Notes under the pieces: model-generated
Seen by the model: the letters and a program-made list of their open reading frames with translations, nothing else
Told to the model about the DNA's origin: nothing
Databases searched by the model: none
Made by a program: the position numbers and the translations under genes
Part shown: positions 1 through 64,000 of the stretch, piece by piece
How positions within the stretch are numbered: the first letter of the stretch is position 1
Layout of the letters: every line of letters starts with the position of its first letter
Source: Bacteroidetes bacterium 2013_40CM_41_45
GTDB taxonomy: Bacteria; Bacteroidota; Bacteroidia; AKYH767-A; 2013-40CM-41-45
Reading direction: 5' to 3'
Assembly: GCA_002215675.1 (NCBI GenBank)
Contig: NGFH01000002.1
Span: 76,975-140,974 of the forward strand
Length of the DNA: 64,000 nucleotides

Positions 1-425
1 AGGATAAAAACAAAATCAAATTATTTGGATTAGTTCAAGGTGATTTTAATAGTGATACTAAAGCATTTATTTTGGATTATTCAAATTATCTGGATACGAT
101 ATGCGGACACGGAGAAGGACAAAAAAAATTTCGTTTATTATCTGGACTCAGGATAATTTTTACAGTCCGAGAGTGGAAACTGAACGCGGGAATTGACGGT
201 TTAGAAAAAATTGCAGCAGCCAAAGAATTAAATTTTTCTGAAAGTTCTCTTAAAATAAAAACTATTGGATGGGGTCAAAATGACGCTGCAATAGATCAGC
301 TAGTATCAGTTCTTCAACAAGTAAGCGTTAAAAATTACGCGGATGCTAGCAAAGCCTTAATTGATTTAATGAAAATATATAAAACTGCAACAAATATAAA
401 ACCTGAGGTTATTCCTATTCTTTAA
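1..425 (+). CDS. C-terminal part of a hypothetical protein; the reading frame is open back to the window edge, so the gene starts upstream of nt 1 (listed ORF 72..425 begins at an internal TTG)
   Basis: In the frame of 72..425 there is no stop codon back to nt 3 (DKNKIKLFGLVQGDFNSDTKAFILDYSNY...). A terminator-like hairpin follows the stop. Confidence 0.45.
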   Translation, partial: DKNKIKLFGLVQGDFNSDTKAFILDYSNYLDTICGHGEGQKKFRLLSGLRIIFTVREWKLNAGIDGLEKIAAAKELNFSESSLKIKTIGWGQNDAAIDQLVSVLQQVSVKNYADASKALIDLMKIYKTATNIKPEVIPIL

Positions 426-476
426 AGTTGCTAAGCTATCTGGTAAATAAATAAGCGAATGAGGATTAAGCATTAA

Positions 477-572
477 GCCTACGCTCTGCGTGGGCTTTTG
501 TTTATCTTGTTCGTGGGCATACCAGTGCCTCTCAAGCGGATAACTCAGAATGTCCCACACGGATTTTTTTTA
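477..572 (-). repeat. Structured intergenic repeat element, copy 1; its reverse complement matches 53182..53275
   Basis: Shared blocks with copy 2: gtgggacatt, gaggcactggtatgcccac, caaaagcccacgca, and an A/T run at one end. Internal inverted repeats cgtggg/cccacg. Confidence 0.5.
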
Positions 573-796
573 TATCAACTATAAAATTCAATTCAATGAA
601 TAAGTTTTTTTCTGGACCTTTTAGCGTTTTAAAAAAGTGATTCACAAATTATCAACATATCATTTACAGAACGTCATTTTGTCTAATGTTGCAATAATTA
701 CAAATACGCTCACCTGACGATTCCTTACTCTCATCCCTCTAATCTCCCCTTAGACGTAATAGCTATGATTGGTAAAACAAAAAGCGTTAGTTTTGA

Positions 797-2518
<1,722 letters not shown>

Positions 2519-2564
2519 AATCTAGTTATACTCTTAATTATTTAACCTTTTAAATTACCTGACC

Positions 2565-5500
2565 ATGAAAATCTTTAAAGCCTTAACTTTATTATTGCTG
2601 TGCTTTCAATTAGCAAACTCCCAAACTATAGTTGAAGTCACAACTCCTGACATTCGATTTTGCGCAATCAATAATTGTGAGCTCGAAGTACAAAATAGTA
2701 GTAGTTCTTCCGTAACTTTTACTTTAGAGATAGATTTAGATGCATACCCTTATCCTTCAGCGCCAAGCGGCAAAGTAAAATTTGATACTCCCGCTTCCTT
2801 TTTTTTAACCTGCGCTGGATTGGGTATTCCTTCATTCAATCCTGCCCGAACTATTGCAACAGTTAGTATAAATCTTGCTCCAACTTCCACTTGTACCCTT
2901 TCTTATCGTGTGATTCCCACGACTTTGGCTATAAGCAGTCCTAATAATTTAAGAAATACATATGAAATAAATACCGTTAATGTATCGGCATCAGAAATTT
3001 TTTACAATGCTTTATTTCCAACAAATCAAATTATCTGTTCAAACCCAATCGCTAACGATGCTCATTTTATAGGCGAGATCTTCATGCGTGAATTACAGTT
3101 TACGAATACGAGCGCATCAGAGATAATGGACAAACCAATTAAGTTTACCGATACGAGAAGCAGTCTTGACAACCCCACCTGTATTCAAGTAACCGGAGTT
3201 AATTATTGGGATAATACATCTTCGAGTTGGCTACCCCTCTCCATGACAATAAATCCTTCTCCAAACAACCAAAACTTTAATGATTTTACTTTAACCGCAG
3301 CCGATATTAGTACAATTGCAACGGCAGAGCAATTATCTGGTAATGTATTTGGACCTGCGAGTTCTATAAGACTACAATTGGTTTATGAAGTTACCTGTTG
3401 CTTTACCAGCTTAATTACGTCTAGTTTTATGGCAACCTGGGCTTGCAATGTATCAGACCCAGCCATATATCAATATGGACCAGTGTCTAATTTTCCATCT
3501 TCCTGTAATTCCAATACTAGTTTAACTCTCCAAACAAATCCCGTTTTCGGGATACCTGATTTGGATGTTACAAGTTCTAGTATTGATAATAATTTTTGTT
3601 ATGGAATTGATCATACTGCAGATGCTACCGTAACAATAACTAACAATGGAACTGGACAAGCATCAAATATTGCATTTAATATTGATCAAGGTTCGAATAG
3701 TTTTACGCACATTATAGAATCTTTTCAGATTTCTTACAATGGAGGCCCTGCAAGTTCTATTACTCCAACTTTCCAAAGTGCCGCATATAGCAATGCTTGT
3801 GATGCTCCTGGAACGCACCACACTCGAATGGAATTTGCAATTCAAGCATTAAATGCGGGCGAGTATGCAACTTTGACGTGGCAAGACAGAACGTGCGCTC
3901 CAGCTGCAACCTGCCCAAGCGGTTCGCGTCTTAAAGATTCGTGGGGATACAAATTAAGCTTTGAGGATGATTGCGGAACTACATATCCGCCTTCAGCTAA
4001 TTATAGTAACTTGTTTAACGTCCAGAATCTTGGAAGTATGGTTACAGAATATAACGGCTTGTCGGATATAGACGATAACGTAGTTAACACTGCTTCCATT
4101 GATTTAAGTTCTGTTGCGGGTTTATGGCCAGCGGCTGATGAATCTACTAATAACAGGAGACTTGCTGTCGAAATTACATTGACCAACGATTTGATTTTTG
4201 AGCCAGCGTGTCCAATATCAAATAGCACCGGAACAATTCAGCTCTATTTATTTCCTAACTCAGTGTTCAATAACTCTAATATCTGTGTGACGGCTTCTCC
4301 TTATTCGCCTAGCAGTGTAACGGTGGTTTTCCCTTCTCCACCCCCGTGTTCAACGGGGACTTCAAAGACAATCCGTGCAGAATTTGAAATTGATAATTTC
4401 GGAACATGTAGTTTTGGTAACACGCTCAATGGCTTACACAATGCAAAATTGACATTTACATACAAAGGATTATGCGGACAGCCATTTCCTTTGTCAATGG
4501 ACCATATTACTGTACATGTGTTTTTTGTTCCAGACCAATCCTGTACTAATCCTGCAGATTTATTAGTTGGCTGCACAAATGCAGATGTCGGATTGCATTG
4601 TCCCGGTTGCATAAGAAAGGGTCTTCACAGCTTAGGTTATAGCATTCAAAGGGGACCCAACTCGTATGGCTGGCAGGATTGTGATAATGATAATTGGTGG
4701 GATCCTGATAACTCTTCAGGAAATGTACCAAAGGTCATTGATGCAGTTTACCGAGCAGCACATCCTTTTATAAAGACAAAGAGGGCAATGGTGGGTGATT
4801 TAATAGAAGGAGTTTTAACCACCAAGGTAGAGAATAATAGTAATTATGGACCAGTAAACACATCTTTGACTTTTACACATGCTTATTGGAAATCTGAATT
4901 TTCTCAGGGCGATGGAAATTTAACCCCTGTTGAATGTGAGATAGTTTTTACTCATCCTACTGACCCAATCTTTTCGCCTGGGCCGGTGACAATTATTATT
5001 CCCGCTACCGATTTCAATCCACAATCTTCATCTCCTGCAATAACATATAACATTGATTTCAGCATTAGCAGATGTAGTACGTTATTCAACCCTGCTTTAA
5101 ACCCCGGGTATTCATCCTTCCCAATTACCGATTTTATCGACAAGTTAGAGATTAAATTGATTCACAGATTTAGAGTTACTGGGAATGTGGGAACTACTAA
5201 TTTGCCATGTAACGTAACTAACACGGCATACCTTGGCTTAACTGCTGAAAGTGCAGGTTTTAATTTTTTAGATGATCCTGATAGTCCTACTAATCAAGTT
5301 CCAGCAATAACAACTCCGCCTGATCCACATCCACTCGACTATGACGCTTACTGTGCTAATCCAAACGGATTTCCTCCTTGCACTGATTTACAATGGTATT
5401 GTACACATTATAATGGCACGTTTACGTTGATTGGTTACGTGTTTCTTCCTTGGAGTGTGTCATCAGGCAGTGGCACCTACGATGTAGCATGTGGTCACCC

Positions 5501-8500
5501 TTCGGTATCCATGGATTCTCGTATCATGGTTGGTGAACCCGGTGCTTTGCTTACAGGTAGAAATCCATTTCCTTATGAGTATAGGCAATGGGTAAATTAT
5601 CATCAACTCGTATATGGAATACCATCGGGTTATGTCCCATTAGGCTGGGTTTATCCAGGTCCTGATTGGAATTCTGGTAGAGCTTGGTACCATCAATTTT
5701 ACAATTCAACCGGACCTACATCTGTTTTAGGAGTTCCTCTAGTTGTGGTAAGCTCGACAACAGCAACTATTAACTTTGATGCAACTAATTATCAACCAGG
5801 ATCTGATGATAATGGGCCTTGCGGTATTCTGTCAAACGGAACGGCACAGATTTTAAGACCTGATGATGATTTTTTCAATCAAGTAAAATATCAATTCTCT
5901 CCTGGATGCGATGCACCAGCCAGTACTACATCTACTTTCTACCAAGAAATGGATTTTATACCTTCCGGATTGCCTGCTGCACAAGGAGGACCAATGGGAA
6001 TTACTGCTAATATTGATTTTGCGACTGACAATCCTCAAATTACACCTAGCGGTACAACTTGGTCTGGCACAAGAAATTTGACGTACAACTTCGTTAATAA
6101 CCGTCCATTATTACAAGTGACGGGGGTGCCTACACCACCTGCACACTTCACAGCCTATCATCAGCAAGAGTGTATGACCTTCAATGTAGAAAACACAAAT
6201 TCAGGTCCAAACGCTGATGCAACACATGCATGGGTTGCATTTAATGTACCTTCTTCTCCTCAATGCGTTACCATAACTAGCATAGAGGTAGACAATGTTG
6301 TTTATCCGAATCCTACCGCGAATCAGCTTTACTATTTTTCAGGAGTATTTGAAAATAGTCAATCACGGCAAGTAACCATCTGTTTTACATACGACTGTAC
6401 CGTAAATTGCAATGCGAACAGGTATATTAATATTCTTACTGGGTGGGATTGCCGGAGAAGTGACGAGTCTGTACCACCTATTCTTACTGCGAATGACTAT
6501 ACTACTGTTACCACTTGTACTCCTACCACAAGACAGGTTCTAATTGATGGTGCAGACGCTCAATTTCAGGCGTCTCTTACCTGTCTGACACCACATCCTG
6601 CAGTTTGCAGCTCTGTTGATTATGAGCTTCAGGTTTCAAGTACATCATTTGGTGCACTCAATAGTATCGTTGTCACTGTAACTCTCCCTTGCTCAACAAT
6701 GGTTTATAATTCTACTGCAGGTAGCAGCTTTATTTTTAATGGTAATACGGATACGGGGCCCAATGCTCAACCGGTAGTGACGCCAGGAGTTCCCCAGATA
6801 CTGACATGGGCTATTAATAATGCCAACACTTACATTGCACAAAACGGACTTGAAGGACTATTGTATCCATCGGTCGGTAATAAATATTTCTTTAAGATTC
6901 GATTCAGCGTAAATACGGGATGCGCTCTGTGTTATCAAAATCGCTCCACAGTTCAGGTTGATTACAATACGAATTGTAACGTGCCGGGTCTTTGGACTAG
7001 AAATTTCAATCCTTTGCTCGAGCAAGGTTCTCCCTTCAATGATCTGAGCGTTACGCTTGGTTCTGGAAGCTACGATTTTTGTGCTAATGCAATTCCGGTA
7101 ACCGTAACTCTTACAAACAACAACAGCAACACATTGCAAAATAATAATTTCCTTGAAGTTACTATTCCTACTGGTTATACAGCAGACGGATTTAGTATAA
7201 CACCAACGTTGATTTTCGGACAAATGATAAGATGGAATTTAACATCTCTTTCAGCTATTACATTCAATGCTCACCCTGATGATTGTGGTCCTGAGAATAT
7301 TATTGCTAATATTTATGCTCGTGGCGAATACGCTTGCACTCCCACGAGTTGCCATATCGATGAACTGGAAAGTACATTTACGTTGCCTGTAACTCCGACA
7401 GCTCCAAGTATAAACATTACTAACTGTCCTTCTCAAGCTTTACTATGTAATGACCAGCCATACCAGTTCAACTCGGATGCTACTTGCGGATTTTATTCCT
7501 GGGACTTTGGAGACGGTTCTCCTTTAGCGACAATAGCAGCACCTAGCCATGTATACACTTCTGCCGGATCATATACAGTTACCTTGACAGTAAGCGGAAA
7601 TGCCTCTGGTGGTGGATGTACATCAACTGCTACATGTGTAGTAACTGTTGATTGTCCAGATAAGAACTGCGGATACTTTTGTACATACGAAAATACATTA
7701 TACTGTCACGGGACTCCTTGTACTAGCAACAGCAACTTCAGCATAAATCAATACGCTACATGGTGGTTAATGACCGCACCGCATTTCCAAAATGCTTTTC
7801 CTGCACCAAATTATTTAGTTATAGGCTGTCCAACTCATCATATAACTTTTAACAACGCAACTTCTGTTAGGTGTTTTCTTAAAAATTGCGGAAGCCCCTC
7901 AATTACTACGTGTGTTCCGTTATTTTTCCCGACCTATTTAAACCCTTCCTGCACTAGTTGCCCATCAGCTTGTTGTACAAACAGTGCGGTAAGTAATTCT
8001 TTAGTTCGCGAGGTAACGACACTTTCTCTAACGGTCAACTTTGATCTTGCGGACGATAATTTCAATCCTCTTACGCTCTATCATTTTGCCTTTTTACATT
8101 TAACTGGTGTACCGATCACCGATTTCTTTTATAACTGGCAAGTGTCAGACATACTAACATATTCCAATGATTACATTGGGAGTTGTTCCCCTTTGCCAAT
8201 CGGCTACAGTCAGGTAAATTTCAAAAACCTAATTCAGGCAATTAATGGTAGCCATAATAATTGTGCTGATAATGGCAATCAAAATGGACATCCTCATTTG
8301 TTTGATTGCGATGATGGAAACCGTTCTTTAAGTGCTCAAATTAATCCTGAAGATGGCTCTTGCTTGAATGATAATACAGCTATGATGACTGCTTGGGCAG
8401 TCGGTGGAACTCCACCTTTCAGTTACCTATGGAGTAATGGAAGTAGCTCTTACTTTATAGATAATCTTGCGGATGGAAAATATACAGTAACAATAACAGA

Positions 8501-11240
8501 TGCTAATAATGAAACTGCGACAGCTGAATCTTTTGTAAAAAGCTCTTCAAACATTTGTTGTAACGTCAGTGGAAATCCTTTCCCTCGCTTTCCTGATAAT
8601 ACAAATGTTCTTCCATCCACAGGGTATGATGTTAATTTCTTGCCAGCTGAAACAGTTGACTTTGAAGAGTCAATGACGTTGAGTGGTAATACACTTAATA
8701 TCATGGAAGGAGTTCAGTTTGTTGTAAAGGATGGTACCACTTTGGAATTGGATAATTGCGTGCTAAGTGCATGTGGCAGCATGTGGAAGGGAATTGTAGT
8801 TGAGTCTGGAGGAGTATTAATCCTCAAGAATTCAACCATTAAAGATGCCGAACGCGGAATTTATGGAGAGGATGGTTCCAAAATTTATGTTTACACAAGT
8901 CAGTTTGAAAATAATGTTGTAGGTATTGAAACCCCTGTGAATTCTGGTGGTACGTTCAACAGCATAGATTTCGTAATTGCAGGTATAACATTTGACTTCA
9001 GTGGAGCACTGCATGATGCATATCCAGGACAAGTTCCATTTGGCACAAAACCCAAAGCGGGAATCATCTTTAATAACATGATAGGTGCAATTGGTGATGA
9101 TGGTTATCCAGAAAATACTTTTTCTGATATGAACTGTGGTATTATCTCATACGCTTCTGTACTCAAAGTGACAAATAGTAAATTCCTGGAAATCCATAAT
9201 GAATATTTTTATTCAGGACAATTCATGGGTAGTGGAATTGCAGCAATTGGAGGTGACAAAGGATCATACTCGATTGAAGTTTACCCGTATCTGCTCCAAA
9301 ATCCTACAAGTCCGACCTTTAAATTATGCGATTATGGAGTTTACGGTGATAATAATATAAACGTAACCGTCACTGGATGTTCCATGTATTCAATGAATCA
9401 TGGTATTTATATTCAAAAATGCCAACTATCGAACCAAGTGGTTCTCAAAGAGAATGATATTTCGGCAACAAACATGGGAATACAGTTTTATGCAAACGAA
9501 GGTGCGGATTTATTATATGCGGGATACAACAATGTCGAAACGACGGATCTAAAAGGAGAATGCATAATTGCATATGAATCTGGATCAGGAAAAAATCACC
9601 TCGTTGTAGAAGAGAACACTTTAAGTTGCAATGGCTCTTCTTACGGAATAGATTTAATCGGTTGTTATTCTTCCACAGTTTATCATAACACAATTGATGA
9701 AGTTACAACGGCTATAAAAAACTTCACTGGTATTAGCATATCAGCTTGTAATGAACCTAATGTTTCATGTAATATCATTAACGGGTTAACTACGACCGAT
9801 CAGTTTTTAACATACGGAATCAAAGTAAATGTAACGGACAATGCAATTTTACACTGTAACAGCACAAACCTTACAACCTATGGAATTGCTTTCCAAGGTC
9901 CCTGTGTAACTGTAGATAATGTTAAAGACAATGAAATGAATGAACATTATGAAGGATTACATTTGAATAGCAATGCAATTATAGGTAAGCAGAATAATGG
10001 TGGTAATCGGTGGATAGGTCCATTCTCAAGTGGTTATGGTGCCAATAATTTGAATTATGCAGGAGGTATAAGCGTAACCGCTTCACTATTTATTGTTCAT
10101 CAAAGCCCAGTAACAGATTTTAATCCTTCAATACCGGCTTACGATGTAACTTGGTTTCAAGTGGACCCTGCAGGAGTGCCGTATTCATGCACATCGAGAA
10201 ATGAATGCCCGGAAAAATCTTCGGAAAAGAGTATGGTCATGAATCCAGAGGTGCTTGATTATTCCATCGCAAATGACGATTCATTGTCTGTGGATTTCAT
10301 TCCGGAAACCAAAAGCATGGGGAGGCAGTTTTTATACAAAAAGTTAACAGACGTGCCGGCATTACTCGACTCAAGTTCAGACCTCAACGATTTCTATTCT
10401 GCCTATTCCAGTTCTTCGGTGCAATCATTACAAGTTGTTCGTGATGGGTTGTTGGATTTTACAGATTATGGCATGAATTTATCTGATAGCTGTAATATAA
10501 TTGACAGCACTATGATTATTATTTCAGACAGTATCGCAGTTCTAGATAGCTTAATGAGTAGTGACACAATAAATGCACCCGCATATGTTGCGCAAAAGAT
10601 GAGTCTTAGGTCACAAGCAAATACACTGCAGGCAAGCATGAATGCAATAAGGGTACAAATGAAATCTGTACTTGAGGGAAAAATTTCGACGACCGATGCC
10701 ATTAATACAAGTGTTTCATCAGCGCAGTTACCAGAAAGCAATGAGCAAATCGTTAATGATATTTACCTGCAAACGGTCGCGCTCGGAAATTATGCTTTCA
10801 GCAGCAGTCAGGTTTCTTCAGTGTTAGAAATTGCCCAGCAATGCCCATACGCGGGAGGAAAAGCTGTTTATCGCGCAAGATCTCTATATAGGTTCATCGA
10901 TGAAACAATTGAATATGATGATGACAGTACTTGTCTTGTATTCGGTATTTACAGAAGGGGAAGCAACCAACCTTCAAGTGAAATTGAAACGGGGAACATA
11001 CTTCTGATTCCGAACCCCGCTAATAACCTTGTCACGGTTGTTTATCAGTCCGCATCAGAAGGGTCGTGTGACTTATACGTTACTGACATAACAGGCAATG
11101 TGATTAAGCAAATCGATATTCCGTGTGATAAAACGCGATTTGAATTTTCTGTAGAGGATATAAAGAACGGACTATACCTCGTTGATGTGCGAAATGAAGG
11201 ACAATCTATTGGACGTAGCAAATTGGCGATAATAAAGTAA
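2565..11240 (+). CDS. Giant (2891 aa) secreted cell-surface protein: Ser/Thr/Asn/Cys-rich N-terminal region, PKD domain, right-handed parallel beta-helix repeats, T9SS C-terminal sorting domain
   Basis: Signal peptide MKIFKALTLLLLCFQLANSQ. PKD-like WDFGDGSPLATIAAPSHVYTSAGSYTVTLTV. Beta-helix-type repeats (NSTIKDAERGIYGEDGSKIYVYTSQFENNVVGIE...). Por/T9SS C-terminal domain (...LIPNPANNLVTVVYQ...GLYLVDVRNEGQSIGRSKLAIIK). Confidence 0.8.
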   Translation: MKIFKALTLLLLCFQLANSQTIVEVTTPDIRFCAINNCELEVQNSSSSSVTFTLEIDLDAYPYPSAPSGKVKFDTPASFFLTCAGLGIPSFNPARTIATVSINLAPTSTCTLSYRVIPTTLAISSPNNLRNTYEINTVNVSASEIFYNALFPTNQIICSNPIANDAHFIGEIFMRELQFTNTSASEIMDKPIKFTDTRSSLDNPTCIQVTGVNYWDNTSSSWLPLSMTINPSPNNQNFNDFTLTAADISTIATAEQLSGNVFGPASSIRLQLVYEVTCCFTSLITSSFMATWACNVSDPAIYQYGPVSNFPSSCNSNTSLTLQTNPVFGIPDLDVTSSSIDNNFCYGIDHTADATVTITNNGTGQASNIAFNIDQGSNSFTHIIESFQISYNGGPASSITPTFQSAAYSNACDAPGTHHTRMEFAIQALNAGEYATLTWQDRTCAPAATCPSGSRLKDSWGYKLSFEDDCGTTYPPSANYSNLFNVQNLGSMVTEYNGLSDIDDNVVNTASIDLSSVAGLWPAADESTNNRRLAVEITLTNDLIFEPACPISNSTGTIQLYLFPNSVFNNSNICVTASPYSPSSVTVVFPSPPPCSTGTSKTIRAEFEIDNFGTCSFGNTLNGLHNAKLTFTYKGLCGQPFPLSMDHITVHVFFVPDQSCTNPADLLVGCTNADVGLHCPGCIRKGLHSLGYSIQRGPNSYGWQDCDNDNWWDPDNSSGNVPKVIDAVYRAAHPFIKTKRAMVGDLIEGVLTTKVENNSNYGPVNTSLTFTHAYWKSEFSQGDGNLTPVECEIVFTHPTDPIFSPGPVTIIIPATDFNPQSSSPAITYNIDFSISRCSTLFNPALNPGYSSFPITDFIDKLEIKLIHRFRVTGNVGTTNLPCNVTNTAYLGLTAESAGFNFLDDPDSPTNQVPAITTPPDPHPLDYDAYCANPNGFPPCTDLQWYCTHYNGTFTLIGYVFLPWSVSSGSGTYDVACGHPSVSMDSRIMVGEPGALLTGRNPFPYEYRQWVNYHQLVYGIPSGYVPLGWVYPGPDWNSGRAWYHQFYNSTGPTSVLGVPLVVVSSTTATINFDATNYQPGSDDNGPCGILSNGTAQILRPDDDFFNQVKYQFSPGCDAPASTTSTFYQEMDFIPSGLPAAQGGPMGITANIDFATDNPQITPSGTTWSGTRNLTYNFVNNRPLLQVTGVPTPPAHFTAYHQQECMTFNVENTNSGPNADATHAWVAFNVPSSPQCVTITSIEVDNVVYPNPTANQLYYFSGVFENSQSRQVTICFTYDCTVNCNANRYINILTGWDCRRSDESVPPILTANDYTTVTTCTPTTRQVLIDGADAQFQASLTCLTPHPAVCSSVDYELQVSSTSFGALNSIVVTVTLPCSTMVYNSTAGSSFIFNGNTDTGPNAQPVVTPGVPQILTWAINNANTYIAQNGLEGLLYPSVGNKYFFKIRFSVNTGCALCYQNRSTVQVDYNTNCNVPGLWTRNFNPLLEQGSPFNDLSVTLGSGSYDFCANAIPVTVTLTNNNSNTLQNNNFLEVTIPTGYTADGFSITPTLIFGQMIRWNLTSLSAITFNAHPDDCGPENIIANIYARGEYACTPTSCHIDELESTFTLPVTPTAPSINITNCPSQALLCNDQPYQFNSDATCGFYSWDFGDGSPLATIAAPSHVYTSAGSYTVTLTVSGNASGGGCTSTATCVVTVDCPDKNCGYFCTYENTLYCHGTPCTSNSNFSINQYATWWLMTAPHFQNAFPAPNYLVIGCPTHHITFNNATSVRCFLKNCGSPSITTCVPLFFPTYLNPSCTSCPSACCTNSAVSNSLVREVTTLSLTVNFDLADDNFNPLTLYHFAFLHLTGVPITDFFYNWQVSDILTYSNDYIGSCSPLPIGYSQVNFKNLIQAINGSHNNCADNGNQNGHPHLFDCDDGNRSLSAQINPEDGSCLNDNTAMMTAWAVGGTPPFSYLWSNGSSSYFIDNLADGKYTVTITDANNETATAESFVKSSSNICCNVSGNPFPRFPDNTNVLPSTGYDVNFLPAETVDFEESMTLSGNTLNIMEGVQFVVKDGTTLELDNCVLSACGSMWKGIVVESGGVLILKNSTIKDAERGIYGEDGSKIYVYTSQFENNVVGIETPVNSGGTFNSIDFVIAGITFDFSGALHDAYPGQVPFGTKPKAGIIFNNMIGAIGDDGYPENTFSDMNCGIISYASVLKVTNSKFLEIHNEYFYSGQFMGSGIAAIGGDKGSYSIEVYPYLLQNPTSPTFKLCDYGVYGDNNINVTVTGCSMYSMNHGIYIQKCQLSNQVVLKENDISATNMGIQFYANEGADLLYAGYNNVETTDLKGECIIAYESGSGKNHLVVEENTLSCNGSSYGIDLIGCYSSTVYHNTIDEVTTAIKNFTGISISACNEPNVSCNIINGLTTTDQFLTYGIKVNVTDNAILHCNSTNLTTYGIAFQGPCVTVDNVKDNEMNEHYEGLHLNSNAIIGKQNNGGNRWIGPFSSGYGANNLNYAGGISVTASLFIVHQSPVTDFNPSIPAYDVTWFQVDPAGVPYSCTSRNECPEKSSEKSMVMNPEVLDYSIANDDSLSVDFIPETKSMGRQFLYKKLTDVPALLDSSSDLNDFYSAYSSSSVQSLQVVRDGLLDFTDYGMNLSDSCNIIDSTMIIISDSIAVLDSLMSSDTINAPAYVAQKMSLRSQANTLQASMNAIRVQMKSVLEGKISTTDAINTSVSSAQLPESNEQIVNDIYLQTVALGNYAFSSSQVSSVLEIAQQCPYAGGKAVYRARSLYRFIDETIEYDDDSTCLVFGIYRRGSNQPSSEIETGNILLIPNPANNLVTVVYQSASEGSCDLYVTDITGNVIKQIDIPCDKTRFEFSVEDIKNGLYLVDVRNEGQSIGRSKLAIIK

Positions 11241-11318
11241 GAGGTTCCGATCTGGGAGAAGGAGAATATTGATTCTTCTTCTCCCATTTTTTACATTTAC
11301 CGAATAATTCTTATTGCT

Positions 11319-13040
11319 ATGTCTGACTATATGAAAAGGAAAATTATTACTATTCTGTTTGTTAGCTTATCATTCAATTCCTTCTCACAAGCGCCAAATT
11401 GGCTCTGGAGTAAAGCATGCGGAAGCACTGGAGATGATTCAGGGTTGTCAATTGCTCTTGATGCTTCCGGCAATATTTACACTACTGGTTACTTTGAAGG
11501 AACTGTTGATTTTGACCCCGGTGTAGGCGTATTTAATTTAACTTCTGCAGGATCGTATGATATTTTTATATCCAAACTAGACCCTTCAGGAAACTTCGCG
11601 TGGGCAAAAAGGATGGGTGGAGTAACTGATGATTGGGGACTGTCCATTGCTCTTGATGCTTCCGGTAATATTTACACTACTGGTTATTTTGGAGGAACCG
11701 CTGATTTCGACCCAGGTGCAGCCATATTTAATTTAACTTCTCTAGGAGCTTATAATATTTTTGTATCAAAGTTAGATCCATCTGGCAATTTCGTTTGGGC
11801 AAAAGGAGTGGGCGGAACGGCTATTGATGCCGGCTATGCCATTTCCTTGGATAGTTCAAATGCGATAAACGTTGCGGGATATTTTACAGGAACCGTAGAC
11901 TTCGACCCAGGTGTTGGAGTGTTTAATTTAAGTTCGGGGAGTAATAATTTTGCTAACGCTTTTATTTTGCGTTTAGATAATGCTGGCAACCTTTTATGGG
12001 CAAAGGCATTTGAAGGAATAAATTATTGTTCCATTTATTCTATGACGCTTGCAGCTGGTAATATTTACACGACTGGGGAGTTCATTGGAACTGTTGATTT
12101 TGATCCGGGGTCAGGAACATTTAATATGTCTTCAGTGGCAAACAATGATATTTTTATTTCAAAAATAGATTCTTCCGGAAATTTCGTATGGGCAAAAAGC
12201 ATCGGTGGTACTGATACCGATGAAGGAATTTCGCTGACTACAGATTTGCATGGAAACGTATATACCACGGGTTACTTCGGAGGAACCGTTGATTTCGATC
12301 CAGCAGCCGGAGTATTTAATTTAACTTCAACAAGTGGCAGTTATGACATATTTATTTCCAAACTTGATACTGCAGGTAATTTCAAATCAGCAAAAATGAT
12401 TGGTGGGATCTATAATGATGTTGGTAAAGCGATTATAACTGATTCCTCCGACAACATTTATATCACAGGTTACTTTTCTGATACTGCAGATTTTGACCCA
12501 GGGATAGGTGTATTTAATTTAATTTCTCAAGCGGGAAGTGCCGATATATTCATTTCAAAATTAGATAGTGCATGTAATTTTTTATGGGCGAAAGCAGTCG
12601 GAGGAATTAATGACGAAGCAAGTCAAGATATAGCATTGAATTCATCGGGCAATACTTTTGTTATAGGATATTTTTACAGCCCATCACTCCTATTTAATAC
12701 AACAACTTTAATTAATACAGACAATCAGGGTAACACTTCTGATATGTTTATTGCAAAGCTTGATAATATAATAACTGGTATTGCAAACCTAAAAAACAAT
12801 GACGGCATATTTATTTACCCAAATCCTGTTTTAGAAAATATTACCGTGGTAAATGGTTTGAGTTATTCGGAGAAAAGTTATTTAACTATTTATAATTCTT
12901 TCGGAGAGAAGATTATTGAACAGGAAATTAAATCTTCAAAAATGAACATTGATTGTAGCCATCAACCATCTGGAATTTATTTCGTCACGATCACCAACCA
13001 AGAAGGAAATAAGATTGTACAGAAAATTATTAAGATGTAA
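11319..13040 (+). CDS. SBBP (beta-propeller) repeat protein with T9SS C-terminal sorting domain; start may be the ATG at 11331 (MKRKIITILF...)
   Basis: About 9 repeats of the SGNIYTTGYFxGTVDFDPGxGVFNLTS...DIFISKLDxSGNFxWAK type. Signal peptide. C-terminal IFIYPNPVLENITVV...GIYFVTITNQEGNKIVQKIIKM. Confidence 0.75.
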   Translation: MSDYMKRKIITILFVSLSFNSFSQAPNWLWSKACGSTGDDSGLSIALDASGNIYTTGYFEGTVDFDPGVGVFNLTSAGSYDIFISKLDPSGNFAWAKRMGGVTDDWGLSIALDASGNIYTTGYFGGTADFDPGAAIFNLTSLGAYNIFVSKLDPSGNFVWAKGVGGTAIDAGYAISLDSSNAINVAGYFTGTVDFDPGVGVFNLSSGSNNFANAFILRLDNAGNLLWAKAFEGINYCSIYSMTLAAGNIYTTGEFIGTVDFDPGSGTFNMSSVANNDIFISKIDSSGNFVWAKSIGGTDTDEGISLTTDLHGNVYTTGYFGGTVDFDPAAGVFNLTSTSGSYDIFISKLDTAGNFKSAKMIGGIYNDVGKAIITDSSDNIYITGYFSDTADFDPGIGVFNLISQAGSADIFISKLDSACNFLWAKAVGGINDEASQDIALNSSGNTFVIGYFYSPSLLFNTTTLINTDNQGNTSDMFIAKLDNIITGIANLKNNDGIFIYPNPVLENITVVNGLSYSEKSYLTIYNSFGEKIIEQEIKSSKMNIDCSHQPSGIYFVTITNQEGNKIVQKIIKM

Positions 13041-13047
13041 AAAATAA

Positions 13048-13080
13048 CAGCCCGATGTAAAAATCGGGCTGTTTAATTTT
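13048..13080. terminator. Bidirectional intrinsic terminator between convergent genes
   Basis: Hairpin cagcccgat-gtaaaaa-atcgggctg, flanked by an A-run on one side and a T-run on the other. Confidence 0.6.
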
Positions 13081-13975
13081 AAGCAGGTACAGAAGAATTC
13101 TCTTTTATGGAAGAAGCTATTTCCTTCGGCTTGGTATTTAAAATGTAATCAACTGCTTTCTGCGCTTGCACGCTTGCATAAACAATAAAACGTTTATCGT
13201 TCTTCAGCCGTTCCAACCATCCTTGAATGTAAGCTGCGCTGTTTACAATTTCCACTGCAATTCCTGCCTGAGATTTAAGATAGCATGCTCCAATTTCAGC
13301 CGTAAGCTCCTCTATGGAATATAGTTCTGAGCCGTAAGGTTTGGAGTCCATAACTTCCTTTCTGTTCAGCCGATTTGCATGTCCAGTGCTATGCACAAGC
13401 TCATGAAAGAGCGCTCCATAATAGCTTGCACTGTCTTTAAAGCTTTTTATTCTGGGCATATTAACGTAATCCATTACTGGATGATAATATGCTTTCTGCT
13501 CCTTGTGTACAATTTTCGGTCGCATCTGCATAGCTTTTACAATCTCCTCACATTCTTCAATCGGATCGTTAGGCTTTTCTACCAATGGAATTTTTTCAAT
13601 TGGTATATGCTCGCACTGTGCGATGTTGAAGACCATGTGATAGCGGAGAAAAGCTCTTTTAACGGTCTCTCCGGTTTCTTCATTCTCTTCGTCAACCCAT
13701 TTCCAGAAGACAACGATATGCGCCTTTTCACCTTTGATAACTGTGCCGCCAAGCTCCTTTAGCTGCTTGAAGGTTAAAAAGTAATTTAAAGGATAATCCT
13801 GTAAGGCGAGAAGCATTACATTAATTCCCCGGTACGGTCTACGGGTAATAAGATTCTGCGGAACACCGGCTTCCGTCCATGGCTTTTGCCAGGGAACTTT
13901 GTTCTGCTGCAGTTGTTCGATGATTCTTTCTGTGACGATTTGATAAACGTCTTTTTTTGCTGTTGCTGTTTCCAT
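13079..13975 (-). CDS. ardC: ArdC-like antirestriction protein (DUF1738 N-terminal domain + zincin-like metalloprotease domain)
   Basis: N-terminal ssDNA-binding-like domain (WQKPW...GINVMLL). C-terminal HExxH metallopeptidase motif (FHELVHSTGH). This architecture is typical of conjugative and mobile elements. Confidence 0.7.
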   Translation of the reverse strand: METATAKKDVYQIVTERIIEQLQQNKVPWQKPWTEAGVPQNLITRRPYRGINVMLLALQDYPLNYFLTFKQLKELGGTVIKGEKAHIVVFWKWVDEENEETGETVKRAFLRYHMVFNIAQCEHIPIEKIPLVEKPNDPIEECEEIVKAMQMRPKIVHKEQKAYYHPVMDYVNMPRIKSFKDSASYYGALFHELVHSTGHANRLNRKEVMDSKPYGSELYSIEELTAEIGACYLKSQAGIAVEIVNSAAYIQGWLERLKNDKRFIVYASVQAQKAVDYILNTKPKEIASSIKENSSVPA

Positions 13976-14111
13976 TGCTTATATGTTTTGATTGTTAAGG
14001 AAAAAATTCTATAACAGTGTAAGCAATGGAAAGAAGAAGTCAACAGAAAAAACAGTTACAAATTGTCATCGGGTATCGAATCAAGAAGCGCAAAAATTGC
14101 ACAGGCATTTT

Positions 14112-14147
14112 AAAAAAAGTACCCCGCTTTTGGCGGGGACTTTTTAT
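14112..14147. terminator. Intrinsic terminator (hairpin gtaccccgc-ttttg-gcggggac with flanking A and T runs)
   Basis: Perfect GC-rich stem followed by a T-run. Lies just downstream of the small minus-strand ORF 14204..14314. Confidence 0.5.
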
Positions 14148-14203
14148 TCGTGCGCATCACGAATAGAGCAGGATTAAATCCTGGGATTTCGGTAACAATT
14201 AAG

Positions 14204-14314
14204 TTACTTGCCTTTCGGACGTGGTGCCGGAGGATTATTACCTCTGCCACCACCTGAAGGCTTACCAGTATTTGTACTGGGACCGTTTACGGGTCTATGT
14301 TTATTCTTATACAT
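14204..14314 (-). CDS. Putative small basic Gly/Pro-rich peptide (36 aa; MYKNKHRPVNGPSTNTGKPSGGGRGNNPPAPRPKGK); not in ORF track
   Basis: ORF bracketed by hairpin terminators on both sides. A TAnnTTTG-like motif (TACTTTTG, minus strand 14328..14321) sits 6 nt upstream of the ATG. Confidence 0.25.
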   Translation of the reverse strand: MYKNKHRPVNGPSTNTGKPSGGGRGNNPPAPRPKGK

Positions 14315-14364
14315 GAAAAACAAAAGTACGAACTATTTTTTCTTCCTCGATTAATAAAGGGGCA

Positions 14365-14432
14365 CGGGGAAATGTGTTCCCCGCAAGATAGCAAAGTGAG
14401 CGTCCAATGGTGACGGTCACTTTGCTATCTTG
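14365..14432 (-). terminator. Tandem hairpins downstream of the 14446..15765 gene (cgggga/tccccg, and a perfect 16-bp stem caagatagcaaagtga / tcactttgctatcttg)
   Basis: Perfect 16-bp inverted repeat with a 17-nt loop, immediately 3' of the stop codon on the minus strand. Confidence 0.5.
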
Positions 14433-14445
14433 CTATGCGGGCCTC

Positions 14446-15765
14446 TTAATAGATAATACTGCTAAACGGTAAAGCTACGCTCAATCCGATTGAAAACTTA
14501 TCTCCAAAATCCTTATCAGGTTTAATGGTGTTGTTAACATCAAATGCTTTTAATTGCAATTCAATATTAACTTTTGCATCTTTATCCTTGCCTTCAAAGA
14601 CCATTGGAAAACCTAATTGAAAATTCAACGGATTGTAATCACCCGCAAGTTGTTCACCAGTCAAGCTTAATCCAATCCAGTCAAGTCCATGTAAAAAGTA
14701 TACTACCTGTCCTTTAAACCTGGCTGTAAAAAAAGTCTTGTATTGTCCGACAAATGCTTTGTCACTACTAAGCTGTGCGATTGAAATAGTATCGGTACCT
14801 CCCAACTGCTTATATTTATTTAAATCAATTTTATCAATATCCTCATTCTTCACTGTATTGTTTAAGTATCCACCGACATTAGCACTGAAAAAAAATTTTC
14901 CATATCTCTTACTTTCCCAGACATAAGTATAAATAACATTTCCTTCCCATGGATGAAATTTTTTTTCATCAAAGGCTGTTGTAAATGAATCGGCAACGCT
15001 ATAACTAGTATTTGTAAAAGGAGCATATGCACTTATACTTATCCAACTTATACGAACAGCATTATGAGAATTTTCATCATCATCAAATACTTCGGTTTCC
15101 TTTTTGGTAAAATTGGGTATAATTTTCTTATTATTTTCGTCAATAAATTCTGAACGTAACTCCGCATATGCTGCATCAGAAATAAATCTAGTTGCAACGT
15201 TGAAAGCATTTATTTTATTAATTAACTCAACTTTTTGAGTATTGAAAATTAATTTTCTTTTCGCCACCATTTTTTGCTGTTGAGTCGCTACAACATGTAA
15301 CGATTTGTTTTTTTGTTCCTGTTTTTTATTGTCAAACCAAACTGATCCTTTAAATAAACAAGTGAATTTTATATCCAGTCCAATCTTATCACTGAAATCA
15401 TTCTTTGAAAAAAGTTCAGCAAAATCATCGTCTGCTTTTGCTTTTAAACCTGTAGTTAAAATGTTTGTTAATCTGTTATCTTTGTTTGTTCGTAAATCAA
15501 AATTTCTTCCAAAAAAAAGAATCTTATCATCTATATCAGCGAGGACGTAATTTTTAAAAAGTGTCAAATCGCCTTCTTTGGCTAAGTAACTGGCTATTTT
15601 ATCAGCTATATAATTATTAAGAGCTTTGTCTGTTAAAATAACCTTACCACTGGTGTCAGCAATAGTTATGATAGTCTCGAGCCGAGTTATAGCATTGAAA
15701 TCATTGATTGTTACCAACGTATTTTGCATCAATAAATGCAAGCTAAACGCTATAAAGAAATTCAT
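14446..15765 (-). CDS. Hypothetical protein, 439 aa
   Basis: Long ORF, last gene of a minus-strand cluster. No recognisable catalytic motif. Confidence 0.55.
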   Translation of the reverse strand: MNFFIAFSLHLLMQNTLVTINDFNAITRLETIITIADTSGKVILTDKALNNYIADKIASYLAKEGDLTLFKNYVLADIDDKILFFGRNFDLRTNKDNRLTNILTTGLKAKADDDFAELFSKNDFSDKIGLDIKFTCLFKGSVWFDNKKQEQKNKSLHVVATQQQKMVAKRKLIFNTQKVELINKINAFNVATRFISDAAYAELRSEFIDENNKKIIPNFTKKETEVFDDDENSHNAVRISWISISAYAPFTNTSYSVADSFTTAFDEKKFHPWEGNVIYTYVWESKRYGKFFFSANVGGYLNNTVKNEDIDKIDLNKYKQLGGTDTISIAQLSSDKAFVGQYKTFFTARFKGQVVYFLHGLDWIGLSLTGEQLAGDYNPLNFQLGFPMVFEGKDKDAKVNIELQLKAFDVNNTIKPDKDFGDKFSIGLSVALPFSSIIY

Positions 15766-15818
15766 TTGAATCTTGTGAGTAATGAGTAATAAATTGGTTC
15801 TACTTTATTTGTGGGATG

Positions 15819-16103
15819 CTATGGAAAATGAATTACCTGTCTATTGACAATTATTGCTTGATTGGTTGTTTTATTAATTTCAACTCGAACCATAACATCT
15901 TCTGGCATATTAGGAGCAGGATAGTGATAATTAAAAAATACTTCAATTAATGCAGTGCCAGGATTTTCTGCAATAACGCGAGTGCTAATTGAAAATAAAC
16001 GAGTACTAGGATTTGCGTCTCTACTCTGCCTTGCTTGATTGACCCACGGGTCGGTAAATACAATATCAATAACTGCTTTATGATTAATGCTATCCGGTTT
16101 CAT
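15819..16103 (-). CDS. Hypothetical protein, 94 aa
   Basis: ORF placed between cluster genes on the same strand. Confidence 0.45.
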   Translation of the reverse strand: MKPDSINHKAVIDIVFTDPWVNQARQSRDANPSTRLFSISTRVIAENPGTALIEVFFNYHYPAPNMPEDVMVRVEINKTTNQAIIVNRQVIHFP

Positions 16104-16160
16104 TTTATGTGGTTTTTAATTTTTACTTGTTTCATTCAATGATAATTTCTTCTCCCTTAT

Positions 16161-16631
16161 TTACTGGCAACGGCAGGCAACAGTCCATACACCTGCGCAG
16201 ATGTCAATTACAACCATTCTACAACTACGGTTTAAAGTGCAAGTACCAGAACACCTCCCAATTGAGGGTTGGCATATTTTAAAGTCCGGTCGTTCATTGC
16301 AATGGCAAAATCCATACGAGTCTTCATCGCAACCCGGAGCGCAGGGTCTTCCAAACATTAGGACTCCGTCTGAAAATGGATCGTCACCAAGCGAGATTAC
16401 CTTAAATCCTTTAAGGTCTTTATGTAATTTTTCATCATATGTTTCTCTCACAGCATCTTTAGTATATTCTTTCCATTGGTTGCCCGTGAGATAAATGATG
16501 GGATGTCCAGGTGCTTTATTTTTCTCAACCTCATTAAAATTGACCAGTTTTAATTTGGATTTAGCAGATTGCGATTGTGCGCTAAATACTATGAAAAGTA
16601 ATAGCACTGTTGCTGTAAAAAGTTTCTTCAT
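16161..16631 (-). CDS. Secreted cysteine-rich small protein (156 aa; 12 Cys in the last ~60 residues)
   Basis: Signal peptide MKKLFTATVLLLFIVFSAQS. C-terminus PCAPGCDEDSYGFCHCNERPDFKICQPSIGRCSGTCTLNRSCRMVVIDICAGVWTVACRCQ. Conserved 33-nt element immediately upstream. Confidence 0.6.
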   Translation of the reverse strand: MKKLFTATVLLLFIVFSAQSQSAKSKLKLVNFNEVEKNKAPGHPIIYLTGNQWKEYTKDAVRETYDEKLHKDLKGFKVISLGDDPFSDGVLMFGRPCAPGCDEDSYGFCHCNERPDFKICQPSIGRCSGTCTLNRSCRMVVIDICAGVWTVACRCQ

Positions 16632-16653
16632 TGTATTGTATGTTTATTTGTCA

Positions 16654-16686
16654 GCCTACTCTTTGGCAGGATTTTCGGCTTACTCC
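16654..16686 (-). promoter_or_regulatory. Conserved 33-nt upstream element, copy 1 (minus-strand sense GGAGTAAGCCGAAAATCCTGCCAAAGAGTAGGC); 23 nt upstream of the start codon of 16161..16631
   Basis: Near-identical copy at 17351..17382 in the same position relative to another start codon. Contains the internal direct repeat GAGTA(A/G)GC. Confidence 0.45.
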
Positions 16687-17087
16687 TATTTTTCGATATA
16701 TTTTTGCTCCTCATAGTTATCTGAGACAATGAGAGGGCAAACAGCGCATGCATCTGCACCGCTTTGATAGTACCATCTACAATCCGAACGGATGCCACAT
16801 TTAGGTAATCTTATTTTTACACTTATCCTTTCTGACTGCTCCATAACAGCTTCGATAATGCCGCATCCATTTCCCGTCCATTGCCTGCACCCGTTTTCTG
16901 CACAACGATTTGAGAAGCGAAATCTTTTTTCAGGTGATCGACCTTTGTGAGCAGTTGCAATAAACTCTTTAGTAACAGGTAACGGTTGCGATAGGAAGTT
17001 AACTGTACCCTGTGCTGTCACAATACCTATCACCTGAGCACCCTCATCACAGACAGCACTTGGGCATGACTTTTTTTCTTCTTCCAT
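16686..17087 (-). CDS. Cysteine-rich hypothetical protein (133 aa; 9 Cys including C-x4-C and C-x2-C pairs), possibly metal-binding
   Basis: SCPSAVCDEG...CAENGCRQWTGNGCG...KCGIRSDCRWYYQSGADACAVCP. Three-nucleotide gap to the upstream 79-aa gene, which suggests translational coupling. Confidence 0.5.
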   Translation of the reverse strand: MEEEKKSCPSAVCDEGAQVIGIVTAQGTVNFLSQPLPVTKEFIATAHKGRSPEKRFRFSNRCAENGCRQWTGNGCGIIEAVMEQSERISVKIRLPKCGIRSDCRWYYQSGADACAVCPLIVSDNYEEQKYIEK

Positions 17088-17090
17088 TCC

Positions 17091-17330
17091 TTACCGAACC
17101 TTGAATTGGTTAAACGTTATGGAGTTCTTCAGCGCATCTGAAGTTCTGAAACGCTTCAACCAAATTCCTAACCATTCTTTTTTGGGAATTCTTTTGGCGC
17201 CCCAAATTGCGCCCAGGTCAATTTTTGCTACATGTTTTGAAACTACTGCCTGGATGTCTTTGTTAATTGCAGCTTTCTGTGCATTACTTAGTGGTATGTC
17301 CAACACCACGTTAAATCTTGTTGTTGCCAT
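17091..17330 (-). CDS. Hypothetical small protein, 79 aa
   Basis: ORF preceded by copy 2 of the conserved 33-nt element and coupled to the downstream Cys-rich gene. Confidence 0.45.
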   Translation of the reverse strand: MATTRFNVVLDIPLSNAQKAAINKDIQAVVSKHVAKIDLGAIWGAKRIPKKEWLGIWLKRFRTSDALKNSITFNQFKVR

Positions 17331-17350
17331 TTGATTTAGTTTTATATGTC

Positions 17351-17382
17351 GCCTACTCTTTTCAGGATTTTCAGCTTACTCC
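17351..17382 (-). promoter_or_regulatory. Conserved upstream element, copy 2 (minus-strand sense GGAGTAAGCTGAAAATCCTGAAAAGAGTAGGC); 21 nt upstream of the start of 17091..17330
   Basis: 28/32 identical to copy 1 and in the same position relative to the start codon. Confidence 0.45.
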
Positions 17383-17436
17383 GTTGAATAAAATGTAATT
17401 TTATTTAAGATTAATAGTTCAAGGTCGCTATTCATT

Positions 17437-18252
17437 TCATCGTTCTTCTTCAGGTAAAGCACGTCCAAGCATGTGGATAACAGCTGCATTAGCATTTTGA
17501 TAATCGCGGCAAAGTTTTGCCATGAAACAACAGAACACAAATGCTGCTGCTGCAACTAGCAGAATAATTACTGCATGAATATTCTCAGCAGGAGTTAAGG
17601 AAGAATTTTCTATTGGATTGCCTCCATCACGGAAAGGAGAATGAAAAACAAACATTGATAAAATATCTCCAATGAAAATAGTAAGAATAGTTGCGGCCGG
17701 AAGAAAGTAGAGCGATGAAAAAAGTGCCCTTGGTAATCTCCTTATGTTATTTTCATTGCTTGGAGCCGGTTGTAGTGAGTCTATCGGTCGGTCATTTTGT
17801 GTAGTGGTCGTGAATACCTGTAACGAAGTCACTCCATTGTAAATATATTTCTTAATGGCCATATTTGGCTCGTTGTTCGCTAACCTTAGAGCTTTTGCAA
17901 TCACATGATTTTCTCTCCTAAAAGAATAATATAAAAACAAAAACATGATTGTAATGATAAAGGAACCAAGTAGGCCTGCATCGGCTACATGAAATTTTAT
18001 TCCCAACACTGGCATTGTTATGAATGAACTGTCTATCCAGTCCTGAACAAGTTTTTGTTGGTTAGACATTGTTACTGCTTCACTCGACCATTTATTCATC
18101 AGAGCAAAACCTCTTAACCATGAAAAGTAAACATTAAATGCCGCAATGAATATTGATAAGCACAGTGTAACGAGTATAGACAACACCCATCGCGAACGCC
18201 TTAGAGATGTCTGCACTGCATTGATAAAGAGTTTTGCTAATTCTAAATCCAT
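17437..18252 (-). CDS. Polytopic membrane protein (about 272 aa from the MDLELAKLF start). The ORF track extends it to 18435, but that extension runs through an upstream repeat array.
   Basis: Several hydrophobic helices (VLSILVTLCLSIFIAAF, LGSFIITIMFLFLYY, AVIILLVAAAAFVFCCF). The N-terminal extension would translate the TAGGGTTTTCCCTA repeats (TRENP x2), so the internal ATG at 18252 is preferred. Confidence 0.5.
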   Translation of the reverse strand: MDLELAKLFINAVQTSLRRSRWVLSILVTLCLSIFIAAFNVYFSWLRGFALMNKWSSEAVTMSNQQKLVQDWIDSSFITMPVLGIKFHVADAGLLGSFIITIMFLFLYYSFRRENHVIAKALRLANNEPNMAIKKYIYNGVTSLQVFTTTTQNDRPIDSLQPAPSNENNIRRLPRALFSSLYFLPAATILTIFIGDILSMFVFHSPFRDGGNPIENSSLTPAENIHAVIILLVAAAAFVFCCFMAKLCRDYQNANAAVIHMLGRALPEEER

Positions 18253-18318
18253 TATTCTGTGAAAAAATTTGTTAATCCAAAGACGGCTGTAAAGGAATAT
18301 ATAATTTTTTTCATATCC

Positions 18319-18394
18319 ATTAGGGTTTTCCCTAGTTTTTTGATCCGAAAAAAGTTTAGGGTTTTCCCTAGTTTGCATTAGGGTTTTCCCTAGT
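18319..18394. promoter_or_regulatory. Three copies of an 18-bp unit containing the palindromic core TAGGG-TTTT-CCCTA (putative operator array) upstream of the membrane-protein gene
   Basis: attagggttttccctagt at 18319, 18355 and 18377. Each core is an inverted repeat with a 4-nt spacer. Lies 67–142 nt upstream of the preferred start codon at 18252. Confidence 0.45.
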
Positions 18395-18630
18395 ATTTTT
18401 TTTACACAATTTTTCCAACAACCAGCTGAAACCATTTAAGGACAAGCATTTCAGAGTTTTTTATACTGTTGTCATTGTCGGGAAGGGGTATGGGAACTTT
18501 TAATTGTTTATGATTCCAGAGTATTTTTGGAAATAATTTTTGATCAATATTAAATGGGAAGCTGAAAACCGAATAGAATAGGCAAACAAAAAAGTGCGGA
18601 GTCAGCACTATAATCACCGACAACCCTATT

Positions 18631-19212
18631 ATGAAACATTTTAAGAAAAGTCAACCAATCATTTTTTGTTTGATATTAAAGCCTAGTATGTGGATAGGAG
18701 TTTACTTCTTCCTAGTTAGTTTATTATGCTTATCCTGTCGCCACCAAACTGCTGAAAACAATGATGAATTACTAAATATTGAAATGGGAAATGATTCAAT
18801 ACAAATTAGTATGAATATTTTACCAAATCAAATGGGGAAATTTGAGTTTAAAAATAAATTTTTTGGTATAATTCCTAGAAAACTAACAGAGAGTTTACAA
18901 GAGCAGGAAATTGAATTTTATATTATTGACGCACCAACTTTCAAACTAGAGGAATTTACTATTGAAAATATTAAAAAGAAAAAATTAAACTTGAGCGCTC
19001 CTAAAAAAATCTCTTCATTCGTGCAACTGGAGCGAGAATTAAATTTGTTAGATTTAGGAATTGACAATGTTACAGTGGTTGCTAAAAAAATAGATGCAAG
19101 TGTGAAAAATGGTAAATTGACTGTTAAAGATTTGGACAATAAGACTACAACAGAATGTACTTGCCCATGCAGCGTAACATTTGATGATAAAGTAAAGGTT
19201 AGTTGTGACTAA
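18631..19212 (+). CDS. Putative lipoprotein, hypothetical
   Basis: Hydrophobic N-terminus with lipobox-like LLCLSC. Lys-rich. Confidence 0.45.
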   Translation: MKHFKKSQPIIFCLILKPSMWIGVYFFLVSLLCLSCRHQTAENNDELLNIEMGNDSIQISMNILPNQMGKFEFKNKFFGIIPRKLTESLQEQEIEFYIIDAPTFKLEEFTIENIKKKKLNLSAPKKISSFVQLERELNLLDLGIDNVTVVAKKIDASVKNGKLTVKDLDNKTTTECTCPCSVTFDDKVKVSCD

Positions 19213-19565
19213 ATATGATACAGCTTCGAGGCGAGAATAGCACGAACCCGTGACATAAAGATTAAAGAAATTAAAAAAGAAAGGGTTTGTTCGGTATTAA
19301 ACAGTGGTGTATCTAACAACAGTGTAGCGTAATTCGAACAAGGATAACTGAAGATTATCCTTTATTCACACGCTGTCTTGCTATCTTAGAATACACAATT
19401 CCAATTTACAAGAGTTGTAGATATTTAAATGTTTATCTGCAATGCTAATCGCTAAGATTGACCAACAGGTGCTAACTTGAAACTGACAACTCAAAAATAT
19501 TTCGTTGAAAGATTGGTTTTTATTAAAAGGAAGTTCTTACATTTGGATTCTAAAATTTATACATT

Positions 19566-19736
19566 ATGGAAAATTTAACTGACAACAATGCTCTTGAGAC
19601 TTTGTCTTTAGATGCAATTGATTCGCTTGAGATTTCAGAGGCTACAGAAATCATCAGCCAAGTTGAATCAAACACGAAGTGGGAAGACACTTCAAAACAC
19701 ATTACTCATAATGGTGCGGGCATGAATTGTCCGTAA
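19566..19736 (+). CDS. Small acidic peptide (56 aa; MENLTDNNALETLSLDAIDSLEISEATEIISQVESNTKWEDTSKHITHNGAGMNCP); candidate precursor peptide; not in ORF track
   Basis: ATG..TAA ORF with its own intrinsic terminator 40 nt downstream, sitting directly upstream of the HExxH/methyltransferase fusion gene. Leader-like acidic N-terminus and a short Cys/His/Met-containing C-terminus. Confidence 0.35.
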   Translation: MENLTDNNALETLSLDAIDSLEISEATEIISQVESNTKWEDTSKHITHNGAGMNCP

Positions 19737-19779
19737 TCTGAAACCATCCCTCTTGATTGGGATTATGACTAATTTTATA

Positions 19780-19811
19780 AAATGGAAACCATTTATGGTT
19801 TCCATTTTTTA
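19780..19811 (+). terminator. Intrinsic terminator (aaatggaaaccat-tt-atggtttccattt + T-run) between the small peptide ORF and the downstream enzyme gene
   Basis: Perfect 13-bp stem followed by ttttt. Confidence 0.6.
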
Positions 19812-19837
19812 TGAGTATTGACAATTGAAAATATTAG

Positions 19838-21901
19838 ATGAATAAACTTTTTCTAAATACAGCGACCGACCGTAGCAGAAAGTTTCACATCTTGAAATTA
19901 AAAACTGTTTTTAGCAAACTTCTTACTCTTGATAAAGAAAACTACTTTGAAAACTCAACTCAAAATTATTTTTCGTTCCTAAGCAAAATCAAAGCAGCAA
20001 ATTTAATTGAGCACAGCACAGATTTTTTTTGGAGTGTGGTTCACAGAGTAAGCAATGTACTTGACAAGAACAACAAAGATGAAATAGAGAAAACTTACAT
20101 CTACTTTCTTTTAAATTCATTTGATTGTTTTTACTCACTACTTCCAATTAATTCCCAACTTCAATTCAAAGGAATTGGGAGTAATGATGTCATACTGCCA
20201 AAACTGGGTCTTTCTTTAGGCTGTTACCTTGACAGCAGTACAACACTTTGCAAGGTTAGTGATACCTCCTTAAGTTATAAACTGAAAAAGTTTGATAGTA
20301 TTCCCGATAACAATTATCTAATTTTCCTCAATGAAATTCCCCAATGGTTCAAGCTAAAACAGGAAATTGTTTGCCAACGGATTTCAGTTATCTCTCAAAA
20401 GCATGAAAGCATTTTTGAAGAGCATTATTATAAAGACTGCTGTGAAAATATTTTTCTATCACACTTATTAAAGCAGAAAATAGACAGAGCATTTGAAATA
20501 ATTAAATTAACTGATATTGATTTGTATCACAAGTTAATTTCTTCAATTGACTATATAATTCCGTATGGGAACGACATTGAAAAAAAATATCCAAACTTTG
20601 CAATTGCGACACTGAAAAAAACTATATTTCTTTCTATTGACTTGCTTTCAGAATCAGACATTCATGTAGCCGAGTGCATAATACACGAATACAGCCATTG
20701 CGAATTACACTGCGTGCAAGACACAATATTGCTGACAAATATTGAGAACAATATTTTGGAGTATTACTCGCCTTGGAGAAAAGATCCCCGCCCATTGTTG
20801 GGACTTATTCATGCAATTTATATTGGTAACGAAATTCTGACGTTTTACTTTACATATCTGCAGAATAGAAATAATAATTCTGACGAAATAATATCGGTTA
20901 GAAAAAAGGTAGAAATTATTGTTCACCAAATTATTATTGCCATAAGACAAATAAAAAAATATCAATTAACTGATTTTGCATTAGAATTGATGAATAGTAT
21001 TCTAAAATCAACTCACGAAATTGCCGAACACTTATCAATTTCTACATCAAATCCACTAGAGGAAATAATTAATCATATTCAAATTTGGAAATCAAATAAT
21101 CCAAACGCAGTTATTGTTGAGAAAGAATTTAATCCATACGAAAATTCAGCTGACTTTTACGACCTTGATTTTACTGGACCTCAATATGAGGATGTTCAAT
21201 TTTATTTAGACCTAGTGAAGCAACATTGCAATGAAGTTCTTGAATTGTGTTGCGGAACGGGTCGAATAACAATCCCAATTGCCAAAAACAATATTAGTGT
21301 TACCGCAATTGACGTCTCAAAAAAAATGCTATCCATTTTTAGAAATAAATTAAAGCAGGAGCAAAGCGAAGTATCCAGTCGAATTAATTTAATTGAAGCA
21401 GACATGGTGAATTTTTCTTTAAGCAAAAAATTCAACTGTATTCTAATTCCCTTCCACTCTTTTCAAGCGTTGACCGACACTTCTCAAATTTCACAAGCAT
21501 TGAAAACAATCTTTCAACATTTAACCGATGAAGGAGTTTTTATTCTCAACTTATTCAGACCGCTTGACGACATGAAAGGGTTGGAAGGTGTTTGTGAGTC
21601 AAAGACCGTTACCGATGACAATGGTGAAATTATCTACAAAAAAAATTGCATCAACACATTTGTTGATACTTCACAGCAAGTTATTTACTACGAGTTACAA
21701 TACTTTCCTATGAACCAAGAGAACGAAGGCCGATGTGTAATTGAAAATCTAAAAACAAAATATTATTATTCAGGTCAAATAAGAGAAATTTTACAGCGAC
21801 ATAATTTTAATATTGAAACAGAATATTACGGGTTTAAAAATGATTCCGCTGATAAAAACAGTTCAGCAGAGTTGACTTTGATATGTAAAAAGAAAATTTA
21901 A
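19838..21901 (+). CDS. Fusion protein: N-terminal HExxH-motif domain (~430 aa) + C-terminal class I SAM-dependent methyltransferase
   Basis: HExxH motif at IHEYSHCELH. Methyltransferase motif I VLELCCGTGRITIPIA, post-I acidic residue (TAIDVS) and motif II (FNCILIPF). Confidence 0.6.
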   Translation: MNKLFLNTATDRSRKFHILKLKTVFSKLLTLDKENYFENSTQNYFSFLSKIKAANLIEHSTDFFWSVVHRVSNVLDKNNKDEIEKTYIYFLLNSFDCFYSLLPINSQLQFKGIGSNDVILPKLGLSLGCYLDSSTTLCKVSDTSLSYKLKKFDSIPDNNYLIFLNEIPQWFKLKQEIVCQRISVISQKHESIFEEHYYKDCCENIFLSHLLKQKIDRAFEIIKLTDIDLYHKLISSIDYIIPYGNDIEKKYPNFAIATLKKTIFLSIDLLSESDIHVAECIIHEYSHCELHCVQDTILLTNIENNILEYYSPWRKDPRPLLGLIHAIYIGNEILTFYFTYLQNRNNNSDEIISVRKKVEIIVHQIIIAIRQIKKYQLTDFALELMNSILKSTHEIAEHLSISTSNPLEEIINHIQIWKSNNPNAVIVEKEFNPYENSADFYDLDFTGPQYEDVQFYLDLVKQHCNEVLELCCGTGRITIPIAKNNISVTAIDVSKKMLSIFRNKLKQEQSEVSSRINLIEADMVNFSLSKKFNCILIPFHSFQALTDTSQISQALKTIFQHLTDEGVFILNLFRPLDDMKGLEGVCESKTVTDDNGEIIYKKNCINTFVDTSQQVIYYELQYFPMNQENEGRCVIENLKTKYYYSGQIREILQRHNFNIETEYYGFKNDSADKNSSAELTLICKKKI

Positions 21902-22066
21902 TGACAACTTAAACCAATTACGTAACTAATGGCAATCGCTTCCAGTAAGTTGTGGCTAATTTAAAAGGTATTCTTAAAATAAGAACAGATCGCGAATCAA
22001 CTGATAATAAAATAGCTATTCGTTATTCAGAACTGTAAGGTGCGTTATTGTATAGAGGCATTGTAT

Positions 22067-25000
22067 TTACATCTTCACAATCTTCTTCGTCACAGATTTC
22101 TTTCCTATATTTATTTCAATATAATAAATTCCTGGAGCCTTTTCTCGAAGGTCAACTTCATGCTTCGTTTCATTTTTTAAATCTTTCTGTTCACTGACAA
22201 TGCTACCTATTACATCAAATATTTTCAGTGACCGTTTGTCTTTATTGTTAGATTTTATTTCCACAGTAAATATTCCTTCAGTTGGATTGGGATAAATTGA
22301 AATCGTATTTAAACCATTCAATTCATTTATACCAACAGTGCATGGATTAATATTGATTGAATCTGAAATGGTGGAACAGCCAAAAGAATTGGTTACAATA
22401 CCGTAGTAATAACCATCACCAACACATAATAATGTATCGTCAGTTCCCGGAGTTGGACTACTTTGATAATACCATTGAATAGTATCTGAAGAAGTTACAG
22501 GAGAGATAATAATAGTATCATTGATATGAATTAATGGTAGAAGAATAGGTGATAGATTAACGCTTACCGTCACTTGCGCTGTTGCCGTACAACCAAGAGC
22601 ATTACCTATTACAGTGTAAGTTGTAGTCGTTGTCGGATTAGCTGTAACACTTACGCCACTTGGTGCACTCAATGCCGTTGCAGGACTCCATGTATATGTG
22701 TTCGCCCCTGCCGCTGTCAAGAGTGTAGATTGTCCCGAACAGTAAGTTACATTCGGAGAAACAGTTGTTACTGGAGTTGGGTTGACTGTTACAGTCACCT
22801 GTGCTATTGCTATACAACCATTATTGTCGGTTCCAGTAACTGTATATGTTCCACTATCAGCAAGAGTAATATTTGTTATGATTGGATTCTGCAGTGAAGA
22901 AGTGTAACTGTTTGGACCTGTCCACGAATAAGAAGTAGCGCCATTCGATATGAGATTCAACACTACTCCTTCGCAAATTATGTTGTTGTTACCAGCTGTT
23001 ACAACTGGATTCGGATTTATGGTAACAATTGTAATTACAGCGGCAGAGCAGCCGTTAGAATCGATTACAGTTACTGAATATATTCCCGTATCTGCAAGAG
23101 TGACTGTTGGTATTGCAGGATTCTGAACCGAAGAAGTGTAACTGTTTGGACCTATCCACGAATAGAAAGTACCTCCGCTTGCCGTAAGATTCAAAGTTGT
23201 TCCTACGCATATAGCACTGTTGCTTCCCGCAATAGCGTTAGGTGGAGCATTTATTAAAATAGAAATTGAATCTGCAACATGGCATCCCAAGCTGTCTGTA
23301 ATTTCAAGTATCACAACAGCGGAAGAATCTATTTGAATTGTTTGGGATGTTGAGCTATCACTCCAATGATATGTATTTGCGATGGGCGATGTTAATTGAA
23401 TGCTACCACAAACGGTCGTGTCATTCCCTAAATTTAAGCTAAGACCATTTTGAACAAATACGATTGTTGTATCAATCATTTCAACATTCCCTGCACTATC
23501 TAAAGAATAAAATTCAATTACATTCAATCCTGCATTAGTGACGGTGACGGTTGTATCTGAAATCCAGTTGCCATTATTTATTCTATATCTTGTTTCAGAA
23601 ACTCCGGAATAATAATCATAAGCAGAAAGTGAAAATGTGTAATTACAAGAGTTGGTAGTGTCAACGTTATTACTGATAGTCAATGGGGGTGTTTTATCAA
23701 TCATAACTTTGTAGCTACAAGTCACATCAGAAAGGTGACCAACTGAATCCTGTGAAACAATATGAATATACCAAATGCCATCCGACAACCTTGTGTTGCT
23801 TGTATCCATGGCAGGAATAGTAGTAATAATTAAAGTGTCTGAATTAACTGAGAAGCCGGTTTGATTAACCTGGTATGCAGAATCATGATTAAGCATAAAG
23901 TAGTATCCAACAACTGTAGAAGTGTCGACAGGATCAACCCAATTTAAAGCAATACTGTCATTTTGATTCCATTGATTTTGGTTAGGATGGGTTGGCGATA
24001 TCAATAGTGGGCAAGGTGGATTATCCAAGTCAATATATACCGTAATTTCATTAGACCAGCTTCCAATATTACCAACAAAGTCAATATCTCTGACTTTAAT
24101 ATGATGCGTGCCTGTTGTTAAAGTAGGGTGATGCGAAAAATTAAATCCGATATTAATCGGAGCTTGATTATTTATTTCAACTTCAAAAAAATCTATCCCG
24201 CTTCCAACATCTCCTGGATTCAACCATGCAAGGTAAGGTGAATCATGGGTAGTCCATAACGTGCCACAGTGGTACTCTGCAATAAGTGGTGCATTAGGCG
24301 GTGTGTTATCATATTTCATTTCACCAACTCCAGGTTGACTTAAATTTCCAAAACTGTCTTTTGCCCTGACATAAACATAACTGATGCCCTCAATATTAAC
24401 AGTAAGATTTACTGAAAGATTTGTTCCAACATTTATCCACGGGTTGCCATTGACCGAGTATTCATAAGTGACACTTCCGCTATTATCAAACACCTGATTC
24501 CACGATACAATAAAATTAGGAGAAGCAGACCATGATGAAGGATTTACCGTTACAACCGGAGACGATGGAGGAATTAAGTCTGGAATAAAAATATTTCGTG
24601 ACGCGGAATTATTTGTGTCATTGCTTTCCGTAATTTGACCGAAAGGATCAACTGAAATGGTTACAATATGGTAACCAACTGGATAATTAAATGTGAAAAT
24701 AACAGTATCAATCTGTCCGGCTGAAAAATTTAAAATCAAACTGTCAATGACATAAGAGTTTATGACAAAATGAATCTTGACACCATTCGCTGACCCTGCA
24801 CCGTTATTTTGAACAATTGCAGAAACAGTATTTGTGATTGAATCCACATGAGTATAAATAATATTCTGCGCCAGCACTTCTAAGTCAGGTAACGTATCAT
24901 GAACCTCTATTGCAGTAGAAGCATAGGCAGTGAGTAATGAATTATCTGTTGCTGTTATGCCGATTGTATAAGTTCCGTTTGTGGGTGTGTTCAGAGCTAC

Positions 25001-28000
25001 CCGCCATGTTGCTGATGAAGAATCAAATTGCATTGTGTAGTTGCTGCTTTGGTAATTTGCAACAACAGAAATTATAGAATCATTATCGGTTATGTATGAT
25101 TCAACATTTACAATTCCTCCTTCATAATTTGGGGAGGACGTGTGAATGAAATGAATGACCGGTGGTTCGTTATCTTGTACTGTTACCTGTATTGAATTGG
25201 AATTATTTAAATCATTGCTTTCAGCAATCTGATTTTGCGGGTCAATGACTGCCATTAGTTGATGCGTTCCGACTAAAGATTGCCAATGAAGAACTAAAGG
25301 TATTGTATCAAAAGCGTCCATAGAATTGATCACAATTGAGTCAACAATTTGGCTATCGGAAAGCAGATAAACGACTACATTGGAAACACTCGATATAGAA
25401 TAATTAGAAACGACAAGCGAAAATGCTGCGTTTGAATTTGGAAGGACAGAGTAGTTAGTTGAAATGGTATTCACTGCAAGGTCAGGCAGAGAATCTACGA
25501 CAGTAAATTGAACAAAAGCTGCTGATTGGAAACCGTTCGAATCTGTGAACAAAACTGGCAAGGAATAATTTCCGGTTTGTGTCGGATAAATCTGCACAGA
25601 GTATGCACTGTCTAATGAACTGAAAGGCATTAAAGTATTGAGATTATTCCAAAGAACAGTAACTGATGCATTAGTTGTTGCCGGAGCAGAAACAAGTTGA
25701 ACATTCGTTGGCGAACCAAGCGATACTACAGCAGGTATTGCTTGTGCGTTGAGTAAGTAAGTAGGAACAGGAACACAAAATTGATGGTTTACCGAGACAG
25801 AGTTATTTGCTTCGTTTGTTTCTAAGATTGAATTGGCACTATCTATTACTACATTGAAAAGGTGACTTCCACAAACGACTTGCCAGGGGAAAGAAAATAC
25901 TAAAGACGAATCGTGAAGAATATTTGCCGACTGATTTCCAATGTTGAATCCATCAACTCTCAGAATTACGTTTACATTATTTAAATCTATGCTTCCAGAA
26001 TTCCTGACTTTTGCTTGTATTAAAACATTACTTCCTGAACCCGATGATGAAGGAACAAAAAGAAAATCCGAATTGAATACTTTTAAGTCCGGTAAGTTTT
26101 GCAATACTTGAATGCTGATTGTAGTAGAAGATGAAAGACTATTTACATCGTAAGCGGTGATGACAGCATTTGAAGTTCCTACTGTATTCGCATTTATGTA
26201 GCCCTCATAGAAAGTAGTAAACGAGTTATAGGTCAGTAAAACATTTTGGCTTTGCCAATTAACAATCACTGATGATATACCTGTTGAATCAATCGTATTC
26301 ACCTGAAAGAAAACCGGGTTACTAACATGTGCCGGATTAGGGGTGGCAGATGCCTGTAAAATTGATGGCGGATAACTGTCATGGACAACAATATACCGAA
26401 TACCAGTGTTATTGTTTTCATCCGATTCAGCAATGACATCTAACGGGTCTGCTTTCACACCAATAGTATCTTGTCCCAACTGTGCAAGCCAATTAAAATT
26501 TAACTGTGCTTGCGAGAGAGCACCTAATGTAACCGTTTGTGTCTGGAATGGCACTCCATCTATAACCAAAGCAACGTCCGCATTTGCAATTGTCTGGTTG
26601 CTATTATTTTTTACAATAGCGGACAAGTGAACCGTATCAGAAATAAACAATTCGGATGGGGAAATAATAATTCCATTATTTTGAATTTCTAAGTCAGGCG
26701 TTGACGAATAGACATTAACGTATAGGATAGTATCACTTGTTAATCCGCTTCGGTCCATTGCAATGACCCGAATAGGAAATAAACCAACTGAAGTTCCGGC
26801 ATTCACCATTACCGAAAAGTTATTGCCCGAAGTATTATTCAATGAAAATGTATTGTTCTGATAAGTACATTCAACTGAAGAAATAATATCGTTATCAGTT
26901 ACTGTAGCATTAACATTAAAATTTCCATTCTGTAAAACATTGAATGGAGTGACAACCGCTGACAATATTGGTCTAATGGTATCAATAATGTAATAATTGA
27001 TAGACAGACTATCTAACTTCAGCTGGCCTGCGCTCGAAGAATACAATTTTACTGGAATAAGGATTGGACCCTGACCTGTTGAATTTACAGAAATGTAGTT
27101 GTTAAGTTCAGTAGCAAAATCGGGCGTAGTTTGATTATATTGATAAACTCCAGAATAAACCCACTCATAAATTCCATTATCTGCAACATCAATCTTGGGA
27201 CCAAGTGGATAAACCTGCTGGTAACTTGGCTGGGAAATAGTAAATGTTTTAAGAGTAATTAGCTCCCACAATCCCGAAGTATTATTTTTAATATAGAAAT
27301 TAACTTTCCAAATACCCGGTATTGATGCAGGTACATTATTAGCAATATTTATCCAACTCCATGCTTTTAAACTTCCATACCAAGCATTATTACCAGGGTC
27401 AGGGGTTGTAGTTGTAACCTGTGAATATAGGGTATTATCAGGTTTTAACCATTCCCATTTTAATTGCAAAGATTCAGCTATGTCATTCAGGGAAACCCAA
27501 CAAAAAGCTGTTGTATCCGATATTCCTGAAAATGTAGTTACACCAGGAGAAGTAGGCAAATAGGAAGAAACATCTTTACATAGAGTAATTGATGCTGCAT
27601 CGGGAAAGGTTGAATTATAAACGGTATCCTTAACAAAATAACTTACAGTATAATAGTTTGTTGTTTCATAAGTGAAGTTGCCACCCACAATATCTTTTGA
27701 AAAATATTTTGTATAGAACCTGCCCTTATCAATTTCAGAACCCCAAGTCCAAGCTTTATACCATGCAAAAGTTGAGGCGTTGCTAATACTATCTTCTAAC
27801 CACCAATTAAAAAAATTATCGGAATCGTAATTTTCCCAACGCCAACCTAAAAAATTAGTTGCTAAATTATCAAAGTACAACCAATGATATACGGTTTCGC
27901 CTCTTCTAAAAACATTCTTTTCAGTTATACAATCATAAGGAGTAGAAGACATAACACTATCAGCCGTGGTAGCCCTCACAAAACGATAATTCCCTCTCGG

Positions 28001-31000
28001 AGTATTCAAAGCGGGATTGCTAAATGATGAAATAATATTTGAAGTAACATAACTGATCCCCTGAATTGTATCTGTATAAATTGTACTTAAAGGGAGTCCT
28101 GTTATTTTAGCAGTTGCTTGCGTCACAGACGAAACAGAGGGCAAGCTAATATACGCTATACTGTTTCCTCCGCCCAGAGGATAAATAAATGTTTGGGAAG
28201 AAAGCCCATTTGAAAACGTATCTGATAAAAAATACATATAGGGTTGGTAAATAAAAAAAAGATTTGTAGTATCTGTATTTCCGAATGAATCAGTTGCTAC
28301 AAGTTTTATTTCATGTATTCCAGTTGAAAGTGCTGTCAACGACAAGTAACTACCTGAACCAAGTAAGCTATTATTGCTGCTATACCAGCTTAGGTTGCTC
28401 TGGCCCAAAATGCCATCTTCATAATCTATTCCCTGGCCCAATAAATTAACTGTATCACCTTGGGCAAATATGCTATTGGGCATAGGGCTCAATATACTCG
28501 CGACTGGTTTTCCATCATTAATGGTAATAGAGATTTGAGCAGATGTAGAAGCTCCCAATGTATCTAAAGCAATAACACTAATAGTATGGTTGCCAACTGA
28601 GAGGGTATTTATTGGAAGCTGTCCACCAGTTCCAAGAGAACCATCAATATTGGAAGACCAACTTATCCTGTGATTTGGTAAAACTCCTTCTTCGTAGTCA
28701 GTAGCATTTGCTTTTAGAGCAACTGTGTCTCCGTGTGCAAAATGATTATTATTAAAAGGAAAGTAAATTGAGACAACAGGTTGGTGCGGTGGTTCTATAT
28801 AGAAATTTACCGCGGCTGAACCGGTGAAACCATCTTGGTCAGTAGTAGAAAGAGTAATCGTTTGATTGCCGGCAATGAGAGAGTTTGTTACAATACTACT
28901 ACCCGTTCCTAAAAATCCGTCAGCATCAGAATGCCATTGCAAATTGCTGCCCGAGATGATTCCATCTTGTGGATCGGTTGCGGTTCCAGAAAGTGTAATG
29001 CTGTTTCCAAAAAAGAAATTCGCACCATTTGCAGGTTGGGTAATCGTGCAAACTGGTATACCAGCATCAATAAAAATATTATTCGAGACAACAGTGCTGT
29101 CAGCACCGTTACTATCTATTGCTTTGAGAGAAATAATATGATAGCCATAGGTCAGCGAACTGATTTGAAGCGTATCACCAAATCCCAAAAATCCATTGAT
29201 GGTTGAATACCATTTCAAATTTGTTCCATGCAAAGCGCCATCCTGTAAATCGGTTGCATGACCTATTAAGTTGATTGTGTCGTGATAATTAAAAGTTTGA
29301 TTTGATAGCGGCTGAGAAATTACCGGAACAGGAGGAGTGAATATTATATTTATAGAAATTGTTGCTGTGTCAGTTGAACCTGCGTTATCCTGTACAGATG
29401 CAGTAATGATATGACTGCCGGGTTGCATCATTACAGATATACTTTGCCCTGTTCCAAGATAACCCTGAAGATTAGAATACCAATGTACTACACCCGAGAT
29501 ATTACCTTGCGGATAATCTGTAGCTGTTGCCTGACACGTTACTAATTGATGCTGGTAAAAAGTTGAATTGGCTGACGGAGCAGTTATCGCAACCTGCGGC
29601 ACTCCATTTAAAACAGTAATTTGTCTCGATGCAGTTGCCGAGTGTCCGCTTGTGTTTTGTGCCGTAAGAGAAATAGTTTGGTTGCCCAATGACAACTGAC
29701 GGTTAATGTTACAGCCAATCCCAAGCATGCTATCAATGTTGGAACCCCAACTTGCACTGCCGCATAAAGAACCATCATTTAAATCAAGAGCATTGCCTGA
29801 AAAAAATATGCCAGTATTATTCGGTAAGGTATCACCAGTGAGCGGAGAATTTATTATAACAACCGGGTAACCCTGAGGAAAAACATAGAGGTTGATATAT
29901 GCGGATGCAGTTTGCCCATGTGAGTTTGTTCCTGTAAAAGTGATAGTATGGTTTCCTGTAGTAATGGAAGCTATTGTCAAATAGCTTCCATTACCTAACA
30001 CACCATCAATGTTTGAAGCCCAGGAAAGATTGTTGTTACTCAAATAACCATCGTGCGGATCATAAGCAAATCCCGAGAACGTCACGTTTTGATTTGCTAT
30101 GGCAGAGCCATTGGCAGGAGAAACAACAGTTACCAAAGGAATGTTGTTTTCTATCAATAGAGAATCAATGGCGATGTTGTTTGTTTCCTTTTTCTCTACC
30201 ACCTGATTACCTTCATCAATAGTCAGGATTAGTTTTTTATTTCCATAAGTAAGAGGCGTCCAGGTAAAAGAAACGTTTTGACTGCTGAATGAATCAATGT
30301 TATTAATGATTTGCTGACTAAGAAGAATATTTTGAAGCTGGCTCTGTGAATTTGTATATTGTTCATAAAGCCGCACAGGAAATTGCTGCGCATTTTTATT
30401 ACCGAAATTGTAAATCGTAGCATCAATCTGTATGGTATCACTTAATATTCGGTTAGTAGTTTGTGGAAGGATTATTCCAATCAGGTCCGCAATGGGGTAA
30501 TCAAGAGTGCCCCCATAAAAATATACTGTTGAATCCTGACTGACGTAACTTTTATCTTGGAAAACTATACTGTCTCTCAGAATTTGTGTTGAAGAATAGC
30601 TGCCGGAATCAATCGGATTGATGTTCGACATAACACAACCTCCATAAGTGGTGTTTCTATTCGCACCATTGAAATCGGTGGACGAAACTGTTGTTGTAAA
30701 TACATTGGACAGGGTAAAACAGGAATGCCAAAAACTATTTATTGTTTGATTGGTAACTGGAATATCAGTTATCCCTGTCATATCGTGGCTGTCAAATAAA
30801 TAACTAAAAGGTTTGTTAGGGTGATTCCACGCCTTGTATTGTTTGGCGAGTGCTATCGTAGTATATATCTGTCTTATTTGACTGAATGCAGAATGATTAT
30901 TTAATAAATTCCTGACAGCGGGTTCACGACTTGTTAGTTGTCCGGTAATCCAATTGTCAAAGGTATTCAGTCTGTTATTTAGGTCATTAGTTTCATTTTG

Positions 31001-32785
31001 ATTGAGAAGATTTAAGTCCATGTACCAAGTATAGATATATGGAGTGTGAAAATTTGAACTCTCTACGTTTAGCAGTGCTTGATTTATTTGAATACTGTTG
31101 GTGGAAGTATTATATGTTACTGTACCCGGAATTATTGCCGCTCTGCATGGAAAAAATGCGTAATTATTAAAACCTAATGCATGAAGACTGCTCCAATAGG
31201 GACTTTGCATAACTAAATTTTTCCAATAATTATCTACATTTACTCTGAATGAAGCGCTCCAAAATTCTTTTAAATATAAATCCGCCCAAAACATCCTATT
31301 AGCCATCTCCGAATTTCGAAAAGGTTGTGCAGCTACCCCTTCCACCACTGTCGGACCACCAGTATAATAGGTTGACCAACTTGTTGGTTGAATACTAATA
31401 TGTTGTTCATAAAACGGAGTGACCAATGCCTGCTTGAAGATTTTTTTCTGAGTTTCTGATTCCGCATTTAGGTTAATGACAGCATCACCTGGTTGGGCAG
31501 GAAAAGCATGAAACATAAATTCCAAATCATTTGTACTTTGATTTATGTTCACTCCATACATCTCAATCTTTTTATAATTACCCGGTGGAATTGTAAACTG
31601 ATTTGAAACACCGGGCTGCCAGCTAACAGTTAAAACATAATCATCACACGCATTAAATTGCGAGGAGTTGTTTGGATAAACCTTGATGTACCATATTGTT
31701 GAAAGGCTCAAGGGCTGATTTTTAATAATCACTTCATTAGTGTCACCGCCACGATAACTGCCGGCAAGTGCTGGCTGACTATTTCCTTGCAGACCATATA
31801 ATTCCATGTCATAGTTAGCGGGTAAGCTATTCAAATTAACAGATAAAACTCCGGGGCCATCAATTCCTACTGCGTACCAGTCCTGATCACTTCCAGTAGA
31901 AATATAAGAATGTATTGTTGCAATTTGTGGTGTATTAAAAAGCGGGATTTGAAAAGCAAGATGAGAGGTTTGATATAAATTATTGGGCTCATAATTATCC
32001 AAACAATTTGAATTGAAATGAGTTATACAAATACCCGTGTAAAAAGCATTAAGAATTTGGTCATATGTGTAATTATTCGGTGCATTTGCAAAATCCCTTG
32101 CCCCATATTGACATAATCCAACCCCGTGCCCATAAATATATCCAGGATTTCCAGTTGTCGATATTTGAACATTACAACATGGGTTTTCACCGCTTATGTT
32201 ACAATTTACATGTCCACTACATTGTCTACTTTGAAGATATGGAATTGTGCCGCTAGAAAAATTACAATCTAAGGGCCCATTAGTATGGAATGTTCCCATT
32301 CCATAACTTTGGGTATAATCCCCATTACATCTTGATGCATATTTTGCATCAATAACATTTCCATTATACAAAATTATCTGTCCTGAAGTAGATGCAGCAG
32401 CAGTTGAACAGATAGTACTAACAGAAGAATCAAACGCTTGTCCACAATTAACAGGTTTACCTTGATTATATCTATTCTGCGAAAAAGTACGGGCAGCTAT
32501 TGCCTGTGCCTTTTTTGCTTCAAGCGCTCCAGAGAAAAAGCCTATTTCTCCCTGAACGACCCCAGCAATGTAATCATCGAAATTTATTAATATACAGTTT
32601 GGCCCGTTGCAAGAGTTACCGTTACATGCATTATTTAAACATCCCCCATTATAACCATTGATCAAATGATAAACGCATACTTGAGTTGGTACGTTATTAT
32701 AATTACAGGATTGAGGGTAGCAATTATAAGCGAAAGAAAGATTAAAAAGTAATAAATATGCTTTTCTTAACATCTTATGGGTCAA
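22067..32785 (-). CDS. Giant (3572 aa) T9SS-secreted surface protein: N-terminal SpoIID/LytB-like domain, pre-peptidase C-terminal (PPC) domain, many Ig-like/CARDB/PKD-like repeats, T9SS C-terminal sorting domain
   Basis: Signal peptide. GHGVGLCQYGA (SpoIID/LytB-type motif). DQDWYAVGIDGPG...NYDMELYG (PPC-like). Repeated ~75-aa modules (NPNPVVTAGNNNIICEGVVLNL...YSWTGPNSYTSS...). C-terminal ISIYPNPTEGIFTVEI...GIYYIEINIGKKSVTKKIVKM. Confidence 0.8.
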   Translation of the reverse strand: MTHKMLRKAYLLLFNLSFAYNCYPQSCNYNNVPTQVCVYHLINGYNGGCLNNACNGNSCNGPNCILINFDDYIAGVVQGEIGFFSGALEAKKAQAIAARTFSQNRYNQGKPVNCGQAFDSSVSTICSTAAASTSGQIILYNGNVIDAKYASRCNGDYTQSYGMGTFHTNGPLDCNFSSGTIPYLQSRQCSGHVNCNISGENPCCNVQISTTGNPGYIYGHGVGLCQYGARDFANAPNNYTYDQILNAFYTGICITHFNSNCLDNYEPNNLYQTSHLAFQIPLFNTPQIATIHSYISTGSDQDWYAVGIDGPGVLSVNLNSLPANYDMELYGLQGNSQPALAGSYRGGDTNEVIIKNQPLSLSTIWYIKVYPNNSSQFNACDDYVLTVSWQPGVSNQFTIPPGNYKKIEMYGVNINQSTNDLEFMFHAFPAQPGDAVINLNAESETQKKIFKQALVTPFYEQHISIQPTSWSTYYTGGPTVVEGVAAQPFRNSEMANRMFWADLYLKEFWSASFRVNVDNYWKNLVMQSPYWSSLHALGFNNYAFFPCRAAIIPGTVTYNTSTNSIQINQALLNVESSNFHTPYIYTWYMDLNLLNQNETNDLNNRLNTFDNWITGQLTSREPAVRNLLNNHSAFSQIRQIYTTIALAKQYKAWNHPNKPFSYLFDSHDMTGITDIPVTNQTINSFWHSCFTLSNVFTTTVSSTDFNGANRNTTYGGCVMSNINPIDSGSYSSTQILRDSIVFQDKSYVSQDSTVYFYGGTLDYPIADLIGIILPQTTNRILSDTIQIDATIYNFGNKNAQQFPVRLYEQYTNSQSQLQNILLSQQIINNIDSFSSQNVSFTWTPLTYGNKKLILTIDEGNQVVEKKETNNIAIDSLLIENNIPLVTVVSPANGSAIANQNVTFSGFAYDPHDGYLSNNNLSWASNIDGVLGNGSYLTIASITTGNHTITFTGTNSHGQTASAYINLYVFPQGYPVVIINSPLTGDTLPNNTGIFFSGNALDLNDGSLCGSASWGSNIDSMLGIGCNINRQLSLGNQTISLTAQNTSGHSATASRQITVLNGVPQVAITAPSANSTFYQHQLVTCQATATDYPQGNISGVVHWYSNLQGYLGTGQSISVMMQPGSHIITASVQDNAGSTDTATISINIIFTPPVPVISQPLSNQTFNYHDTINLIGHATDLQDGALHGTNLKWYSTINGFLGFGDTLQISSLTYGYHIISLKAIDSNGADSTVVSNNIFIDAGIPVCTITQPANGANFFFGNSITLSGTATDPQDGIISGSNLQWHSDADGFLGTGSSIVTNSLIAGNQTITLSTTDQDGFTGSAAVNFYIEPPHQPVVSIYFPFNNNHFAHGDTVALKANATDYEEGVLPNHRISWSSNIDGSLGTGGQLPINTLSVGNHTISVIALDTLGASTSAQISITINDGKPVASILSPMPNSIFAQGDTVNLLGQGIDYEDGILGQSNLSWYSSNNSLLGSGSYLSLTALSTGIHEIKLVATDSFGNTDTTNLFFIYQPYMYFLSDTFSNGLSSQTFIYPLGGGNSIAYISLPSVSSVTQATAKITGLPLSTIYTDTIQGISYVTSNIISSFSNPALNTPRGNYRFVRATTADSVMSSTPYDCITEKNVFRRGETVYHWLYFDNLATNFLGWRWENYDSDNFFNWWLEDSISNASTFAWYKAWTWGSEIDKGRFYTKYFSKDIVGGNFTYETTNYYTVSYFVKDTVYNSTFPDAASITLCKDVSSYLPTSPGVTTFSGISDTTAFCWVSLNDIAESLQLKWEWLKPDNTLYSQVTTTTPDPGNNAWYGSLKAWSWINIANNVPASIPGIWKVNFYIKNNTSGLWELITLKTFTISQPSYQQVYPLGPKIDVADNGIYEWVYSGVYQYNQTTPDFATELNNYISVNSTGQGPILIPVKLYSSSAGQLKLDSLSINYYIIDTIRPILSAVVTPFNVLQNGNFNVNATVTDNDIISSVECTYQNNTFSLNNTSGNNFSVMVNAGTSVGLFPIRVIAMDRSGLTSDTILYVNVYSSTPDLEIQNNGIIISPSELFISDTVHLSAIVKNNSNQTIANADVALVIDGVPFQTQTVTLGALSQAQLNFNWLAQLGQDTIGVKADPLDVIAESDENNNTGIRYIVVHDSYPPSILQASATPNPAHVSNPVFFQVNTIDSTGISSVIVNWQSQNVLLTYNSFTTFYEGYINANTVGTSNAVITAYDVNSLSSSTTISIQVLQNLPDLKVFNSDFLFVPSSSGSGSNVLIQAKVRNSGSIDLNNVNVILRVDGFNIGNQSANILHDSSLVFSFPWQVVCGSHLFNVVIDSANSILETNEANNSVSVNHQFCVPVPTYLLNAQAIPAVVSLGSPTNVQLVSAPATTNASVTVLWNNLNTLMPFSSLDSAYSVQIYPTQTGNYSLPVLFTDSNGFQSAAFVQFTVVDSLPDLAVNTISTNYSVLPNSNAAFSLVVSNYSISSVSNVVVYLLSDSQIVDSIVINSMDAFDTIPLVLHWQSLVGTHQLMAVIDPQNQIAESNDLNNSNSIQVTVQDNEPPVIHFIHTSSPNYEGGIVNVESYITDNDSIISVVANYQSSNYTMQFDSSSATWRVALNTPTNGTYTIGITATDNSLLTAYASTAIEVHDTLPDLEVLAQNIIYTHVDSITNTVSAIVQNNGAGSANGVKIHFVINSYVIDSLILNFSAGQIDTVIFTFNYPVGYHIVTISVDPFGQITESNDTNNSASRNIFIPDLIPPSSPVVTVNPSSWSASPNFIVSWNQVFDNSGSVTYEYSVNGNPWINVGTNLSVNLTVNIEGISYVYVRAKDSFGNLSQPGVGEMKYDNTPPNAPLIAEYHCGTLWTTHDSPYLAWLNPGDVGSGIDFFEVEINNQAPINIGFNFSHHPTLTTGTHHIKVRDIDFVGNIGSWSNEITVYIDLDNPPCPLLISPTHPNQNQWNQNDSIALNWVDPVDTSTVVGYYFMLNHDSAYQVNQTGFSVNSDTLIITTIPAMDTSNTRLSDGIWYIHIVSQDSVGHLSDVTCSYKVMIDKTPPLTISNNVDTTNSCNYTFSLSAYDYYSGVSETRYRINNGNWISDTTVTVTNAGLNVIEFYSLDSAGNVEMIDTTIVFVQNGLSLNLGNDTTVCGSIQLTSPIANTYHWSDSSTSQTIQIDSSAVVILEITDSLGCHVADSISILINAPPNAIAGSNSAICVGTTLNLTASGGTFYSWIGPNSYTSSVQNPAIPTVTLADTGIYSVTVIDSNGCSAAVITIVTINPNPVVTAGNNNIICEGVVLNLISNGATSYSWTGPNSYTSSLQNPIITNITLADSGTYTVTGTDNNGCIAIAQVTVTVNPTPVTTVSPNVTYCSGQSTLLTAAGANTYTWSPATALSAPSGVSVTANPTTTTTYTVIGNALGCTATAQVTVSVNLSPILLPLIHINDTIIISPVTSSDTIQWYYQSSPTPGTDDTLLCVGDGYYYGIVTNSFGCSTISDSININPCTVGINELNGLNTISIYPNPTEGIFTVEIKSNNKDKRSLKIFDVIGSIVSEQKDLKNETKHEVDLREKAPGIYYIEINIGKKSVTKKIVKM

Positions 32786-32798
32786 AATTCAGGAAAAA

Positions 32799-33338
32799 TT
32801 AGTGGATATCTTTTTCCATATCCTTTGCTCTTTCTATTTCAATTTTTTCTTTTTGCTTCATTCCCTTTTTATCAAGTAAAATTAATTCCTCTTTTGATAA
32901 AAAGAGTTTTTTAATTTCAAAACTTGAGGTAGATGTTTCATCAGCATTAACTAATACAAACATATTTATCATACCTTCATACCCTTCAAGGGCAGTAGTT
33001 ACCATAAAATAATTAGGATTAATTCCTACCGGGACATTTATAGTGTACTCTCCATTAATATTCGTTTTGACCTCTAACTTCAAATCAATAACTTCTTTCA
33101 TAGATCGAATACTCTTGGCTCCGCTCGGGAGAATATCTACAATTCTTTTATATACCTTAATTTGAACACCTGTGATAGGTTTCTCGGTGATATAATCTAT
33201 AACTCTTCCTGTAATAGTTCCATACTGAGTTTTTGATTCTTGATTATTTTGAGCTTGAACACTGAATAAAAGCGTGCCAATACTCGCAGCTAGAAATAAA
33301 ATTATTTTTAATCTAGATGTCTTTTTTTTCATTTCCAT
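32799..33338 (-). CDS. Secreted carboxypeptidase-regulatory-like (CarbopepD_reg) domain protein, probably co-transcribed with the giant adhesin
   Basis: Signal peptide. GTITGRVIDYITEKPITGVQIKVY motif. 13-nt gap to the downstream giant gene. Confidence 0.55.
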   Translation of the reverse strand: MEMKKKTSRLKIILFLAASIGTLLFSVQAQNNQESKTQYGTITGRVIDYITEKPITGVQIKVYKRIVDILPSGAKSIRSMKEVIDLKLEVKTNINGEYTINVPVGINPNYFMVTTALEGYEGMINMFVLVNADETSTSSFEIKKLFLSKEELILLDKKGMKQKEKIEIERAKDMEKDIH

Positions 33339-33864
33339 TTTACACTTGAAGTAAAATTTAGTCGAGACAGGTAATAAAAAATATTTACAGAATCATTCTC
33401 GCCAAATAACATTTCATCCATCTTGCCGGTAAATGGTTTAGAACATTCTCCTACAATAATACAAAATTTCTGAGCACTAACCCTTCAACATCCTCACATT
33501 AAAATAAATTATCAGGTTTTATTATACAGGATAACACCTTGCATTGCAAGTATGTTTTACGTCTTGGTGAATACTGCCGTCCGCACTTACTTTTCCCCAC
33601 CCTTGACTTGCAATTAAATTCAATGTATGGTATACTATACCAGTAGGATTATCAATTAAATATTACCCATTGTCCCGAGAGGATCGGGCCGAAAAGGCTT
33701 GATGCAAGCAATGGCTTTTGAAGATTGCATATTCCACTCTGAAGTGTAGTATGTAGTTGTTGTACGCCTTACTGCGGACAACGCCCCCGACGGGGGAAGG
33801 AAGGTACCTTCGGGTATTATTCGCCAAAAGCCCACTTGACTTGCATCAGTGGGCTATTTGGTTT

Positions 33865-34794
33865 ATGAAATTAAGTGAAGCAATAGAAAAATTTTCAAAG
33901 TGGCGAACATTTAAGGTTAAGAAATGTACTGTCAAAGGGTACGAGCTTATCCTGAAACAATTCTGCGTATTTGTCCGCAACTGTGATATTGAAAGAGTAC
34001 GACTGGAAGATGTTACATCTTGGTTCAGTCTTTTGAACGATCTTCAGTGGCAGCACAATTCATTCATCACAAAGGCGCAGGCGCTCAGAAAGTTTTTCGA
34101 ATTCTACAAGATGCAGGGTTATTTGGTCCTTGAACCGAACCTTATTCCTCTTCCATCGAAGGAGTACAACATTCCCCGTGTTGCTTCAGAAGAAAATTAT
34201 CGCAAATTATTATCAGCATTTCCTGTTAAAACGAACGACCCAAGGCACATAAGAAATAGGGCAATCGTAATGCTTTTATGGGATACCGGAGCGCGAAACA
34301 GTGAAATTCTTGCGCTTGATGTAAATGATATGGATACAGAGAAAATGCATGCAGTTATAAAGACAGAAAAATCCAAAGGCCGCAGGCCATTCCGGGAAAT
34401 TTTTTGGACTGAAGAAACTAACAAAGCTTTGCTTGCCTGGATTACTAAAAGAGAATTTTTAAAGAAAACAAAAATGCAGCATATGGATGAATGTTTGTTT
34501 CCCTCTATCTGTTCTTCAGCAGGACTAAATTTAAGCGGAAGAAGATTAACCAATAAAGGTGTCGCGGAGTTTTTAAGACGATATTCGAACCGTGCCGGTA
34601 TTCCTTATATAAATGCACACAGTTTCCGCCATCACATGGGTCACGATATTATTTCCCAAGGAGGAAGCGCAGCAGATGTGATGAATATACTTGGTCACGC
34701 TACGCTTGCCAGTTCTTCGATTTATACAATGATGACTGGAAAAGAATTGGAGAATCGCTACAACATATTTAAAAACAGAAAATCGTCTGTGTAA
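33865..34794 (+). CDS. Tyrosine site-specific recombinase/integrase (the ORF-track start at 33757 is probably leader sequence; preferred start MKLSEAIEKF)
   Basis: LWDTGARNSEILAL (Arg box), HSFRHHMGHDI (H-x-x-R) and LGHATLASSSIYT (catalytic Tyr region). Confidence 0.8.
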   Translation: MKLSEAIEKFSKWRTFKVKKCTVKGYELILKQFCVFVRNCDIERVRLEDVTSWFSLLNDLQWQHNSFITKAQALRKFFEFYKMQGYLVLEPNLIPLPSKEYNIPRVASEENYRKLLSAFPVKTNDPRHIRNRAIVMLLWDTGARNSEILALDVNDMDTEKMHAVIKTEKSKGRRPFREIFWTEETNKALLAWITKREFLKKTKMQHMDECLFPSICSSAGLNLSGRRLTNKGVAEFLRRYSNRAGIPYINAHSFRHHMGHDIISQGGSAADVMNILGHATLASSSIYTMMTGKELENRYNIFKNRKSSV

Positions 34795-34954
34795 AGTTGC
34801 TTTCTAATAACCGCTTGCTATACTTTGAGGGCTATTTGCAAACTCAATACTTCATCTGTCATAATTAACAGATGATTTTAAAAAAGGTTTTGTGCGGCTC
34901 ACCCATGAAATATAAGCGCTGTCATGGGAAGTAGGGAATAGATGATGCCACATA

Positions 34955-34982
34955 AAACCTTTGTAACCAAAGGTTTTTTTGT
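34955..34982. terminator. Intrinsic terminator (aaaacctttg-taac-caaaggtttt + T-run)
   Basis: Perfect 10-bp stem with flanking A and T runs. Confidence 0.55.
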
Positions 34983-35174
34983 TTGTGCATAGCGGCCTGT
35001 GGACTTCATAGAATGGTTGGCATTATCCCGAATTACAAGCGGGATCGTTCCGAAGCTAATTCGGGATTGATGCGAGAGGTGCCATTGTAAAAGCTCTGGC
35101 TTCAGCCAGGTTATCCACAGACCGCTCCGCATAAAGGAGCAGGTCGAATTAATATTTAATACAAAATTTTACTT

Positions 35175-35375
35175 ATGTTAATTTATGACATCTGCGTGCG
35201 AAGGAATTACGAGAAGGAGGGGGAAAAAAAAGTCATTTGGTATAAAGTCGGGTTTTTAAAGGTGGCAGAAACCGGTAAGAAATATATCCGCCTCTTTCAG
35301 CAGCCCAATACGGACTTTTTTGTTTTTGAAAATAAGGAGAAACAGGAAGAAACTACAGAGGAAAAACAGTCATGA
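35175..35375 (+). CDS. Hypothetical small protein (66 aa)
   Basis: ORF whose stop overlaps the start of the next gene (ATGA). Confidence 0.35.
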   Translation: MLIYDICVRRNYEKEGEKKVIWYKVGFLKVAETGKKYIRLFQQPNTDFFVFENKEKQEETTEEKQS

Positions 35376-35710
35376 GCATAGGGACTACATCTGTCCCCAA
35401 TGCTCTTTTTGATTTGCACCTTAGGAGTTTAAAACTGGCGGAAATAAAAGTCCTGTTGGTGATATATCAAATGTTAAATGTAGGCGATAAGACTGCCCTA
35501 CAATGTAATTGGCTTTCAGGTAAGCAAATGCAAGCTAAAACAGGAAGTTCAAGACGAGCTATTTCTTCCGCCATTGAAATGCTTGTCCAAAAAGGACTTA
35601 TTGAAGTAATCGACAGACAGGGAAATATTCTAAGAGAACCGGTGAGAAGAAAAGGCAAGACAAAATTACTCTTCCGGCTCTCTCCCTTTCTGTCACAGAA
35701 GGGAGAATGA
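35372..35710 (+). CDS. Hypothetical DNA-binding (winged-helix-like) protein
   Basis: LSGKQMQAKTGSSRRAISSAIEMLVQKGLIEV resembles a helix-turn-helix. Confidence 0.4.
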   Translation: MSIGTTSVPNALFDLHLRSLKLAEIKVLLVIYQMLNVGDKTALQCNWLSGKQMQAKTGSSRRAISSAIEMLVQKGLIEVIDRQGNILREPVRRKGKTKLLFRLSPFLSQKGE

Positions 35711-35805
35711 AAGAATACATTATCAATTCTAATTAAAATAAACATGCAAGATTCAAAACATGAAATCTCAGTTGAAGAAATTAGAAGCTGTTGGAATGAA
35801 AGAAA

Positions 35806-36801
35806 ATGATTCTCCGAAAACACTTGAACAAAGTGATTTGTGGAGATGCACTTGAAACGTTAAAAAAATTTCCATCGGCTTCCATTGACTGTGCCATATT
35901 CTCGCCACCGTATTGGCAAATGCGCGATTACCGGTGGAAAGGACAATGGGGGCAGGAGAAGTCATTTGAAGAGTACCTAGAACGATTATGGCGCTTTATG
36001 GACGAATTAAAACGGGTTTTAAAGGCACGGGGTACGGTCTGGGTTAATATAGGTGACACCTATGGCAAACTGCCCGCTAAAACTCTGCTCCTGCTTCCGC
36101 ACCGCTTCGCTGTCGGTTGTCAGGAGCGTGGGTGGCTAATCCGCAACGATATTGTTTGGGCAAAACCGAACGGCATGCCGGAGAGCGTCAAAGACCGCTT
36201 CTCCAAAAAGCATGAGTATATCTTCTTCCTAACCAAAAGCAAAAAATACTACTTCGATTTGGACAGCGTAAGAGAGCAGCACAAAACTGCTTCCTTTGAA
36301 CGGTTGCAGCGAGGAGTTTCCGAAAATAAGGGTGGAGGCGGTCAATCTGTACACAGTATTTCGCAGCCGCGTCCGCATCTCACTAAGATTATAAAGTTAG
36401 ATGCGGAACATTATGGCTCACCGCGGGCAAGATACCATCGTGGTGATGGCACCGTGCGCTCCTTACATCCTAAAGGCAAGAACCCGGGTGATGTCTCAGA
36501 CTTTTGGAGTATCTCCACGAAGCCGAACTTCCAAAAGCATTTTGCTTCCTATAACTACGAGCTCATCAATAAACCCATTCTTGCCGGCTGTCCTAAGGAT
36601 GGAATCGTTCTCGATCCGTTCTGCGGCATAGCTACAACTGGAGTCAGAGCAATTGAACTCGGCAGAAAATTCATCGGCATTGAAGGCAAGAAGTCGTATT
36701 GCAAAATGGCGATGAAAAATATTGCGGCGGCAGAAAATTATCAGTTAAACAAACATAACTATGAACGAAAACACATTTCCATTTACAAAAGAACAGCTTG
36801 A
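35806..36801 (+). CDS. DNA amino-methyltransferase (N6-adenine or N4-cytosine), beta-class
   Basis: SPPY motif (IFSPPYWQM) near the N-terminus and FxGxG motif I near the C-terminus (DPFCGIATTG). Confidence 0.7.
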   Translation: MILRKHLNKVICGDALETLKKFPSASIDCAIFSPPYWQMRDYRWKGQWGQEKSFEEYLERLWRFMDELKRVLKARGTVWVNIGDTYGKLPAKTLLLLPHRFAVGCQERGWLIRNDIVWAKPNGMPESVKDRFSKKHEYIFFLTKSKKYYFDLDSVREQHKTASFERLQRGVSENKGGGGQSVHSISQPRPHLTKIIKLDAEHYGSPRARYHRGDGTVRSLHPKGKNPGDVSDFWSISTKPNFQKHFASYNYELINKPILAGCPKDGIVLDPFCGIATTGVRAIELGRKFIGIEGKKSYCKMAMKNIAAAENYQLNKHNYERKHISIYKRTA

Positions 36802-37045
36802 ACGATTCAGAAACGAAATAGATGAAGCTGGGAGTTTTGAGAAATTAATGATTAAGAAAAGAGCCCTAGTTCGAAGGGACGGACAGAAATGTATCGCTTA
36901 CTACTACGATATGGAAAGATACAAAAGAATACACTTAAACGGAGTTTATGAATCGCTCCATCCCATGTACGAAACCGTCATGCCTTACGTTTTCTGGAGC
37001 GATATGTACGAGATATTACAACAGAGCGAAGCTAAAAAAATATGA
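36761..37045 (+). CDS. Hypothetical protein (94 aa) overlapping both flanking methyltransferase genes
   Basis: ORF whose stop overlaps the start of the Dam-like gene (ATGA). Confidence 0.35.
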   Translation: MNENTFPFTKEQLERFRNEIDEAGSFEKLMIKKRALVRRDGQKCIAYYYDMERYKRIHLNGVYESLHPMYETVMPYVFWSDMYEILQQSEAKKI

Positions 37046-37833
37046 GGACACCACTAACCTATTTCGGTGGTAAACAAAAACTTGCAAAGCATATTCTTCC
37101 TTTAATTCCAAAACATAACCTATACTGTGAACCTTTTTTCGGAGGCGGTGCAATTTTCTTTGCCAAACAGCCGTCAGAAATTGAGGTTGTCAATGATATC
37201 AACGGAGATCTGATTAATTTCTACTTTGTAATGAAAAATGATTTTAAGAAGTTACAGAAAGAAATTAAGGTAACGCTTCACAGCAGAGAATATCATCATA
37301 TAGCAAAAATAGTTTTGGGTTATCCACAGTTATTCAATAACGTAAAGCGTGCTTGGGCTATATGGGTACTTGCTAATGAAAGCTATTCTTCCCGGCTTGA
37401 TTCAGATTGGGGATATGATAGGAAAAAAAATACATCTGCAAAGCGCTTGCAACACAAAAGAGAAGATTTCTCCGATGATTATGCGAAGCGTCTTGAACAA
37501 ACCGAGATTGAAAACACGGATGCGCTTAAAGTCATTGAAACAAGGGATAGCAAACAGAGTTTTTTCTACTGTGACCCGCCTTATTTCAATGCAAGCCGGG
37601 GGCATTACATTAAATACTCAGAACAAGATTTTGAAAACCTGCTGAAGTTGCTCGCAACGATTAAAGGAAAATTTCTTTTGAGTTCCTATCCCTCCGAATT
37701 GCTCAACAAATATTCAAAGAAGAACCACTGGCATACGAGGGAAATCGATATGTCGCTTGATATTACTGCGAAGTTCAATACCGGGAAGAGGAAAAAGGAG
37801 ACCCTGACGTCTAATTACAACCTTAATCTTTGA
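37042..37833 (+). CDS. Dam-family DNA adenine methyltransferase (alpha-class)
   Basis: YFGGK, EPFFGGGA (motif I) and DPPY (FFYCDPPYFNASRGHY). Confidence 0.8.
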   Translation: MRTPLTYFGGKQKLAKHILPLIPKHNLYCEPFFGGGAIFFAKQPSEIEVVNDINGDLINFYFVMKNDFKKLQKEIKVTLHSREYHHIAKIVLGYPQLFNNVKRAWAIWVLANESYSSRLDSDWGYDRKKNTSAKRLQHKREDFSDDYAKRLEQTEIENTDALKVIETRDSKQSFFYCDPPYFNASRGHYIKYSEQDFENLLKLLATIKGKFLLSSYPSELLNKYSKKNHWHTREIDMSLDITAKFNTGKRKKETLTSNYNLNL

Positions 37834-37885
37834 TAAGTTTGTGAAAAACTGATAAAGTTCTATTTTTGTAGAAAATAAAATAACT

Positions 37886-38227
37886 ATGTCATTATCGATT
37901 ACAGACCTTGATGAGTTCCATCAATATTTTAATGGAGTTATGAGCCGAACTGCTCATCACGCACCGAATGTGGATGAAATTATTTTTACAATTGTCGGAG
38001 GTGTTCTTTGGAAAGCAACTCACAATATAAAAGTCAGAGAACAAGACGGAGAAACAAAAAATATACTTTGGTTCAATGTCGGTGATAAACGTTATACATT
38101 AAGGTATGAACATGGCAATGGTGGAAGTATAGAACTTCTGTCAGGTACGTTACAAGGATCATTTGTGGCGCGTTTTGATAATCAAACAACTCTATCGGCT
38201 GTCCGGCAAGTATTTTCCACCCTTTAA
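37886..38227 (+). CDS. Hypothetical protein, 113 aa
   Basis: ORF only. Confidence 0.4.
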   Translation: MSLSITDLDEFHQYFNGVMSRTAHHAPNVDEIIFTIVGGVLWKATHNIKVREQDGETKNILWFNVGDKRYTLRYEHGNGGSIELLSGTLQGSFVARFDNQTTLSAVRQVFSTL

Positions 38228-38246
38228 ATCTTAATACACTATATCA

Positions 38247-38591
38247 ATGGAATCAATAATAGCGCATAATAGGACAGCAGTTGTACTAAATGCAAACCAA
38301 GAACAACATATTTCGTTTGGTACTAATATCGATGCAACAGAAGCAAGAGTGTATTTGCGATATCCTCCACTTAAAAACGACAGTAGACTGGAAATTTTCT
38401 TTTCTGATACTGATGGTAGAAAGGCAGGAAACGGGCATGTGATTCTATCGAATAGTGGAACTTCAGAATTCACATTAGAATTCTCAGATGAACAATATGT
38501 AGGTATGAAATCATATATTTTTAATGGAATAGCGTTCAAATGCCCTCATAACTTCACTTTTGAATTCTGGATTGAAAGGCAACCATTATAA
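38247..38591 (+). CDS. Hypothetical protein, 114 aa
   Basis: ORF only. Confidence 0.4.
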   Translation: MESIIAHNRTAVVLNANQEQHISFGTNIDATEARVYLRYPPLKNDSRLEIFFSDTDGRKAGNGHVILSNSGTSEFTLEFSDEQYVGMKSYIFNGIAFKCPHNFTFEFWIERQPL

Positions 38592-38685
38592 ATCTATAAC
38601 ATTCGAGTTGATTCACTAGGCGCGATGCATTTTTTGTAGAATCGATACGAAATGTTAGGTTTGTGTTCACGAGATTAGCTCTATA

Positions 38686-41079
38686 GTGAACTTTAAAGGT
38701 CTTTTTGAAAAGCTTTATTTCGCTTCCTCTGAAGAAGCGGTTGATGAAATTATTAATCAACATCCTGATATTTTTAAAAATGAAAATTGGAGTCCGTTTG
38801 GAGGAGACGAAAAACTTTTTGGAATTGTCAGAGGTCAGCAATCCAGTCCTATCGCTGCATTGGTTGAGAAAGTGACAAATTCCATTGACGCAATTTTAAT
38901 GAGGAAGTGTTTTGAATCAGGAATTAATCCGTCCTCAACGAATGCTCCACGTACTATGGGTGAGGCAATCAATAAATTTTTCCCTGACCATAAGAACTGG
39001 GATCTGTCAAAGTTTAGAGCGAAGCAGTCAGAGGAAATTCAGGTTGTTGCTGATGGTCCACCCCGTAACACTTCAGTAATTATCTATGACAATGGCGAAG
39101 GACAACACCCACAGGAATTTGAAAACACATTTTTGTCTTTGGTGCGCGGGAATAAAATCAACATCCATTTTGTGCAGGGGAAATATAACATGGGCGGCAG
39201 CGGTGCTTTAGTTTTCTGTGGAAGGAAGCGATTTCAACTCATTGGCTCAAAGCGGTTTGACCATTCAGGGAAATTTGGTTTTACATTATGCAGACAACGA
39301 AAGATAGGTGATGCGACTGATGCAAAACGTTTCAGCTATTTTGAATATCTAAAAATTGAAGGAGAGATTCCTTTGTTTGAATCCGGTGAAATGGATTTGA
39401 AGCTCTTAAATAGAAAATTTAAAACGGGCACAATAATTAAATTGTATTCATATCAATTTCCTTCGGGATATTCTGGGTTTGCTCAGGACTTAAATCAAAG
39501 CTTAAATGAATTTCTTTTTGAACCCGTACTGCCTGTTTACACAGTTGATAACAAAGAACGATATCCAAACAACAAAGTTCTTGAGCTTGATTTATATGGA
39601 TTGAAAAGAAGATTAGAAGAGGATAAAAACGATTATGTTGAAAGATTTTTTTCGGAAGAATACGTTGATGAGCTTTTTGGAATAACAAAAGTCACATGTT
39701 ATGTTTTCAAACCTAAACTTGAGAAGCGAAATGTAAAAGAATCAAAAAAGATTATTGGGGACCGGTTCTTTCGGAATGATATGTCAGTTATGTTTTCCGT
39801 AAATGGACAAGTTCAGGGCAGTTATACTTCTGAATTCATTACGCGTACATTGAAATTTAATTTGCTGAAGGATTATTTACTTATTCATTGCGACTGTACG
39901 AATATGAAACCTGACTTCAGGGAAGAAATATTTATGTCCGATAGGGAAAGGTTGTCCAAAGGGGAGGACGCTCTTGCTCTTCGGGATTACTTAGGAAAGA
40001 AGCTGCGAAAGAGTCAATTGGATGAAATCAATCGACACAGAAAAGAATCCATCGGATTAGAAAGTGAAGATACTTCTGAACTGATAAAGTCATTTGCGAA
40101 AAATCTTCCGAAAGACAGTGAGTTGTTCAAACTTCTACAAAACACATTGAAGCTGGAAGAGAAAAAAGAAACCAAGAAATCTGAGGACGGACAAAGGCCA
40201 AAAAATGTAAAGGAAGAAAAACCGTTTAATCCAAGTCGTTTCCCATCGCTGTTTAAGTTGAATGGAAGTAAAGGCGGTATAACCGTGATCAATCTGCCAG
40301 TTAACGGAGAGAAAACAATAAGGTTTGATACTGACGTTGAAGATGATTATTTCGACAGGGTTGATGAACCAGGTGAACTGCAGATAGCTCTTTTGAAGAT
40401 AAAAAGAAATATTGTTGGAGGTGGAGATAAACCTGGAAGTAAAAAAGAAATTTCCGAATATCTGAATATTGTAAAAAGCAGCCCTAGTAGAGGTACTATA
40501 AGACTTACTCTCAATCCCACCCATGAGTTGAAAATAGATGACGAAGTTGAAATAAAAGTTTCACTTACTGCTCCAGGAGAAGCAAAGGACGAAATGCTTC
40601 TTGTAAAAATTGTTCAACCTGAAGCGCCGAAAGAAAAAGCACCTAAACAGGAGGAAGAATTAGAAAGTATAGGTTTACCTGAACTCAAACGTGTTACATC
40701 TCAGCAATGGGAACAAATGGAACAACACGGTATTTCAATGAACAGAGATACAGTAATGTTTCCTGTTGGCGAGGGAGATAAACTTGAAAAAGTTTACATC
40801 AACTTAGACAGTCGTGTTTTTTTGAATCATCGCTCTAAGCTGAAATCAGAAGATCAAATTACAGTTGCGCAAAAACGTTACCTCTCCTCTGTATATTTTC
40901 ATACTCTATTTCTTTACATAATTACAAAAAGAAAAAAATATTCTCTTACTATCCCAAAAGGGGATAAGCAGGAAGAAGTTACCGTTGATGAATATATCCG
41001 CGATGTATTTGATAGTTACTACTCCGACTTTTTATTGAACTTCGGGATGGAGCAATTGATGGGAGTGTTAGAAGAATAA
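38686..41079 (+). CDS. GHKL (Bergerat-fold) ATPase-domain protein, 797 aa, with a long charged Lys/Glu-rich linker
   Basis: N box EKVTNSIDA and G1 box YDNGEGQ near the N-terminus. GTG start. The last 51 nt of the gene are repeated at 41889..41939. Confidence 0.55.
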   Translation: MNFKGLFEKLYFASSEEAVDEIINQHPDIFKNENWSPFGGDEKLFGIVRGQQSSPIAALVEKVTNSIDAILMRKCFESGINPSSTNAPRTMGEAINKFFPDHKNWDLSKFRAKQSEEIQVVADGPPRNTSVIIYDNGEGQHPQEFENTFLSLVRGNKINIHFVQGKYNMGGSGALVFCGRKRFQLIGSKRFDHSGKFGFTLCRQRKIGDATDAKRFSYFEYLKIEGEIPLFESGEMDLKLLNRKFKTGTIIKLYSYQFPSGYSGFAQDLNQSLNEFLFEPVLPVYTVDNKERYPNNKVLELDLYGLKRRLEEDKNDYVERFFSEEYVDELFGITKVTCYVFKPKLEKRNVKESKKIIGDRFFRNDMSVMFSVNGQVQGSYTSEFITRTLKFNLLKDYLLIHCDCTNMKPDFREEIFMSDRERLSKGEDALALRDYLGKKLRKSQLDEINRHRKESIGLESEDTSELIKSFAKNLPKDSELFKLLQNTLKLEEKKETKKSEDGQRPKNVKEEKPFNPSRFPSLFKLNGSKGGITVINLPVNGEKTIRFDTDVEDDYFDRVDEPGELQIALLKIKRNIVGGGDKPGSKKEISEYLNIVKSSPSRGTIRLTLNPTHELKIDDEVEIKVSLTAPGEAKDEMLLVKIVQPEAPKEKAPKQEEELESIGLPELKRVTSQQWEQMEQHGISMNRDTVMFPVGEGDKLEKVYINLDSRVFLNHRSKLKSEDQITVAQKRYLSSVYFHTLFLYIITKRKKYSLTIPKGDKQEEVTVDEYIRDVFDSYYSDFLLNFGMEQLMGVLEE
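41029..41079 (+). repeat. 51-bp direct repeat, copy 1 (3' end of the GHKL gene)
   Basis: tttttattgaacttcgggatggagcaattgatgggagtgttagaagaataa; 46/51 identical to 41889..41939. Confidence 0.6.
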
Positions 41080-41098
41080 AAAGTAAAAAGCTAAAAAA

Positions 41099-41869
41099 AT
41101 GAAAATCTTAGATTTATTAAAAAAGCTTTCATTATTTATTTCTATAACGTTCTTAGGAGTACTTATTTCTAACTTATTTCCTGGTCAATATAACAAACTT
41201 ATTGTTATAATAATTTGCATTGCATTTATTTCATATGCGGCTACTTATTTCATACATAGGAGTATAAGCAAAAATATAACTAATAAGTCCTTAGATATTA
41301 CTGGTTTTTTTCTCACCGAAAGAGGAAGGAAATTTATTGCAACAATGGAAGTAATGGGTATTCATGATGTATTTAGTAAGCTAAGAGGAAGCGAGGCGGA
41401 TCCTCGTAATATCGTAAAAAGTGTAAAAAAATCCTTATATTTTATGGGAGGTACAGCATCCAAATGGAGAGATATGGAGGCTCTAAATGGAATTGCAAAG
41501 TTGCAAGCTGATAATGTTGAAATTAAATTTCTTTTATTCAATCCCGAATCAAAAAATAAGCAAGAATTCTTTAAGTTAAGACAACTTGAAGCGAGCAATA
41601 CATATTTTATGGAATTTATGAATAGAAATAAAAATGTTGAAATAAGAGTATTCGATTTTTTGCCACATATTCGTTTAAACATAATTGATAACAAAGTCAT
41701 GTATGTTTATAGTTATTATGATCATAATGCAAACTATAGTTTTGGGGAAGAAACTCCAGTTATTAAGCTCTTAAATGATTCTGAGATTCAAAAACCTTTG
41801 TACGAGGCGTTTCAAAAATATTTTGAAAATGTTTGGTCTGAGTCTAAGCAAATAATTCCAAAAGTTTGA
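41099..41869 (+). CDS. Membrane protein (two N-terminal TM helices + ~190-aa cytoplasmic or periplasmic domain), hypothetical
   Basis: LFISITFLGVLISNLF and LIVIIICIAFISYAATYFI hydrophobic helices. Confidence 0.5.
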   Translation: MKILDLLKKLSLFISITFLGVLISNLFPGQYNKLIVIIICIAFISYAATYFIHRSISKNITNKSLDITGFFLTERGRKFIATMEVMGIHDVFSKLRGSEADPRNIVKSVKKSLYFMGGTASKWRDMEALNGIAKLQADNVEIKFLLFNPESKNKQEFFKLRQLEASNTYFMEFMNRNKNVEIRVFDFLPHIRLNIIDNKVMYVYSYYDHNANYSFGEETPVIKLLNDSEIQKPLYEAFQKYFENVWSESKQIIPKV

Positions 41870-41888
41870 CAGGAAGACATTCTAATTT

Positions 41889-41939
41889 TTTTTATTGAAC
41901 TTCGGAATGGAGCAATTGATGGGAGTTCTTGAGGAATAA
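41889..41939 (+). repeat. 51-bp direct repeat, copy 2 (immediately after the membrane-protein gene)
   Basis: tttttattgaacttcggaatggagcaattgatgggagttcttgaggaataa. Confidence 0.6.
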
Positions 41940-41940
41940 T

Positions 41941-42978
41941 TTAAGCAGCTTTTACAAATAGTTTATCTGCTTCAATCTTTAAAAGCCGTATAATATCATT
42001 AATTTCAGTGTATCTCCTTTTCTTAGAATGATTAAGCATTGTTCTGACAATTTGGTAAATTCTCGAATGCTTAATCATAAAATCCTTTTCCTTTATTACT
42101 CCAATTGGAGCATTATATTGAAATATGTACCAAAACACTTTTCCCAATTGAAATATATCAGACTGATGGTCAATAAAACAATTATGATCGAATTCAAAAT
42201 TCTTTCCTTCGCATAAAAATTTATTCATTGACTCAGGAGACAGCCATCCGGCGGGACCTATACGCTCTGCAATGTTATCTATCATATCTAAACTATTCCG
42301 TTCTGCGATTAGGCCTAAATCACCTATTTTCCAAAGTGAATCAATCATAAAAATATTATCGGGCTTAATGTCTCTATGATAATAACCTAATGAAAATAAT
42401 TCCTTTAATCCTTCACAAAGACTTATAGATAATTCAATCTTTTCATATAATTCTAAACGGTTGTGATTAAGCTCAATGTATTTTTTCAAATCATTGTTGG
42501 CATATTCCATTGTGTAAAACAAATATTCATCATAGGATGTATTAGGAACGTTTCTTATTTTGCAAGTTCCATCATGAAAGATTTTTATAACGTTCTGAAA
42601 GTTTTCTGCATTACATTTTTTTAGAGCGTCTATTTCCTTTTTGAACCGCTTCTCTTTTTTTGACGGAAATCTTAAATTAGAAGAGTTTTTTGAGTTCGAT
42701 ATTTTCAAAACAATATCGGGATCTCCATATTCAATATTTCCTGTATTGACTTCATCGAATGTCTGACTTTCATAAAGATTTAGGATAATAGAATTACCAC
42801 CCTTATTACCTGGACTTGCCCCATTAAGGTATGTAAAGTAATATCCTATTCCATCAATTGTAATAAAATTATCTTTTGGATTTTCTATAGTAATAGGCTG
42901 GCCATATTGACTGGTTCCAACTCGATTGTAAATCGTGCTATTTATAATTAATTTATTATCTGGAAAATTAAATTCCAT
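41941..42978 (-). CDS. Eukaryotic-like protein kinase fold protein (345 aa)
   Basis: Catalytic loop YYHRDIKPDNIFM, DLG (DFG-equivalent) in KIGDLGL, SPE (APE-equivalent) in GWLSPES, Gly-rich GNKGGNS, and VLKI (beta3 Lys). Four-nucleotide gap to the upstream DUF262 gene. Confidence 0.6.
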   Translation of the reverse strand: MEFNFPDNKLIINSTIYNRVGTSQYGQPITIENPKDNFITIDGIGYYFTYLNGASPGNKGGNSIILNLYESQTFDEVNTGNIEYGDPDIVLKISNSKNSSNLRFPSKKEKRFKKEIDALKKCNAENFQNVIKIFHDGTCKIRNVPNTSYDEYLFYTMEYANNDLKKYIELNHNRLELYEKIELSISLCEGLKELFSLGYYHRDIKPDNIFMIDSLWKIGDLGLIAERNSLDMIDNIAERIGPAGWLSPESMNKFLCEGKNFEFDHNCFIDHQSDIFQLGKVFWYIFQYNAPIGVIKEKDFMIKHSRIYQIVRTMLNHSKKRRYTEINDIIRLLKIEADKLFVKAA

Positions 42979-42982
42979 GATT

Positions 42983-44101
42983 TCATTTATTTAAGCTTTC
43001 AACATCAAGCAATTCAAAATTTCCAATTTTCTTCAGACTTACTTTTCTATTTCCAAACAATGACGATAAATAATTTAATACGTCAGCCAAAGTCTCATTA
43101 ATATTAATAGATTCATTTTTAAGTATCGCATTAAAAAAATTCAATCTTTTTTCTCTGGCACTTTTTGAATTGGATTGAGTGATACAATTATTTGCATATT
43201 CCTTAAGAGCTAGGCACTCTTCGTTAGATGGACGTATCATTTGCCTCCCATCTTTATCTTTACCATCGATAACAAGCAATATTTTGTATTGATACTTTAA
43301 GACCTCATTTTCTAAATCAATATTCTCACTAAGGAATGAGAATAATGTGTAAAAATCATTCTTCTGTTTATATCGTGTTCCAACCAGTGGAGTGATATTA
43401 TTTAGCAATTCTATTTTATCTATTATTCTTTTAAAAGTTTTGTCAAGGTAATTGTACTCATCTTGATTAATGTCTGATTTAAAAACACCCTCTACAGACT
43501 TCCTTTTGTCTTTAACTCCTGAAATTAAATATGCTAAAAGTTCCTCAATGAACGCTCTATCATTCATTCGTTTTGAAGTTGCTTCGGAGAAGAGATTCAA
43601 ATTGATTAAATTCTGATACGAAAGCAAATCATTCGCTAATTTCATAAACATAGAATCGTGAAATTCAGATTTATTTACTTCCGCTATATTAAGGTGAACC
43701 CCTTTTTTATTAATGAGGACATAAAATTCTTTTAAAAAAGCAGGATTTGAAACCTCGCGGATTAAAATTACGGGAATTCTATAATCAAGAAATCTTTCTT
43801 GATCTACACTAGAAAATTGAATTTTACTAAATGCTTTTGAAGATGTAATTTGTCCTTTAACAAATCGATAAATTGTTTTTGTCCGCTGTTGCCCGTCCAC
43901 AATTTCATAAGTTCCTCCTGGTTTTTCATAAAAGAAAAAACTTGGAAGTGGATATGCTTTCAAAATTGTATCAATTAGCTCCATTTGATTATCTGGAGAC
44001 CAAATAAAGTTCCTTTGATACGAGGGATTTAAATCAATAAGATTATTATCAATTAAATGAATGACTTCTCTTATTGAAAATTCTTTAAGAATAAATTCCA
44101 T
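42983..44101 (-). CDS. DUF262 (ParB/GmrSD-N-like) domain protein with DGQQR motif; SspE-N-terminal-like or DndB-like
   Basis: PSYQRNFIWS ... GTYEIVDGQQRTKTIYRF. No recognisable nuclease motif in the C-terminal 170 aa. Confidence 0.65.
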   Translation of the reverse strand: MEFILKEFSIREVIHLIDNNLIDLNPSYQRNFIWSPDNQMELIDTILKAYPLPSFFFYEKPGGTYEIVDGQQRTKTIYRFVKGQITSSKAFSKIQFSSVDQERFLDYRIPVILIREVSNPAFLKEFYVLINKKGVHLNIAEVNKSEFHDSMFMKLANDLLSYQNLINLNLFSEATSKRMNDRAFIEELLAYLISGVKDKRKSVEGVFKSDINQDEYNYLDKTFKRIIDKIELLNNITPLVGTRYKQKNDFYTLFSFLSENIDLENEVLKYQYKILLVIDGKDKDGRQMIRPSNEECLALKEYANNCITQSNSKSAREKRLNFFNAILKNESININETLADVLNYLSSLFGNRKVSLKKIGNFELLDVESLNK

Positions 44102-44104
44102 TTT

Positions 44105-45211
44105 TCAAACAAAACAAGCCGTACATCCTTCGTCGTCTAATTTTGGTAAGATGTCAAGCAACTTGTTGGATTTTGGCTTTTCGTTTTTTGTACGTTTAAG
44201 ATATTCTGATTTGATTTGCTCCATCCTGTTGGGTTGAATCAAATCGGTCAGACTTTCGTGCTGGTTCCATGTAAAACCCGCTTTTTCGTTTTCATATTTC
44301 ACTGCCGAATTAAAAAGGTCAGGATGTTGTTCGTAAAGCCAAATCCATTCTATGCGCTGCTGAAAAAAGCAAAAGTAGCAACCGGAACGACTCCGTGCAT
44401 ACATTCCATTTTCGCTCTCGGTTTTAAAAGGAAGTTTGGTGTAGTAGTTTGGCATCCCAACAGTTTCACGAAGTAGCTCTACAACATCTTCCATTTTATA
44501 AATATCTTCATTATCCAGTAAAGGAAAATTATGAACATTAGCTAAAGGATAAGATGTGCTTTTCAAAAACTCGAATGTTATGTGATTAAATGTAACGGTA
44601 TCTAAATTCAAAAGTGCTTTTAATTTTTGCTCTTTAGTGAATTCAACAGTGATAGGTTCTTCAATTACAGAAATGAAACGCGGTAAGCGTTCTTCACTTA
44701 CACGTTGCTGGTATTGTTTAGAAAGAAATGGAATATTGGTATTCGCCAACACTTTTGCAATTATATCTACGCTCCATATATTTTGACGGAAAGGAAAAAT
44801 AGATTGAATGTTTGGCTTGGTGGAGATGTATCCTTCGCGGTTTTCATCACCCCGAATACCGACATACGAAATCACAGGAGTATCACCGACAAATTTTTCA
44901 AACGGTTCAATTTTTAATTTCTTCGTACACCAGCGAGCTGTTGGGCTTGGCAGGTATCCACCGAAAAGATTAAAGTAGTGATCAAATGGGTCTTTGTTGG
45001 AATCTTTGGCAGCTTCGAGATATGTAACCTTTTTTCCAAGGAAGCTTTCAAGATTCTTTATCAGGGTATAAGTGTCCTCTAATTCTTTTCCCGTATCGCA
45101 AAAATAATATTCAATATCCAGTTGAGGATAATTACGCTTCATATAAACCGCTAAAGCAGCGCTGTCCTTGCCTCCCGATATGCCGAGTACGTGCCTTATG
45201 CTATTGTTCAT
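44105..45211 (-). CDS. PAPS-reductase-like PP-loop ATP pyrophosphatase (SspD/DndC-like)
   Basis: PP-loop LGISGGKDSAALAVYM. C-terminal Cys motifs CYFCFF / GCTACF. Confidence 0.7.
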   Translation of the reverse strand: MNNSIRHVLGISGGKDSAALAVYMKRNYPQLDIEYYFCDTGKELEDTYTLIKNLESFLGKKVTYLEAAKDSNKDPFDHYFNLFGGYLPSPTARWCTKKLKIEPFEKFVGDTPVISYVGIRGDENREGYISTKPNIQSIFPFRQNIWSVDIIAKVLANTNIPFLSKQYQQRVSEERLPRFISVIEEPITVEFTKEQKLKALLNLDTVTFNHITFEFLKSTSYPLANVHNFPLLDNEDIYKMEDVVELLRETVGMPNYYTKLPFKTESENGMYARSRSGCYFCFFQQRIEWIWLYEQHPDLFNSAVKYENEKAGFTWNQHESLTDLIQPNRMEQIKSEYLKRTKNEKPKSNKLLDILPKLDDEGCTACFV

Positions 45212-48200
45212 TCGATAATTCTTCCTGTAAAAGTTTTACAAGGATACTGAGATTTGTTTTAGTGTCCTTTCGCAATATCGTCTTTATTTTTTGCACTGCA
45301 ACATCCACGTCCTTTTGCTGTGATTTTGGAATACGCAGAATCCTTTTACTTAATCCTTTTACAAAAGAAGATACTTGAAACATTAAAACTTCTTCATTTG
45401 CTTCATCCACATCCGACTTACTAAGTTCGCTTAAAGAATCCAATTCCAAAATAAATTCGCTGAACTGGGTGTGTAGTTTGCTTTCTTCTTCATCGGTTAT
45501 TGAATCCAAGGATTTTCCTATACAAGCCTGTGCAATAGAGGCAAGATAAGAATCGCGGTCATCCAATTCGGAAGTTAGACGGTTATAAAATGCTTTTTGT
45601 GCGGGAAGCAGCAAATACGTTTTTAAGCCGGAGAATCGCTTCTTAATAGAATTTTTGTAAGAAGGGAAATTTCCCTCAACGCCTAAAACATTTTTAACTG
45701 TTTCTTCAAAGAGAGTTAGTAGCTGGTTATAACTGCCTTGAATTTCACGAATGTAAGTTTGCAATTCTTGGACAAATTTCTCAGCAAGTTTTTCATCTTT
45801 TTTTAACTGAGGTAATGTATAGCCCAGTGCTGCCGGAAAATCTTCAAAGAAAATTTTTTCAGGATCAATTGCATTTGCGATTGCATCACGCAATGCGATT
45901 GCTTTTTTAGAAATGCGCTTTGTGGTTTTCGAATAGCTGCTGAGGTTTCTGTACAGGACTAAAAAGGGTCTAATCGTTTCAATAAAACTTTTATTTGATA
46001 CCCTAATGTCCTTGCTTTGATTGATAAGGGTGCGATACCGCCTGAATAATTTTATCCGAATGCTGTCCAAATCAAATGCCTTGATGCTGAAGTTTGCCGG
46101 CTTGCGAACGAGCAGATCTAAAACATCAGATTTAATTTCTGGAATATATTTTCCCTCATCATCATAAAGTGCATATTCATCCTGTTGTGAGATAAGAAAA
46201 ACGCATAGCCAAAAATCAAGAAATCCTTTTTTGAGTTTGATAGGTTTGCGAGAAAGAATATCTACTAACTCCTGTAAATTGCGTTTATCTGTTTTCGCAC
46301 TCGAAATAAAATCAACGCATATTTTCCACAGTGGCAGGAAAGAACTTTCAGCAGGTCGGCTTAATTGCCAGAATCCTTCACTGTTGTTATGTATGCCGGG
46401 TTCCTTTAAAAGAGAAAGGTAAATAGTTTTCTGAGGTGGAAAATGAGTTTCATCAAACCCAATATTTTCTATGTCACAACGCGATAAAAGCGCAAGAACC
46501 AAATCCCTTCTTGCAGCTGAAATCTGAGGGGAAATACTTGTTTTATTCACCATCTCATTTTTGAAATGAGGTGTTCTATTGTAAACGGTATTACAGATTT
46601 CGGAAAGTTTCTGATTCAGTTGCGTGCTGTTTTTGATATGTAGTTTTTCATCCCTAAAATACCATTCAACAATTTCAGGATTGTAGAAACTATCCATCAC
46701 AGCATGATTAAGTAAATTGCGGTTGTGTTGCAAAATACCTTTAAGTTCGCGGACAGCTACTTTATCATCCGGATTTAGTTCAATTACTTTGTTTACTTTT
46801 TGAATTTCAAAAAGTAGCTTCTGAATTTCTTTTGTGTTCTTAAAGCAACCAAATAAAATTGCTTCATCAGAGTTTGCAGAAGCACGCCTTATTTCTGCTG
46901 CCCTAGGGTTGAGGGAGAAGACAAGATTAATGTAACCATCAATTTCATCTTCTGGAACTAAGCTAATTGGATTTTCACTGATTTGAAATTGAAAAAAACG
47001 GGGAGTACCTGTTTTAAAAAATTCTTTCTTGGTAAGTATAAAAGGGAACTCAAAATTTTGTTGCAAGTGATGAACTACGTTTGTTACACGTTCTATCAAA
47101 TTACCTGCTTGATCAATTGCTAAATCAATATCAATATCAGTTCCTTCAAACAGAATGTACTTAAATGCATAATTAACGTACCGAATGATTTTATACTTTT
47201 CTAAGGTTTCAATGATATGTTCCGCATTACGAATACCCAAAGAATATTTTGCATAGTCAATCAAAAATGATTTTGTAAGTTTAGCTGACGCAGTGGCAAA
47301 AATGTTAAGTAAACCAATACTCTTAATTAATTTAACTGCGTCATTTTGTTGCTTACTTTTAAATGCTTCTATTCCTTCAACTTGTGCAATAGATTTTTTT
47401 AAAAGATTCCATTCTACAAAGTGGGGGTTATTTTTACTGTTGATGAACGAATAATAATTATGAGCGAAATACTCGTATATACAAGCAAGGTTGTAATAAG
47501 GGTGCTCATCTGAATTATAATCGTTTATGCCGTAGAAGTCATTTGATTCTAAAAATGAAAATAAGCTGCGTTCGTTTTGCCCATAACGTTGTAATGCCAA
47601 AGTGAGCACCGCTGCTGAAAGAATATCAAACGGAAGGAGTTTCTGAGCAATATCTTCATTGAAATAATCACGAAGTGGGAATGCTTTCGCATCTCGGATA
47701 ACTTCAAACAACTTTTGAAAATCTTTGGCGTCATTTCCTTTTGTACTTCTAAGCATCCTCTCAGAAGCTAAATATAGAAGTTGTTCTACGGGTTCATTAA
47801 ACGTAATATCTTTTAATCTTCCTTTGACTTTATTCCATTCATTACGCTGTGCTTTTGTCAAATCAAAAGCATAAGTGCCAAAATCCTGGTGAAGAGTTGT
47901 AATTAAAAGCAAATTATTTTTTTCATCATTTGCCAATTCTGCTAGCTGTTGAATAAAATAAAGTTCCTCTTCGGGATCATTTTTTGCAGCGCATTCTAAA
48001 AATTTTCCAAACTCATCTACTGCAATTATTGTTTTATAATTTTTCTTTTTATTCGATTTACAACGAAATGAAATTTCCTGAAGCAAATCGGAAATTTTGA
48101 ATAGAGAATTATGGCGGACTTTAAAACGCTCTGAAAAAGATTGTGTGATAGAAACGTAACTACCTATCACTTCAATAAACTCCATTTTTCCATATGAGTC

Positions 48201-48449
48201 TGTAAATTTTTTTGCTTCAGGAAAGTGATTATGTCTTCCATTCAGTGTCTGATAAAGAGCGAGTAAGAAAGATGATTTACCTGTGCCATATGCACCGATA
48301 ATATTAAACGCGCGATTTCCAGCATCAAAATCTAAAAGAAGTTGTTTATAAACCTGCTTGGCGTTAGGTGTTGAAATGTAATTCAACGGTGAATCTAAGT
48401 CACGCTGAATATTTGCCGAGGGAGAAAATTTTGGTTTAATAGCAATCAT
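45201..48449 (-). CDS. Large P-loop NTPase (1082 aa), SspC/BrxC-like
   Basis: Walker A GAYGTGKSS and Walker B TIIAVDEFGK. Overlaps both neighbouring genes. Confidence 0.6.
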   Translation of the reverse strand: MIAIKPKFSPSANIQRDLDSPLNYISTPNAKQVYKQLLLDFDAGNRAFNIIGAYGTGKSSFLLALYQTLNGRHNHFPEAKKFTDSYGKMEFIEVIGSYVSITQSFSERFKVRHNSLFKISDLLQEISFRCKSNKKKNYKTIIAVDEFGKFLECAAKNDPEEELYFIQQLAELANDEKNNLLLITTLHQDFGTYAFDLTKAQRNEWNKVKGRLKDITFNEPVEQLLYLASERMLRSTKGNDAKDFQKLFEVIRDAKAFPLRDYFNEDIAQKLLPFDILSAAVLTLALQRYGQNERSLFSFLESNDFYGINDYNSDEHPYYNLACIYEYFAHNYYSFINSKNNPHFVEWNLLKKSIAQVEGIEAFKSKQQNDAVKLIKSIGLLNIFATASAKLTKSFLIDYAKYSLGIRNAEHIIETLEKYKIIRYVNYAFKYILFEGTDIDIDLAIDQAGNLIERVTNVVHHLQQNFEFPFILTKKEFFKTGTPRFFQFQISENPISLVPEDEIDGYINLVFSLNPRAAEIRRASANSDEAILFGCFKNTKEIQKLLFEIQKVNKVIELNPDDKVAVRELKGILQHNRNLLNHAVMDSFYNPEIVEWYFRDEKLHIKNSTQLNQKLSEICNTVYNRTPHFKNEMVNKTSISPQISAARRDLVLALLSRCDIENIGFDETHFPPQKTIYLSLLKEPGIHNNSEGFWQLSRPAESSFLPLWKICVDFISSAKTDKRNLQELVDILSRKPIKLKKGFLDFWLCVFLISQQDEYALYDDEGKYIPEIKSDVLDLLVRKPANFSIKAFDLDSIRIKLFRRYRTLINQSKDIRVSNKSFIETIRPFLVLYRNLSSYSKTTKRISKKAIALRDAIANAIDPEKIFFEDFPAALGYTLPQLKKDEKLAEKFVQELQTYIREIQGSYNQLLTLFEETVKNVLGVEGNFPSYKNSIKKRFSGLKTYLLLPAQKAFYNRLTSELDDRDSYLASIAQACIGKSLDSITDEEESKLHTQFSEFILELDSLSELSKSDVDEANEEVLMFQVSSFVKGLSKRILRIPKSQQKDVDVAVQKIKTILRKDTKTNLSILVKLLQEELSNEQ

Positions 48450-49320
48450 TCAACACCTCCATTTTATCAAGTGTTTTTTTAAATTGTAATTCCTGAACTC
48501 CGGCATTTTCTGAAAAAGTTACGCCCTGACTTTTATAATCTTTTTTTATTTGTTCCAATTTCGCAAACAGGCCTTCTCTGCTGAGAGCGAATATCGAACC
48601 AGGCATATTTTTTCCAATATGCAGGTCTTTAAATGAAATTGATTTACTGTTGGGACGCGCATCTAAAATGGTAAAGAGCAATAAACCTGTTGGCAAGTCA
48701 TACCGAAGACCACTCTCAATTTTAAAGTAATCTACCCTTTTATTTTCATAGTCACGACCTTCTATTTGCTCCATCAATTGCAAATCCACCAACACACTTG
48801 AAAAATCTTCTTCGATTCCTTCACGTGTATCTTTAGAAGACGGTTTTATGTAAGTGCGAATAAAAACTGCAATGTCGTTATTAATTGTGGTTGTGCTCAA
48901 TTTAATTTCGTCTTCTTGTAGTCGCTTAGTTACAAAAGCGAGTAAATGTTCACGGCTGAATTCCATTCGTTGCCGTCTAAATTCATTAAAGAAAATATTG
49001 TACAATGAAGAATGATTATTGCTTACTAGTAAGTAGTGCAACAACCAAACAGTTGCAATGTTCTCGATATATGGGTCTTCACCCTTTTTGTCGTCAAAGA
49101 TGAATCGTCCGATACCAGTCAACTGATTTTTAGTATCTATCACGCTAAAGCCTTTCATCCAATAATGGACGGCACTCACCATATTCTTACCAACCCCCAA
49201 TTTTATAACAGCTTTTTCCTCACGGAAAGAGTTACCTTCATTCACAAAGTCATAGCCCTTCTTGAGCCAAAAATGCTTACAGATAAATGAATCGTGACCA
49301 GAGAATAACAATTTATTCAT
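48436..49320 (-). CDS. First gene of the operon (294 aa); position and size fit a DUF4007/SspB-like protein
   Basis: Assignment rests on synteny and size only. Overlaps the ATPase gene by 14 nt. Confidence 0.4.
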   Translation of the reverse strand: MNKLLFSGHDSFICKHFWLKKGYDFVNEGNSFREEKAVIKLGVGKNMVSAVHYWMKGFSVIDTKNQLTGIGRFIFDDKKGEDPYIENIATVWLLHYLLVSNNHSSLYNIFFNEFRRQRMEFSREHLLAFVTKRLQEDEIKLSTTTINNDIAVFIRTYIKPSSKDTREGIEEDFSSVLVDLQLMEQIEGRDYENKRVDYFKIESGLRYDLPTGLLLFTILDARPNSKSISFKDLHIGKNMPGSIFALSREGLFAKLEQIKKDYKSQGVTFSENAGVQELQFKKTLDKMEVLNDCY

Positions 49321-49338
49321 AATAAGGGAGCTAAAATA

Positions 49339-49375
49339 TCAAAAAAATAAAGCCACCTGCGTTAAACAGGTGGCT
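49339..49375 (-). terminator. Intrinsic terminator for the upstream 148-aa gene (agccacctg-cgttaaa-caggtggct + T-run on the minus strand)
   Basis: 9-bp perfect stem, then ttatttttttgat reading on the minus strand. Confidence 0.55.
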
Positions 49376-49394
49376 ATGATTGAACAAAAGCACT

Positions 49395-49841
49395 TCAGGG
49401 CTTCACTAACCTCTTTAACAAAGCTATCACTTCCTGCAAATGCTTCACGCTTTCAATCACGATTGTACAACTTGGACCATTCCAGAACTTCTGAACACTT
49501 GCTGTAAGCGTCTTAATTTCATGATGTTTGATTAACTTCCGGGTGTCCTTCTCGGGATGCTTTACTACAAGGTTAATCCTCTTCCGAGAAAAATGGAAGA
49601 AAGCTATGCTCCGGTCTTTCTTAACAGAAATGTAATATTTCTGAGGATTAAACTTAAGTTGCTTGTTGACCTTCAGAAGCTCTTTCTTCACCCTGGTGTA
49701 TATCTGTTTCACATCTTCCGTTGCATCCTTAAGATGATACTCCTCGGTAAACGCTTCCGGCTTAACCTTCGTATGATTACTTTCTACTTTGGCAATCATC
49801 GGCTTAACTTTTTTGGATTGTTTTTTCTTTTTTGTTTTCAT
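49395..49841 (-). CDS. Lys-rich hypothetical protein (148 aa)
   Basis: ORF with its own terminator. Confidence 0.45.
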   Translation of the reverse strand: MKTKKKKQSKKVKPMIAKVESNHTKVKPEAFTEEYHLKDATEDVKQIYTRVKKELLKVNKQLKFNPQKYYISVKKDRSIAFFHFSRKRINLVVKHPEKDTRKLIKHHEIKTLTASVQKFWNGPSCTIVIESVKHLQEVIALLKRLVKP

Positions 49842-49996
49842 GATTGAAAGGTTTGAATTATTAAAGAAATATTTTCAATCATATTAGCAGAGAATAATCA
49901 GCAGTCAAGAAAAAATGTCGTTATAGTTGAGGCATTTCTCTTTGTCCAGAAGAGCAAAATTTGCATAACCAAAATAGAAAAATAAAAACATTACTT

Positions 49997-50031
49997 TTTG
50001 ATGAACGTTACATTTTTTTCGTTTACTTTTG
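49997..50031 (+). promoter_or_regulatory. Bacteroidetes-type promoter (-33 TTTG ... -7 TACTTTTG) upstream of the protease gene
   Basis: TTTG at 49997, TAnnTTTG at 50024..50031, then 16 nt to the ATG at 50048. Confidence 0.35.
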
Positions 50032-50047
50032 TAGAAATAACTCAATT

Positions 50048-50989
50048 ATGATATATCGCGCCAAACAGTATATTGAAGATGTCATGTTTTCAATTATTGG
50101 AAATAATCTTACGGACCTATTTGAAAGTTCTGATTTTGTTATAAGAAAGGCAGTCGGAAATTATAAGGACGAGGATATTCTCTGCTCTGTTATCGGGGTA
50201 GGAATGAGATGGAATGGTCAATTAGAAATAGCATTAGACCGAAAATTTATTTGTCATTCAAAAGCATGTTATTCACTACTCGCAAAAATTTGCGATGCTT
50301 TTCATCTCGCGGAACATAACGTTTTAGTTCATGCAAGATCAAAGTCCAGTATACATTACAAGTATATACAAAGCGGCTCAGCGGTAGGACATCGATCTTT
50401 AGTTGCCAATTCAAGTTATGGAACGCTCGGAGGATTTTTGATTCCACAAAGTGGGGATGGAGGAATAAAAATATTCAGTAACAACCATGTGCTTGCCAAT
50501 TCAAACAATGCTTTAATTGGAGATTCGATTTATAAATATGACACTCATTCAGAGTTAATCGGAAGATTGGAAAATTTCGTCCCAATTGATCGTAACGGTA
50601 AAAATTACCTCGATTTGGCCGTAGCAAGTTTGAATCAGGATGTGGCGCTACCTGCGGTCAATCACTTAAAAAGAAGACTGCCGCAATTAGAGGAAATCGT
50701 TATCAAAGTAGGAGCCGCTACCGGAGAAACTTTTGGTTTTGTTTCTTCAATTGATTATACAGACAAGGTATCTTATGGAAAATTTGATGCCCTTTTCACC
50801 GAACAAATTCAAATTCGCAGTTTCAACGATGTGCCTTTTAGCTCACCTGGCGATTCTGGATCAATTATCTACAGCTCGACTGATAATGCATTTATTGGAT
50901 TGCTGTTTGGCGGTTCAGGTGTAATGACGTTGGCTAACCCAGAGAAATATGTTTATAGTCAGTTGAATCAATGGAGGTATATAAGGTGA
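50048..50989 (+). CDS. Trypsin-like (S1 family) serine peptidase; the ORF-track start at 49961 is probably too early
   Basis: Catalytic Ser motif PGDSGSIIY, His region NNHVLAN, and Gly-rich GGSGV. Confidence 0.6.
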   Translation: MIYRAKQYIEDVMFSIIGNNLTDLFESSDFVIRKAVGNYKDEDILCSVIGVGMRWNGQLEIALDRKFICHSKACYSLLAKICDAFHLAEHNVLVHARSKSSIHYKYIQSGSAVGHRSLVANSSYGTLGGFLIPQSGDGGIKIFSNNHVLANSNNALIGDSIYKYDTHSELIGRLENFVPIDRNGKNYLDLAVASLNQDVALPAVNHLKRRLPQLEEIVIKVGAATGETFGFVSSIDYTDKVSYGKFDALFTEQIQIRSFNDVPFSSPGDSGSIIYSSTDNAFIGLLFGGSGVMTLANPEKYVYSQLNQWRYIR

Positions 50990-51207
50990 TATCAATCGAG
51001 GTAGCAAAAAAATCTCTTGAAAAGGAAGTCATCCATATTCCTAATGTATATGGTATTGGTGTTGTTTTCTCAAATGGTGAAAAGGTGATAGAGGTTTCTG
51101 TCAGCGATGAAGAGACAAAAACCAACATTTTGCAACGGCTTCCCAATAGTAAATGGAATGGATATGTGGTTAACGTGATTATCCGAGAACAGACAAACCT
51201 TTATTGA
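50971..51207 (+). CDS. Small hypothetical protein (78 aa) overlapping the protease gene's 3' end
   Basis: ORF with a 19-nt overlap. Confidence 0.4.
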   Translation: MEVYKVISIEVAKKSLEKEVIHIPNVYGIGVVFSNGEKVIEVSVSDEETKTNILQRLPNSKWNGYVVNVIIREQTNLY

Positions 51208-51264
51208 TAACTTTTTATTTAAACACGAGAAAGAACTGCTGCAAACCCGTAACCACCATTTAAG

Positions 51265-51530
51265 CTGAACGGCAAGACATGCAAGGAGGAATTGGAATAA
51301 ACAAAAGCAAGGTGAAAATCCTTTTAAAATTGAAAGTGTTTGTCGACACGAAGTGACAGAAAAACTTTTTCCTAAAAATTTTTCTCCTTGCTTTTGCTTT
51401 ATGCCGAGAAAATCCTTGCGTTGTCTTGTCCGTTCAGAATACTTTTGTGAAGGGATTGAAGCTGTGGCAGCAAGGTTGTGAAATGAACAAACGATGGCGA
51501 GGCGTAGCCGCCTCGCTTTGTGAATGAACG
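51265..51530 (+). ncRNA. Candidate structured RNA / long imperfect inverted repeat with a terminal GC hairpin
   Basis: gctgaacggcaagacatgcaagg (51265..51287) pairs with ccttgcgttgtcttgtccgttcag (51414..51437). Inner pair caaaagcaagg / ccttgcttttg. Hairpin ggcgaggcg-tagc-cgcctcgc then tttgtg at 51499..51526. Confidence 0.3.
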
Positions 51531-51608
51531 TCCTTGCTTTGTAACTTAGCAATACGGATAAAAATTACGAAGGAATTTCTTATTGGGTATTGCTCCGTAA
51601 TTATGAAA

Positions 51609-52235
51609 TTACTTCAAATCAAATTCCAAACCTAATGCCAAAATAAATCCATCCTGCCAAAAATTGTAGGCAAAACCTTCAATAGTAAAGGGCTTCTTCT
51701 GAACGCTAAACATTACACCTTTATCAATAGCCGGACTGAAATTCGGAAGAGCAATCCACCGCCAGCTTATTCCTATTCCACTGTTAGAAAGCAGAGGAGT
51801 GGTGATTCCTGTCCAGTTGAAGAAGAAGTTTTTTCCATTTTCAATAATACTCACCGCAAATTCGCTCTGACTGAAACCTTTCAGCCATTTGCTTTTGTGA
51901 AGGCATGTCAAGGCAGGCGCAATGCCTTGAAACTGTCCGCATATCCCACCAACCATCGGTATTATTTCCCACTCTTCATTCTTTCCGGCTAAAAACGATT
52001 TGCCGCAGAAAAGAGATACCGTCCTGCGATCCTCGTAATTTAATCTTCCTTCCAGGTAAAAATCATCAGCATAGGTCCAAACCTGCGGAGTAATCAGAAT
52101 ATCCTCCCCAGCCATCCATTGCAAACTGGTGTAAATGCCGGAATTGTGAAAGAGAGAACTCTTCGGCTGTCCGTCTGCTTTAGAGCTAAGGATAAATACG
52201 ATCCCGTACAATAATGATTTAATAAATGTTTTCAC
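51609..52235 (-). CDS. Secreted hypothetical protein (208 aa)
   Basis: Signal peptide MKTFIKSLLYGIVFILSS. Confidence 0.5.
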   Translation of the reverse strand: MKTFIKSLLYGIVFILSSKADGQPKSSLFHNSGIYTSLQWMAGEDILITPQVWTYADDFYLEGRLNYEDRRTVSLFCGKSFLAGKNEEWEIIPMVGGICGQFQGIAPALTCLHKSKWLKGFSQSEFAVSIIENGKNFFFNWTGITTPLLSNSGIGISWRWIALPNFSPAIDKGVMFSVQKKPFTIEGFAYNFWQDGFILALGLEFDLK

Positions 52236-53137
52236 GTGGTTTTTGTGATAATAAATTTTTTCAAAAAGAAAACGGGTTTGTATTTGCTCTTGGAAAGCCG
52301 CAGAGTAGGAATTCCTAAATCCTGTTCAAAGTTTAAATACTTAATTCCTTTTTCGTCCAGCATTTTTCCGACCTCACACAGCAATGCATCGTAAATTCCT
52401 TTGTAGCTTGTATTCGCTTTTCCAAAATGCGCCATAGCATAATCATTGGAAAGTATTTCAACCGTAACAAATCCTATAAGTAAATTGCCATCGTAGAATG
52501 AAACAATAATATTTCCATTCTCGTTGTTCAGCAACAATCTTTCAAACGCTTTGAATTCATTTAATTCCCCATGATTATGATTTTTATTATCTGCCCAACT
52601 CTTAAATAGCGCGATATGCTCATTGATTGATATTTCTTTATCGGAAAATCTCTTTACATGATAATGAGGATAGAATTTCAAGAAACGTTTACACCCCTTT
52701 CCGGCATGAGTGATTTTACTTGCAGGTTGTCTGCATAAATCTTTCAAAAAGGATACAGATAAAATGTAATCGTGGGAATCCTCATCTGGTACAATGCGGA
52801 ATTTGTTATCTGGTAGATCAAGCGCTACTGATTCGGGAATCAGTTTCAGAAAATCAACCTGGAAATTTCTTTTAGAATATTCAAGCAACTCTGTTGCCGT
52901 TTCTGAAAGATTAGTGCTGCCTATGAAGGAGAGAAAGGGCTTTTCAGAGAGGTAGTCATAAAACAGCACGACCAAGTTATCATGAAGTTGCGAAAGCATC
53001 ATTTTATCATTCGTGTTCCATGACGATAAACTCACGAAATTGAAATCAGAATAGGGAAGAAAACTTTGAGTAAATCGGGTTACTTCTTCTTTGTTGCGCC
53101 ATTCAAGTTTTTTGAATTCAGGATAGGAAGGTATCAA
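52232..53137 (-). CDS. Hypothetical protein; possibly DUF2156 / MprF C-terminal-like (tandem GNAT fold)
   Basis: Weak recollection of the family pattern only. Confidence 0.35.
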   Translation of the reverse strand: MIPSYPEFKKLEWRNKEEVTRFTQSFLPYSDFNFVSLSSWNTNDKMMLSQLHDNLVVLFYDYLSEKPFLSFIGSTNLSETATELLEYSKRNFQVDFLKLIPESVALDLPDNKFRIVPDEDSHDYILSVSFLKDLCRQPASKITHAGKGCKRFLKFYPHYHVKRFSDKEISINEHIALFKSWADNKNHNHGELNEFKAFERLLLNNENGNIIVSFYDGNLLIGFVTVEILSNDYAMAHFGKANTSYKGIYDALLCEVGKMLDEKGIKYLNFEQDLGIPTLRLSKSKYKPVFFLKKFIITKTT

Positions 53138-53181
53138 GTGGGTGGTTTTCTTTCCACACTGTCCCTGATGCAGAGGGTACG

Positions 53182-53275
53182 TAAAAAAACTGCGTGGGAC
53201 ATTTCACCTGCCCGCGACAGAGGCACTGGTATGCCCACACACGAAACAAGCAAAAGCCCACGCATTGCATGAACG
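53182..53275 (+). repeat. Structured intergenic repeat element, copy 2 (reverse complement of the 477..572 copy)
   Basis: Closing stem tgcgtggg / cccacgca encloses ~65 nt. On the minus strand it ends ...gtcccacgcagttttttt. Confidence 0.5.
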
Positions 53276-53575
53276 TTTTGCCTAACCTCGTGTGTATGAA
53301 ACTTACCAGTTTTCTGTCGCGAGAATCAGCTTAACGCAATTCTATTTTGATTTTCTTGATTACATTTTTAATTTATTTTTCGTTTGAAACAAATATAATG
53401 GAATTTTTTATCCTGCAAATATCCGTTGCAAACCTACTCATTAAACACCCCAAACGACTAAAAAAGGAAAAGCTGAATGCTCAAGAGGTGACAAGTAGGA
53501 ATTGAATAAATAAAAAGCAAACGGAAAATCTCTTTCAGAAAAAACTTACCGATCTATTTATACGTTTGGAAACGC

Positions 53576-54763
53576 CTAAAATAAAAATGAATGTTCTTTA
53601 GTATACTTATCTAAAAGACTTTTCAATGCAGCTTGCTTAGCTCCCGAAGGAGAAAAAATATTTCCCCAGGGTCCATCTGAGTCAACGGTAAAACTCTGGG
53701 TAACGTATTTCTTGGCGACATTAATAATGCTTATTTTTATTAAAGCGTTGCAAGCGAATGTAACATTGATGCTGTCAGGTTCGGGTCGAGTAAAGTGGTT
53801 ATAATTTATTTTCCCGATAACTAAATAATTTGTATGCATATTTAGTTTTAATTTTTCTATTACAGTTGAGTTGCCTTCAAACAGATCATTGAATTCGGGT
53901 CTTTTTGCGAATCTATTTTTTAGCAAGCCAATACCAGTGCTTTTTCCGCTCTTTGCATATACGTTAGCAATATCACCTGAAAGAGACGTTTCAATATTTC
54001 CTGCAGTATCCACAACTATGACTGATACGTCAACCATCTCTGAAAAATTAACATAAGTGCTTAAATCTTTTTCAGATGATGTGATAAGTATTTTAGAATT
54101 ACCATCTACTGGTATCCTATTTTTTACTTCAGATAAATTATTCTGTTTTTGAAAGGGAGAGGTAATTGAATCCTTCTTTCCCGTCTGTATCTCTGGTGTT
54201 ATTTCGATTTTGCTTGGAAAATACTTGAATAAATAAAAAATTATTACAGACAGAAACGATAGGATTGCTAGCATTGTAATTGCTATCCGTTTTCTTCTTC
54301 GCCATCTCTTCTTCCGTTTTAGTTCCGTTGTATTTTTATCTTCAAAATCTTTTGCTTCTTGTGCCACAGGAACCGTATTAATTTGCTCATCTTTTAAGAA
54401 TTTTGTGAATTCAGAATTACTATTTCCCAACTTGATACAAAATTCTCTGAACGAAAAAGGAATCTGAAATATAGTTTGAATGTCCTGAAGCGTATCGTGA
54501 CTGGGCGTACCTCTAAGATTAAGCGCTTTATAAATATTTTTTTCTGGCGACAGAGTAATTAAAGACTTGCCTGTTGCTTCTATTACTTTTTTATTAGTAA
54601 AGTAACGAAAGTTGACTTCGCTTCTCTTTAATGAGGCTACTGAATCAAACCCGCATATCGTTAGAATATGTAAATTTTCATTAAGATAATGAATGACATA
54701 TTTCACATATGCCTTTCTCTTATCTGCCTCAGTATAATTTTTCATTTTTAAAGGGAGTTTCAA
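53576..54763 (-). CDS. Membrane-anchored hypothetical protein (N-terminal soluble domain, one TM helix, C-terminal domain)
   Basis: TM segment IAITMLAILSFLSVIIFYLF preceded by the basic stretch RKKRWRRRKR. Confidence 0.5.
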   Translation of the reverse strand: MKLPLKMKNYTEADKRKAYVKYVIHYLNENLHILTICGFDSVASLKRSEVNFRYFTNKKVIEATGKSLITLSPEKNIYKALNLRGTPSHDTLQDIQTIFQIPFSFREFCIKLGNSNSEFTKFLKDEQINTVPVAQEAKDFEDKNTTELKRKKRWRRRKRIAITMLAILSFLSVIIFYLFKYFPSKIEITPEIQTGKKDSITSPFQKQNNLSEVKNRIPVDGNSKILITSSEKDLSTYVNFSEMVDVSVIVVDTAGNIETSLSGDIANVYAKSGKSTGIGLLKNRFAKRPEFNDLFEGNSTVIEKLKLNMHTNYLVIGKINYNHFTRPEPDSINVTFACNALIKISIINVAKKYVTQSFTVDSDGPWGNIFSPSGAKQAALKSLLDKYTKEHSFLF

Positions 54764-55031
54764 GAATTCTTGCGAATTCGTGAGAATTCGGGGTGTCTAC
54801 CTTCTTCCTTCTTCTATACTCGCAGAACAAAAATAGAAAATTATAAATGTTGTCTTAAATGCATAAAAAATCCCCGCGTATTATCAGTACACGGGGTGGG
54901 AACAGGACCATAGCCCTGTCTCCTTTTTTTCCTTACGCAATTCACTGGATTGCGAAAGGCAGGCAGATTATAACATACCGTGCTTGTAAAAGTCAAGTGC
55001 TGTAAGCCAAGTCTTTCCTTTCATTTCTTCA

Positions 55032-55586
55032 GTGATTTCCGTAAGGTGCAATTCAAGCAAAATGCACCGAATGAGAAGAAGAAAACATACAGCAAAAAAT
55101 TACTTCCAGGAAGCGGTCATTCAATCCCTCGTTCACTTAAAGAAGGACGATCCTGAGCGTTTTATTGATGTAATTTCCTTACCTGCTATTACAGGTTTAT
55201 TTTCCTCAGAAAAACTAGAATGGCTTGGAAGCGAAAAATCCCTGCGAGTGTTTTTCGATTTATTAAAGGTCAGAGAAAAAATTTCTTGTGAGTGGGAATC
55301 CTTTAAAAGCCTTTTCATCGGACCAGAGCCAATAAATAAGCAAACTTGGAATTCAGAAATCAACGAGTTGATTTATCTGATCGACTGTTTTCGGGACGAA
55401 GGAACTATCCGGAAGCATAAGACGCCACATAAGCAGTTGCAGAAATTATTTTTGAATAAGTATGGAGAGTCATTAGAAAGTAAAATCATCGCTTCAACAC
55501 TTTATAAAGGTATTAGACGCGAAGACATCAGAAACGATTTAGAAGATATTATTAAAGCAGTCCTCAAGGCAAAATCTGGTGGTTGA
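55032..55586 (+). CDS. Hypothetical protein (184 aa)
   Basis: ORF only. Confidence 0.4.
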   Translation: MISVRCNSSKMHRMRRRKHTAKNYFQEAVIQSLVHLKKDDPERFIDVISLPAITGLFSSEKLEWLGSEKSLRVFFDLLKVREKISCEWESFKSLFIGPEPINKQTWNSEINELIYLIDCFRDEGTIRKHKTPHKQLQKLFLNKYGESLESKIIASTLYKGIRREDIRNDLEDIIKAVLKAKSGG

Positions 55587-55668
55587 TGTGGTTGATATTC
55601 CTATGTAATCATCCGATATAACCAGTAACACAAATGCTAGTCAGACCTTAGCATAAAATTAGAGACTC

Positions 55669-55932
55669 ATGAAAACTGAAAAAATTTTTACTTCTTTCAA
55701 GGATAGCCAAACAACCGAGATGGATATCCTAGAAGCTTATGAGCGGCAATTGAGATATCTGCAAAGGACTGATTATTTGAAACCATTTCTCTATAATTTT
55801 TTCATTAACATAATGGAACGATCAATTTATTCTCTTCAAAAAATTGTTGCAGAATACTCAGGCACTGCAGGCTTACGAGCCAAAACACTGTTGGAACAAT
55901 ATATTGGACTTTGGGAAAGTGATTTTAAATGA
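55669..55932 (+). CDS. Hypothetical small protein (87 aa)
   Basis: ORF only. Confidence 0.4.
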   Translation: MKTEKIFTSFKDSQTTEMDILEAYERQLRYLQRTDYLKPFLYNFFINIMERSIYSLQKIVAEYSGTAGLRAKTLLEQYIGLWESDFK

Positions 55933-55990
55933 AAAAACTCGAATCTGCATAAACCAGTTATTACAGTAAAACTTAAAAATTTAATTTAAC

Positions 55991-56230
55991 ATGAACACAC
56001 ATTTCGCAAATTGCGACAGATGCGGAAAAGCTATCCTTTATGGTAACGCATTTGTAAGTATCTCCCGATACGTGGAGCAGATAGAATTCTCTATCGCGCG
56101 AAACCGAATTGAAACACAGCCAATTGATGCCGTTACTATCATAACGATCTGTGCTGCTTGCGGAAATGTATTTGATGAGACAACTTTTCGAAAAATTCTC
56201 AAAAACTCTTTGCTAACTGATCAATGCTGA
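55991..56230 (+). CDS. Zinc-ribbon small protein (CxxC ... CxxC)
   Basis: CDRCGKAILYGN ... ICAACGNVF. Confidence 0.45.
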   Translation: MNTHFANCDRCGKAILYGNAFVSISRYVEQIEFSIARNRIETQPIDAVTIITICAACGNVFDETTFRKILKNSLLTDQC

Positions 56231-56245
56231 AACTTATTAGATAAT

Positions 56246-56533
56246 ATGTTACAGAGAATTTACTTACAATCTGGACTAACTGAGCTTGGTTACAAAGACA
56301 GGCGCAGTTTTAAAAGATGGTGTGAAAATAACGGGGTTGAAATTTTGTCCGATAACGGAAGCAATAAAATGTATGTGCTAGAAGAAGAGTTTAAAGAGGC
56401 AAAAGCACGGAAAGCAAATGACTATCTCAAAAGGAAGGAAGCGGAATTGAAAAAGCAGAACAACTACAAACCCCAAGGAGAACACGAGAAAAAGTTTATT
56501 TCAATATTGACTCGCAAATCTTCCGAGCTATAA
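56246..56533 (+). CDS. Small basic protein immediately upstream of the integrase (excisionase/regulator-like position)
   Basis: Position next to the integrase and its Lys/Arg-rich C-terminus. Confidence 0.4.
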   Translation: MLQRIYLQSGLTELGYKDRRSFKRWCENNGVEILSDNGSNKMYVLEEEFKEAKARKANDYLKRKEAELKKQNNYKPQGEHEKKFISILTRKSSEL

Positions 56534-56543
56534 TCCTCTATCG

Positions 56544-57962
56544 ATGGAAAAGCCCTTACATATACCGCCTACCGTAAAGCTCAAAGGGTTTACTGTATAC
56601 TGCCGTAAATGTAACACGGATATTGGCGACACATGCAAGGAGACAGGAAAGCCCATCAAGCAATGTTCGTTTGGAGGCAGGCACGTATTTAAAAAATACG
56701 TTCATCTGCCGGGGACAAGAAACGATAGAAAAACGAAGACGTTTGAAACGAGAGATCTGAAAGAAGCTATCAAAGAGGCGCTTGATTTTGAGAGTAAAGT
56801 GAAAGCTGAGAACGGTCAACCGGAAATCAAAATCGAAAATAGAAAGGAGAATATCCAGGCAATGGAAAAGAATGTACCTCATCTTCTTATTAACGCTATT
56901 GCCCGTTATTCTGGTTGGCTGCGAAATGAAAACGTGCCGGAACATTTGCATGAAGAACGGAGTAAGGAATACGTGGAGGACATTGAACGGAAACTTAAGT
57001 TGCTTGTCGAGAGCTTAAAGGATAGAGGGTATGACCTTTCTTCATTCAGAGTGGATCAAATTAATGATATAACCGTAGGGCATGTGTTTTCTTACTTAAA
57101 AAAGGAAAAGCAATTTTCAGCAAGAACATTTAATAAGCACTTCAGTTACTATACGTCCTTTCTGAAATGGTTCTCCGAGGAATATTATCGGATACGCAGT
57201 TGGTTTACCCGCGTGGATAAAATGAGACCTGTTTCAAAACCGCAAGCTATCAACAAGGAAGAAGTTGAAGCATTACTAAAAAGAATCATTCCTGAAAATG
57301 GAATTGAAAGCTACGATACAGGAGTAAAAGAAACCCGGAATTTCTATCGCCCGTACTTGGGAAATGCCTTCCGGCTAGCACTTTTAACAGGAACCAGGAG
57401 GGAAGAATTAATTAAAATGAAATTCAATGGCATCCATAAGGATAAGGACGGAAGAGGATATATTAAGGTAGAAGATTTTAAAATAAATCACATTCAAAAA
57501 CGGACAACGGAAGAAGACAAAAAATACCGCACAGTTTTCCTTACAAGAGAATTATGCGGGCTGCTTGATGAAATGGGCTACCAAGAAATGAAAGGCACTG
57601 ACAATTACATTCTGGCACCTGAAGTTAAAAGCAATAGAGGCAAACCAATGACTGATCTTATTTCCCGAGCCTTCACTCATTATTACAAGCAACTTAAGAC
57701 CGGCAGGAAGCTGACCTTCCGCTCGTTTCGGAAGACATACATCACAAGGCTTGCGATTTATATGCGGGAGGTGGAAACTGAGAAATACACGGGGCACTCG
57801 AATAAAAGAACAATCGAGCAGTATTACACCGACCCTGAAATGATGGCAAAATCAATGTGGAACTTTGAAATTTTTTCTGAGGAATTGGAACGCAAGAATG
57901 ATATTAAGCAGGTAAGAAATAAATCGTGGGTTACACAAAAAGGACTGGAGGTTGGACAATGA
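56544..57962 (+). CDS. int: Tyrosine site-specific integrase
   Basis: LALLTGTRREELIKMKF (Arg box) and FRSFRKTYITRLA ... YTGHSNKRTIEQYY (catalytic Tyr). Adjacent to a tRNA gene. Confidence 0.8.
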   Translation: MEKPLHIPPTVKLKGFTVYCRKCNTDIGDTCKETGKPIKQCSFGGRHVFKKYVHLPGTRNDRKTKTFETRDLKEAIKEALDFESKVKAENGQPEIKIENRKENIQAMEKNVPHLLINAIARYSGWLRNENVPEHLHEERSKEYVEDIERKLKLLVESLKDRGYDLSSFRVDQINDITVGHVFSYLKKEKQFSARTFNKHFSYYTSFLKWFSEEYYRIRSWFTRVDKMRPVSKPQAINKEEVEALLKRIIPENGIESYDTGVKETRNFYRPYLGNAFRLALLTGTRREELIKMKFNGIHKDKDGRGYIKVEDFKINHIQKRTTEEDKKYRTVFLTRELCGLLDEMGYQEMKGTDNYILAPEVKSNRGKPMTDLISRAFTHYYKQLKTGRKLTFRSFRKTYITRLAIYMREVETEKYTGHSNKRTIEQYYTDPEMMAKSMWNFEIFSEELERKNDIKQVRNKSWVTQKGLEVGQ

Positions 57963-58080
57963 AAGTTAAAAAATTCCCCACTTGGTTTCCCCACTTGCTT
58001 GCTTTTGGCAAAGAAGGGGATGAAGTGCTTTCGAGAATGAAAGAAGCCGAAATGCTTGACTTACAAAGTGTTTCGGCTTG

Positions 58081-58164
58081 TACCCGGAGTCGGAGTCGAA
58101 CCGACATGTTATTGCTAACACTGGTGTTTGAGACCAGCGCGTCTACCAATTCCGCCATCCGGGC
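58081..58164 (-). tRNA. tRNA-Leu (anticodon CAA), class II with long variable arm; CCA not encoded
   Basis: The reverse complement folds as: acceptor GCCCGGA/UCCGGGU, D stem GCG/CGC, anticodon stem CTGGT/ACCAG with loop CTCAAAC, 16-nt variable arm, T stem GTCGG/CCGAC with loop TTCGACT. Confidence 0.8.
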
Positions 58165-58288
58165 GGGTTTTTAACAAATTAAGTGGCGAAAATACCCATT
58201 AAAACGTAGTCTGCAGGGTAGAGAAACAATACTTTGCTGGCACATATAAAATTATTTAATTTGCGTCCCCTTTTCAGAGGGGATCAAC

Positions 58289-59251
58289 ATGCAGCAATAC
58301 CGCAATATCAAGTTGTTTTCGGGCACTTCGTCCCGATATCTCGCCGAAAAAATAGCGGAATCCTATGGCATTTCGCTTGGTGAGGTAACGTTAGCGCGTT
58401 TTAGCGATGGTGAATTTCAACCATCGTTTGATGAAACGGTTCGTGGCTGCGATGTATTTATTATTCAGTCTACCTTTTCGCCTACCGATAATTTATTTGA
58501 GTTGCTTATGATGATAGATGCTGCCAAAAGAGCATCGGCACATTATATCACCGCTGTAATTCCATACTTTGGATATGCAAGACAGGACCGGAAAGACAAA
58601 CCACGTGTTGCAATTGGAGCCAAGCTTGTTGCCAATCTTCTTACCGCAGCCGGAGCAACGCGCATTATGACGATGGATTTACATGCTCCTCAAATCCAGG
58701 GATTCTTCGATATTCCGGTTGACCACCTGGATGCCACTACTATGTTTGTTCCTTATATCGAATCGCTCAACTTAACGGACCTTGTAATTGCCGCGCCCGA
58801 CACGGGAAGCGCGCACCGTGCAAGAGTGTTTGCAAAATTCTTTAATGCCGAAATTGTTATTTGCGATAAGCATCGCAAACGTGCCAATGAAATAGAAAGC
58901 ATGACCGTGATAGGAGACGTGGAGGGAAAAAATGTAATCATCACCGATGACATTGTTGACACAGCAGGAACCATGACAAAGGCGGCATCATTACTTCGGG
59001 AAAAAGGAGCCCTTAGTGTAAGAGCAGTATGTACTCACCCAATTTTCTCCGGTAACGCATACGAACGAATTGATAAGTCATCGCTCGAAGAAGTGGTGGT
59101 CTGTGATACGATACCATTGAAAAAGAAATCAAACAAAATAAAAGTGCTGTCAACGGCAGAATTTTTTGCAGGAGTAATCCGTAATGTATACACCTACGAA
59201 TCTATAAGCCCGTTGTTTGCTAAAGAAAATGTTAATGCACCATCTGCTTAA
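58289..59251 (+). CDS. prs: Ribose-phosphate pyrophosphokinase
   Basis: Full-length Prs-like sequence with PRPP-binding loop DDIVDTAGT. Confidence 0.85.
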   Translation: MQQYRNIKLFSGTSSRYLAEKIAESYGISLGEVTLARFSDGEFQPSFDETVRGCDVFIIQSTFSPTDNLFELLMMIDAAKRASAHYITAVIPYFGYARQDRKDKPRVAIGAKLVANLLTAAGATRIMTMDLHAPQIQGFFDIPVDHLDATTMFVPYIESLNLTDLVIAAPDTGSAHRARVFAKFFNAEIVICDKHRKRANEIESMTVIGDVEGKNVIITDDIVDTAGTMTKAASLLREKGALSVRAVCTHPIFSGNAYERIDKSSLEEVVVCDTIPLKKKSNKIKVLSTAEFFAGVIRNVYTYESISPLFAKENVNAPSA

Positions 59252-59263
59252 ATTCCATTTATT

Positions 59264-59959
59264 ATGAAATCAATTGCTATTGAAGTAACCAAAAGAAATG
59301 CCGGCACAAAGCAGGCAGTAAAAACTATTAGAAGCGAAGGCAAAGTTCCCTGCGTGCTATATGGAGGAAAGGATGTTATCCATTTTATGGCTCCCGAACT
59401 TTCGTTTCGTCATCTTGTGTATACACCTAATGTTTACACAGTGGATTTAAATATTGATGGAGAAACGCGCCAGGCAATCATGAAAGATATCCAGTTTCAT
59501 GCGGTCACGGATAAAATCCTTCATATTGATTTTCTGGAACTGAATCCTGATAAAAAAGTAGTGGTAGAAATTCCTCTTAAATTTTCAGGCAGCCCTGTGG
59601 GTGTGAGAGAAGGAGGAGAGCTGCGAACCAAAATCCGTAAGTTGAAAGTAAGGGCGCTGCCTGCTAATCTTCCCGATGAAATTGAAATTGATGTATCGGA
59701 CTTAAAAATCAGCGATGCCGTTCGTGTTAAAGACATAAAAGTAAAAGGCGCAGAAATTCTTGACCTGCCGAATAATATCATCACAGCGGTCAAGATTCCC
59801 AGAGTTATTGTTGAAGAAACACCGGCAGCAACGGAAGCAGCAGCAGTTCCGGGCGCAGAAGGCGCACCGGCAGCACCAGGCGCAGCTCCAGCTGCACCAG
59901 GCGCAGCCCCAGCCGCACCGGGCGCAGCCCCTGCCGCACCGGCACCAGCAAAAAAATAA
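59264..59959 (+). CDS. rplY: 50S ribosomal protein L25 / general stress protein Ctc, with Ala/Pro-rich C-terminal tail
   Basis: N-terminal L25 fold sequence (VKTIRSEGKVPCVLYGG). Tail AAPAAPGAAPAAPG encoded by 18-nt tandem repeats. Confidence 0.8.
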   Translation: MKSIAIEVTKRNAGTKQAVKTIRSEGKVPCVLYGGKDVIHFMAPELSFRHLVYTPNVYTVDLNIDGETRQAIMKDIQFHAVTDKILHIDFLELNPDKKVVVEIPLKFSGSPVGVREGGELRTKIRKLKVRALPANLPDEIEIDVSDLKISDAVRVKDIKVKGAEILDLPNNIITAVKIPRVIVEETPAATEAAAVPGAEGAPAAPGAAPAAPGAAPAAPGAAPAAPAPAKK

Positions 59960-59980
59960 CAGCAGGAAATATTTTATATC

Positions 59981-60013
59981 AAAGGCGGAAGTTCTCTCCG
60001 CCTTTTTTATTTT
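59981..60013 (+). terminator. Intrinsic terminator-like hairpin (aaaggcgga-agttctc-tccgccttt + T-run) between rplY and pth
   Basis: 9-bp stem followed by ttttatttttat. Confidence 0.45.
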
Positions 60014-60019
60014 TATATC

Positions 60020-60604
60020 GTGAAAAAATTTCTGATAGCAGGACTGGGAAACATCGGTGATGAATATGCGCGTACCCGCCATAACATCGGCTTTGATATT
60101 GCCGATGCATTGGCAGATGCGTTAGCAAAGGAAGACTCCGATAAAAAGTTTTTTTCTGACAGGAGGTATGCGATGATGACCTACAGAACTTTTAAGGGGA
60201 GAAAACTTACTATCATAAAACCATCTACATACATGAACCTGAGCGGCAAGGCAGTTAACTACTGGCTGACACAGGAAAATATTGAGCCTGAAAACCTTCT
60301 TGTTATAGCAGATGATATTGCATTGCCTTACGGGAAACTCAGGATAAAAAAGAAAGGAAGCGATGGCGGGCACAATGGCCTGACAAGTGTTATTGAAACT
60401 CTGGGGACCAATGAATTTCCCCGGCTTCGTTTTGGAGCAGGCAATGAATTCAGGAAAGGCGGACAGGTAGATTATGTTCTGGGTAAATGGAATGATGAAG
60501 AGAAAAAGGAGTTAAACGAAAAAATTTCTGCGGCAGTAGAATGTATAAAGAGCTTTGTAACTGCCGGAATAGAACATACTATGACCGACTTCAATAAAAA
60601 GTAG
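60020..60604 (+). CDS. pth: Peptidyl-tRNA hydrolase
   Basis: LIAGLGNIGDEYARTRHNIGF and GHNGL motifs. Confidence 0.9.
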   Translation: MKKFLIAGLGNIGDEYARTRHNIGFDIADALADALAKEDSDKKFFSDRRYAMMTYRTFKGRKLTIIKPSTYMNLSGKAVNYWLTQENIEPENLLVIADDIALPYGKLRIKKKGSDGGHNGLTSVIETLGTNEFPRLRFGAGNEFRKGGQVDYVLGKWNDEEKKELNEKISAAVECIKSFVTAGIEHTMTDFNKK

Positions 60605-60647
60605 CCTTTCAGAGAAAATTGTATTTTAGCTTTGATAATTTAACCCG

Positions 60648-61937
60648 ATGAAAAAAAATTATTTCAGATTAATCGCTTTTATTTTTTTGATAGCATCATT
60701 AAGCCCGCTTAAAGGAACTGCACAGCTTATACGATTGTCACAGGGCTTTGATAACTATATCGGTTCGGTTGCAACGGTTCCTGTCGGTTGGTATATATCG
60801 TGGAATTCCACTTCGTCTCCATCTTATTATATTACATCAGGAAATTACGGAGCTGCAATCCCCGCTTATAAATTTGCCAACAATGGCGATGAAATCATTA
60901 GCCCATATTTTCTTTCAGGGGATACCCTGAGGTTTTGGTATAAAGGACAAGGACTATTCAGTGCACAGAATTCACTCTCTATATTGTACTCATCAGACAG
61001 CACTAGTTGGAACATCCTGGTGAACCCCGATACATTACTTGTAACGGGCACAACATTTTCATATCCATTACCATGTCAGGCGCACTACCTCATGTTTATT
61101 TATCACCAGGTAAGCGGCAACCTGGCTTTTGATGATGTGCTTGTAACGATGACAAATTTCTCACCCGATGCTGTTGCTGTAACAACATTAAACCTGCATT
61201 GTGCCGGAGATACTGTTTGCTTTTTTGATATGTCGACCATGGCAGGTTGTGACAGCATCCTATCACGCGTATGGAATTTTGGTGACAGCACGGCAACAGA
61301 CAGCAGCGCAAGTCCTTGTCATATTTTTTCGCAGGCAGGAAATTACAACGTGAAACTTTTTGTTACTGCAAGCAACGGCAATAGCGATAGTACGTCATTA
61401 AACATAAGCATAAACCCCGTTCCGTCTGCGCAGTTCAGCGCTGTTAATACAACCGGAACAGTGGTTGACTTTACAGATTTATCTTCTGTTTCAAGTGGGA
61501 GTATTGCAAGCTGGTTCTGGAATTTCGCTGACTCTACGTTGTCTATTCAGCAAAACCCTATGCACGCTTTTCCTTCAGTTGGAACCTTCTTCGTTTGTCT
61601 TACCGCAACCTCCAGTTCAGGATGCCCGGCTACGGTTTGCGATTCAGTTTACGTTATAGGCGCAGGCGTTGAAGATTATCAATCAGAATTTCTTCCCGTA
61701 TCATTCACTCCTAACCCTGCACAAAATGAAATTGAAGTGCATGTGCCTGATGCAGGTGACTTATTGCCGCAGTTTGAAATGTTTGATTTGACGGGAAACA
61801 AATTTTTAATTTCAGGAGAAAGGATAAGGGAAGAAACATTTCACCTGGCGCTACCTCATGTTGCAGACGGAATTTACTTTTTGAAAGTTATGACGGACCG
61901 AAAATCTGCAGTGCTCAAGATTTTAATTGCGAATTAG
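60648..61937 (+). CDS. Secreted PKD-domain protein with T9SS C-terminal sorting domain
   Basis: Signal peptide. Two PKD-like WNFGDS/WNFADS modules. C-terminal FTPNPAQNEIEVHV ... GIYFLKVMTDRKSAVLKILIAN. Confidence 0.7.
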   Translation: MKKNYFRLIAFIFLIASLSPLKGTAQLIRLSQGFDNYIGSVATVPVGWYISWNSTSSPSYYITSGNYGAAIPAYKFANNGDEIISPYFLSGDTLRFWYKGQGLFSAQNSLSILYSSDSTSWNILVNPDTLLVTGTTFSYPLPCQAHYLMFIYHQVSGNLAFDDVLVTMTNFSPDAVAVTTLNLHCAGDTVCFFDMSTMAGCDSILSRVWNFGDSTATDSSASPCHIFSQAGNYNVKLFVTASNGNSDSTSLNISINPVPSAQFSAVNTTGTVVDFTDLSSVSSGSIASWFWNFADSTLSIQQNPMHAFPSVGTFFVCLTATSSSGCPATVCDSVYVIGAGVEDYQSEFLPVSFTPNPAQNEIEVHVPDAGDLLPQFEMFDLTGNKFLISGERIREETFHLALPHVADGIYFLKVMTDRKSAVLKILIAN

Positions 61938-61938
61938 G

Positions 61939-64000
61939 CTATTTCAATCCCGGTTCGTTTTCGGTGAAATGAAATGCATAGCCTGTGCGCGGGTTATCCG
62001 CTTCCAGCTGATATAACGGTTCTATTACAGTTATAGGCTCTCCTGCCGTATCCGTAATTTCCAGGTGCCTGTCAGGCGCGTGACCGGATGTATCACTCAG
62101 TGTAAAAATAATTTCTTTACTATACCTGGAGGTCGCTTCCCCTATATATCCCTTGGGCTCGACAGGAAATTTCTGCTGCTGAATAAGGCGGCCCTCCGAA
62201 AAAAGAGCAACCTGCAAGTTGAATAAATTATCTTTTCTTTTTATCCCGAACGAAATAGCGCTCATCGCAGAATCAAACGGCAGCGCAATTTGTACATTCT
62301 TATCTATAGCAACCGGTATTCCGAAATCCCATTTCCGGTCGTAACATTTAATCAGCGAATCAGCAGGAACCACAAGACGTACATGTTGTTCTGCACCTGA
62401 ATTTTTTTTGAAAATTCTAAAGGCAGGCCATCCATTTTCACATATATCGTAAAATGATTTTACGGGAACATAATTGTTACTGTCCATGCTGTTCAGGATG
62501 AAGTCAAGTCCATGAGTTACTATAAACTGCGGTTTGAATATCCTGGTAACACTGTCAATATTGTTTTTGTAACGAGTGGATAGTTTTGAATTCAACCCCG
62601 TCATGTCAATCACATACGCTTTGGTATAGCGTGATATGTGACCATGCTGCGCAATCAAGGTATCCTTTTCACCGGTAATGGTAGCCAGGTATTTTCCTAT
62701 AGTAATTCTCTCATTCTCGGTGTAGTCGAGATAATTTTTCATCCAGATTCTCCCATAATATGTATCGAAGAATAAGAAAAGCCCTGCTCCCACAAAAAGC
62801 AAAGACCATGCATAAGGTTTGTAAGTTGAAATAAAAAATTCTTCCGAGATAAAATAAAAACTTACGGCAGTTTGAGCGAGCAGGAAAAAATCGGGCATAG
62901 CATAATACCATGTCATCCGCTCTATGGGATTATAGAAATAATAGAGAATCAAGGTAGAGATAAATCCAAAGCCGAACGCAAGAGAGCGGACCGAATATTT
63001 ACCGCGGGAGAATACCACCAGCAGCACGTGAACAATGAATAAGACGAGGAAGAGATAGAAAACAGGCATTCGAAATTCATTCTCTATAAAGTATTTCAGA
63101 AAAGGGAACCAATGGTCGCTGTCATGGAAATGGAAATATATTTTTGAATATGCCGACTGGGGCAACGGGCTGCCGAAAACAACAATTGCAAATAGTACCC
63201 ACGCACATAAAGGCAACAGGCAAAAAAGAATAAATTCTCTTAATGTTTTATTCTTCCACGAAACCGGGCGCAGGTTTTTTCTGTTCTGAATTAAATGAAT
63301 ACTTCCCAATGTTAAGGCGAGAGGAACGGCATCCAGCTTGGAAATAACCGATATGGTAAGCATGAGCCACATCGTTTTTGATTTTTCCGTAACGAAAAAA
63401 TAAATGGCCGACATTACGATGGCAAGGTGCACAGCTGTTTCCATGCCTGTCGTAACGGAGTTGAGAAAAAATTTACTGCCAAAAAGGATGAAGAGGAATG
63501 ATAGCAGCAATTGCAACAGGTTCATTCCGTATCGCTCCAGGATTTTCAGTAGAAAAAAGCAAATACAAAACAGCCCTGCCACCGAAGTAACAACAATGCT
63601 TTGGTCAGGAGTTACCAAATGCGTCATGCAAAGAATGCCGTTGATGATTCCATATGAGAATGATGATATTCCGAAAACCGGGCCATCCTGCGGATTGAAG
63701 GAATAGAAATATCCCCTGGCGAAATTGTCGAGATATCGCAAAAGAAAACCGGCATCGTCAAAAAGAATAAAGTTCCAATTGATAAAAATAAAAACGGTGG
63801 TGCTTGCAGAAAGTAGCAGGTACAAGGCCAGTCGCGTCCATTTAAAAGAAATTTTTTTTTCATTGCGAGCCAGCCAGCCAATAAGAATTGCCGTGCCGGC
63901 AAATAAAATTACGAAAGGAAAAATTCCTTCTTCATTGCGTTCTACAGATTGCCAAACGGCAGCTATAATTGCAACAATAAGAACCGAAATAGAAATTATT
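61939..64000 (-). CDS. Polytopic membrane protein, possibly glycosyltransferase-family-39/ArnT-like. The reading frame stays open to the window end, so the true start lies beyond nt 64000.
   Basis: The frame of 61939..63825 continues without a stop to nt 64000 (..IISISVLIVAIIAAVWQSVERNEEGIFPFVILFAGTAILIGWLARNEKKISFKWTRLALYLLL). Many TM helices. Confidence 0.45.
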   Translation of the reverse strand, partial: IISISVLIVAIIAAVWQSVERNEEGIFPFVILFAGTAILIGWLARNEKKISFKWTRLALYLLLSASTTVFIFINWNFILFDDAGFLLRYLDNFARGYFYSFNPQDGPVFGISSFSYGIINGILCMTHLVTPDQSIVVTSVAGLFCICFFLLKILERYGMNLLQLLLSFLFILFGSKFFLNSVTTGMETAVHLAIVMSAIYFFVTEKSKTMWLMLTISVISKLDAVPLALTLGSIHLIQNRKNLRPVSWKNKTLREFILFCLLPLCAWVLFAIVVFGSPLPQSAYSKIYFHFHDSDHWFPFLKYFIENEFRMPVFYLFLVLFIVHVLLVVFSRGKYSVRSLAFGFGFISTLILYYFYNPIERMTWYYAMPDFFLLAQTAVSFYFISEEFFISTYKPYAWSLLFVGAGLFLFFDTYYGRIWMKNYLDYTENERITIGKYLATITGEKDTLIAQHGHISRYTKAYVIDMTGLNSKLSTRYKNNIDSVTRIFKPQFIVTHGLDFILNSMDSNNYVPVKSFYDICENGWPAFRIFKKNSGAEQHVRLVVPADSLIKCYDRKWDFGIPVAIDKNVQIALPFDSAMSAISFGIKRKDNLFNLQVALFSEGRLIQQQKFPVEPKGYIGEATSRYSKEIIFTLSDTSGHAPDRHLEITDTAGEPITVIEPLYQLEADNPRTGYAFHFTENEPGLK

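What the first reader, a model, noticed from the sequence alone, without database searches (positions are those of the whole stretch)
477..572. A ~95-nt structured intergenic element present twice in the window (477..572 and 53182..53275, opposite orientations)
The two copies share long identical blocks (gtgggacatt; gaggcactggtatgcccac; caaaagcccacgca) and are about 75% identical overall. In copy 2 the outer stem tgcgtggg/cccacgca encloses ~65 nt and is followed by a T-run on its sense strand. That makes it a long complex terminator-like hairpin or a small RNA. Each copy lies just downstream of a gene in the same relative orientation. It could be a REP/MITE-like repetitive element or an sRNA family, and it is useful as a genome-wide marker.
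Basis: seen in the sequence. Interest (0 to 1): 0.55.

Follow-up and report, generated by a model that had tools for sequence, protein, structure and literature searches.

The report
Two-state leader RNA on Bacteroidota mobile elements
The two look-alike 95-base stretches are the tail ends of a longer RNA of about 200 bases, absent from Rfam 15, that sits in mobile DNA of Bacteroidota and can fold either as a transcription stop signal or as a rod that blocks it, so it probably controls whether transcription runs on into the element's cargo genes.

Summary
In detail: two copies (422-571 +, 53183-53328 -) share an exact 20-mer. A covariance model finds only these two in the window.

About 50 homologues turned up in Bacteroidota and Ignavibacteria genomes, one plasmid and circular 'plasmid' records. 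No Rfam 15 family matches.

Anatomy:
- a promoter-like box in 20 of 41 members;
- a variable 5' domain;
- a rod (P0-P3) with near-invariant GAAAACUGGUAAUUU and UGGGCAUACCAGUGCCUC;
- a tail ending in a U-run.

Both folds are supported by covariation, including compensatory changes in two mutually exclusive helices.

The element is low-copy and strand-specific, so it is not a REP or MITE. It follows integrase, RteC, primase, Rep or relaxase genes. It precedes co-oriented, very diverse cargo genes that usually start 15-62 nt after the U-run.

In the window the copies sit near the two ends of a ~65-kb element integrated in tRNA-Leu, and both read inward.

Best reading (confidence 0.5): a terminator/antiterminator leader that gates transcription into cargo. 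The effector is unknown.

The parts
53390..53419 (-). Copy 2: promoter-like region. TTTGCA at 53414-53419 and a TAnnTTTG box (TATATTTG) at 53390-53397, of the Bacteroidota -33/-7 type. The predicted RNA start is about 53380-53384.
   Evidence: A TAnnTTTG box lies at a matching position in 20 of 41 homologues, against about 2 expected by chance.
53322..53383 (-). Copy 2: 5' domain. An A-rich stretch is followed by a small hairpin region GAAUUGCGUUAAGCUGAUUC (53323-53342) and UCUCG. In Bacteroidales homologues this domain holds two hairpins joined by AUAUAUAACAUA.
   Evidence: Its boundaries are inferred.
53314..53321 (-). Copy 2: 5' strand of closing helix P0 (CGCGACAG). It pairs with 53213-53220.
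   Evidence: 97% of cells are paired and 6 of 8 pairs change on both sides.
53298..53314 (-). Copy 2: near-invariant block B, GAAAACUGGUAAGUUUC. Its ACUGGUA (53304-53310) is the 5' strand of P1.
53238..53296 (-). Copy 2: the rod interior. P2 5' strand 53276-53296, P3 hairpin 53256-53274 (GUUCAUGC/GCGUGGGC), P2 3' strand 53238-53255. The 3' half (53238-53263) is also the 5' half of the terminator stem.
53220..53237 (-). Copy 2: invariant core UGGGCAUACCAGUGCCUC. UACCAGU (53225-53231) pairs with block B (P1) in the rod fold. In the terminator fold the core forms the apical hairpin GGGCAU-ACCA-GUGCCU.
53183..53220 (-). Copy 2: tail. P0 3' strand CUGUCGCG 53213-53220, a'' 53199-53212, b'' CCCACGCA 53191-53198 (3' base of the terminator), U-run 53183-53189.
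52232..53137 (-). Gene downstream of copy 2, with an LPG_synthase_C / DUF2156 domain. The TTG start is 45 nt after the U-run, and no TAnnTTTG box lies between.
439..571 (+). Copy 1, a 5'-truncated paralogue. UCUGGUA 439-445 (P1 5' strand), P2 5' strand 455-476, P3 hairpin 477-495, P2 3' strand 496-513, core 514-531, tail 532-553, b'' CCCACACGG 554-562, U-run 564-571. It lacks GAAAA, the 5' strand of P0, the 5' domain and a promoter box. It starts 14 nt after the stop codon (425) of the last gene of the mobilisation module.
58080..58164 (-). tRNA-Leu (CAA). It is the right attachment site of the ~65-kb integrated element that carries both copies. The matching ~58-nt repeat lies 6.6 kb left of the window start. 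The adjacent integrase is at 56544-57962 (+).

Best explanation
The two stretches belong to a family of RNAs of about 200 nt carried by integrative, conjugative and plasmid elements of Bacteroidota and Ignavibacteria.

The RNA is transcribed toward the element's accessory genes and can adopt two exclusive folds.
- Fold 1 is a long rod (P0-P1-P2-P3). The near-invariant ACUGGUA of block B pairs with UACCAGU of the core, and flanking helix P0 closes the rod. This ties up the 5' half of the terminator, so RNA polymerase reads on into the next gene.
- Fold 2 pairs the 3' half of the rod with a tail that resembles the rod's 5' strand. The core becomes a small apical hairpin, and a GC-rich base followed by a U-run terminates transcription.

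The decision would be taken when the core emerges from the polymerase: pair back to block B (read-through) or fold locally (stop). Block B is single-stranded for about 75-90 nt of transcription. It is therefore the likely site where an unknown factor (protein, RNA or small molecule) biases the choice.

Shown: the two folds, their covariation, the strand specificity, the genomic context and the lack of room for another promoter. Inferred: that switching occurs, the default state, the effector, and that the purpose is to gate transcription from backbone modules into cargo.
For: 1. Family: 48 loci match the exact 18-mer. About 40 of them are intergenic homologues in Bacteroidota or Ignavibacteria. 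More turned up in PLSDB and IMG/VR records.
2. Rod fold: on 51 sequences 88.8% of cells are paired, against 36-42% with slid partners. The covariation score is 0.589 against at most 0.12, and 33 of 42 pairs change on both sides.
3. Terminator fold: 83.8% paired against 33-57% slid, and covariation 0.31 against at most 0.155. This was measured on an alignment not fitted to this fold.
4. The two exclusive helices each carry a compensatory change. The P1 pair is U:A in 43 sequences and C:G in 7, never unpaired. The apical-hairpin pair is C:G in 42 and U:A in 8, never unpaired.
5. Native partners fold better than cross-clade chimeras in 41 of 41 sequences (rod) and 40 of 41 (terminator).
6. Strand specificity: G-U pairs outnumber A-C 186 to 42 and 250 to 34. 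The forward strand folds better in 42 of 42 sequences, and the reverse strand of copy 2 scores 15 bits.
7. Leader position: the downstream ORF is co-oriented in 36 of 38 loci. An ATG ORF starts within 60 nt of the U-run in 26 of 40, without a TAnnTTTG box between. A promoter box lies upstream in 20 of 41.
8. In annotated records the unit fills the gap between a backbone gene and a single 'dihydrofolate reductase family' gene that is followed by a convergent gene.
9. In the window the two copies sit 7 kb and 4.7 kb inside the two ends of a tRNA-Leu-integrated element, after the relaxase and integrase modules. Both read inward into cargo.
Against: - No effector is known and none can be inferred. 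The downstream genes are very diverse: DHFR-like, TonB receptors, methylases, restriction enzymes, HTH proteins, adhesins. This argues against a metabolite-specific riboswitch.
- The rod is more stable than the long terminator in nearly all members, so termination would need kinetics or a factor.
- Many members, though not all, also have a local tail hairpin that could terminate without dissolving the rod. That would make termination constitutive and the product a discrete small RNA.
- Copy 1 has no promoter of its own, and its downstream gene has its own promoter box (788-795). Copy 1 therefore behaves more like a 3' terminator of the mobilisation operon.
- There are no expression data.
- The compensatory changes in P1 and in the apical hairpin may each reflect only one or two evolutionary events.
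Confidence: 0.5

Rival explanations
1. It is a stand-alone, trans-acting small RNA of the mobile element, made from its own promoter and ended by its terminator. The invariant blocks would be a binding site for a host protein or a seed for target RNAs. Co-orientation with the next gene would be a by-product of operon-like packing.
For: - A promoter box plus a strong terminator frame a discrete unit of about 200 nt.
- Many members have a local terminator hairpin compatible with the rod, which gives a stable rod-plus-terminator RNA.
- The 15- and 18-nt blocks are near-invariant across two phyla, which suggests contact with conserved host machinery.
- The downstream genes are diverse.
- CTnDOT-type elements are known to encode a regulatory small RNA, rteR (Rfam RF04181). 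A weak rteR-like hit lies elsewhere in L042.
Against: - Most downstream genes start 15-62 nt after the U-run with no promoter box between, so they depend on read-through.
- The long terminator fold that destroys the rod co-varies with it in all clades. A plain small RNA has no need for that.
- No complementary target sites were found in the window.
Confidence: 0.25
2. It is a constitutive, unusually elaborate terminator or insulator, possibly also an RNase III or stability element. It would separate backbone transcription from cargo, with no regulated switching.
For: - It sits at backbone/cargo junctions. Copy 1 lies directly after the last mobilisation gene with no promoter of its own.
- A U-run of at least 4 is present in 43 of 45 members.
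- Long double-stranded rods are typical RNase III substrates. This point rests on general knowledge, not on a test here.
Against: - A plain terminator does not need invariant 15- and 18-nt blocks, a closing helix P0 that co-varies in 6 of 8 pairs, or a dedicated promoter just upstream.
- Downstream genes without their own promoter would be silent.
Confidence: 0.1
3. It is a DNA-level signal used in single-stranded form: a single-strand origin or priming site, or an Frpo-like single-strand promoter of the transferred strand.
For: - The hairpin structure is strand-specific.
- The element lies beside primase/helicase, Rep, relaxase or integrase genes.
- A TA(A/G)CG motif in the 5' domain of many members recalls the CS-6 TAGCGT of ssoA origins. 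This is a resemblance recalled from memory and was not tested.
Against: - The U-run after the stem, the upstream promoter boxes and the short distance to a co-oriented start codon are RNA-level features that this idea leaves unexplained.
- An Frpo-type promoter on this strand would transcribe away from the co-oriented genes. This is an inference.
- Selection for two exclusive folds is not expected for an origin.
Confidence: 0.07
4. It is a REP/MITE-like dispersed repeat, one of the first reader's options.
For: Two imperfect copies with hairpin potential lie in one window.
Against: - The window holds only 2 copies even with the model's filters off.
- Each of four complete genomes or chromosomes has one exact-core hit.
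- The element has a fixed orientation relative to the next gene.
- Divergence follows clades, with compensatory changes.
- No terminal inverted repeats or target duplications bound the unit.
Confidence: 0.01

Closest known systems
Terminator/antiterminator expression platforms of riboswitches and attenuators (for example T-box and PyrR leaders)
   Same: It sits in a 5' leader between a promoter and a co-oriented ORF. Two mutually exclusive folds share a strand, and one of them is an intrinsic terminator. The conserved sequence is concentrated in the non-terminator fold.
   Different: No ligand or regulon logic is evident. The sensor is a nearly continuous rod, not a multi-helix junction. The terminator's 3' strand is a near-copy of the rod's 5' strand (a three-strand design). 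The element is carried by mobile elements in front of unrelated cargo genes. No Rfam family matches.
Antisense-RNA-driven transcription attenuation in plasmids (pT181 repC, pIP501/pAMbeta1 repR, pCF10 prgQ/Anti-Q)
   Same: It is encoded on a mobile element. An upstream 'preemptor' strand competes with the terminator's distal strand for the proximal strand. In those systems the default co-transcriptional fold allows read-through, and a trans factor binding the exposed upstream strand forces termination. This comparison rests on general knowledge.
   Different: Those leaders precede rep or conjugation genes and have a countertranscript promoter on the other strand. Here the element follows rep, primase or integrase genes and precedes cargo. 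No countertranscript was identified.
HK022 put RNAs and the EAR element (cis-acting RNAs that modify RNA polymerase)
   Same: These are promoter-proximal structured RNAs on a mobile element or in a long operon. Strong sequence conservation could be explained by direct contact with RNA polymerase.
   Different: There is no evidence of processive antitermination here. The element carries its own terminator, and there is no sequence or structural similarity.
rteR small RNA of CTnDOT (Rfam RF04181)
   Same: It is a non-coding RNA encoded by Bacteroides conjugative elements of the RteC type.
   Different: It is a different sequence and lies at a different place. The rteR model does not hit the element; the only hit is weak and 5.7 kb away in L042.
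HMP2_4078, an unnamed 109-bp 'palindromic' candidate from Fremin & Bhatt 2021 (PMC8040213)
   Same: It is described as mostly Bacteroidetes and as lying near D5 N-terminal (primase) and phage-integrase domains. That is the same kind of neighbourhood.
   Different: The paper's held files give no sequence, so identity could not be checked. It is reported without a terminator and on both strands, whereas this element is strand-specific and has a terminator.

Membership tests
Any Rfam 15 family | A covariance-model match at or near the family's gathering score | tested here: not met
   No hit at either copy at gathering threshold or at E-value up to 10. No hit at the element in 17 homologous loci at gathering threshold or in 8 loci at E-value up to 5.
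REP/MITE-like dispersed repeat | Many dispersed copies per genome | tested here: not met
   Two copies in 64 kb with filters off. One exact-core hit in each of four complete genomes or chromosomes, and 1-2 in most other genomes.
REP/MITE-like dispersed repeat | No fixed relation to neighbouring genes; unit bounded by terminal inverted repeats | tested here: not met
   Co-oriented with the downstream ORF in 36 of 38 loci. The unit has a promoter box, a 5' domain and a U-run rather than inverted-repeat ends.
Intrinsic (Rho-independent) terminator | GC-rich stem directly followed by a U-run on the transcribed strand | tested here: met
   GCGUGGG/CCCACGC followed by 7-8 U in both window copies. 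A U-run of at least 4 in 43 of 45 members. The basal helix is 84% paired, with changes on both sides in 11 of 12 pairs.
Transcription attenuator / riboswitch-type leader | Position between a promoter and a co-oriented ORF that lacks its own promoter | tested here: met
   Met for copy 2 and most homologues. Not met for copy 1, which has no upstream promoter and whose downstream gene has its own box at 788-795.
Transcription attenuator / riboswitch-type leader | Mutually exclusive terminator and antiterminator folds, both under selection | tested here: met
   Compensatory changes in P1 (U:A to C:G) and in the apical hairpin (C:G to U:A).
Transcription attenuator / riboswitch-type leader | A defined effector, and a regulon that makes sense for it | tested here: inconclusive
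   DHFR-like genes follow the element in 10 of the 35 downstream proteins scanned and again in four later loci (L068, L076, L077 by RefSeq annotation; L053 by length only). The remaining downstream genes are unrelated. Binding of an effector cannot be tested with these tools.
6S RNA | A rod whose 5' and 3' ends pair, an open central bubble, a chromosomal housekeeping gene | tested here: not met
   No hit to the 6S models. The ends do not pair: there is a 5' domain of about 60-90 nt and a terminator tail. The would-be bubble is paired (P1) and co-varies. Distribution is patchy and on mobile elements.
Antisense-controlled plasmid attenuators (pT181/pIP501 type) | A countertranscript promoter on the opposite strand, and a position upstream of rep | tested here: not met
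   The element lies downstream of Rep or primase genes. No conserved opposite-strand promoter box was seen, and the reverse strand is poorly structured. The search for a countertranscript was only cursory.
Single-strand origin / Frpo-type ssDNA promoter | Function as folded single-stranded DNA of the transferred or displaced strand | not testable with these tools
   Strand-specific folding is compatible. The U-run, the promoter box and the gene orientation fit RNA better.

The most novel reading that the evidence does not exclude
This is a previously undescribed class of riboregulator specific to mobile elements of Bacteroidota. It would be a universal 'cargo gate' placed at backbone/cargo junctions. 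Its invariant block B and core would sense a host or element signal, and so couple expression of whatever accessory genes lie behind it to that signal. Possible signals are a conserved host protein or RNA, or the terminated leader itself acting in trans through its exposed UACCAGU loop, which would give copy-number sensing.
Probability: 0.25. Interest if true: 0.8.

Novelty: new member of a known kind. Interest (0 to 1): 0.62.

Why it matters
Integrative and conjugative elements spread defence systems, resistance genes and surface proteins through Bacteroidota, including gut Bacteroides, Phocaeicola and Parabacteroides. How their cargo is switched on is largely unknown.

This is a single conserved RNA module, with 15- and 18-nt blocks almost unchanged from Ignavibacteria to Bacteroidales. 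It sits in front of unrelated cargo genes. It would therefore be a general control point, a practical marker for backbone/cargo boundaries, and a candidate for a new RNA-effector pair.

Its three-strand design makes the hypothesis directly testable with reporters and compensatory mutants, because both exclusive helices already show compensatory changes.

Tried and rejected
- **Rfam.** Scans at gathering and at permissive thresholds, on the window and on 25 homologous loci, found nothing at the element.
- **blastn with the window copy.** No hit against plasmids or phages. A Bacteroidales copy was needed as query to reach the PLSDB members.
- **Metagenome scan.** A gapped pattern that left P1 free returned 14 chance matches and no family member, so it gave no extra P1 variants.
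- **Viral scans.** The first scan (canonical core) gave 5 loci, of which only L053 is a true member; L052 is a coding or chance match. The second scan (variant core) gave 5 more loci, of which L071, L072 and L075 match the model.
- **Non-Bacteroidota genome hits.** Seven hits are chance or coding matches, for example in pyruvate phosphate dikinase genes.
- **Duplicated gene plus 3' UTR.** Rejected, because the upstream proteins are unrelated.
- **Block B as a -7 promoter box or promoter mimic.** Rejected, because its U changes to C together with its pairing partner in the core.
- **Conserved leader peptide ending in UGG UAA.** Rejected, because there is no conserved start or frame, and the flank co-varies as RNA helix P0.
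- **The two window copies as attachment-site repeats.** Rejected. They are inverted, and the real att repeat is the 3' part of tRNA-Leu.
- **Trans targets in the window.** None found for block B or the core.
- **Literature.** Five searches found no description.

Full report
**1. The observation**

Both stretches are there, in opposite orientation.
- They share the exact 20-mer GTGGGCATACCAGTGCCTCT, with none expected by chance, plus GCGTGGGCTTTTG and AATGTCCCAC.
- The strand that carries the T-run folds well: z = -3.3 and -3.8. The opposite strand does not: z = -1.8 and -0.9.

**2. The element is a family, and it is larger than described**

No Rfam 15 family matches either copy at gathering or permissive thresholds.

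A scan of one genome per species for the 18-mer TGGGCATACCAGTGCCTC returned 48 loci.
- About 40 are intergenic homologues in Bacteroidia, Flavobacteriia, Chitinophagia and Ignavibacteria, plus one MAG labelled Lentisphaerae.
- Seven others are chance or coding hits.
- Most genomes have one or two copies. Four complete genomes or chromosomes have one exact-core hit each.

- There is a second near-invariant block, GAAAACUGGUAAUUU.
- There is a further 5' domain with hairpins.
- In 20 of 41 sequences a TAnnTTTG box (the Bacteroidota -7 promoter motif) lies at a matching position. About 2 would be expected from its frequency in the window.

In copy 2 the box is TATATTTG at 53390-53397, with TTTGCA 16 nt upstream. 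The predicted RNA therefore runs from about 53383 to the U-run at 53183, roughly 200 nt.

**3. Two folds**

*Rod fold.* Folding each homologue separately gave the same picture.
- The segment from block B to the core forms a long rod.
- P1 is ACUGGUA paired with UACCAGU of the core.
- P2 and the P3 hairpin lie inside it.
- The 7-8 nt just 5' of GAAAAC pair with the 7-8 nt just 3' of GCCUC, forming P0.

A covariance model (R1) realigned 51 members. On that alignment:
- 88.8% of cells in the rod are paired, against 36-42% when partners are slid;
- the covariation score is 0.589, against at most 0.12;
- 33 of 42 pairs change on both sides;
- P0 is 97% paired, with 6 of 8 pairs co-varying.

*Terminator fold.* The 3' half of the rod (P3 3' strand GCGUGGG and the P2 3' strand) can instead pair with the tail. 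The tail's sequence resembles the rod's 5' strand. The test alignment was not fitted to this fold:
- 83.8% of cells are paired, against 33-57% slid;
- the covariation score is 0.31, against at most 0.155;
- 11 of 12 basal pairs change on both sides.

*Further support.*
- Native partners fold better than cross-clade chimeras in 41 of 41 sequences (rod) and 40 of 41 (terminator).
- G-U pairs greatly outnumber A-C (186 to 42 and 250 to 34). The forward strand folds better in 42 of 42 sequences. The structure therefore belongs to one strand.

**4. Compensatory changes in the 'invariant' blocks**

Divergent members were reached by blastn with a Bacteroidales copy. They come from Phocaeicola, Parabacteroides, B. 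ovatus and B. finegoldii circular records, the Rhizosphaericola plasmid pB3-10 and three IMG/VR contigs.

They carry block B GAAAACUGGCACUUUUC with core UGGGUAUGCCAGUACCUC.
- The U-to-C change in block B is matched by A-to-G in the core. The P1 pair is U:A in 43 sequences and C:G in 7, with none unpaired.
- The C-to-U and G-to-A changes inside the core match each other in the apical hairpin of the terminator fold. That pair is C:G in 42 and U:A in 8, with none unpaired.
- L078 has the hairpin change alone.

P1 and the apical hairpin use the same nucleotides and cannot coexist, so both states appear to be under selection. These changes may represent only one or two events each.

**5. Context**

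*Downstream.*
- The next ORF is co-oriented in 36 of 38 loci.
- An ATG ORF of at least 50 codons begins within 60 nt of the U-run in 26 of 40, and none of these has a TAnnTTTG box between.
- The products are diverse: RibD_C/DHFR-like (the commonest), TonB-dependent receptors, DNA methylase, ResIII/HsdR, HTH, response regulator, PKD and DUF6272 proteins.
- In the window they are a collagen-like protein and a DUF2156 protein.

*Upstream.* Here lie backbone genes of mobile elements.
- Tyrosine integrases, with a tRNA just beyond (L001, L019, L047), a tRNA about 235 nt upstream of the element in L035, RteC, Prim-Pol and RadC.
- RteC-HTH-primase/helicase in annotated RefSeq records, where no RNA is annotated.
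- A replication initiator on plasmid pB3-10.
- In L042 the order is RteC, RNA, DHFR-like, two GNATs, DUF3795, a methyltransferase, then excisionase-like HTH_17 genes and ArdA.

*In the window.*
- The window comes from GCA_009772335.1, contig WNFL01000001.1.
- Sequence left of the window shows a coupling protein, a relaxase and a 277-residue ORF that ends at window 425, immediately before copy 1.
- A ~58-nt repeat of the 3' part of tRNA-Leu lies 6.6 kb left of the window start.
- The right end is tRNA-Leu at 58080-58164, with an integrase at 56544-57962.
- The window therefore lies inside a ~65-kb integrated mobilisable element whose interior carries methylases, GmrSD, a DUF4007/PAPS-reductase system, ArdC and giant secreted proteins.
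- Copy 1 lies 7 kb from the left end, after the mobilisation module. Copy 2 lies 4.7 kb from the right end, after the integrase module. Both read inward.

*Copy 1 is incomplete.* It lacks GAAAA, the 5' strand of P0, the 5' domain and a promoter box. L022 is truncated at the same point.

**6. Interpretation**

The best-supported reading is a cis-acting terminator/antiterminator leader at backbone/cargo junctions.
- The rod's 5' strand is transcribed first and the rod is the more stable fold, so read-through is the likely default.
- The choice would be made when the core emerges: pair back to block B (P1, then P0 locks the rod), or fold locally and nucleate the terminator.
- Block B stays single-stranded for about 75-90 nt of synthesis. 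It is the obvious target for an unknown factor.

This mechanism is inferred, not shown. What weakens it:
- there is no effector;
- the regulon is incoherent;
- many members, though not all, also have a local tail hairpin that could terminate without opening the rod;
- copy 1 looks like a 3' terminator of the mobilisation operon.

The main rival is a stand-alone small RNA. A constitutive insulator and a single-stranded-DNA signal are less likely. REP/MITE is excluded.

**7. Comparison with known systems**

The element works like riboswitch or attenuator expression platforms, and most like the plasmid attenuators of the pT181/pIP501/pCF10 type. It is not a member of any Rfam family. It lies downstream, not upstream, of rep-type genes, and no countertranscript was found.

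It is not 6S RNA, because the ends do not pair and the would-be bubble is a co-varying helix. It is not rteR.

A large-scale screen listed an unnamed Bacteroidetes candidate near primase and integrase domains (HMP2_4078, PMC8040213). It might overlap this element, but no sequence was available to check. Five literature searches found nothing else.

**8. Verdict**

- The element is a new family of a known kind of regulator, specific to mobile elements, with an unknown effector.

Noticed in passing
window 16653-16688 (-) and 17350-17384 (-): Two matches to the Rfam DUF805b RNA motif, above its gathering score (39.8 and 42.2 bits against 35.6). They flank the small ORF 16686-17087 (-) and lie inside the mobile element.
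   Followed up: no
window 58080-58164 and L083:2589-2648 (6.6 kb left of the window start): A ~58-nt direct repeat of the 3' part of tRNA-Leu(CAA) bounds a ~65-kb integrated element. A coupling protein and a relaxase sit at the left end and an integrase at the right end.
   Followed up: partly
window 41941-49320 (-): A run of defence-type genes: a protein kinase, a GmrSD-like nuclease, a PAPS-reductase-like protein, a 1082-residue STAND-type NTPase and DUF4007. It looks like a phosphorothioation-related (Dnd/Ssp-type) system. A second integrase lies at 33757-34794, and two DNA methylases at 35806-37833.
   Followed up: no
window 11433-12527: Six tandem 195-198-nt repeats lie inside the ORF 11319-13040, a secreted beta-propeller (SBBP) protein with a T9SS sorting tail. 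The giant ORFs 2565-11240 (2891 aa) and 22067-32785 (3572 aa) are also cargo.
   Followed up: no
L016:937-1079 and 1544-1686: A Crocinitomicaceae contig carries two nearly identical tandem copies of the RNA, 607 nt apart. Each is followed 49-51 nt later by an ORF of about 100 codons. One copy has CGGGCA instead of UGGGCA in the core.
   Followed up: partly
window 439 and L022:7097: Window copy 1 and the unrelated copy in L022 both lose homology at the same point, just 5' of CUGGUAA (both read AUCUGGUAA). This could be a recurrent recombination or truncation point, or a distinct short form of the RNA.
   Followed up: partly
window 53256-53274 (-) and 475-497 (+): The P3 hairpin followed by UUUUG is itself flagged as terminator-like in both window copies. 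The short U-run is not conserved in other clades.
   Followed up: partly
L076:5081-5235: The B. finegoldii copy is degenerate: 43 bits, an A-A mismatch in P1, and an annotated hypothetical CDS over its 5' part. It still precedes a DHFR-family gene.
   Followed up: no

Follow-up and report, generated by a model that had tools for sequence, protein, structure and literature searches.

Ribosomal protein S1 has pseudoknot ligands that are known from SELEX, and the E. coli tisB mRNA reportedly carries a standby site in which a 5' pseudoknot next to a single-stranded stretch aids loading of the 30S subunit and S1 independently of a Shine-Dalgarno (SD) sequence. The DUF805b RNA family, which we take to have been described among 224 candidate structured RNAs (Weinberg et al. 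2017, NAR 45:10811), presumably emerged from that comparative screen without an assigned function. DUF805b is not discussed in the main text of that paper, and a full-text literature search with the motif name and sequence strings returned nothing useful on it and no later paper. Start-codon choice in the Bacteroidota, which proceeds without SD pairing, is partly understood: low structure and A-rich positions upstream are known to matter. Initiation regions of F. johnsoniae have reduced structure from -20 to +20, and bS1 has been proposed to recognize the A-rich segment before the start codon (Baez et al. 2019, PMC6847099). Here we describe members of the DUF805b family in a 64-kb window (the whole stretch of DNA that was analyzed) and compare them with copies from across the phylum and its phages.

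The DUF805b motif in the window

As the original prediction had reported, the window carries two near-identical copies of an element, of 33 and 32 nt, on the minus strand at 16654-16686 and 17351-17382. Copy 1 reads GGAGTAAGCCGAAAATCCTGCCAAAGAGTAGGC (16686..16654) and copy 2 reads GGAGTAAGCTGAAAATCCTGAAAAGAGTAGGC (17382..17351). Their 20-nt core, GGAGTAAGCYGAAAATCCTG, has exactly two occurrences in the window, at 16667-16686(-) and 17363-17382(-), and none of 100 dinucleotide shuffles of the window gave two matches to it. The sequence GAGTAGGC lies downstream of the core in both of these strong copies, at 16654-16661 and 17351-17358. Both copies also stand at a fixed position upstream of a start codon, as had been claimed, but the distance of 21 to 23 nt needs correction, as 22 nt separate the final GGC from the 156-aa gene and 20 nt separate it from the 79-aa gene. 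The internal repeat GAGTA(A/G)GC was likewise found in both copies, with the predicted spacing of 24 nt in one and a spacing of 23 nt in the other.

Table 1. Coordinates of the DUF805b copies, the genes that they precede, and neighboring leader features in the window
Feature	Coordinates	Strand	Description	Score
Gene D	16161..16631	-	156 aa, signal peptide and Cys-rich C-terminus; behind copy 1; annotated hypothetical protein	
Spacer, copy 1 to ATG 16631	16632..16653	-	22 nt, G-poor (1 G), A/U-rich	
DUF805b copy 1	16653..16688	-	Leader of gene D (156-aa secreted Cys-rich protein)	Rfam 39.8 bits; own model 44.4 bits
Copy 1 P1	16684-16687 x 16668-16671		AGGA/UCCU	
Copy 1 loop			GUAA-GCC-GAAAA	
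Copy 1 P2	16677-16679 x 16654-16656		GCC x GGC	
Copy 1 conserved AGAGUA	16657-16662			
Gene C	16686..17087	-	133 aa, Cys-rich; ATG 3 nt past the gene B stop (coupled)	
Gene B	17091..17330	-	79 aa, without family assignment; first cistron behind copy 2	
Spacer, copy 2 to ATG 17330	17331..17350	-	20 nt, G-poor (1 G), A/U-rich	
DUF805b copy 2	17350..17384	-	Leader of gene B (79 aa)	Rfam 42.2 bits; own model 44.8 bits
Copy 2 P1	17380-17382 x 17365-17367		GGA/UCC	
Copy 2 P2	17373-17375 x 17351-17353		GCU x GGC; U.G in place of C:G	
DUF805b copy 3, divergent	18553..18584	+	Leader of lipoprotein-like gene 18631-19212	
Second conserved leader element	18594..18621	+	GUGCGGAGUCAGCACUAUAAUCAC(C/U)GAC; between copy 3 and ATG 18631; outside DUF805b, forms a composite leader with it	

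The window was scanned against Rfam 15. Two hits lay above threshold, and both were to RF02914, DUF805b RNA (Cis-reg, clan CL00115), for which the curated gathering score is 35.6 bits. The window element is, with near certainty, the DUF805b RNA motif. Its sequence and hairpin agree with the Rfam consensus AAGGcGGAAgCCGAAAAgCCUuAAaAGAGUAGGcA, which has a 4-bp stem and a 12-nt loop: a short covarying stem closes the loop GGAAGCCGAAAA and is followed by the single-stranded AGAGUAGGC. Its position agrees as well, as the host belongs to the Bacteroidota, both copies are in sense orientation, and ATGs follow 20 and 22 nt downstream. The proteins encoded downstream of the two strong copies lack DUF805 (PF05656). 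This domain is associated with the motif in just three of 107 sampled members, and the family name is therefore historical rather than a requirement. We rate the window element as already known: DUF805b is a catalogued RNA motif and cis-regulatory candidate, and the element here is an ordinary member of it.

A permissive scan added copy 3, which has the tail AGAAUAGGC, the loop GAA-GCU-GAAAA, and a P1 of 2 to 3 bp. The Rfam model gave it 22.2 bits (E 0.004), which falls short of the gathering score, and our own covariance model, which was built from 130 family members, gave it 28.9 bits (E 7e-9). On the strength of the latter score, we count copy 3 as a real but divergent member. The ATG at 18631 is 46 nt from copy 3 because a second conserved element sits between them; a composite leader homologous to this one is present at locus L110.

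No Pfam domains were found in the 79-, 133-, and 156-aa proteins encoded by genes B, C, and D. Gene C is without a separate copy of the element and is a member of a small family (20 clusters, every one of them annotated as hypothetical). Its stop codon overlaps the start of copy 1, with the UAG at 16688-16686 lying inside P1. Neighboring genes encode T9SS Por_Secre_tail domains. The B-C pair is kept at L089, where the gene B homolog (96 aa) has the motif upstream and where the whole layout of copy, B, C, copy, and secreted protein recurs. The pair is also kept in four genomes (L243-L246) from which any DUF805b copy is absent. Since B-C orthologs exist with the element (L089) and without it (L243-L246), the element has been gained and lost independently of the genes that it serves.

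The original prediction had taken the two copies to imply co-regulation of a set of small Cys-rich or secreted proteins, and this is only weakly borne out. Gene B (with C) and gene D do share a leader in an arrangement that recurs in L089, but four genomes have B-C without the element, and elsewhere the motif stands before members of at least 58 unrelated Pfam families and before phage nuclease and methylase genes. The element thus does not define a Cys-rich gene set, given the orthologs that lack it and the unrelated families downstream of it. An element specific to the B-C-D genes was rejected as a candidate on account of the four B-C loci without it. For the window itself, the result is mostly a clarification: the element is an orphan catalogued RNA motif, and no Cys-rich regulon is defined by it.

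Fold, spacing, and spread of the family

For comparison, the seed pattern AAGCYGAAAA-N5-10-AGAGTAGGC was used to collect ~250 additional copies in viral contigs and in genomes of Bacteroidota; collecting by a fixed pattern limits the view of variation. The pattern matched at least 120 loci in Bacteroidota genome contigs (one genome per species) and at least 120 in viral contigs, so that, together with the third window copy at 18553-18584(+), the element extends far beyond the two copies on which the original prediction was based. The orders represented among the matches listed were Bacteroidales, Flavobacteriales, Sphingobacteriales, Chitinophagales, Cytophagales, and Saprospirales.

Evidence for a stem came from both conservation of pairing and variation of sequence. 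The three innermost pairs of P1 were Watson-Crick or G.U in 89 to 98% of 129 listed copies, and their identity varied freely; the innermost pair, for example, was GC in 57 of the listed copies, AU in 37, CG in 23, and UA in four. Double changes were present in every one of the four P1 pairs when 133 copies were aligned with the model, and 91% of cells were paired. The P1 covariation score was 0.40, compared with 0.12 in shuffles, none of 500 of which reached it, and at most 0.08 with slid partners.

A second pairing, P2, connects the loop and the tail. The loop GCY complements the 3' GGC, with compensatory changes, which argues for an H-type pseudoknot. P2 was 99.5% paired in the alignment of 133 copies, with shuffles and slid controls nowhere near, a value to be read with the P2 bases having been fixed by the seed pattern; the informative cases are therefore the ~35 variant copies, which came from the covariance model, where the six positions are scored independently. 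The middle pair was CG in 129 rows of the tabulated alignment and UA in two, and there were no single-sided changes. Compensated variants were GUC/GAC (L016:3669 and L003:7053), ACU/GGU (L057:7770), ACC/GGU (L061:6682), CCC/GGG (L048:6261 and, weakly, L025:3857), GGC/GCC (L048:2019), and GCU/AGC (L208:2480 and L132:2358). Two points stand against P2: its length of just 3 bp, and one broken pair in three to four variants (L039:1031, L075:4275, and L148:897).

Taken from these aligned sequences, DUF805b very probably folds as an RNA pseudoknot. Its predicted parts are a P1 of 3 to 4 bp with free sequence, an L1 of RRAA, a P2 of GCY with the 3' GGC, an L2 of GAAAA, and an L3 made up of a 0- to 8-nt linker and AGAGUA. 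Eighteen invariant positions lie outside the helices. The RF02914 covariance model annotates the 4-bp hairpin alone, without the loop-tail pseudoknot. When compared with the Rfam annotation, rather than with the original supplementary description, three results of the present analysis go beyond the existing model: P2 itself, the 21-nt spacing, and the extensive use of the motif by phages.

A conserved 5'-UTR, which the original prediction had offered as an alternative to DNA binding sites, proved to be the better reading, as both copies belong to an Rfam cis-regulatory family and covariation shows an RNA fold. Folding, which had been suggested as a check for RNA structure, gave a divided answer. 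Covariation supports the structure, but nearest-neighbor folding detected no thermodynamic stability beyond that of shuffled controls (z-scores of -0.45 to +1.0). With z-scores near 0, it is covariation that supports the fold. A fold that is not thermodynamically stable alone suggests the need for a partner, and DUF805b probably needs tertiary contacts or such a partner to form.

The same comparison bears on the preferred claim of the original prediction, that the internal repeat represents tandem sites for one regulator, which is not supported. The 5' half-repeat GAGTAAGC is present in six of 129 listed copies, and the consensus there is GGAAGCC. The first bases of the half-repeat fall in the freely varying, complementary stem, and the gap between the two conserved blocks ranges from 5 to 10 nt and is evenly spread over that range in the 129 listed copies. 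Neither a rigid tandem operator nor a sigma-type promoter would tolerate such an even distribution. In the window, the half-repeat arises by coincidence, where the P1 and L1 sequence of the copies (GGAGU) meets the conserved AAGC. Both the tandem operator and the sigma-type promoter were rejected, given the rarity of the 5' half-site, the variable spacing, and the compensated complementarity.

The distance between the element and the start codon is narrowly distributed. In 71% of listed cellular copies, an ORF of 40 aa or more starts with an ATG 13 to 24 nt past the GGC, compared with 5.9% of random positions in the same loci. The mode was 20 to 22 nt in the listed cellular copies, and the viral copies among those listed had the same peak (18 to 23 nt); an exception is L135, the phage copy with the highest score, where no ORF starts at this distance. 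The spacer contains 2 to 7% G in listed copies and has no conserved positions across the family. Upstream of listed copies, no promoter box was found at a fixed distance, and the region is merely A-rich; a TAnnTTTG box lies within 110 nt in ~17% of them, at scattered distances. As in copy 1, an upstream ORF on the same strand ends close to P1 (stop codon at -4 to +9 nt) in 44 of 110 listed phage copies. Because a stop codon abuts P1 in so many copies, the element appears to work inside polycistronic RNA, independently of the 5' end.

The downstream genes have little in common. The median length of the proteins in 107 listed cellular cases is 135 aa, and a hydrophobic N-terminal signal is present in about half of them. 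Fifty-eight different Pfam families are represented, and most of the proteins have no family; the counts are seven for DUF6520, four to six for OMP beta-barrels, three for DUF805, and three for SnoaL or DUF4440. Several of the listed products are GG-leader or Cys-rich peptides. Behind the phage copies, ParB-like nuclease-domain genes make up ~16 of 95 listed cases, with DNA methyltransferases, HNH nucleases, and small unknowns among the others; none of the 95 is a capsid or tail gene. No housekeeping or highly expressed genes were seen behind the motif in the listed copies. The copies tend to occur together: a single 8-kb locus has as many as six, each before a gene of its own. Clustering of ORFs from 120 listed loci revealed no recurrent adjacent regulator gene. 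Response regulators were present in 13 of these loci, about the background level, and SusC/D and a MauE/DoxX-like protein linked to DUF6520 were also background. Sequence comparison across the family thus establishes an RNA-level structure that is spread through the phylum and its phages, that keeps a fixed distance from the start codon, and that is indifferent to gene identity.

The second conserved element, GTGCGGAGTCAGCACTATAATCAC(C/T)GAC, starts 9 nt after copy 3. At L110 the same leader stands before an unrelated gene, and that locus also has a second occurrence of the element without DUF805b. The exact 24-mer was found in at least 119 stretches in metagenome contigs and in one in viral contigs. 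The distance from the element (GUGCGGAGUCAGCACUAUAAUCACUGAC) to the ATG is exactly 13 nt in 83 of 112 listed cases and 12 to 14 nt in 107 of them, and the genes are very diverse. The listed cases often have a canonical TAnnTTTG box ~22 nt upstream, from which we conclude that the element is transcribed. About one-third have instead a DUF805b copy upstream, often a degenerate one. Rfam gave no match for the second element, and a full-text literature search gave no hit. A pseudoknot was considered for it and rejected, since variants of the putative 3' strand are uncompensated and no covariation was seen. The element looks like an uncatalogued, position-locked leader module and may be more novel than the DUF805b finding.

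Candidate roles at translation initiation

The element is very probably transcribed within the mRNA leader of the gene directly downstream, and its position there suggests that it probably acts at translation initiation. The low-structure zone of F. johnsoniae initiation regions starts at -20 (PMC6847099), so the 3' end of the pseudoknot would form the upstream border of the ribosome landing zone. Ending ~21 nt before the AUG, the pseudoknot would sit at the 5' end of the segment (-20 to +20) that must be free of structure for Bacteroidia ribosomes, and from there it could interact directly with the initiating 30S subunit or with protein bS1, on one cistron. For these ribosomes, which work without SD pairing, it may be a site of docking or standby, or it may mark a boundary. 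DUF805b would then be a portable, gene-independent module, usable inside polycistronic mRNAs such as those of copy 1 and the phage operons. On balance, we lean toward this explanation as a whole, in which a DUF805b pseudoknot leader acts on translation initiation of the adjacent cistron.

Direct docking of the ribosome or bS1, rather than a regulated switch, is our tentative choice for how the leader may do so, and we place it slightly ahead of a sensor or operator. A docking, standby, or boundary role best explains the spacing rule, the mixed functions of the genes, intercistronic use, adoption by phages, and the lack of an expression platform. Two findings count against it. The absence of the motif from housekeeping and phage structural genes is odd for a pure enhancer and would fit a conditional regulator equally, and the 18 invariant "unpaired" nucleotides look like a pocket for a ligand or a protein. 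An enhancer of highly expressed phage structural genes was rejected, the phage targets being ParB-like, methylase, and HNH genes and small unknowns. In a provisional comparison of DUF805b with 16S rRNA, the best complementary match was 7 nt long and not significant. The most specific version, a structured SD-independent docking module that binds the Bacteroidia 30S platform or bS1, brings the start codon 21 nt downstream into the P site, and forms modular leader cassettes with the second element, is speculative and on present evidence unlikely.

The strongest rival, which we consider doubtful and rank behind docking in general, is a sensor, either an aptamer of minimal size or an operator for an RNA-binding regulator common to the whole phylum. 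A bound ligand or protein would stabilize the otherwise marginal fold at the border of the ribosome landing zone and would thereby turn translation of a dispersed regulon on or off, a regulon that phages would exploit as well. Such a sensor best explains the invariant unpaired nucleotides (the 18 positions outside the helices), a fold that is marginal alone, and the absence of the motif from housekeeping genes, together with its enrichment before small secreted, stress-like, accessory, and phage early-type genes; adjacent genes that often each have their own copy are also in line with it. However, no conserved alternative pairing, expression platform, or terminator was seen, and the spacer has no conserved positions. 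The regulated genes lack functional coherence, no regulator gene recurs nearby (response regulators, at 13 of 120 listed loci, are at about background), and the element has been gained and lost among orthologs.

A role in RNA processing or stability is improbable. Here, the polycistronic transcript would be cut upstream of the element, and the pseudoknot would shield the new 5' end from 5'-dependent decay. The intercistronic location, often straight after a stop codon, and the possibility of several copies per operon suit this reading, but a stabilizer would need neither a fixed distance of 20 to 22 nt to the AUG nor invariant loop and tail sequences, and the fold is weak. A DNA-level explanation, with two GAGTARGC sites for one transcription factor or an alternative-sigma promoter, is very improbable: both octamers are present in both window copies and a canonical box is nearby in just a minority of listed copies, but the 5' octamer is rare in the family and its bases lie in a covarying stem, block spacing varies, phage copies abut the preceding ORF, and the compensatory changes between loop and tail have no explanation in double-stranded DNA.

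Given its diverse downstream genes, its frequent place against an upstream stop codon in phages, and the B-C orthologs without it, DUF805b looks like a generic modular translation-initiation leader in a phylum that ignores SD sequences. As a pseudoknot that stands 21 nt before start codons across the phylum and that phages also place between cistrons, it is a concrete candidate for either a global switch of translation or a structured signal for initiation. Should it work as a module, it could become a useful expression part for engineering Bacteroides and Flavobacteria.

Comparison with known RNA systems

The likeness to SD sequences is a functional analogy only. Both are short, gene-independent, and position-locked upstream of start codons, and both are used by unrelated genes, by phages, and between cistrons. 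DUF805b differs in being structured and 35 nt long, in lying at -22 to -56 rather than at -5 to -13, and in preceding a small minority of genes.

In architecture, DUF805b resembles the preQ1-I, SAM-II, and guanidine-III RNAs, which are also of ~35 nt with a hairpin loop that pairs with a short 3' tail through a P2 of 3 to 4 bp. Like preQ1-I-type aptamers, it has many invariant unpaired nucleotides and a fold that is marginal alone, and it stands just upstream of the translation initiation region. It nevertheless has no sequence similarity and no Rfam hit to any of the three. It further differs from the preQ1-I type in its L2 of 5 nt (GAAAA), in not overlapping the SD sequence or start codon, and in lacking a coherent gene set that would point to a ligand.

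The resemblance to tisB is one of proposed function only, in that DUF805b may act in a standby-like manner. The tisB standby site serves a single gene and lies ~100 nt from a sequestered RBS, whereas DUF805b is phylum-wide and at a fixed 21 nt from the AUG. DUF805b thus belongs neither to the preQ1-I-type aptamers nor to the tisB-type standby pseudoknots.

A second leader element 5' of diverse genes

The element lying between the third, divergent DUF805b copy (Rfam RF02914) of the window and its downstream ATG was extremely conserved. Its exact 24-mer occurred in at least 119 metagenome contigs, and the genes 3' of it were very diverse. Among the matches listed, 83 of 112 had an ATG 13 nt downstream. 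Its 5' flank often carried a TAnnTTTG box ~22 nt upstream or, alternatively, a directly adjoining DUF805b copy, often degenerate. Within the element lie two inverted repeats that overlap each other, GTGC..GCAC and GTCAG..CTGAC, as well as a perfect TATAAT. No Rfam family matched it, a literature search returned no match, and no covariation was seen when looked for. The element could act either at the RNA level or at the DNA level.

Sequence features of the window and of comparison loci (L-numbers; other genomes, metagenomes, and viruses)
Feature	Location	Strand	Description
Second leader element	Window 18594-18621; also L110 3196-3219 and 4076-4099, L247-L367	+ (window)	GTGCGGAGTCAGCACTATAATCAC(C/T)GAC
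Extra module of DUF6520 leaders	3' of DUF805b copy		AAAGTTTT plus hairpin NNNCTTTTTGA...TAAAAGNNN
Top-scoring DUF805b copy of all	L135 6697-6847	-	55.7 bits; crAss-sized phage contigs
Direct repeats, three copies	Window 18318-18399		~16-24 nt each, CTAGGGAAAACCCTAA(T/A)
Inverted repeat, near-perfect	Window 14383-14433		22-nt arms, 95% complementary; 7-nt loop
298-aa protein	Window 13079-13975	-	ArdC-N and MPTase-PolyVal domains (precomputed Pfam)
First RiPP-like gene	Window 19566-19736	+	56-aa acidic peptide, C-terminus ...THNGAGMNCP
Second RiPP-like gene	Window 19838-21901	+	687-aa fusion of peptide beta-hydroxylase domain and methyltransferase

Variant DUF805b leaders

Leaders of the DUF6520 family of small secreted proteins (L001, L002, L003, L082, L088, L104, L111, and L120) carried an extra conserved module after the DUF805b copy and ahead of the start codon, which is thereby moved out to 46-61 nt. 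At these loci a gene for a MauE/DoxX-like membrane protein recurred, and in those that were scanned DUF805b was the sole family matched at the Rfam gathering threshold. In four unrelated loci (L032, L039, L095, and L115), AGTAGGGAG immediately preceded the P1 hairpin of DUF805b, and the AGUAGG of the 3' tail thus occurs on the 5' side too. This 5' copy may offer the loop GCC another strand to pair with, or may serve as a second site of recognition.

The highest-scoring DUF805b copy lies in L135 and about 12 similar viral contigs of 100 kb (3300045988_*), and no ORF beginning with ATG is found at the usual distance from it. A TTG 15 nt 3' of this copy is in frame, via a single TGA, with a 50-aa ORF 102 nt further on. 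This layout is a hint that these phages recode a stop codon, or that the motif has a non-coding role.

Putative control sites and gene content of the minus-strand cluster

For transcriptional control of the cluster as a whole, the better candidate is the set of three direct repeats in the divergent intergenic region, 5' of the first gene of the minus-strand cluster, which encodes a membrane protein. Start-to-start spacings are 36 and 22 nt, and every copy is palindromic in its own right (TAGGG-N4-CCCTA). The repeats resemble operators of a dimeric regulator. They had made the call of a 332-aa ORF too long; its true start is probably ATG 18252. At the other end, the near-perfect inverted repeat lies just 3' of the 439-aa gene, the last of the cluster, and probably terminates its transcription.

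The 79-aa and 133-aa proteins (genes B and C) form a conserved two-gene module in several Chitinophagia genomes (L243-L246 and L089), with abutting or overlapping ORFs; the module is assigned to no Pfam or NCBIfam family. Cysteines of the 133-aa protein follow a conserved pattern, RFRFS..C....C.QW ... C.R..CRWY.Q.G..AC..C, which suggests metal or Fe-S binding.

Genomic surroundings

Giant T9SS-tailed proteins of 2891 and 3572 aa flank the region. ArdC-N/MPTase-PolyVal proteins are of the anti-restriction type typical of conjugative elements; given the 298-aa protein of this type, the small-protein cluster may therefore lie on or beside a mobile element. A RiPP-like gene pair also adjoins the cluster. 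The hydroxylase domain of the fusion protein is an aKG-HExxH-type peptide beta-hydroxylase (TIGR04267, E 6e-16), and its methyltransferase is related, below cutoff, to those of daptide-type RiPPs (NF041820, E 1e-32).

Follow-up and report, generated by a model that had tools for sequence, protein, structure and literature searches.

Does the small open reading frame that precedes a large fused enzyme gene at this locus encode the substrate of that enzyme, and what might the two make together? The pair lies on the forward strand of a 64,000-nucleotide stretch of DNA, which was analysed as a whole and is called the window here. A preliminary description of the locus had read the succession of precursor, hairpin and enzyme as a RiPP operon. 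Comparison with homologous loci supports this reading, as the gene pair and the intergenic hairpin are both conserved, and we consider it probable that the two genes form a self-contained RiPP cassette. The cassette and its features upstream of the enzyme gene are:

19413..21942, + strand: whole cassette, the sole stretch in common with the 85%-identical locus L087
19513-19515: TTG accompanying the candidate -7 element
19538..19545, + strand: candidate Bacteroidota-type -7 promoter element TACATTTG (consensus TAnnTTTG), proposed from sequence
19566..19736, + strand: precursor peptide gene (56 aa plus stop), an open reading frame with homologues directly upstream of the enzyme gene
19566..19667, + strand: acidic leader (residues 1-34), motif L-[ED]-x-L-[ST]-[LFV]-[DE]-x-I-[DE]-x-[LIM]
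19668..19733, + strand: core (residues 35-56) SNTKWEDTSKHITHNGAGMNCP, family consensus SN[TI]xW ... NGxx[MW]xC
19779..19811, + strand: intrinsic-terminator-like hairpin and U-tract between the precursor and enzyme genes

The AT-rich DNA of the window contains dozens of open reading frames of similar size, and a length of 56 residues is meaningless by itself. What makes this one significant is that it is conserved next to the enzyme and that its synonymous changes outnumber the non-synonymous ones. A homologous peptide, with the C-terminal motif, was found immediately 5' of the enzyme gene in all 15 close loci, in which enzyme identity ranges from 85% down to 37%. The overall pN/pS of the precursor is 0.11-0.45. 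These sequence comparisons indicate that 19566..19736 is a real gene. Its coordinates and 56-residue product had been given correctly in the preliminary description, which also called it unannotated. That was not the case, because the identical product is recorded in NCBI, JGI, ENA and Logan assemblies, called as a gene 5' of that for the enzyme but given neither name nor family. The identical 687-residue enzyme is likewise on record in public assemblies.

The N-terminus had been described as acidic and leader-like, and residues 1-34 indeed contain nine acidic and no basic residues. The leader motif (residues 9-22 are LETLSLDAIDSLEI) is kept across the family precursors, with a leader pN/pS of about 0.15-0.65. 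We placed the boundary between leader and core, presumptively, where conservation starts. In the core, the last 22 codons of the window and of locus L090 differ by nine synonymous and no non-synonymous changes; against locus L002, whose enzyme is 38% identical, there are nine synonymous and seven non-synonymous differences. With pN close to 0 against pS of 0.6-0.7, where synonymous change is saturating, the core is under extreme purifying selection. Its conservation exceeds that of the leader, an uncommon pattern among antimicrobial RiPPs and a point against the RiPP reading.

A hairpin with a perfect 13-bp stem had been noticed after the small gene, and it was found again here: the stem pairs 19779-19791 with 19796-19808 around a 4-nt loop and is followed by a run of T. 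Its folding energy is -15.6 kcal/mol (z = -4.6), which none of 200 shuffled sequences equalled; a simple terminator scanner did not list it. A hairpin with U-tract is clear at the same site in L087, L088, L089, L090 and L002 and weaker in L001, and L175 has a hairpin without a U-run at this position. The stem sequences differ between relatives, and the hairpin recurs in most of them. The enzyme ATG follows the hairpin after only 26 nt, which leaves no space for a separate promoter. Folding revealed no terminator-like structure 3' of the enzyme gene. On the other side of the precursor, seven aligned loci carry a TAnnTTnG-like element at a matching distance, about 20 nt 5' of the ATG. A sigma-70-type scan returned promoter-like counts equal to the shuffled expectation, such a scan being uninformative for Bacteroidota-type promoters. 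Rfam models run over 19000..22100 detected no riboswitch or known RNA and gave sub-threshold chance matches only.

A conserved hairpin and U-tract between a small open reading frame and an enzyme gene would also be expected if the former were a regulatory leader peptide, whose translation or stalling controls the terminator and enzyme expression, and not a substrate. The conserved Trp and the C-terminal Cys-Pro presumably bear a loose likeness to arrest peptides and could be counted for it. However, the stop codon of the precursor is 42 nt upstream of the hairpin, so a terminating ribosome would be too distant to mask it, and no alternative anti-terminator pairing is evident in the fold. Family precursors end in Cys or Cys-Pro, and the terminal Pro is missing from many members. 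The 22-residue block kept at 38% enzyme identity, beside a peptide-modifying enzyme family, looks like a substrate, and the type of core co-varies with the presence of the methyltransferase. We regard regulation by the peptide as the least probable of the readings considered, and the peptide as a RiPP precursor.

The enzyme gene encodes two domains in one polypeptide:

19838..21901, + strand: fused modifying enzyme gene (687 aa plus stop), an open reading frame
19838..21118, + strand: aKG-HExxH oxygenase module (residues 1 to ~427), by TIGR04267, ChlH motifs and fold
20684..20698, + strand: HEYSH, residues 283-287
20765..20794, + strand: YSPWRKDPRP
20807..20821, + strand: conserved His in IHAIY
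21119..21148, + strand: fusion junction or linker (~residues 428-437), EKEFNPYENS
21149..21898, + strand: class I SAM-dependent methyltransferase domain (residues ~438-687), by Pfam, NCBIfam and fold
21239..21265, + strand: SAM motif LELCCGTGR, residues 468-476
residues 490-494: AIDVS

The motifs on which the earlier reading of a joint HExxH and class I methyltransferase protein rested (HEYSH, LELCCGTGR and AIDVS) are thus all present. Pfam has no match for residues 1-430 of the enzyme, for the 56-residue peptide or for most neighbouring proteins. The TIGR04267 model matched residues 216-347 with 58.9 bits, above its curated cut-off of 40, and its L002 orthologue with 78.9 bits. A profile of the family matched ChlH (8s5f) at E = 5e-22, and the motifs of the module align with HEHRH...SPWREDLRP...HAI of that structure. 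E279, H283, E284, H287, Y310-R314, R318 and H325 are invariant in 16 homologues. In the full-length AF2 model (pLDDT 89.3, pTM 0.68) two well-folded domains are present, their mutual orientation being uncertain; the model of the module has a pLDDT of 91. When this model was compared to the PDB with Foldseek, it matched SjiH (22ob; E = 1.5e-10, TM 0.66/0.69 over 444 columns) and the HExxH domain of ChlB (8s5f; E = 2e-9), and no other fold below E = 1. For SjiH we found nothing relevant in the literature searched. Residues 1-215 gave no match in Pfam or NCBIfam, to an RRE domain or otherwise, and this region folds within the SjiH-like module. Sequence and model together indicate that the N-terminal part is a full-length aKG-HExxH peptide oxygenase module, for which Fe(II)/2-oxoglutarate-dependent oxidation of the precursor is predicted.

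HExxH is also the classic zincin motif, and the module might instead be a zinc metallopeptidase that cleaves the small peptide or another substrate, forming a protease/methyltransferase processing pair. The cassette has no dedicated leader protease, some members of the HExxH family are also hydrolytic, and PflC cleaves hydrolytically when the leader is absent (PMC12636437). However, the module scores above the aKG-HExxH cut-off and matches no peptidase family in Pfam or NCBIfam. The YSPWRxDxRP...H block, common to the structurally characterised oxygenase ChlH, is invariant in the family of the window enzyme, and the only significant folds are SjiH and the ChlB HExxH domain, with no zincin protease. 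Proteolysis is therefore very improbable, if slightly less so than the regulatory role discussed above, and we continue with the module as an oxygenase.

It was not until 2024 that the aKG-HExxH enzymes were identified as RiPP oxygenases. The characterised members depend on the leader and modify His, Asp, Phe, Gln and Pro residues as well as the peptide backbone (PMC12636437, PMC13060819). Known TIGR04267 members carry out beta-carbon hydroxylation or oxidative backbone cleavage (PMC12636437, PMC13060819, PMC12707348), and their chemistry is currently called unpredictable (PMC13060819). By HMM, motifs and fold the window module belongs with ChlH, BpmH/BipH, PflC/PosC and PesO (TIGR04267 / IPR026337), and as in those systems its gene adjoins a leader-bearing precursor; its identity with ChlH is about 15-23%. 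Every characterised member shares its cluster with a second primary enzyme of modification (a radical SAM, MNIO or B12-dependent radical SAM enzyme), whereas the HExxH module is the sole oxidative enzyme of the window cassette.

The C-terminal domain proved to be a class I SAM-dependent methyltransferase by Pfam, NCBIfam, PDB and fold comparison. It matched Pfam Methyltransf_25 with E = 2e-15. The best NCBIfam match was daptide_MTase (NF041820) with 113.6 bits, below the cut-off of 175 and twice the score of any other model (the next family had 51 bits); the L002 methyltransferase scored 121.7 bits against the same cut-off. In the window protein this match spans the SAM-binding half only. Among PDB sequences, phmmer placed CorZ nearest (9SOT, 2e-18), then MtfA (2e-12), with DesVI and TylM1 also found. 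The Foldseek neighbours were CcbJ, TylM1, CypM, KedS8 and GNMT (TM 0.79-0.86 on target), together with DesVI, MtfA and the C-methyltransferase PsmD. By sequence and fold the domain is closest to the amine N-methyltransferase subgroup (TylM1/DesVI, CcbJ, CypM, CorZ, MtfA). Because the score is below the cut-off and the match partial, N-methylation as the type of reaction is a lean and not a result.

The daptide class has oxidative decarboxylase, aminotransferase and DUF-RRE genes, and a C-terminal Thr on the precursor (10.1101/2023.03.08.531785). None of these partner genes was found in the cassette or in a conserved neighbourhood, and the precursor does not end in Thr. Since the score also falls below the equivalog cut-off, we rejected a daptide assignment. 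CorZ is an N-terminal amine methyltransferase (PMC12951456), and CorZ/BytZ (myxarylin), CypM (cypemycin), MtfA (glycopeptides) and the daptide methyltransferase all methylate free amines, several of them on RiPPs. These known enzymes act on a free terminus following other processing steps, whereas the window methyltransferase is fused to an oxygenase of leader-dependent type and no amine-exposing step is evident.

The methyltransferase is present at 9 of the 14 loci where this could be judged. It is absent next to L001, L005, L168, L171 and L173 and thus not essential to the family: the precursor and the HExxH gene are the invariant core of the family loci, and the methyltransferase is an accessory. 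At L088-L090, L169, L167, L172 and L002 the methyltransferase has a gene of its own, which abuts or overlaps that of the HExxH enzyme; it is fused to the HExxH module in the window, in L087 and in loci at least 80% identical. In the unfused relatives the HExxH gene ends in a stop codon and the methyltransferase starts after 0-20 nt. About 14 codons, including the stop, are missing in the window and L087, so that IIE-stop-SNQKKMTPTEELEQKEFN is replaced by IVEKEFN, and pLDDT falls to about 70 at this linker. By these sequences the fusion is a recent derived state that arose from two adjacent genes by the ~14-codon deletion. No description of a HExxH–methyltransferase fusion was found in the literature searched.

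A C-terminal MNC(P) is the sole core feature exclusive to methyltransferase-positive loci (9 of 9, vs. 0 of 5 without the gene; the numbers are small). His at core position 11 also occurs in all nine. The hypothesis of His methylation drawn from this co-occurrence is weakened by L001, which has the His without a methyltransferase.

The extent of the cassette was defined by blastn comparison with L087, which gave a single match of 2546 nt and 83.5% identity spanning 19413..21942; outside it the two loci have nothing in common by tblastx. Because this homology ends at 19413, the upstream genes 18631..19212, 17437..18435 and 16161..17330 were rejected as members. The cassette is a discrete low-GC unit (31.9% vs. 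37.4% for the window) of about 2.5 kb and two genes, and its flanks at other loci are unrelated. The family is rare, with 11 precursor clusters in 1.84 billion representatives. Pfam, NCBIfam and the L087 comparison revealed no leader protease, transporter or immunity gene within the cassette, which speaks against a RiPP pathway. Nor was a conserved peptidase or transporter found among the neighbours in the window and at the other loci; these neighbours differ from locus to locus. In many RiPP systems, the genes for protease and exporter lie elsewhere in the genome.

No MNIO or nitroreductase match was obtained at the locus with Pfam or NCBIfam, and a radical SAM gene is found neither near the locus in the window nor at any of the 15 close loci. 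More distant relatives do have a radical SAM gene. Outside the family, the closest relatives over the full length (23-27% identical) are each encoded after a radical SAM gene of the FxsB type, and we take it from these sequences that this gene was lost in the clade of the window. The substrate of ChlH is a pre-formed cyclophane. That ChlH needs such a substrate is a point against our preferred explanation, as the window cassette has no radical SAM gene to form one. Clusters of the FxsB/ChlB type (triceptide-like) have a related HExxH module and a similar acidic leader; their leaders LSLSDIENTD and ELEELDISKL resemble LETLSLDAIDSL of the window in motif. A Bacteroidota variant (L049, L135, L144, L151, L152, L155) also encodes a class I methyltransferase beside the HExxH protein; this methyltransferase is not daptide-like (33.6 bits). 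In contrast to the window cassette, which lacks a radical SAM gene and has a different core, these clusters contain a cyclophane-forming radical SAM/SPASM enzyme (TIGR04269, 380 bits), extra genes and His/Ser-rich cores. Systems of the PflC/PosC type have a poly-Gln core, a C-terminal ARMD motif and an MNIO-nitroreductase partner (PMC12636437); the window core is not of this type and has no such partner. The cassette looks like a rare, previously uncharacterised type of RiPP pathway, predicted to hydroxylate and methylate its small peptide.

For the working of this pathway we infer promoter use, partial termination and leader binding by the HExxH module, and also which residues are modified, how they are methylated and what biological role the product has. 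The promoter just 5' of 19566 would drive transcription of the precursor. Most transcripts would end at the hairpin 19779-19811, and those that read through would also carry the enzyme gene; partial termination is proposed to give peptide in excess over enzyme. The acidic leader of about 34 residues, with its LxxLSLxxIDxL motif, would dock the peptide onto the large aKG-HExxH module. With Fe(II), 2-oxoglutarate and O2, the module would oxidise at least one residue of the 22-residue core, beta-hydroxylation being the most likely reaction and the invariant SN[T/I]xW the most likely common target. The tethered domain of the amine N-methyltransferase type would then add at least one methyl group. 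Its target would lie in the stretch of the core found together with the methyltransferase, either the D-T-S-K-H segment or the C-terminal NGxxMNC. If the leader is removed and the peptide exported, genes outside the cassette would provide for these steps. As a single peptide and a single polypeptide predicted to hold both activities, the locus is the simplest test system, and natural variants without fusion or without methyltransferase exist for comparison.

A product that acts inside the producer, as a mobile-element-borne defence or competition factor or as a cofactor- or metal-binding peptide, would account for the missing protease and exporter and for the near-invariant core under its extreme purifying selection. 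The unrelated flanks agree with such a product, as do neighbours of mobile-element or defence type at several loci. The window has an ArdC-like protein, an integrase and DNA methylases; L002 has an integrase, IS66 and HsdR-N; L167 has TraG-like and CHAP proteins; and L001 has an integrase arm-binding domain. In L087 a bSEFIR/TIR protein (PADLOC, E = 1e-71) is encoded 1.1 kb downstream, and L004 has CHAT and a faint TIR match. A defence or competition role has been proposed for anti-phage lanthipeptides, and anti-phage RiPP clusters without a protease provide a precedent (10.64898/2026.08.26.747419, citing Shomar et al. 2026). Nevertheless, the argument is guilt by association. PADLOC gave several other matches in flanking genes, many of them generic domains (HTH, TatD, methyltransferases), and the enzyme itself matches through its generic methyltransferase fold only (mad2). 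The protease and exporter may simply be encoded elsewhere, as is common for RiPPs. An intracellular product is accordingly unlikely in our estimate, though clearly less so than the peptidase.

Somewhat less likely again is a new RiPP class, in which an aKG-HExxH enzyme working alone, with neither a radical SAM nor an MNIO partner, would be class-defining and do more than hydroxylate, a fused amine-type methyltransferase would finish the product, and the product would be an intracellular, mobile-element-borne defence or competition factor. Linking or cleavage at the invariant Trp (core position 5), Asn-Gly (15-16) or Cys (21) would be one possibility for the added chemistry. Here too the intracellular role would account for the absent exporter and protease and for the frozen core.

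For the two-gene RiPP cassette, which we prefer, the frozen core, the rarity of the family and its recurrence within mobile or variable islands suggest that the product has a specific biological target and is not a generic bacteriocin. The window also encodes T9SS sorting domains, a mark of Bacteroidota.

The preliminary description had joined a 56-aa ORF, an intervening terminator-like hairpin and a 687-aa enzyme ORF in a RiPP-like locus (RiPP, ribosomally synthesised and post-translationally modified peptide). Both ORFs were found as claimed, and the perfect 13-bp stem is present.

Features of the cassette and its neighbourhood in the window
13079..13975 (-), ArdC-like protein, ArdC-N + zincin (MPTase-PolyVal)
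19566..19736 (+), precursor gene, 56 aa, product MENLTDNNALETLSLDAIDSLEISEATEIISQVESNTKWEDTSKHITHNGAGMNCP
19779-19791 / 19796-19808, hairpin stem between the precursor and enzyme ORFs, perfect 13 bp with a 4-nt loop, then a T-run
19838..21901 (+), enzyme gene, 687 aa, with HEYSH at residues 283-287 and the SAM motif LELCCGTGR at residues 468-476
33757..34794 (+), tyrosine integrase
35806..36801 (+), N6_N4 DNA methyltransferase
37042..37833 (+), D12 DNA methyltransferase

Many ORFs of about 56 aa occur by chance in the AT-rich DNA of the window (ORF listing), therefore the case for a gene rests on comparative evidence. A homologous ORF of 50-74 aa, in the same orientation as the HExxH gene, lies 30-175 nt 5' of it in 15 of the 15 distinct loci with readable upstream DNA (the window and L087, L088, L089, L090, L001, L002, L005, L167, L168, L169, L171, L172, L173 and L175 from other assemblies). 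Enzyme identity across these loci ranges from 85% down to 37%, so that the small ORF is indeed conserved next to homologous enzymes. The family keeps an acidic leader motif, L-[ED]-x-L-[ST]-[LFV]-[DE]-x-I-[DE]-x-[LIM], and the core (residues 35-56) begins with an invariant SN[T/I]xW, followed in most members by x[DN][TSK]S[KN]H..xNGxxMNC(P). Codon comparison of the 22-codon core showed 9 synonymous and 0 non-synonymous differences between the window and L090 (pS 0.69, pN 0), and pS 0.74 and pN 0.13 between the window and L002, two loci with just 38% identity between their enzymes; the leader is under weaker constraint (pN/pS about 0.15-0.65). A peptide profile search of 1.84 billion representative proteins returned only 11 related clusters, all of 50-63 aa. 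By these comparisons the small ORF is a real, conserved gene, and the precursor family is real but very small. Beside such constraint on the core, a purely regulatory leader peptide is extremely improbable. In L001 (= L007; Sediminibacterium MAG, CAZDQB010000009.1), the part of the precursor homologue that codes for the core contains a 30-nt sequence twice, as identical copies 40 nt apart (5797..5866), and the frame is shifted by this repeat; it is a genuine disruption or variant, or else an artefact of assembly.

The HExxH-family character proposed for the N-terminal domain was confirmed. In NCBIfam, residues 216-347 match TIGR04267 (aKG-HExxH-type peptide beta-hydroxylase) with 58.9 bits, above the curated cut-off of 40. 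A profile from 15 homologues of residues 1-432 matches the ChlH crystal structure 8s5f with E = 5e-22, and the alignment spans HExxH and a block YSPWRxDxRP...H, the residues of both being invariant across the enzyme family. For residues 1-432 AlphaFold gave a confident model (pLDDT 91, pTM 0.91), and a PDB fold search with it retrieved SjiH (22ob; TM 0.66/0.69 over 444 columns). Since SjiH and the ChlB HExxH domain are the only significant matches to the full module, the entire 430 residues, not the motif region alone, belong to the recently defined aKG-HExxH oxygenase fold; set against these fold matches, a Zn-peptidase is very unlikely. Close homologues of the module are rare, with 21 clusters at E < 1e-70 among 5.8 billion proteins and one genome, a Sediminibacterium MAG, among 185,579 species representatives.

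The C-terminal part is a class I SAM methyltransferase (MT), as had been described, and Pfam detects only this generic domain. Its best NCBIfam match is the daptide-type RiPP methyltransferase model with 113.6 bits, which falls short of the equivalog cut-off of 175 bits; the second-best family reaches 51 bits. The top fold neighbours are CcbJ, TylM1 and DesVI, CypM (the cypemycin N-terminal methyltransferase), KedS8, GNMT and MtfA. By sequence, the nearest solved structure is CorZ (9SOT), the methyltransferase for the N-terminal amine of the RiPP myxarylin (PMC12951456), followed by MtfA and sugar N,N-dimethyltransferases. These sequence and fold neighbours place the domain among amine N-methyltransferases, a placement from which the acceptor atom is not readable. 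In the full-length AlphaFold model both domains are well folded while pTM is 0.68, which suggests a flexible tether between them.

The MT is a separate gene in L088, L089, L090, L169, L167, L172 and L002, starting 0-20 nt past the HExxH stop codon or overlapping the HExxH gene. In the window, L087 and three further clusters at least 80% identical, about 14 codons, among them the stop and the first MT residues, are absent, and their loss, from IIE*SNQKKMTPTEELEQKEFN (unfused) to IVEKEFN (fused), created the fusion. Precursor and HExxH gene are paired without an adjacent MT in L001, L005, L168, L171 and L173. In MT-less loci the C-terminal half of the core differs, reading SNINWK.PQVA..IAQYPSMK... 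in L005 and L171 and SNTQW...NG..[WM]..C in L168 and L173; the ...MNC(P) C-terminus was found in 9/9 MT-positive loci vs. 0/5 MT-less loci. Because five loci have no adjacent MT, the invariant unit is precursor plus HExxH, and the MT is an accessory found together with the ...MNC(P) C-terminus. The precursors of the L005/L171 sub-family (L005 5603..5827; L171 91..297) are quite different past the shared SNINW (K[SA]PQVA[FC][TS]IAQYPSMK[YF].KTE.QF.L). On the 3' side of this type of pair, L004/L005 encode a conserved protein of 364-391 aa that matches no family and may serve as an alternative partner enzyme.

The conserved precursor and the aKG-HExxH module support the RiPP-like interpretation. 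It is quite probable that the core of the 56-aa peptide is oxidised by the HExxH module and methylated by the MT. Which reactions take place is far less certain: family precedent makes beta-hydroxylation in or near SN[T/I]xW the default expectation, while other possibilities are alpha-hydroxylation of the backbone at the conserved Asn-Gly and reaction at the invariant Trp or Cys. N-methylation is favoured because of the relatives of the MT domain. As long as the leader is attached, however, the substrate has free amines only on Lys side chains and at the N-terminus (alpha-amine), so that His, Cys or a new hydroxyl could accept the methyl group as well.

The characterised aKG-HExxH enzymes are ChlH (His and Asp hydroxylation on a pre-formed cyclophane), BpmH/BipH of the biphenomycin pathway, PflC/PosC (Gln hydroxylation and oxidative backbone cleavage to a C-terminal amide) and PesO (Pro hydroxylation); all are leader-dependent RiPP enzymes that operate in clusters alongside a radical SAM enzyme or an MNIO (PMC12636437, PMC13060819, PMC12707348). 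In contrast, the window cassette has neither partner, and Pfam and NCBIfam also revealed no protease, transporter or recognisable RRE gene in it. Assignment to a triceptide cluster was rejected for want of a radical SAM gene, to a PflC-type cluster for want of an MNIO gene, and to a daptide cluster on the sub-threshold MT score. The nearest full-length relatives beyond the window clade (23-27% identical) all lie 3' of a radical SAM gene of the FxsB type and have precursors with a similar acidic leader; this suggests that the window clade is an offshoot without radical SAM enzyme that acts on a linear peptide and has recruited a daptide-like methyltransferase. The comparisons support a rare, minimal, mobile RiPP cassette that combines an uncharacterised, strongly conserved precursor family with a stand-alone aKG-HExxH oxygenase fused to an amine-type methyltransferase. 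No description of an HExxH + methyltransferase cassette or of this precursor family was found in the literature searched, which covered few subscription-journal papers. As a lead for genome mining the cassette is good and open to direct test, but as a system it is not categorically new.

A larger Bacteroidota cluster type (L049, L135, L144, L151, L152 and L155; e.g. L135 3667..8723), which appears uncharacterised, has the leader motif in common with the window peptide. It encodes a 70-aa precursor (leader STLSLSDIENTDSEIL, His/Ser-rich core GHSSHSSSSGRGHSS), a TIGR02466-like 215-aa protein, a methyltransferase, an HExxH protein (TIGR04267, 89 bits), an FxsB-type radical SAM protein (380 bits) and a 299-aa protein.

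The intergenic hairpin folds with -15.6 kcal/mol (z = -4.6), a stability reached by none of 200 shuffled sequences. Most relatives have a hairpin and U-run at this position, clear in the window, L087, L088, L089, L090 and L002 and weaker in L001, with differing stem sequences (window GGAAACCA, L088 GGTAACTATT, L002 GGAAGUCGA); in L175 a hairpin without U-run was seen by eye in the short intergenic sequence. As the enzyme ATG of the window follows the hairpin by just 26 nt, expression of the enzyme by read-through is the simplest view, and the hairpin would set a high peptide-to-enzyme ratio. About 20 nt 5' of the precursor ATG, seven aligned loci have a TAnnTTTG-like element, a candidate promoter that agrees with the Bacteroidota -7 consensus.

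Homology between the window and L087 is confined to 19413..21942 (83.5% DNA identity) with unrelated flanks, and the GC content is 31.9% in the cassette vs. 37.4% in the window. The cassette thus delimited appears to be a discrete, mobile unit. Its surroundings vary between loci and are rich in mobile-element or defence-type genes: integrase, IS66 and HsdR-N in L002, a TraG-like coupling protein and CHAP in L167, an integrase arm-binding domain in L001, CHAT and a faint TIR hit in L004, and in L087 a bSEFIR/TIR-domain defence protein (9213..10832; PADLOC E = 1e-71) 1.1 kb downstream of the orthologous cassette. Other flanking genes gave additional PADLOC matches. Such genes would fit an intracellular, defence or cofactor role of the product, a reading of function that we consider unlikely. 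In the window, the ArdC-N/zincin, integrase and DNA methyltransferase genes suggest an integrative or conjugative genomic island around the cassette.

Two window proteins carry a C-terminal T9SS Por_Secre_tail sorting domain, a 573-aa protein (11319..13040, +) and a 3572-aa CARDB/Big/PA14 protein (22067..32785, -), whose gene is convergent with the enzyme gene with only 165 nt between the gene ends. These sorting domains assign the host to the Bacteroidota. Outside the conserved cassette, three adjacent small ORFs at 16161..17330 (-) encode a 156-aa Cys-rich protein with a signal peptide, a 133-aa Cys-rich protein and a 79-aa product; they have no match in Pfam or NCBIfam and may represent a further system of small secreted proteins or peptides.

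Follow-up and report, generated by a model that had tools for sequence, protein, structure and literature searches.

The window, by which we mean the whole 64,000-nt stretch of DNA analysed here, carries a GHKL-type ATPase gene whose 3' end occurs twice, once in place and once on the far side of a single gene (gene X) that separates it from a convergent Ser/Thr protein kinase gene and the ssp genes beyond (Table 1). PADLOC recognised SspD (E 4e-92) and SspC (E 0), SspB was assigned through its DUF4007 annotation, and the three genes together constitute a predicted SspBCD phosphorothioation locus. The label 'GHKL' rests on a sub-threshold HATPase_c_3 match (22.5 bits, cutoff 25; E 1.2e-4) together with precomputed PF13589 matches in many of the homologues. 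These homologues, of ~800 aa, number more than 2,400, with identities of 68-85% among the best 120 listed, and the gene is linked to sspB/C/D in 58-68 of 80 related loci, of whose predicted phosphorothioation system (SspBCD) it is a conserved companion. The GHKL protein itself gave no PADLOC or NCBIfam match, and its identity with SspE, SspF, SspG or SspH was rejected given this lack of a match and the absence of any GHKL-type protein from the SspFGH paper.

Table 1. Features of the GHKL-ssp region, with positions counted from the first nucleotide of the window.
Feature	Position	Strand	Description
GHKL-type ATPase gene	38686..41079	+	ORF of 797 aa, GTG start; 3' end is repeat copy 1
Repeat copy 1	41029..41079	+	Working last 16 codons and TAA of the GHKL gene
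Spacer, GHKL stop to X start	41080..41098	+	19 nt, A-rich, operon-like spacing
Gene X	41099..41869	+	ORF of 256 aa; two N-terminal membrane helices and a PLD-fold, DUF5919-like domain
Right-hand insert junction	41870..41888	+	41886-41888 open an 8-T run, continued by 41889-41893 of copy 2
Repeat copy 2	41889..41939	+	Non-coding relic; 16 codons and TAA of a second, diverged GHKL allele
Ser/Thr protein kinase gene	41941..42978	-	Pkinase, E 1.2e-18; convergent with the GHKL gene
DUF262/GmrSD_N protein gene	42983..44101	-	Domain match; partner of the kinase module
sspD, sspC, sspB (DUF4007)	44105..49320	-	Phosphorothioation genes; far boundary of the variable slot

Gene X is the sole gene in the 809 bp between the two repeats; an earlier note, made from the sequence, had let it run to 41886, 17 nt beyond the actual end of the ORF. 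Its DUF5919 match (E 4.5e-5) falls in a domain that lacks the conserved HKD His/Lys in the family alignment, and an AF2 model of the protein (pLDDT 88) gave Foldseek matches to TrmBL2, Nuc, NucT, FAM83 and F13. No homologue of X was found in the 80 related loci by tblastn or with a family HMM, and among 5.8 billion protein clusters X is confined to this strain. The GC content of X (28-31%) resembles that of the kinase and DUF262 genes rather than that of the GHKL gene (35-42%), and GC is therefore not decisive on a foreign origin.

The two repeat copies, 860 nt apart from start to start, are identical at 46 of 51 positions and share exact blocks of 17 and 20 nt, and they form the highest-ranking repeat family within 38000-44000. 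Both translate to FLLNFGMEQLMGVLEE followed by the TAA stop, which is kept in each, and the C-terminus encoded by copy 1 is that of the GHKL family consensus, such that the target ORF stays intact. Copy 2 begins 19 nt 3' of the X stop and ends 1 nt before the kinase stop codon (41941-41943); both the duplication of the GHKL 3' end and this position between the two-helix gene and the convergent kinase stop had been described in the earlier note and were borne out. Translation of copy 2 within X is not possible, since its frame differs from that of X and is itself closed upstream by a TAA at 41883-41885. The repeat comprises the extreme GHKL C-terminus and the stop, with no in-frame sequence after it; an orphan C-terminal cassette of the Rhs/CDI type was ruled out, since there is no variable domain in frame after the repeat.

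AT-rich context is all that speaks for chance similarity or an assembly artefact as the source of the repeat. A 38-nt sub-block holds a single mismatch, and matches of this kind arose in 0 of 100 dinucleotide-preserving shuffles of the window. Both copies recur unchanged in four further records from different samples (L082 and L084-L086: a Logan assembly, JGI 3300002907, GCA_009772315.1 and ENA ERZ27286490), so that an assembly artefact is not the explanation; the repeat is also shorter than a sequencing read. The probability of either origin is practically negligible. Across the five assemblies no heterogeneity was seen at the repeat site. A motif search of the other loci, 47 related slot-bearing loci among them, found no second copy of the GHKL tail, and a tail-relic search of the 47 slots returned, besides the window, nothing but noise (E at least 0.001). 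Tail matches of 13-16 nt in L023, L064 and L071 were regarded as chance.

The five differences between the copies (41046, 41067, 41068, 41070 and 41073 in copy 1) are all synonymous, although silent changes make up 17% of the possible single changes in the repeat. Five random changes would all be silent with P about 1e-4 to 1.3e-3; had the repeat been duplicated in place, all five would have needed to fall in the selected copy, for which P is about (0.17/1.17)^5 = 6e-5. Divergence of this silent-only kind is very improbable under drift in place, and the two copies therefore diverged as coding sequence in separate lineages. Amongst orthologues that encode the same peptide, 36-46 of the 51 nt are held in common, and 46/51 therefore represents ordinary allele-level divergence. 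The tail of one such allele (L001) matches copy 2 at 46/51 and copy 1 at 43/51 positions, copy 2 being equally near to L001 and to copy 1, and at synonymous sites the 51 nt vary freely among orthologues, the DNA sequence as such being unconserved. Judged from these comparisons of sequence, copy 2 was the 3' end of another GHKL allele, diverged from the working one, and is now stranded. Direct repeats around an insert are a classic sign of target-site duplication, and X might have been inserted with duplication in place (by slippage, unequal crossing-over or in the manner of a transposon) followed by drift. Against this stand not only the probabilities given above but also the length of 51 nt, which far exceeds known target-site duplications, the lack of a transposase ORF in the insert and a list of inverted repeats that includes no terminal pair around X. 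We regard duplication in place as extremely improbable.

The earlier note had read the repeat as the footprint of a gene insertion after the GHKL gene, and the related loci agree with this. Eight of the 11 that bear the kinase (L005, L013, L015, L027, L031, L041, L050 and L072) show an empty site, with an intact GHKL gene and kinase abutting tail to tail, their stops 11-77 nt apart, and none of the 80 loci contains X; the remaining three (L035, L036 and L046) hold different inserts at the same GHKL/kinase junction. The 1-nt gap between the stop of copy 2 and that of the kinase gene is thus the native GHKL/kinase abutment. At the other end of copy 2, homology to the GHKL tail begins abruptly at 41889, inside the 8-T run, nothing more of GHKL being left upstream of that point, and the T-run would be the site of an illegitimate (microhomology) join. 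The nearest sampled kinase is 67% identical, and the sampled loci include neither a donor (a GHKL-X locus) nor a close pre-insertion relative. An exact search of metagenome contigs for the copy 2/kinase junction gave no match; since the JGI contig known to carry the junction was also unmatched, the collection evidently lacks the sample of that contig.

The probable explanation, in our view, is that X was inserted together with the 3' end of a donor GHKL gene, by a homologous crossover within GHKL and an illegitimate join at the T-run. Before the event a resident GHKL allele would have stood tail to tail with the kinase gene, copy 2 being its last 51 nt, and the incoming DNA, from another lineage, would have carried X behind the 3' part of the GHKL allele of that lineage. 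The first join would be a homologous crossover within the conserved GHKL gene and the second an illegitimate one in the T-run 51 nt before the resident stop codon, a process corresponding to homology-facilitated illegitimate recombination or, equivalently, to a Campbell-type single crossover of a circularised fragment. The product would be a working GHKL gene that ends in the donor tail (copy 1), with X co-directional downstream and the resident tail (copy 2) stranded and non-coding; copy 1 would on this account be donor-derived and have arrived together with X. The same product would result in mirror image, were a resident GHKL-X locus to receive an incoming block of tail, kinase, DUF262 and ssp genes. 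From this product we infer where the crossovers fell, in which direction DNA was transferred and that the T-run served as microhomology. Homologous recombination is inefficient between alleles so diverged, which counts against a one-step model.

A diverged allele as the source of the relic also fits a route in two steps, by which a second complete GHKL allele with X downstream, perhaps with the whole integrase-methylase block on its left, landed beside the resident GHKL-kinase-ssp locus and a later deletion left only the last 51 nt of the redundant resident allele. In its favour, none of the 80 related loci has anything like the left flank of the GHKL gene here (an integrase, two methyltransferases, a VCH_CASS14 protein and orf114), and the window lacks the sspA-like gene found ahead of GHKL in 23 of 67 loci. 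This route, however, needs two independent events, with a deletion ending exactly in the same T-run; the GHKL gene is otherwise always found inside an ssp locus and never on an ssp-less island; and no att-like repeat of at least 12 nt links the integrase region to the junction (41860-41960). We consider it unlikely. The final products of the two-step and one-step models are indistinguishable.

Insertion by a crossover in GHKL would be one case of a frequent turnover of modules between GHKL and sspD. Across the family, the interval from the GHKL stop to sspD holds many interchangeable defence modules: wholly different modules follow GHKL alleles that are 91-96% identical, whilst modules 80-86% identical adjoin GHKL alleles that are only 62-63% identical, and between close alleles nucleotide identity falls to random exactly at the GHKL stop. 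The GHKL gene of L019 switches at its last five informative sites to the sequence of L012, which has the same downstream module, and this switch, based on five sites examined post hoc, points to a putative crossover inside the GHKL 3' end. For the GHKL gene of the window no mosaic is visible against L001, L015, L030, L002, L003 and L005 (67-83% nucleotide identity per 150-nt window), relatives too distant to show one. The earlier note had also proposed that cassettes are exchanged at the repeat; the modules in the slot do vary across the family, but nothing places that exchange at the repeat, of which no other locus has a second tail copy. The related loci, to which the note had looked for telling a footprint from a chance duplication, thus lack the repeat but do show cassette variation, chance being excluded.

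Direct repeats flanking a single-gene unit of 860 bp, with an upstream copy that preserves the target ORF through silent changes much as in icd/e14, would also be expected were a cassette with no integrase of its own (X with a substitute GHKL tail) integrated at an att-like site by a tyrosine recombinase acting in trans. Also in favour of this are the exact blocks of 17 and 20 nt and a tyrosine recombinase gene at 33757-34794, the only recombinase gene nearby. Its best matches are Xer-like, however, with a TIGR02249 score of 53 bits against the integron integrase cutoff of 265 bits, and copy 1 stands 6 kb downstream of it, X and copy 2 ~7 kb away, whilst the insert encodes no recombinase, only X. 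The repeats form no hairpin or attC-like fold on either strand (MFE 0 to -1.7 kcal/mol, z +0.35 to +2.2), no Rfam family was found in 40000-43000, and a promoter and terminator scan gave nothing exceeding expectation at the repeat. The 51 nt are not conserved as DNA among orthologues, the tail is single in the 47 slot-bearing loci, X occurs nowhere else and the five assemblies are uniform. Site-specific recombination, which the earlier note had entertained beside the homologous kind, is thus not supported by any hairpin, integron integrase, transposase or recurrent site, and the distant enzyme is a generic Xer-like one with no matching att repeat; we hold such a cassette to be quite unlikely. 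A bolder reading, that the strongly conserved GHKL 3' end is more than an incidental homology anchor and forms a dedicated docking site for the loading and unloading of accessory defence genes by Ssp loci, we hold to be very unlikely. Were it true, X would be precisely and reversibly excisable, recombination between the repeats restoring an intact GHKL gene, and the system would amount to an integron-like exchange built on coding sequence instead of attC sites.

Insertion with a donor tail makes the scar base-pair-level evidence of the entry of an accessory gene into a defence locus, in which the incoming DNA would have brought its own version of the end of the neighbouring gene whilst the old end remained. 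As this old GHKL end was left intact, the event appears to be recent, and X a recent, probably functional addition to the Ssp-type system. The arrangement supports a role for conserved defence genes as recombination anchors for swaps of neighbouring modules, as proposed for T6SS and Rhs loci. The wider context may outweigh the scar itself: an uncharacterised protein of ~800 aa of the GHKL type, tightly linked to SspBCD, beside a hyper-variable slot.

Several known systems resemble this locus in part. Prophage e14 and phage 21 of E. coli integrate into icd at its 3' end and bring a substitute 3' end that differs mainly by silent changes, after which the native icd 3' end is left as a stranded direct repeat at the far end; each has an integrase gene of its own, and many strains carry such elements at the same att site. 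At our locus, too, a substitute 3' end keeps the target ORF intact and the old end is stranded as a direct repeat, but the unit lacks an integrase, its site is not conserved as DNA and it does not recur. Like an integron cassette, the insert is a single promoterless gene of ~0.8 kb in one orientation, with a VCH_CASS14-family gene and a tyrosine recombinase near; unlike one, it has no attC hairpin and no IntI-type integrase, and its repeats are duplicates of coding sequence instead of imperfect palindromes. At P2/P4 prophage and defence-island hotspots conserved genes flank variable defence genes, just as GHKL and sspD enclose a slot of unrelated, interchangeable defence modules; in our case the flanks belong to one defence system (Ssp) and the scar shows the join directly. 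Homology-facilitated illegitimate recombination is described for Acinetobacter, Streptococcus pneumoniae, Pseudomonas stutzeri and E. coli conjugation (PMC3240628). In the account given there, as proposed here, one end is anchored by homology, the other is joined at a microhomology or with no homology at all, and the recipient gains foreign DNA for which it had no counterpart; in contrast to the cases which that account covers, the mechanism at our locus is read from its product alone. [quoted passage not shown] The piece displaced at our locus differs from these in being 51 nt of a conserved tail, not a variable toxin tip, and it results from a single event, with no array and no effector-immunity logic, in a phosphorothioation defence island. 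As those systems are presented by Kirchberger et al., they share with it a conserved gene upstream of the variable region that acts as the homology anchor and older downstream material, 3' ends of displaced genes included, that is pushed further back and persists as orphans; the scar is a fresh example of an already known type, the ordinary footprint of gene swapping.

The duplication of the 3' end of the GHKL gene on the far side of gene X, a membrane-protein ORF, is a 51-nt direct repeat with 46/51 identity and a start-to-start distance of 860 nt, as the earlier note had described, although the end of gene X had been misplaced there at 41886. The repeat ranks first among those found in 38000-44000, and a 38-nt sub-block of it, found twice with 1 mismatch, did not occur in any of 100 dinucleotide-preserving shuffles. 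Both copies (copy 1 at the end of the GHKL gene, copy 2 beyond gene X) are unchanged and in the same layout in 5 records from different samples, which rules out an assembly artefact, and no structural heterogeneity at the repeat was seen at the assembly level in these records. The window itself was traced to GCA_009772335.1 (contig WNFL01000001.1).

Features of the GHKL-ssp region and its left flank (positions within the window)
Feature	Position	Description
Left flank of GHKL	33757-38591	Xer-like tyrosine recombinase, two small ORFs, N6_N4 methyltransferase, D12-class methyltransferase, VCH_CASS14-family protein, 114-aa ORF
GHKL gene	38686-41079	797-aa ORF, weak HATPase_c_3 (GHKL) match
Copy 1	41029-41079	final 16 codons and TAA of the 797-aa GHKL ORF
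Slot	41080-44104	GHKL stop to sspD stop
Gene X	41099-41869	256-aa ORF
Copy 2	41889-41939	starts 19 nt past the stop of the 256-aa ORF; ends 1 nt short of the kinase stop codon
Ser/Thr kinase gene	41941-42978	minus strand, convergent with GHKL
sspB (DUF4007), sspC, sspD, then DUF262/GmrSD_N gene, then kinase		minus strand

Copy 1 and copy 2 encode the same peptide, FLLNFGMEQLMGVLEE*, and all 5 differences between them are silent, falling at third codon positions or in a TTA/CTT leucine pair. Silent changes make up 26 of the 153 single substitutions possible in the repeat, and the probability that five random substitutions keep both peptide and stop is ~1e-4 (1.3e-3 under strong transition bias); duplication in place, which would require the selected copy to have taken all 5 changes and the unconstrained copy none, has a probability of ~(0.17/1.17)^5 = 6e-5. 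Copy 2 is now untranslated: it does not share the frame of the ORF before it, and a TAA at 41883-41885 shuts its own. Together, the exclusively silent differences and the present lack of translation indicate that the divergence predates the stranding of copy 2 and arose while it served as the functional end of a separate GHKL allele, with no decay since. Orthologues encoding the identical peptide have 36-46 of the 51 nt in common with either copy (the allele of the related locus L001 matches copy 2 at 46/51 and copy 1 at 43/51), so that the divergence between the copies is of the ordinary between-lineage kind.

The kinase is present in 11 of 80 related GHKL loci, the window being the twelfth, and in eight of these (L005, L013, L015, L027, L031, L041, L050 and L072) the GHKL and kinase stops lie 11-77 nt apart, an arrangement preserved in the abutment of copy 2 and the kinase. 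Other genes are inserted at the GHKL/kinase junction in L035, L036 and L046; no second GHKL tail was found in these three or in any other slot, the window alone having one.

The reading of the repeat as an insertion footprint is upheld, and the simplest account would combine a single homologous crossover with a single illegitimate join. The incoming DNA would have brought the 3' portion of a donor's GHKL allele and, 19 nt beyond it and in the same direction, gene X, in the manner of other tightly coupled downstream modules. Its GHKL part would have paired with the resident GHKL gene, whilst its far end would have joined non-homologously within the T-run (41886-41893), 51 nt before the resident stop. 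GHKL would thereby stay intact but end in the donor tail (copy 1), with X next and the resident tail (copy 2) last, still against the kinase. A circularised fragment entering through one crossover inside the 51 nt would give the same product, as would the mirror image, in which a resident GHKL-X pair received an incoming tail-kinase-ssp block. The homologous crossover in GHKL was sought and not located, because a close relative is lacking.

The left flank of GHKL in the window is unlike that of all 80 related loci and lacks the sspA-like gene that many relatives carry, suggesting that the left side, too, was probably replaced by imported DNA. This unusual flank, with its integrase, two methyltransferases and VCH_CASS14 protein and no sspA, lends some support to a two-step route, in which a second allele arrived whole and a later deletion spared 51 nt; such a route is unlikely, however, since it requires more events and no att-like repeat linking the integrase end to the junction was found. 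The left border of the defence island is an ORF at 22067-32785 (3572 aa) with CARDB/Ig-like repeats and a Por_Secre_tail, marking T9SS cargo and suggesting a host in the Bacteroidota; a second giant ORF lies at 2565-11240 (2891 aa).

Site-specific exchange of cassettes at the repeats, which the earlier note had also envisaged, is not supported: the repeats do not form a hairpin, the 51 nt are unconserved as DNA among orthologues, the repeat is confined to this genome and X was not found elsewhere, and the sole recombinase is Xer-like, scores far under the integron-integrase cutoff and lies at a distance of 6-7 kb. A transposon-type target duplication was excluded by the repeat length and the silent-only divergence, and because neither terminal inverted repeats nor a transposase were found.

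Across the related loci the slot between GHKL and sspD is a module-exchange region holding mix-and-match defence modules. These include kinase + DUF262, SIR2_2 + DUF262, a DndB-like gene paired with a 173-aa partner (both orientations occur), a BrxC/D-like trio, an Mrr_cat nuclease (start codon overlapping the stop of GHKL as TAATG), a paraMORC-like HATPase trio and a nucleoside deoxyribosyltransferase-like gene. Wholly different modules stand beside GHKL alleles that are 91-96% identical (e.g. L017/L019, L012/L017, L037/L043, L029/L032), and modules 80-86% identical stand beside alleles merely 62-63% identical (L014/L038, L011/L042, L020/L044); between close alleles, nucleotide identity drops to random level precisely at the GHKL stop. 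In L019 most informative sites of GHKL favour L017, but the final five (-34 to -2, in the last ~40 nt) favour L012, which has the same downstream Mrr_cat module, suggesting, post hoc and from few sites, a crossover within the 3' end of GHKL.

The GHKL protein is a member of a highly conserved ~800-aa family (best 120 matches 68-85% identical, from several phyla), of which its C-terminus, SDFLLNFGMEQLMGVLEE, is the consensus. Among the 80 loci, taken from species-representative genomes, sspD, sspC or sspB lies <=10 kb from GHKL in 58-68 and sspD converges on GHKL across a 1.7-8.5 kb slot in 47, whilst in 23 of 67 GHKL is preceded by a cysteine desulfurase gene whose end lies 2-29 nt before it, a linkage which argues that GHKL is an integral partner of these phosphorothioation defence loci. 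No PADLOC or NCBIfam model matched the protein, nor did any solved structure by sequence, and an ~800-aa GHKL protein was not found in the Ssp literature as far as searched; its role may be that of a restriction or sensor partner of Ssp systems not described before. In L085, a sibling record of the window strain (GCA_009772315.1, WNFM01067737.1), GHKL is called in three fragments (376, 249 and 120 aa), having lost 17 nt (window 39795-39811) and having T for G at the first position of a codon (window 40651); sspD and sspC are likewise split and the contig holds 120 N. These breaks may reflect either genuine decay of the system in a subpopulation or a poor assembly.

Neither tblastn nor an HMM of its distant relatives detected a homologue of X in the 80 related loci, and among 5.8 billion protein clusters X matches itself only, always in the same arrangement. 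An exhaustive profile search returned 172 distant relatives (<=37% identity) sharing X residues ~80-252. The AF2 model (pLDDT 88) has two N-terminal membrane helices and a PLD-superfamily, DUF5919-like fold, with structural matches to TrmBL2, Nuc, NucT, FAM83 and F13; the family is without the HKD histidine and lysine and has the consensus LPxFRLxFxD and an invariant Arg (Arg192). Relatives carry the domain in fusions with EAD11, DUF4062, PRTase-CE or BTAD; one relative directly follows sspB-sspC-sspD beside a GmrSD gene on a cyanobacterial contig (L087), others share operons with CTP_transf_like and PPDK_N/DHH genes (L090-L093), and others adjoin a NUDIX gene. These fusions and neighbourhoods make X a putative conflict-system gene, apparently intact, of the accessory or effector type.

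A similar duplicate with silent differences arises when e14 or phage 21 integrates into icd, but that process depends on an integrase encoded by the element and on an att site used recurrently, neither of which is seen for the X insert. A better lead than the scar itself is the uncharacterised GHKL partner of SspBCD with its hyper-variable module slot. Among published cases, the scar most closely resembles the way T6SS effector-immunity modules are displaced in Vibrio cholerae, along with the 'C-terminal displacement' of rhs loci. In both, the arriving DNA is anchored by conserved sequence upstream, its other end is proposed to join by homology-facilitated illegitimate recombination (HFIR), and the 3' ends of displaced genes persist downstream (PMC5361080); HFIR is also described in E. 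coli (PMC3240628). The feature in the window is a further example of this known kind of recombination scar.
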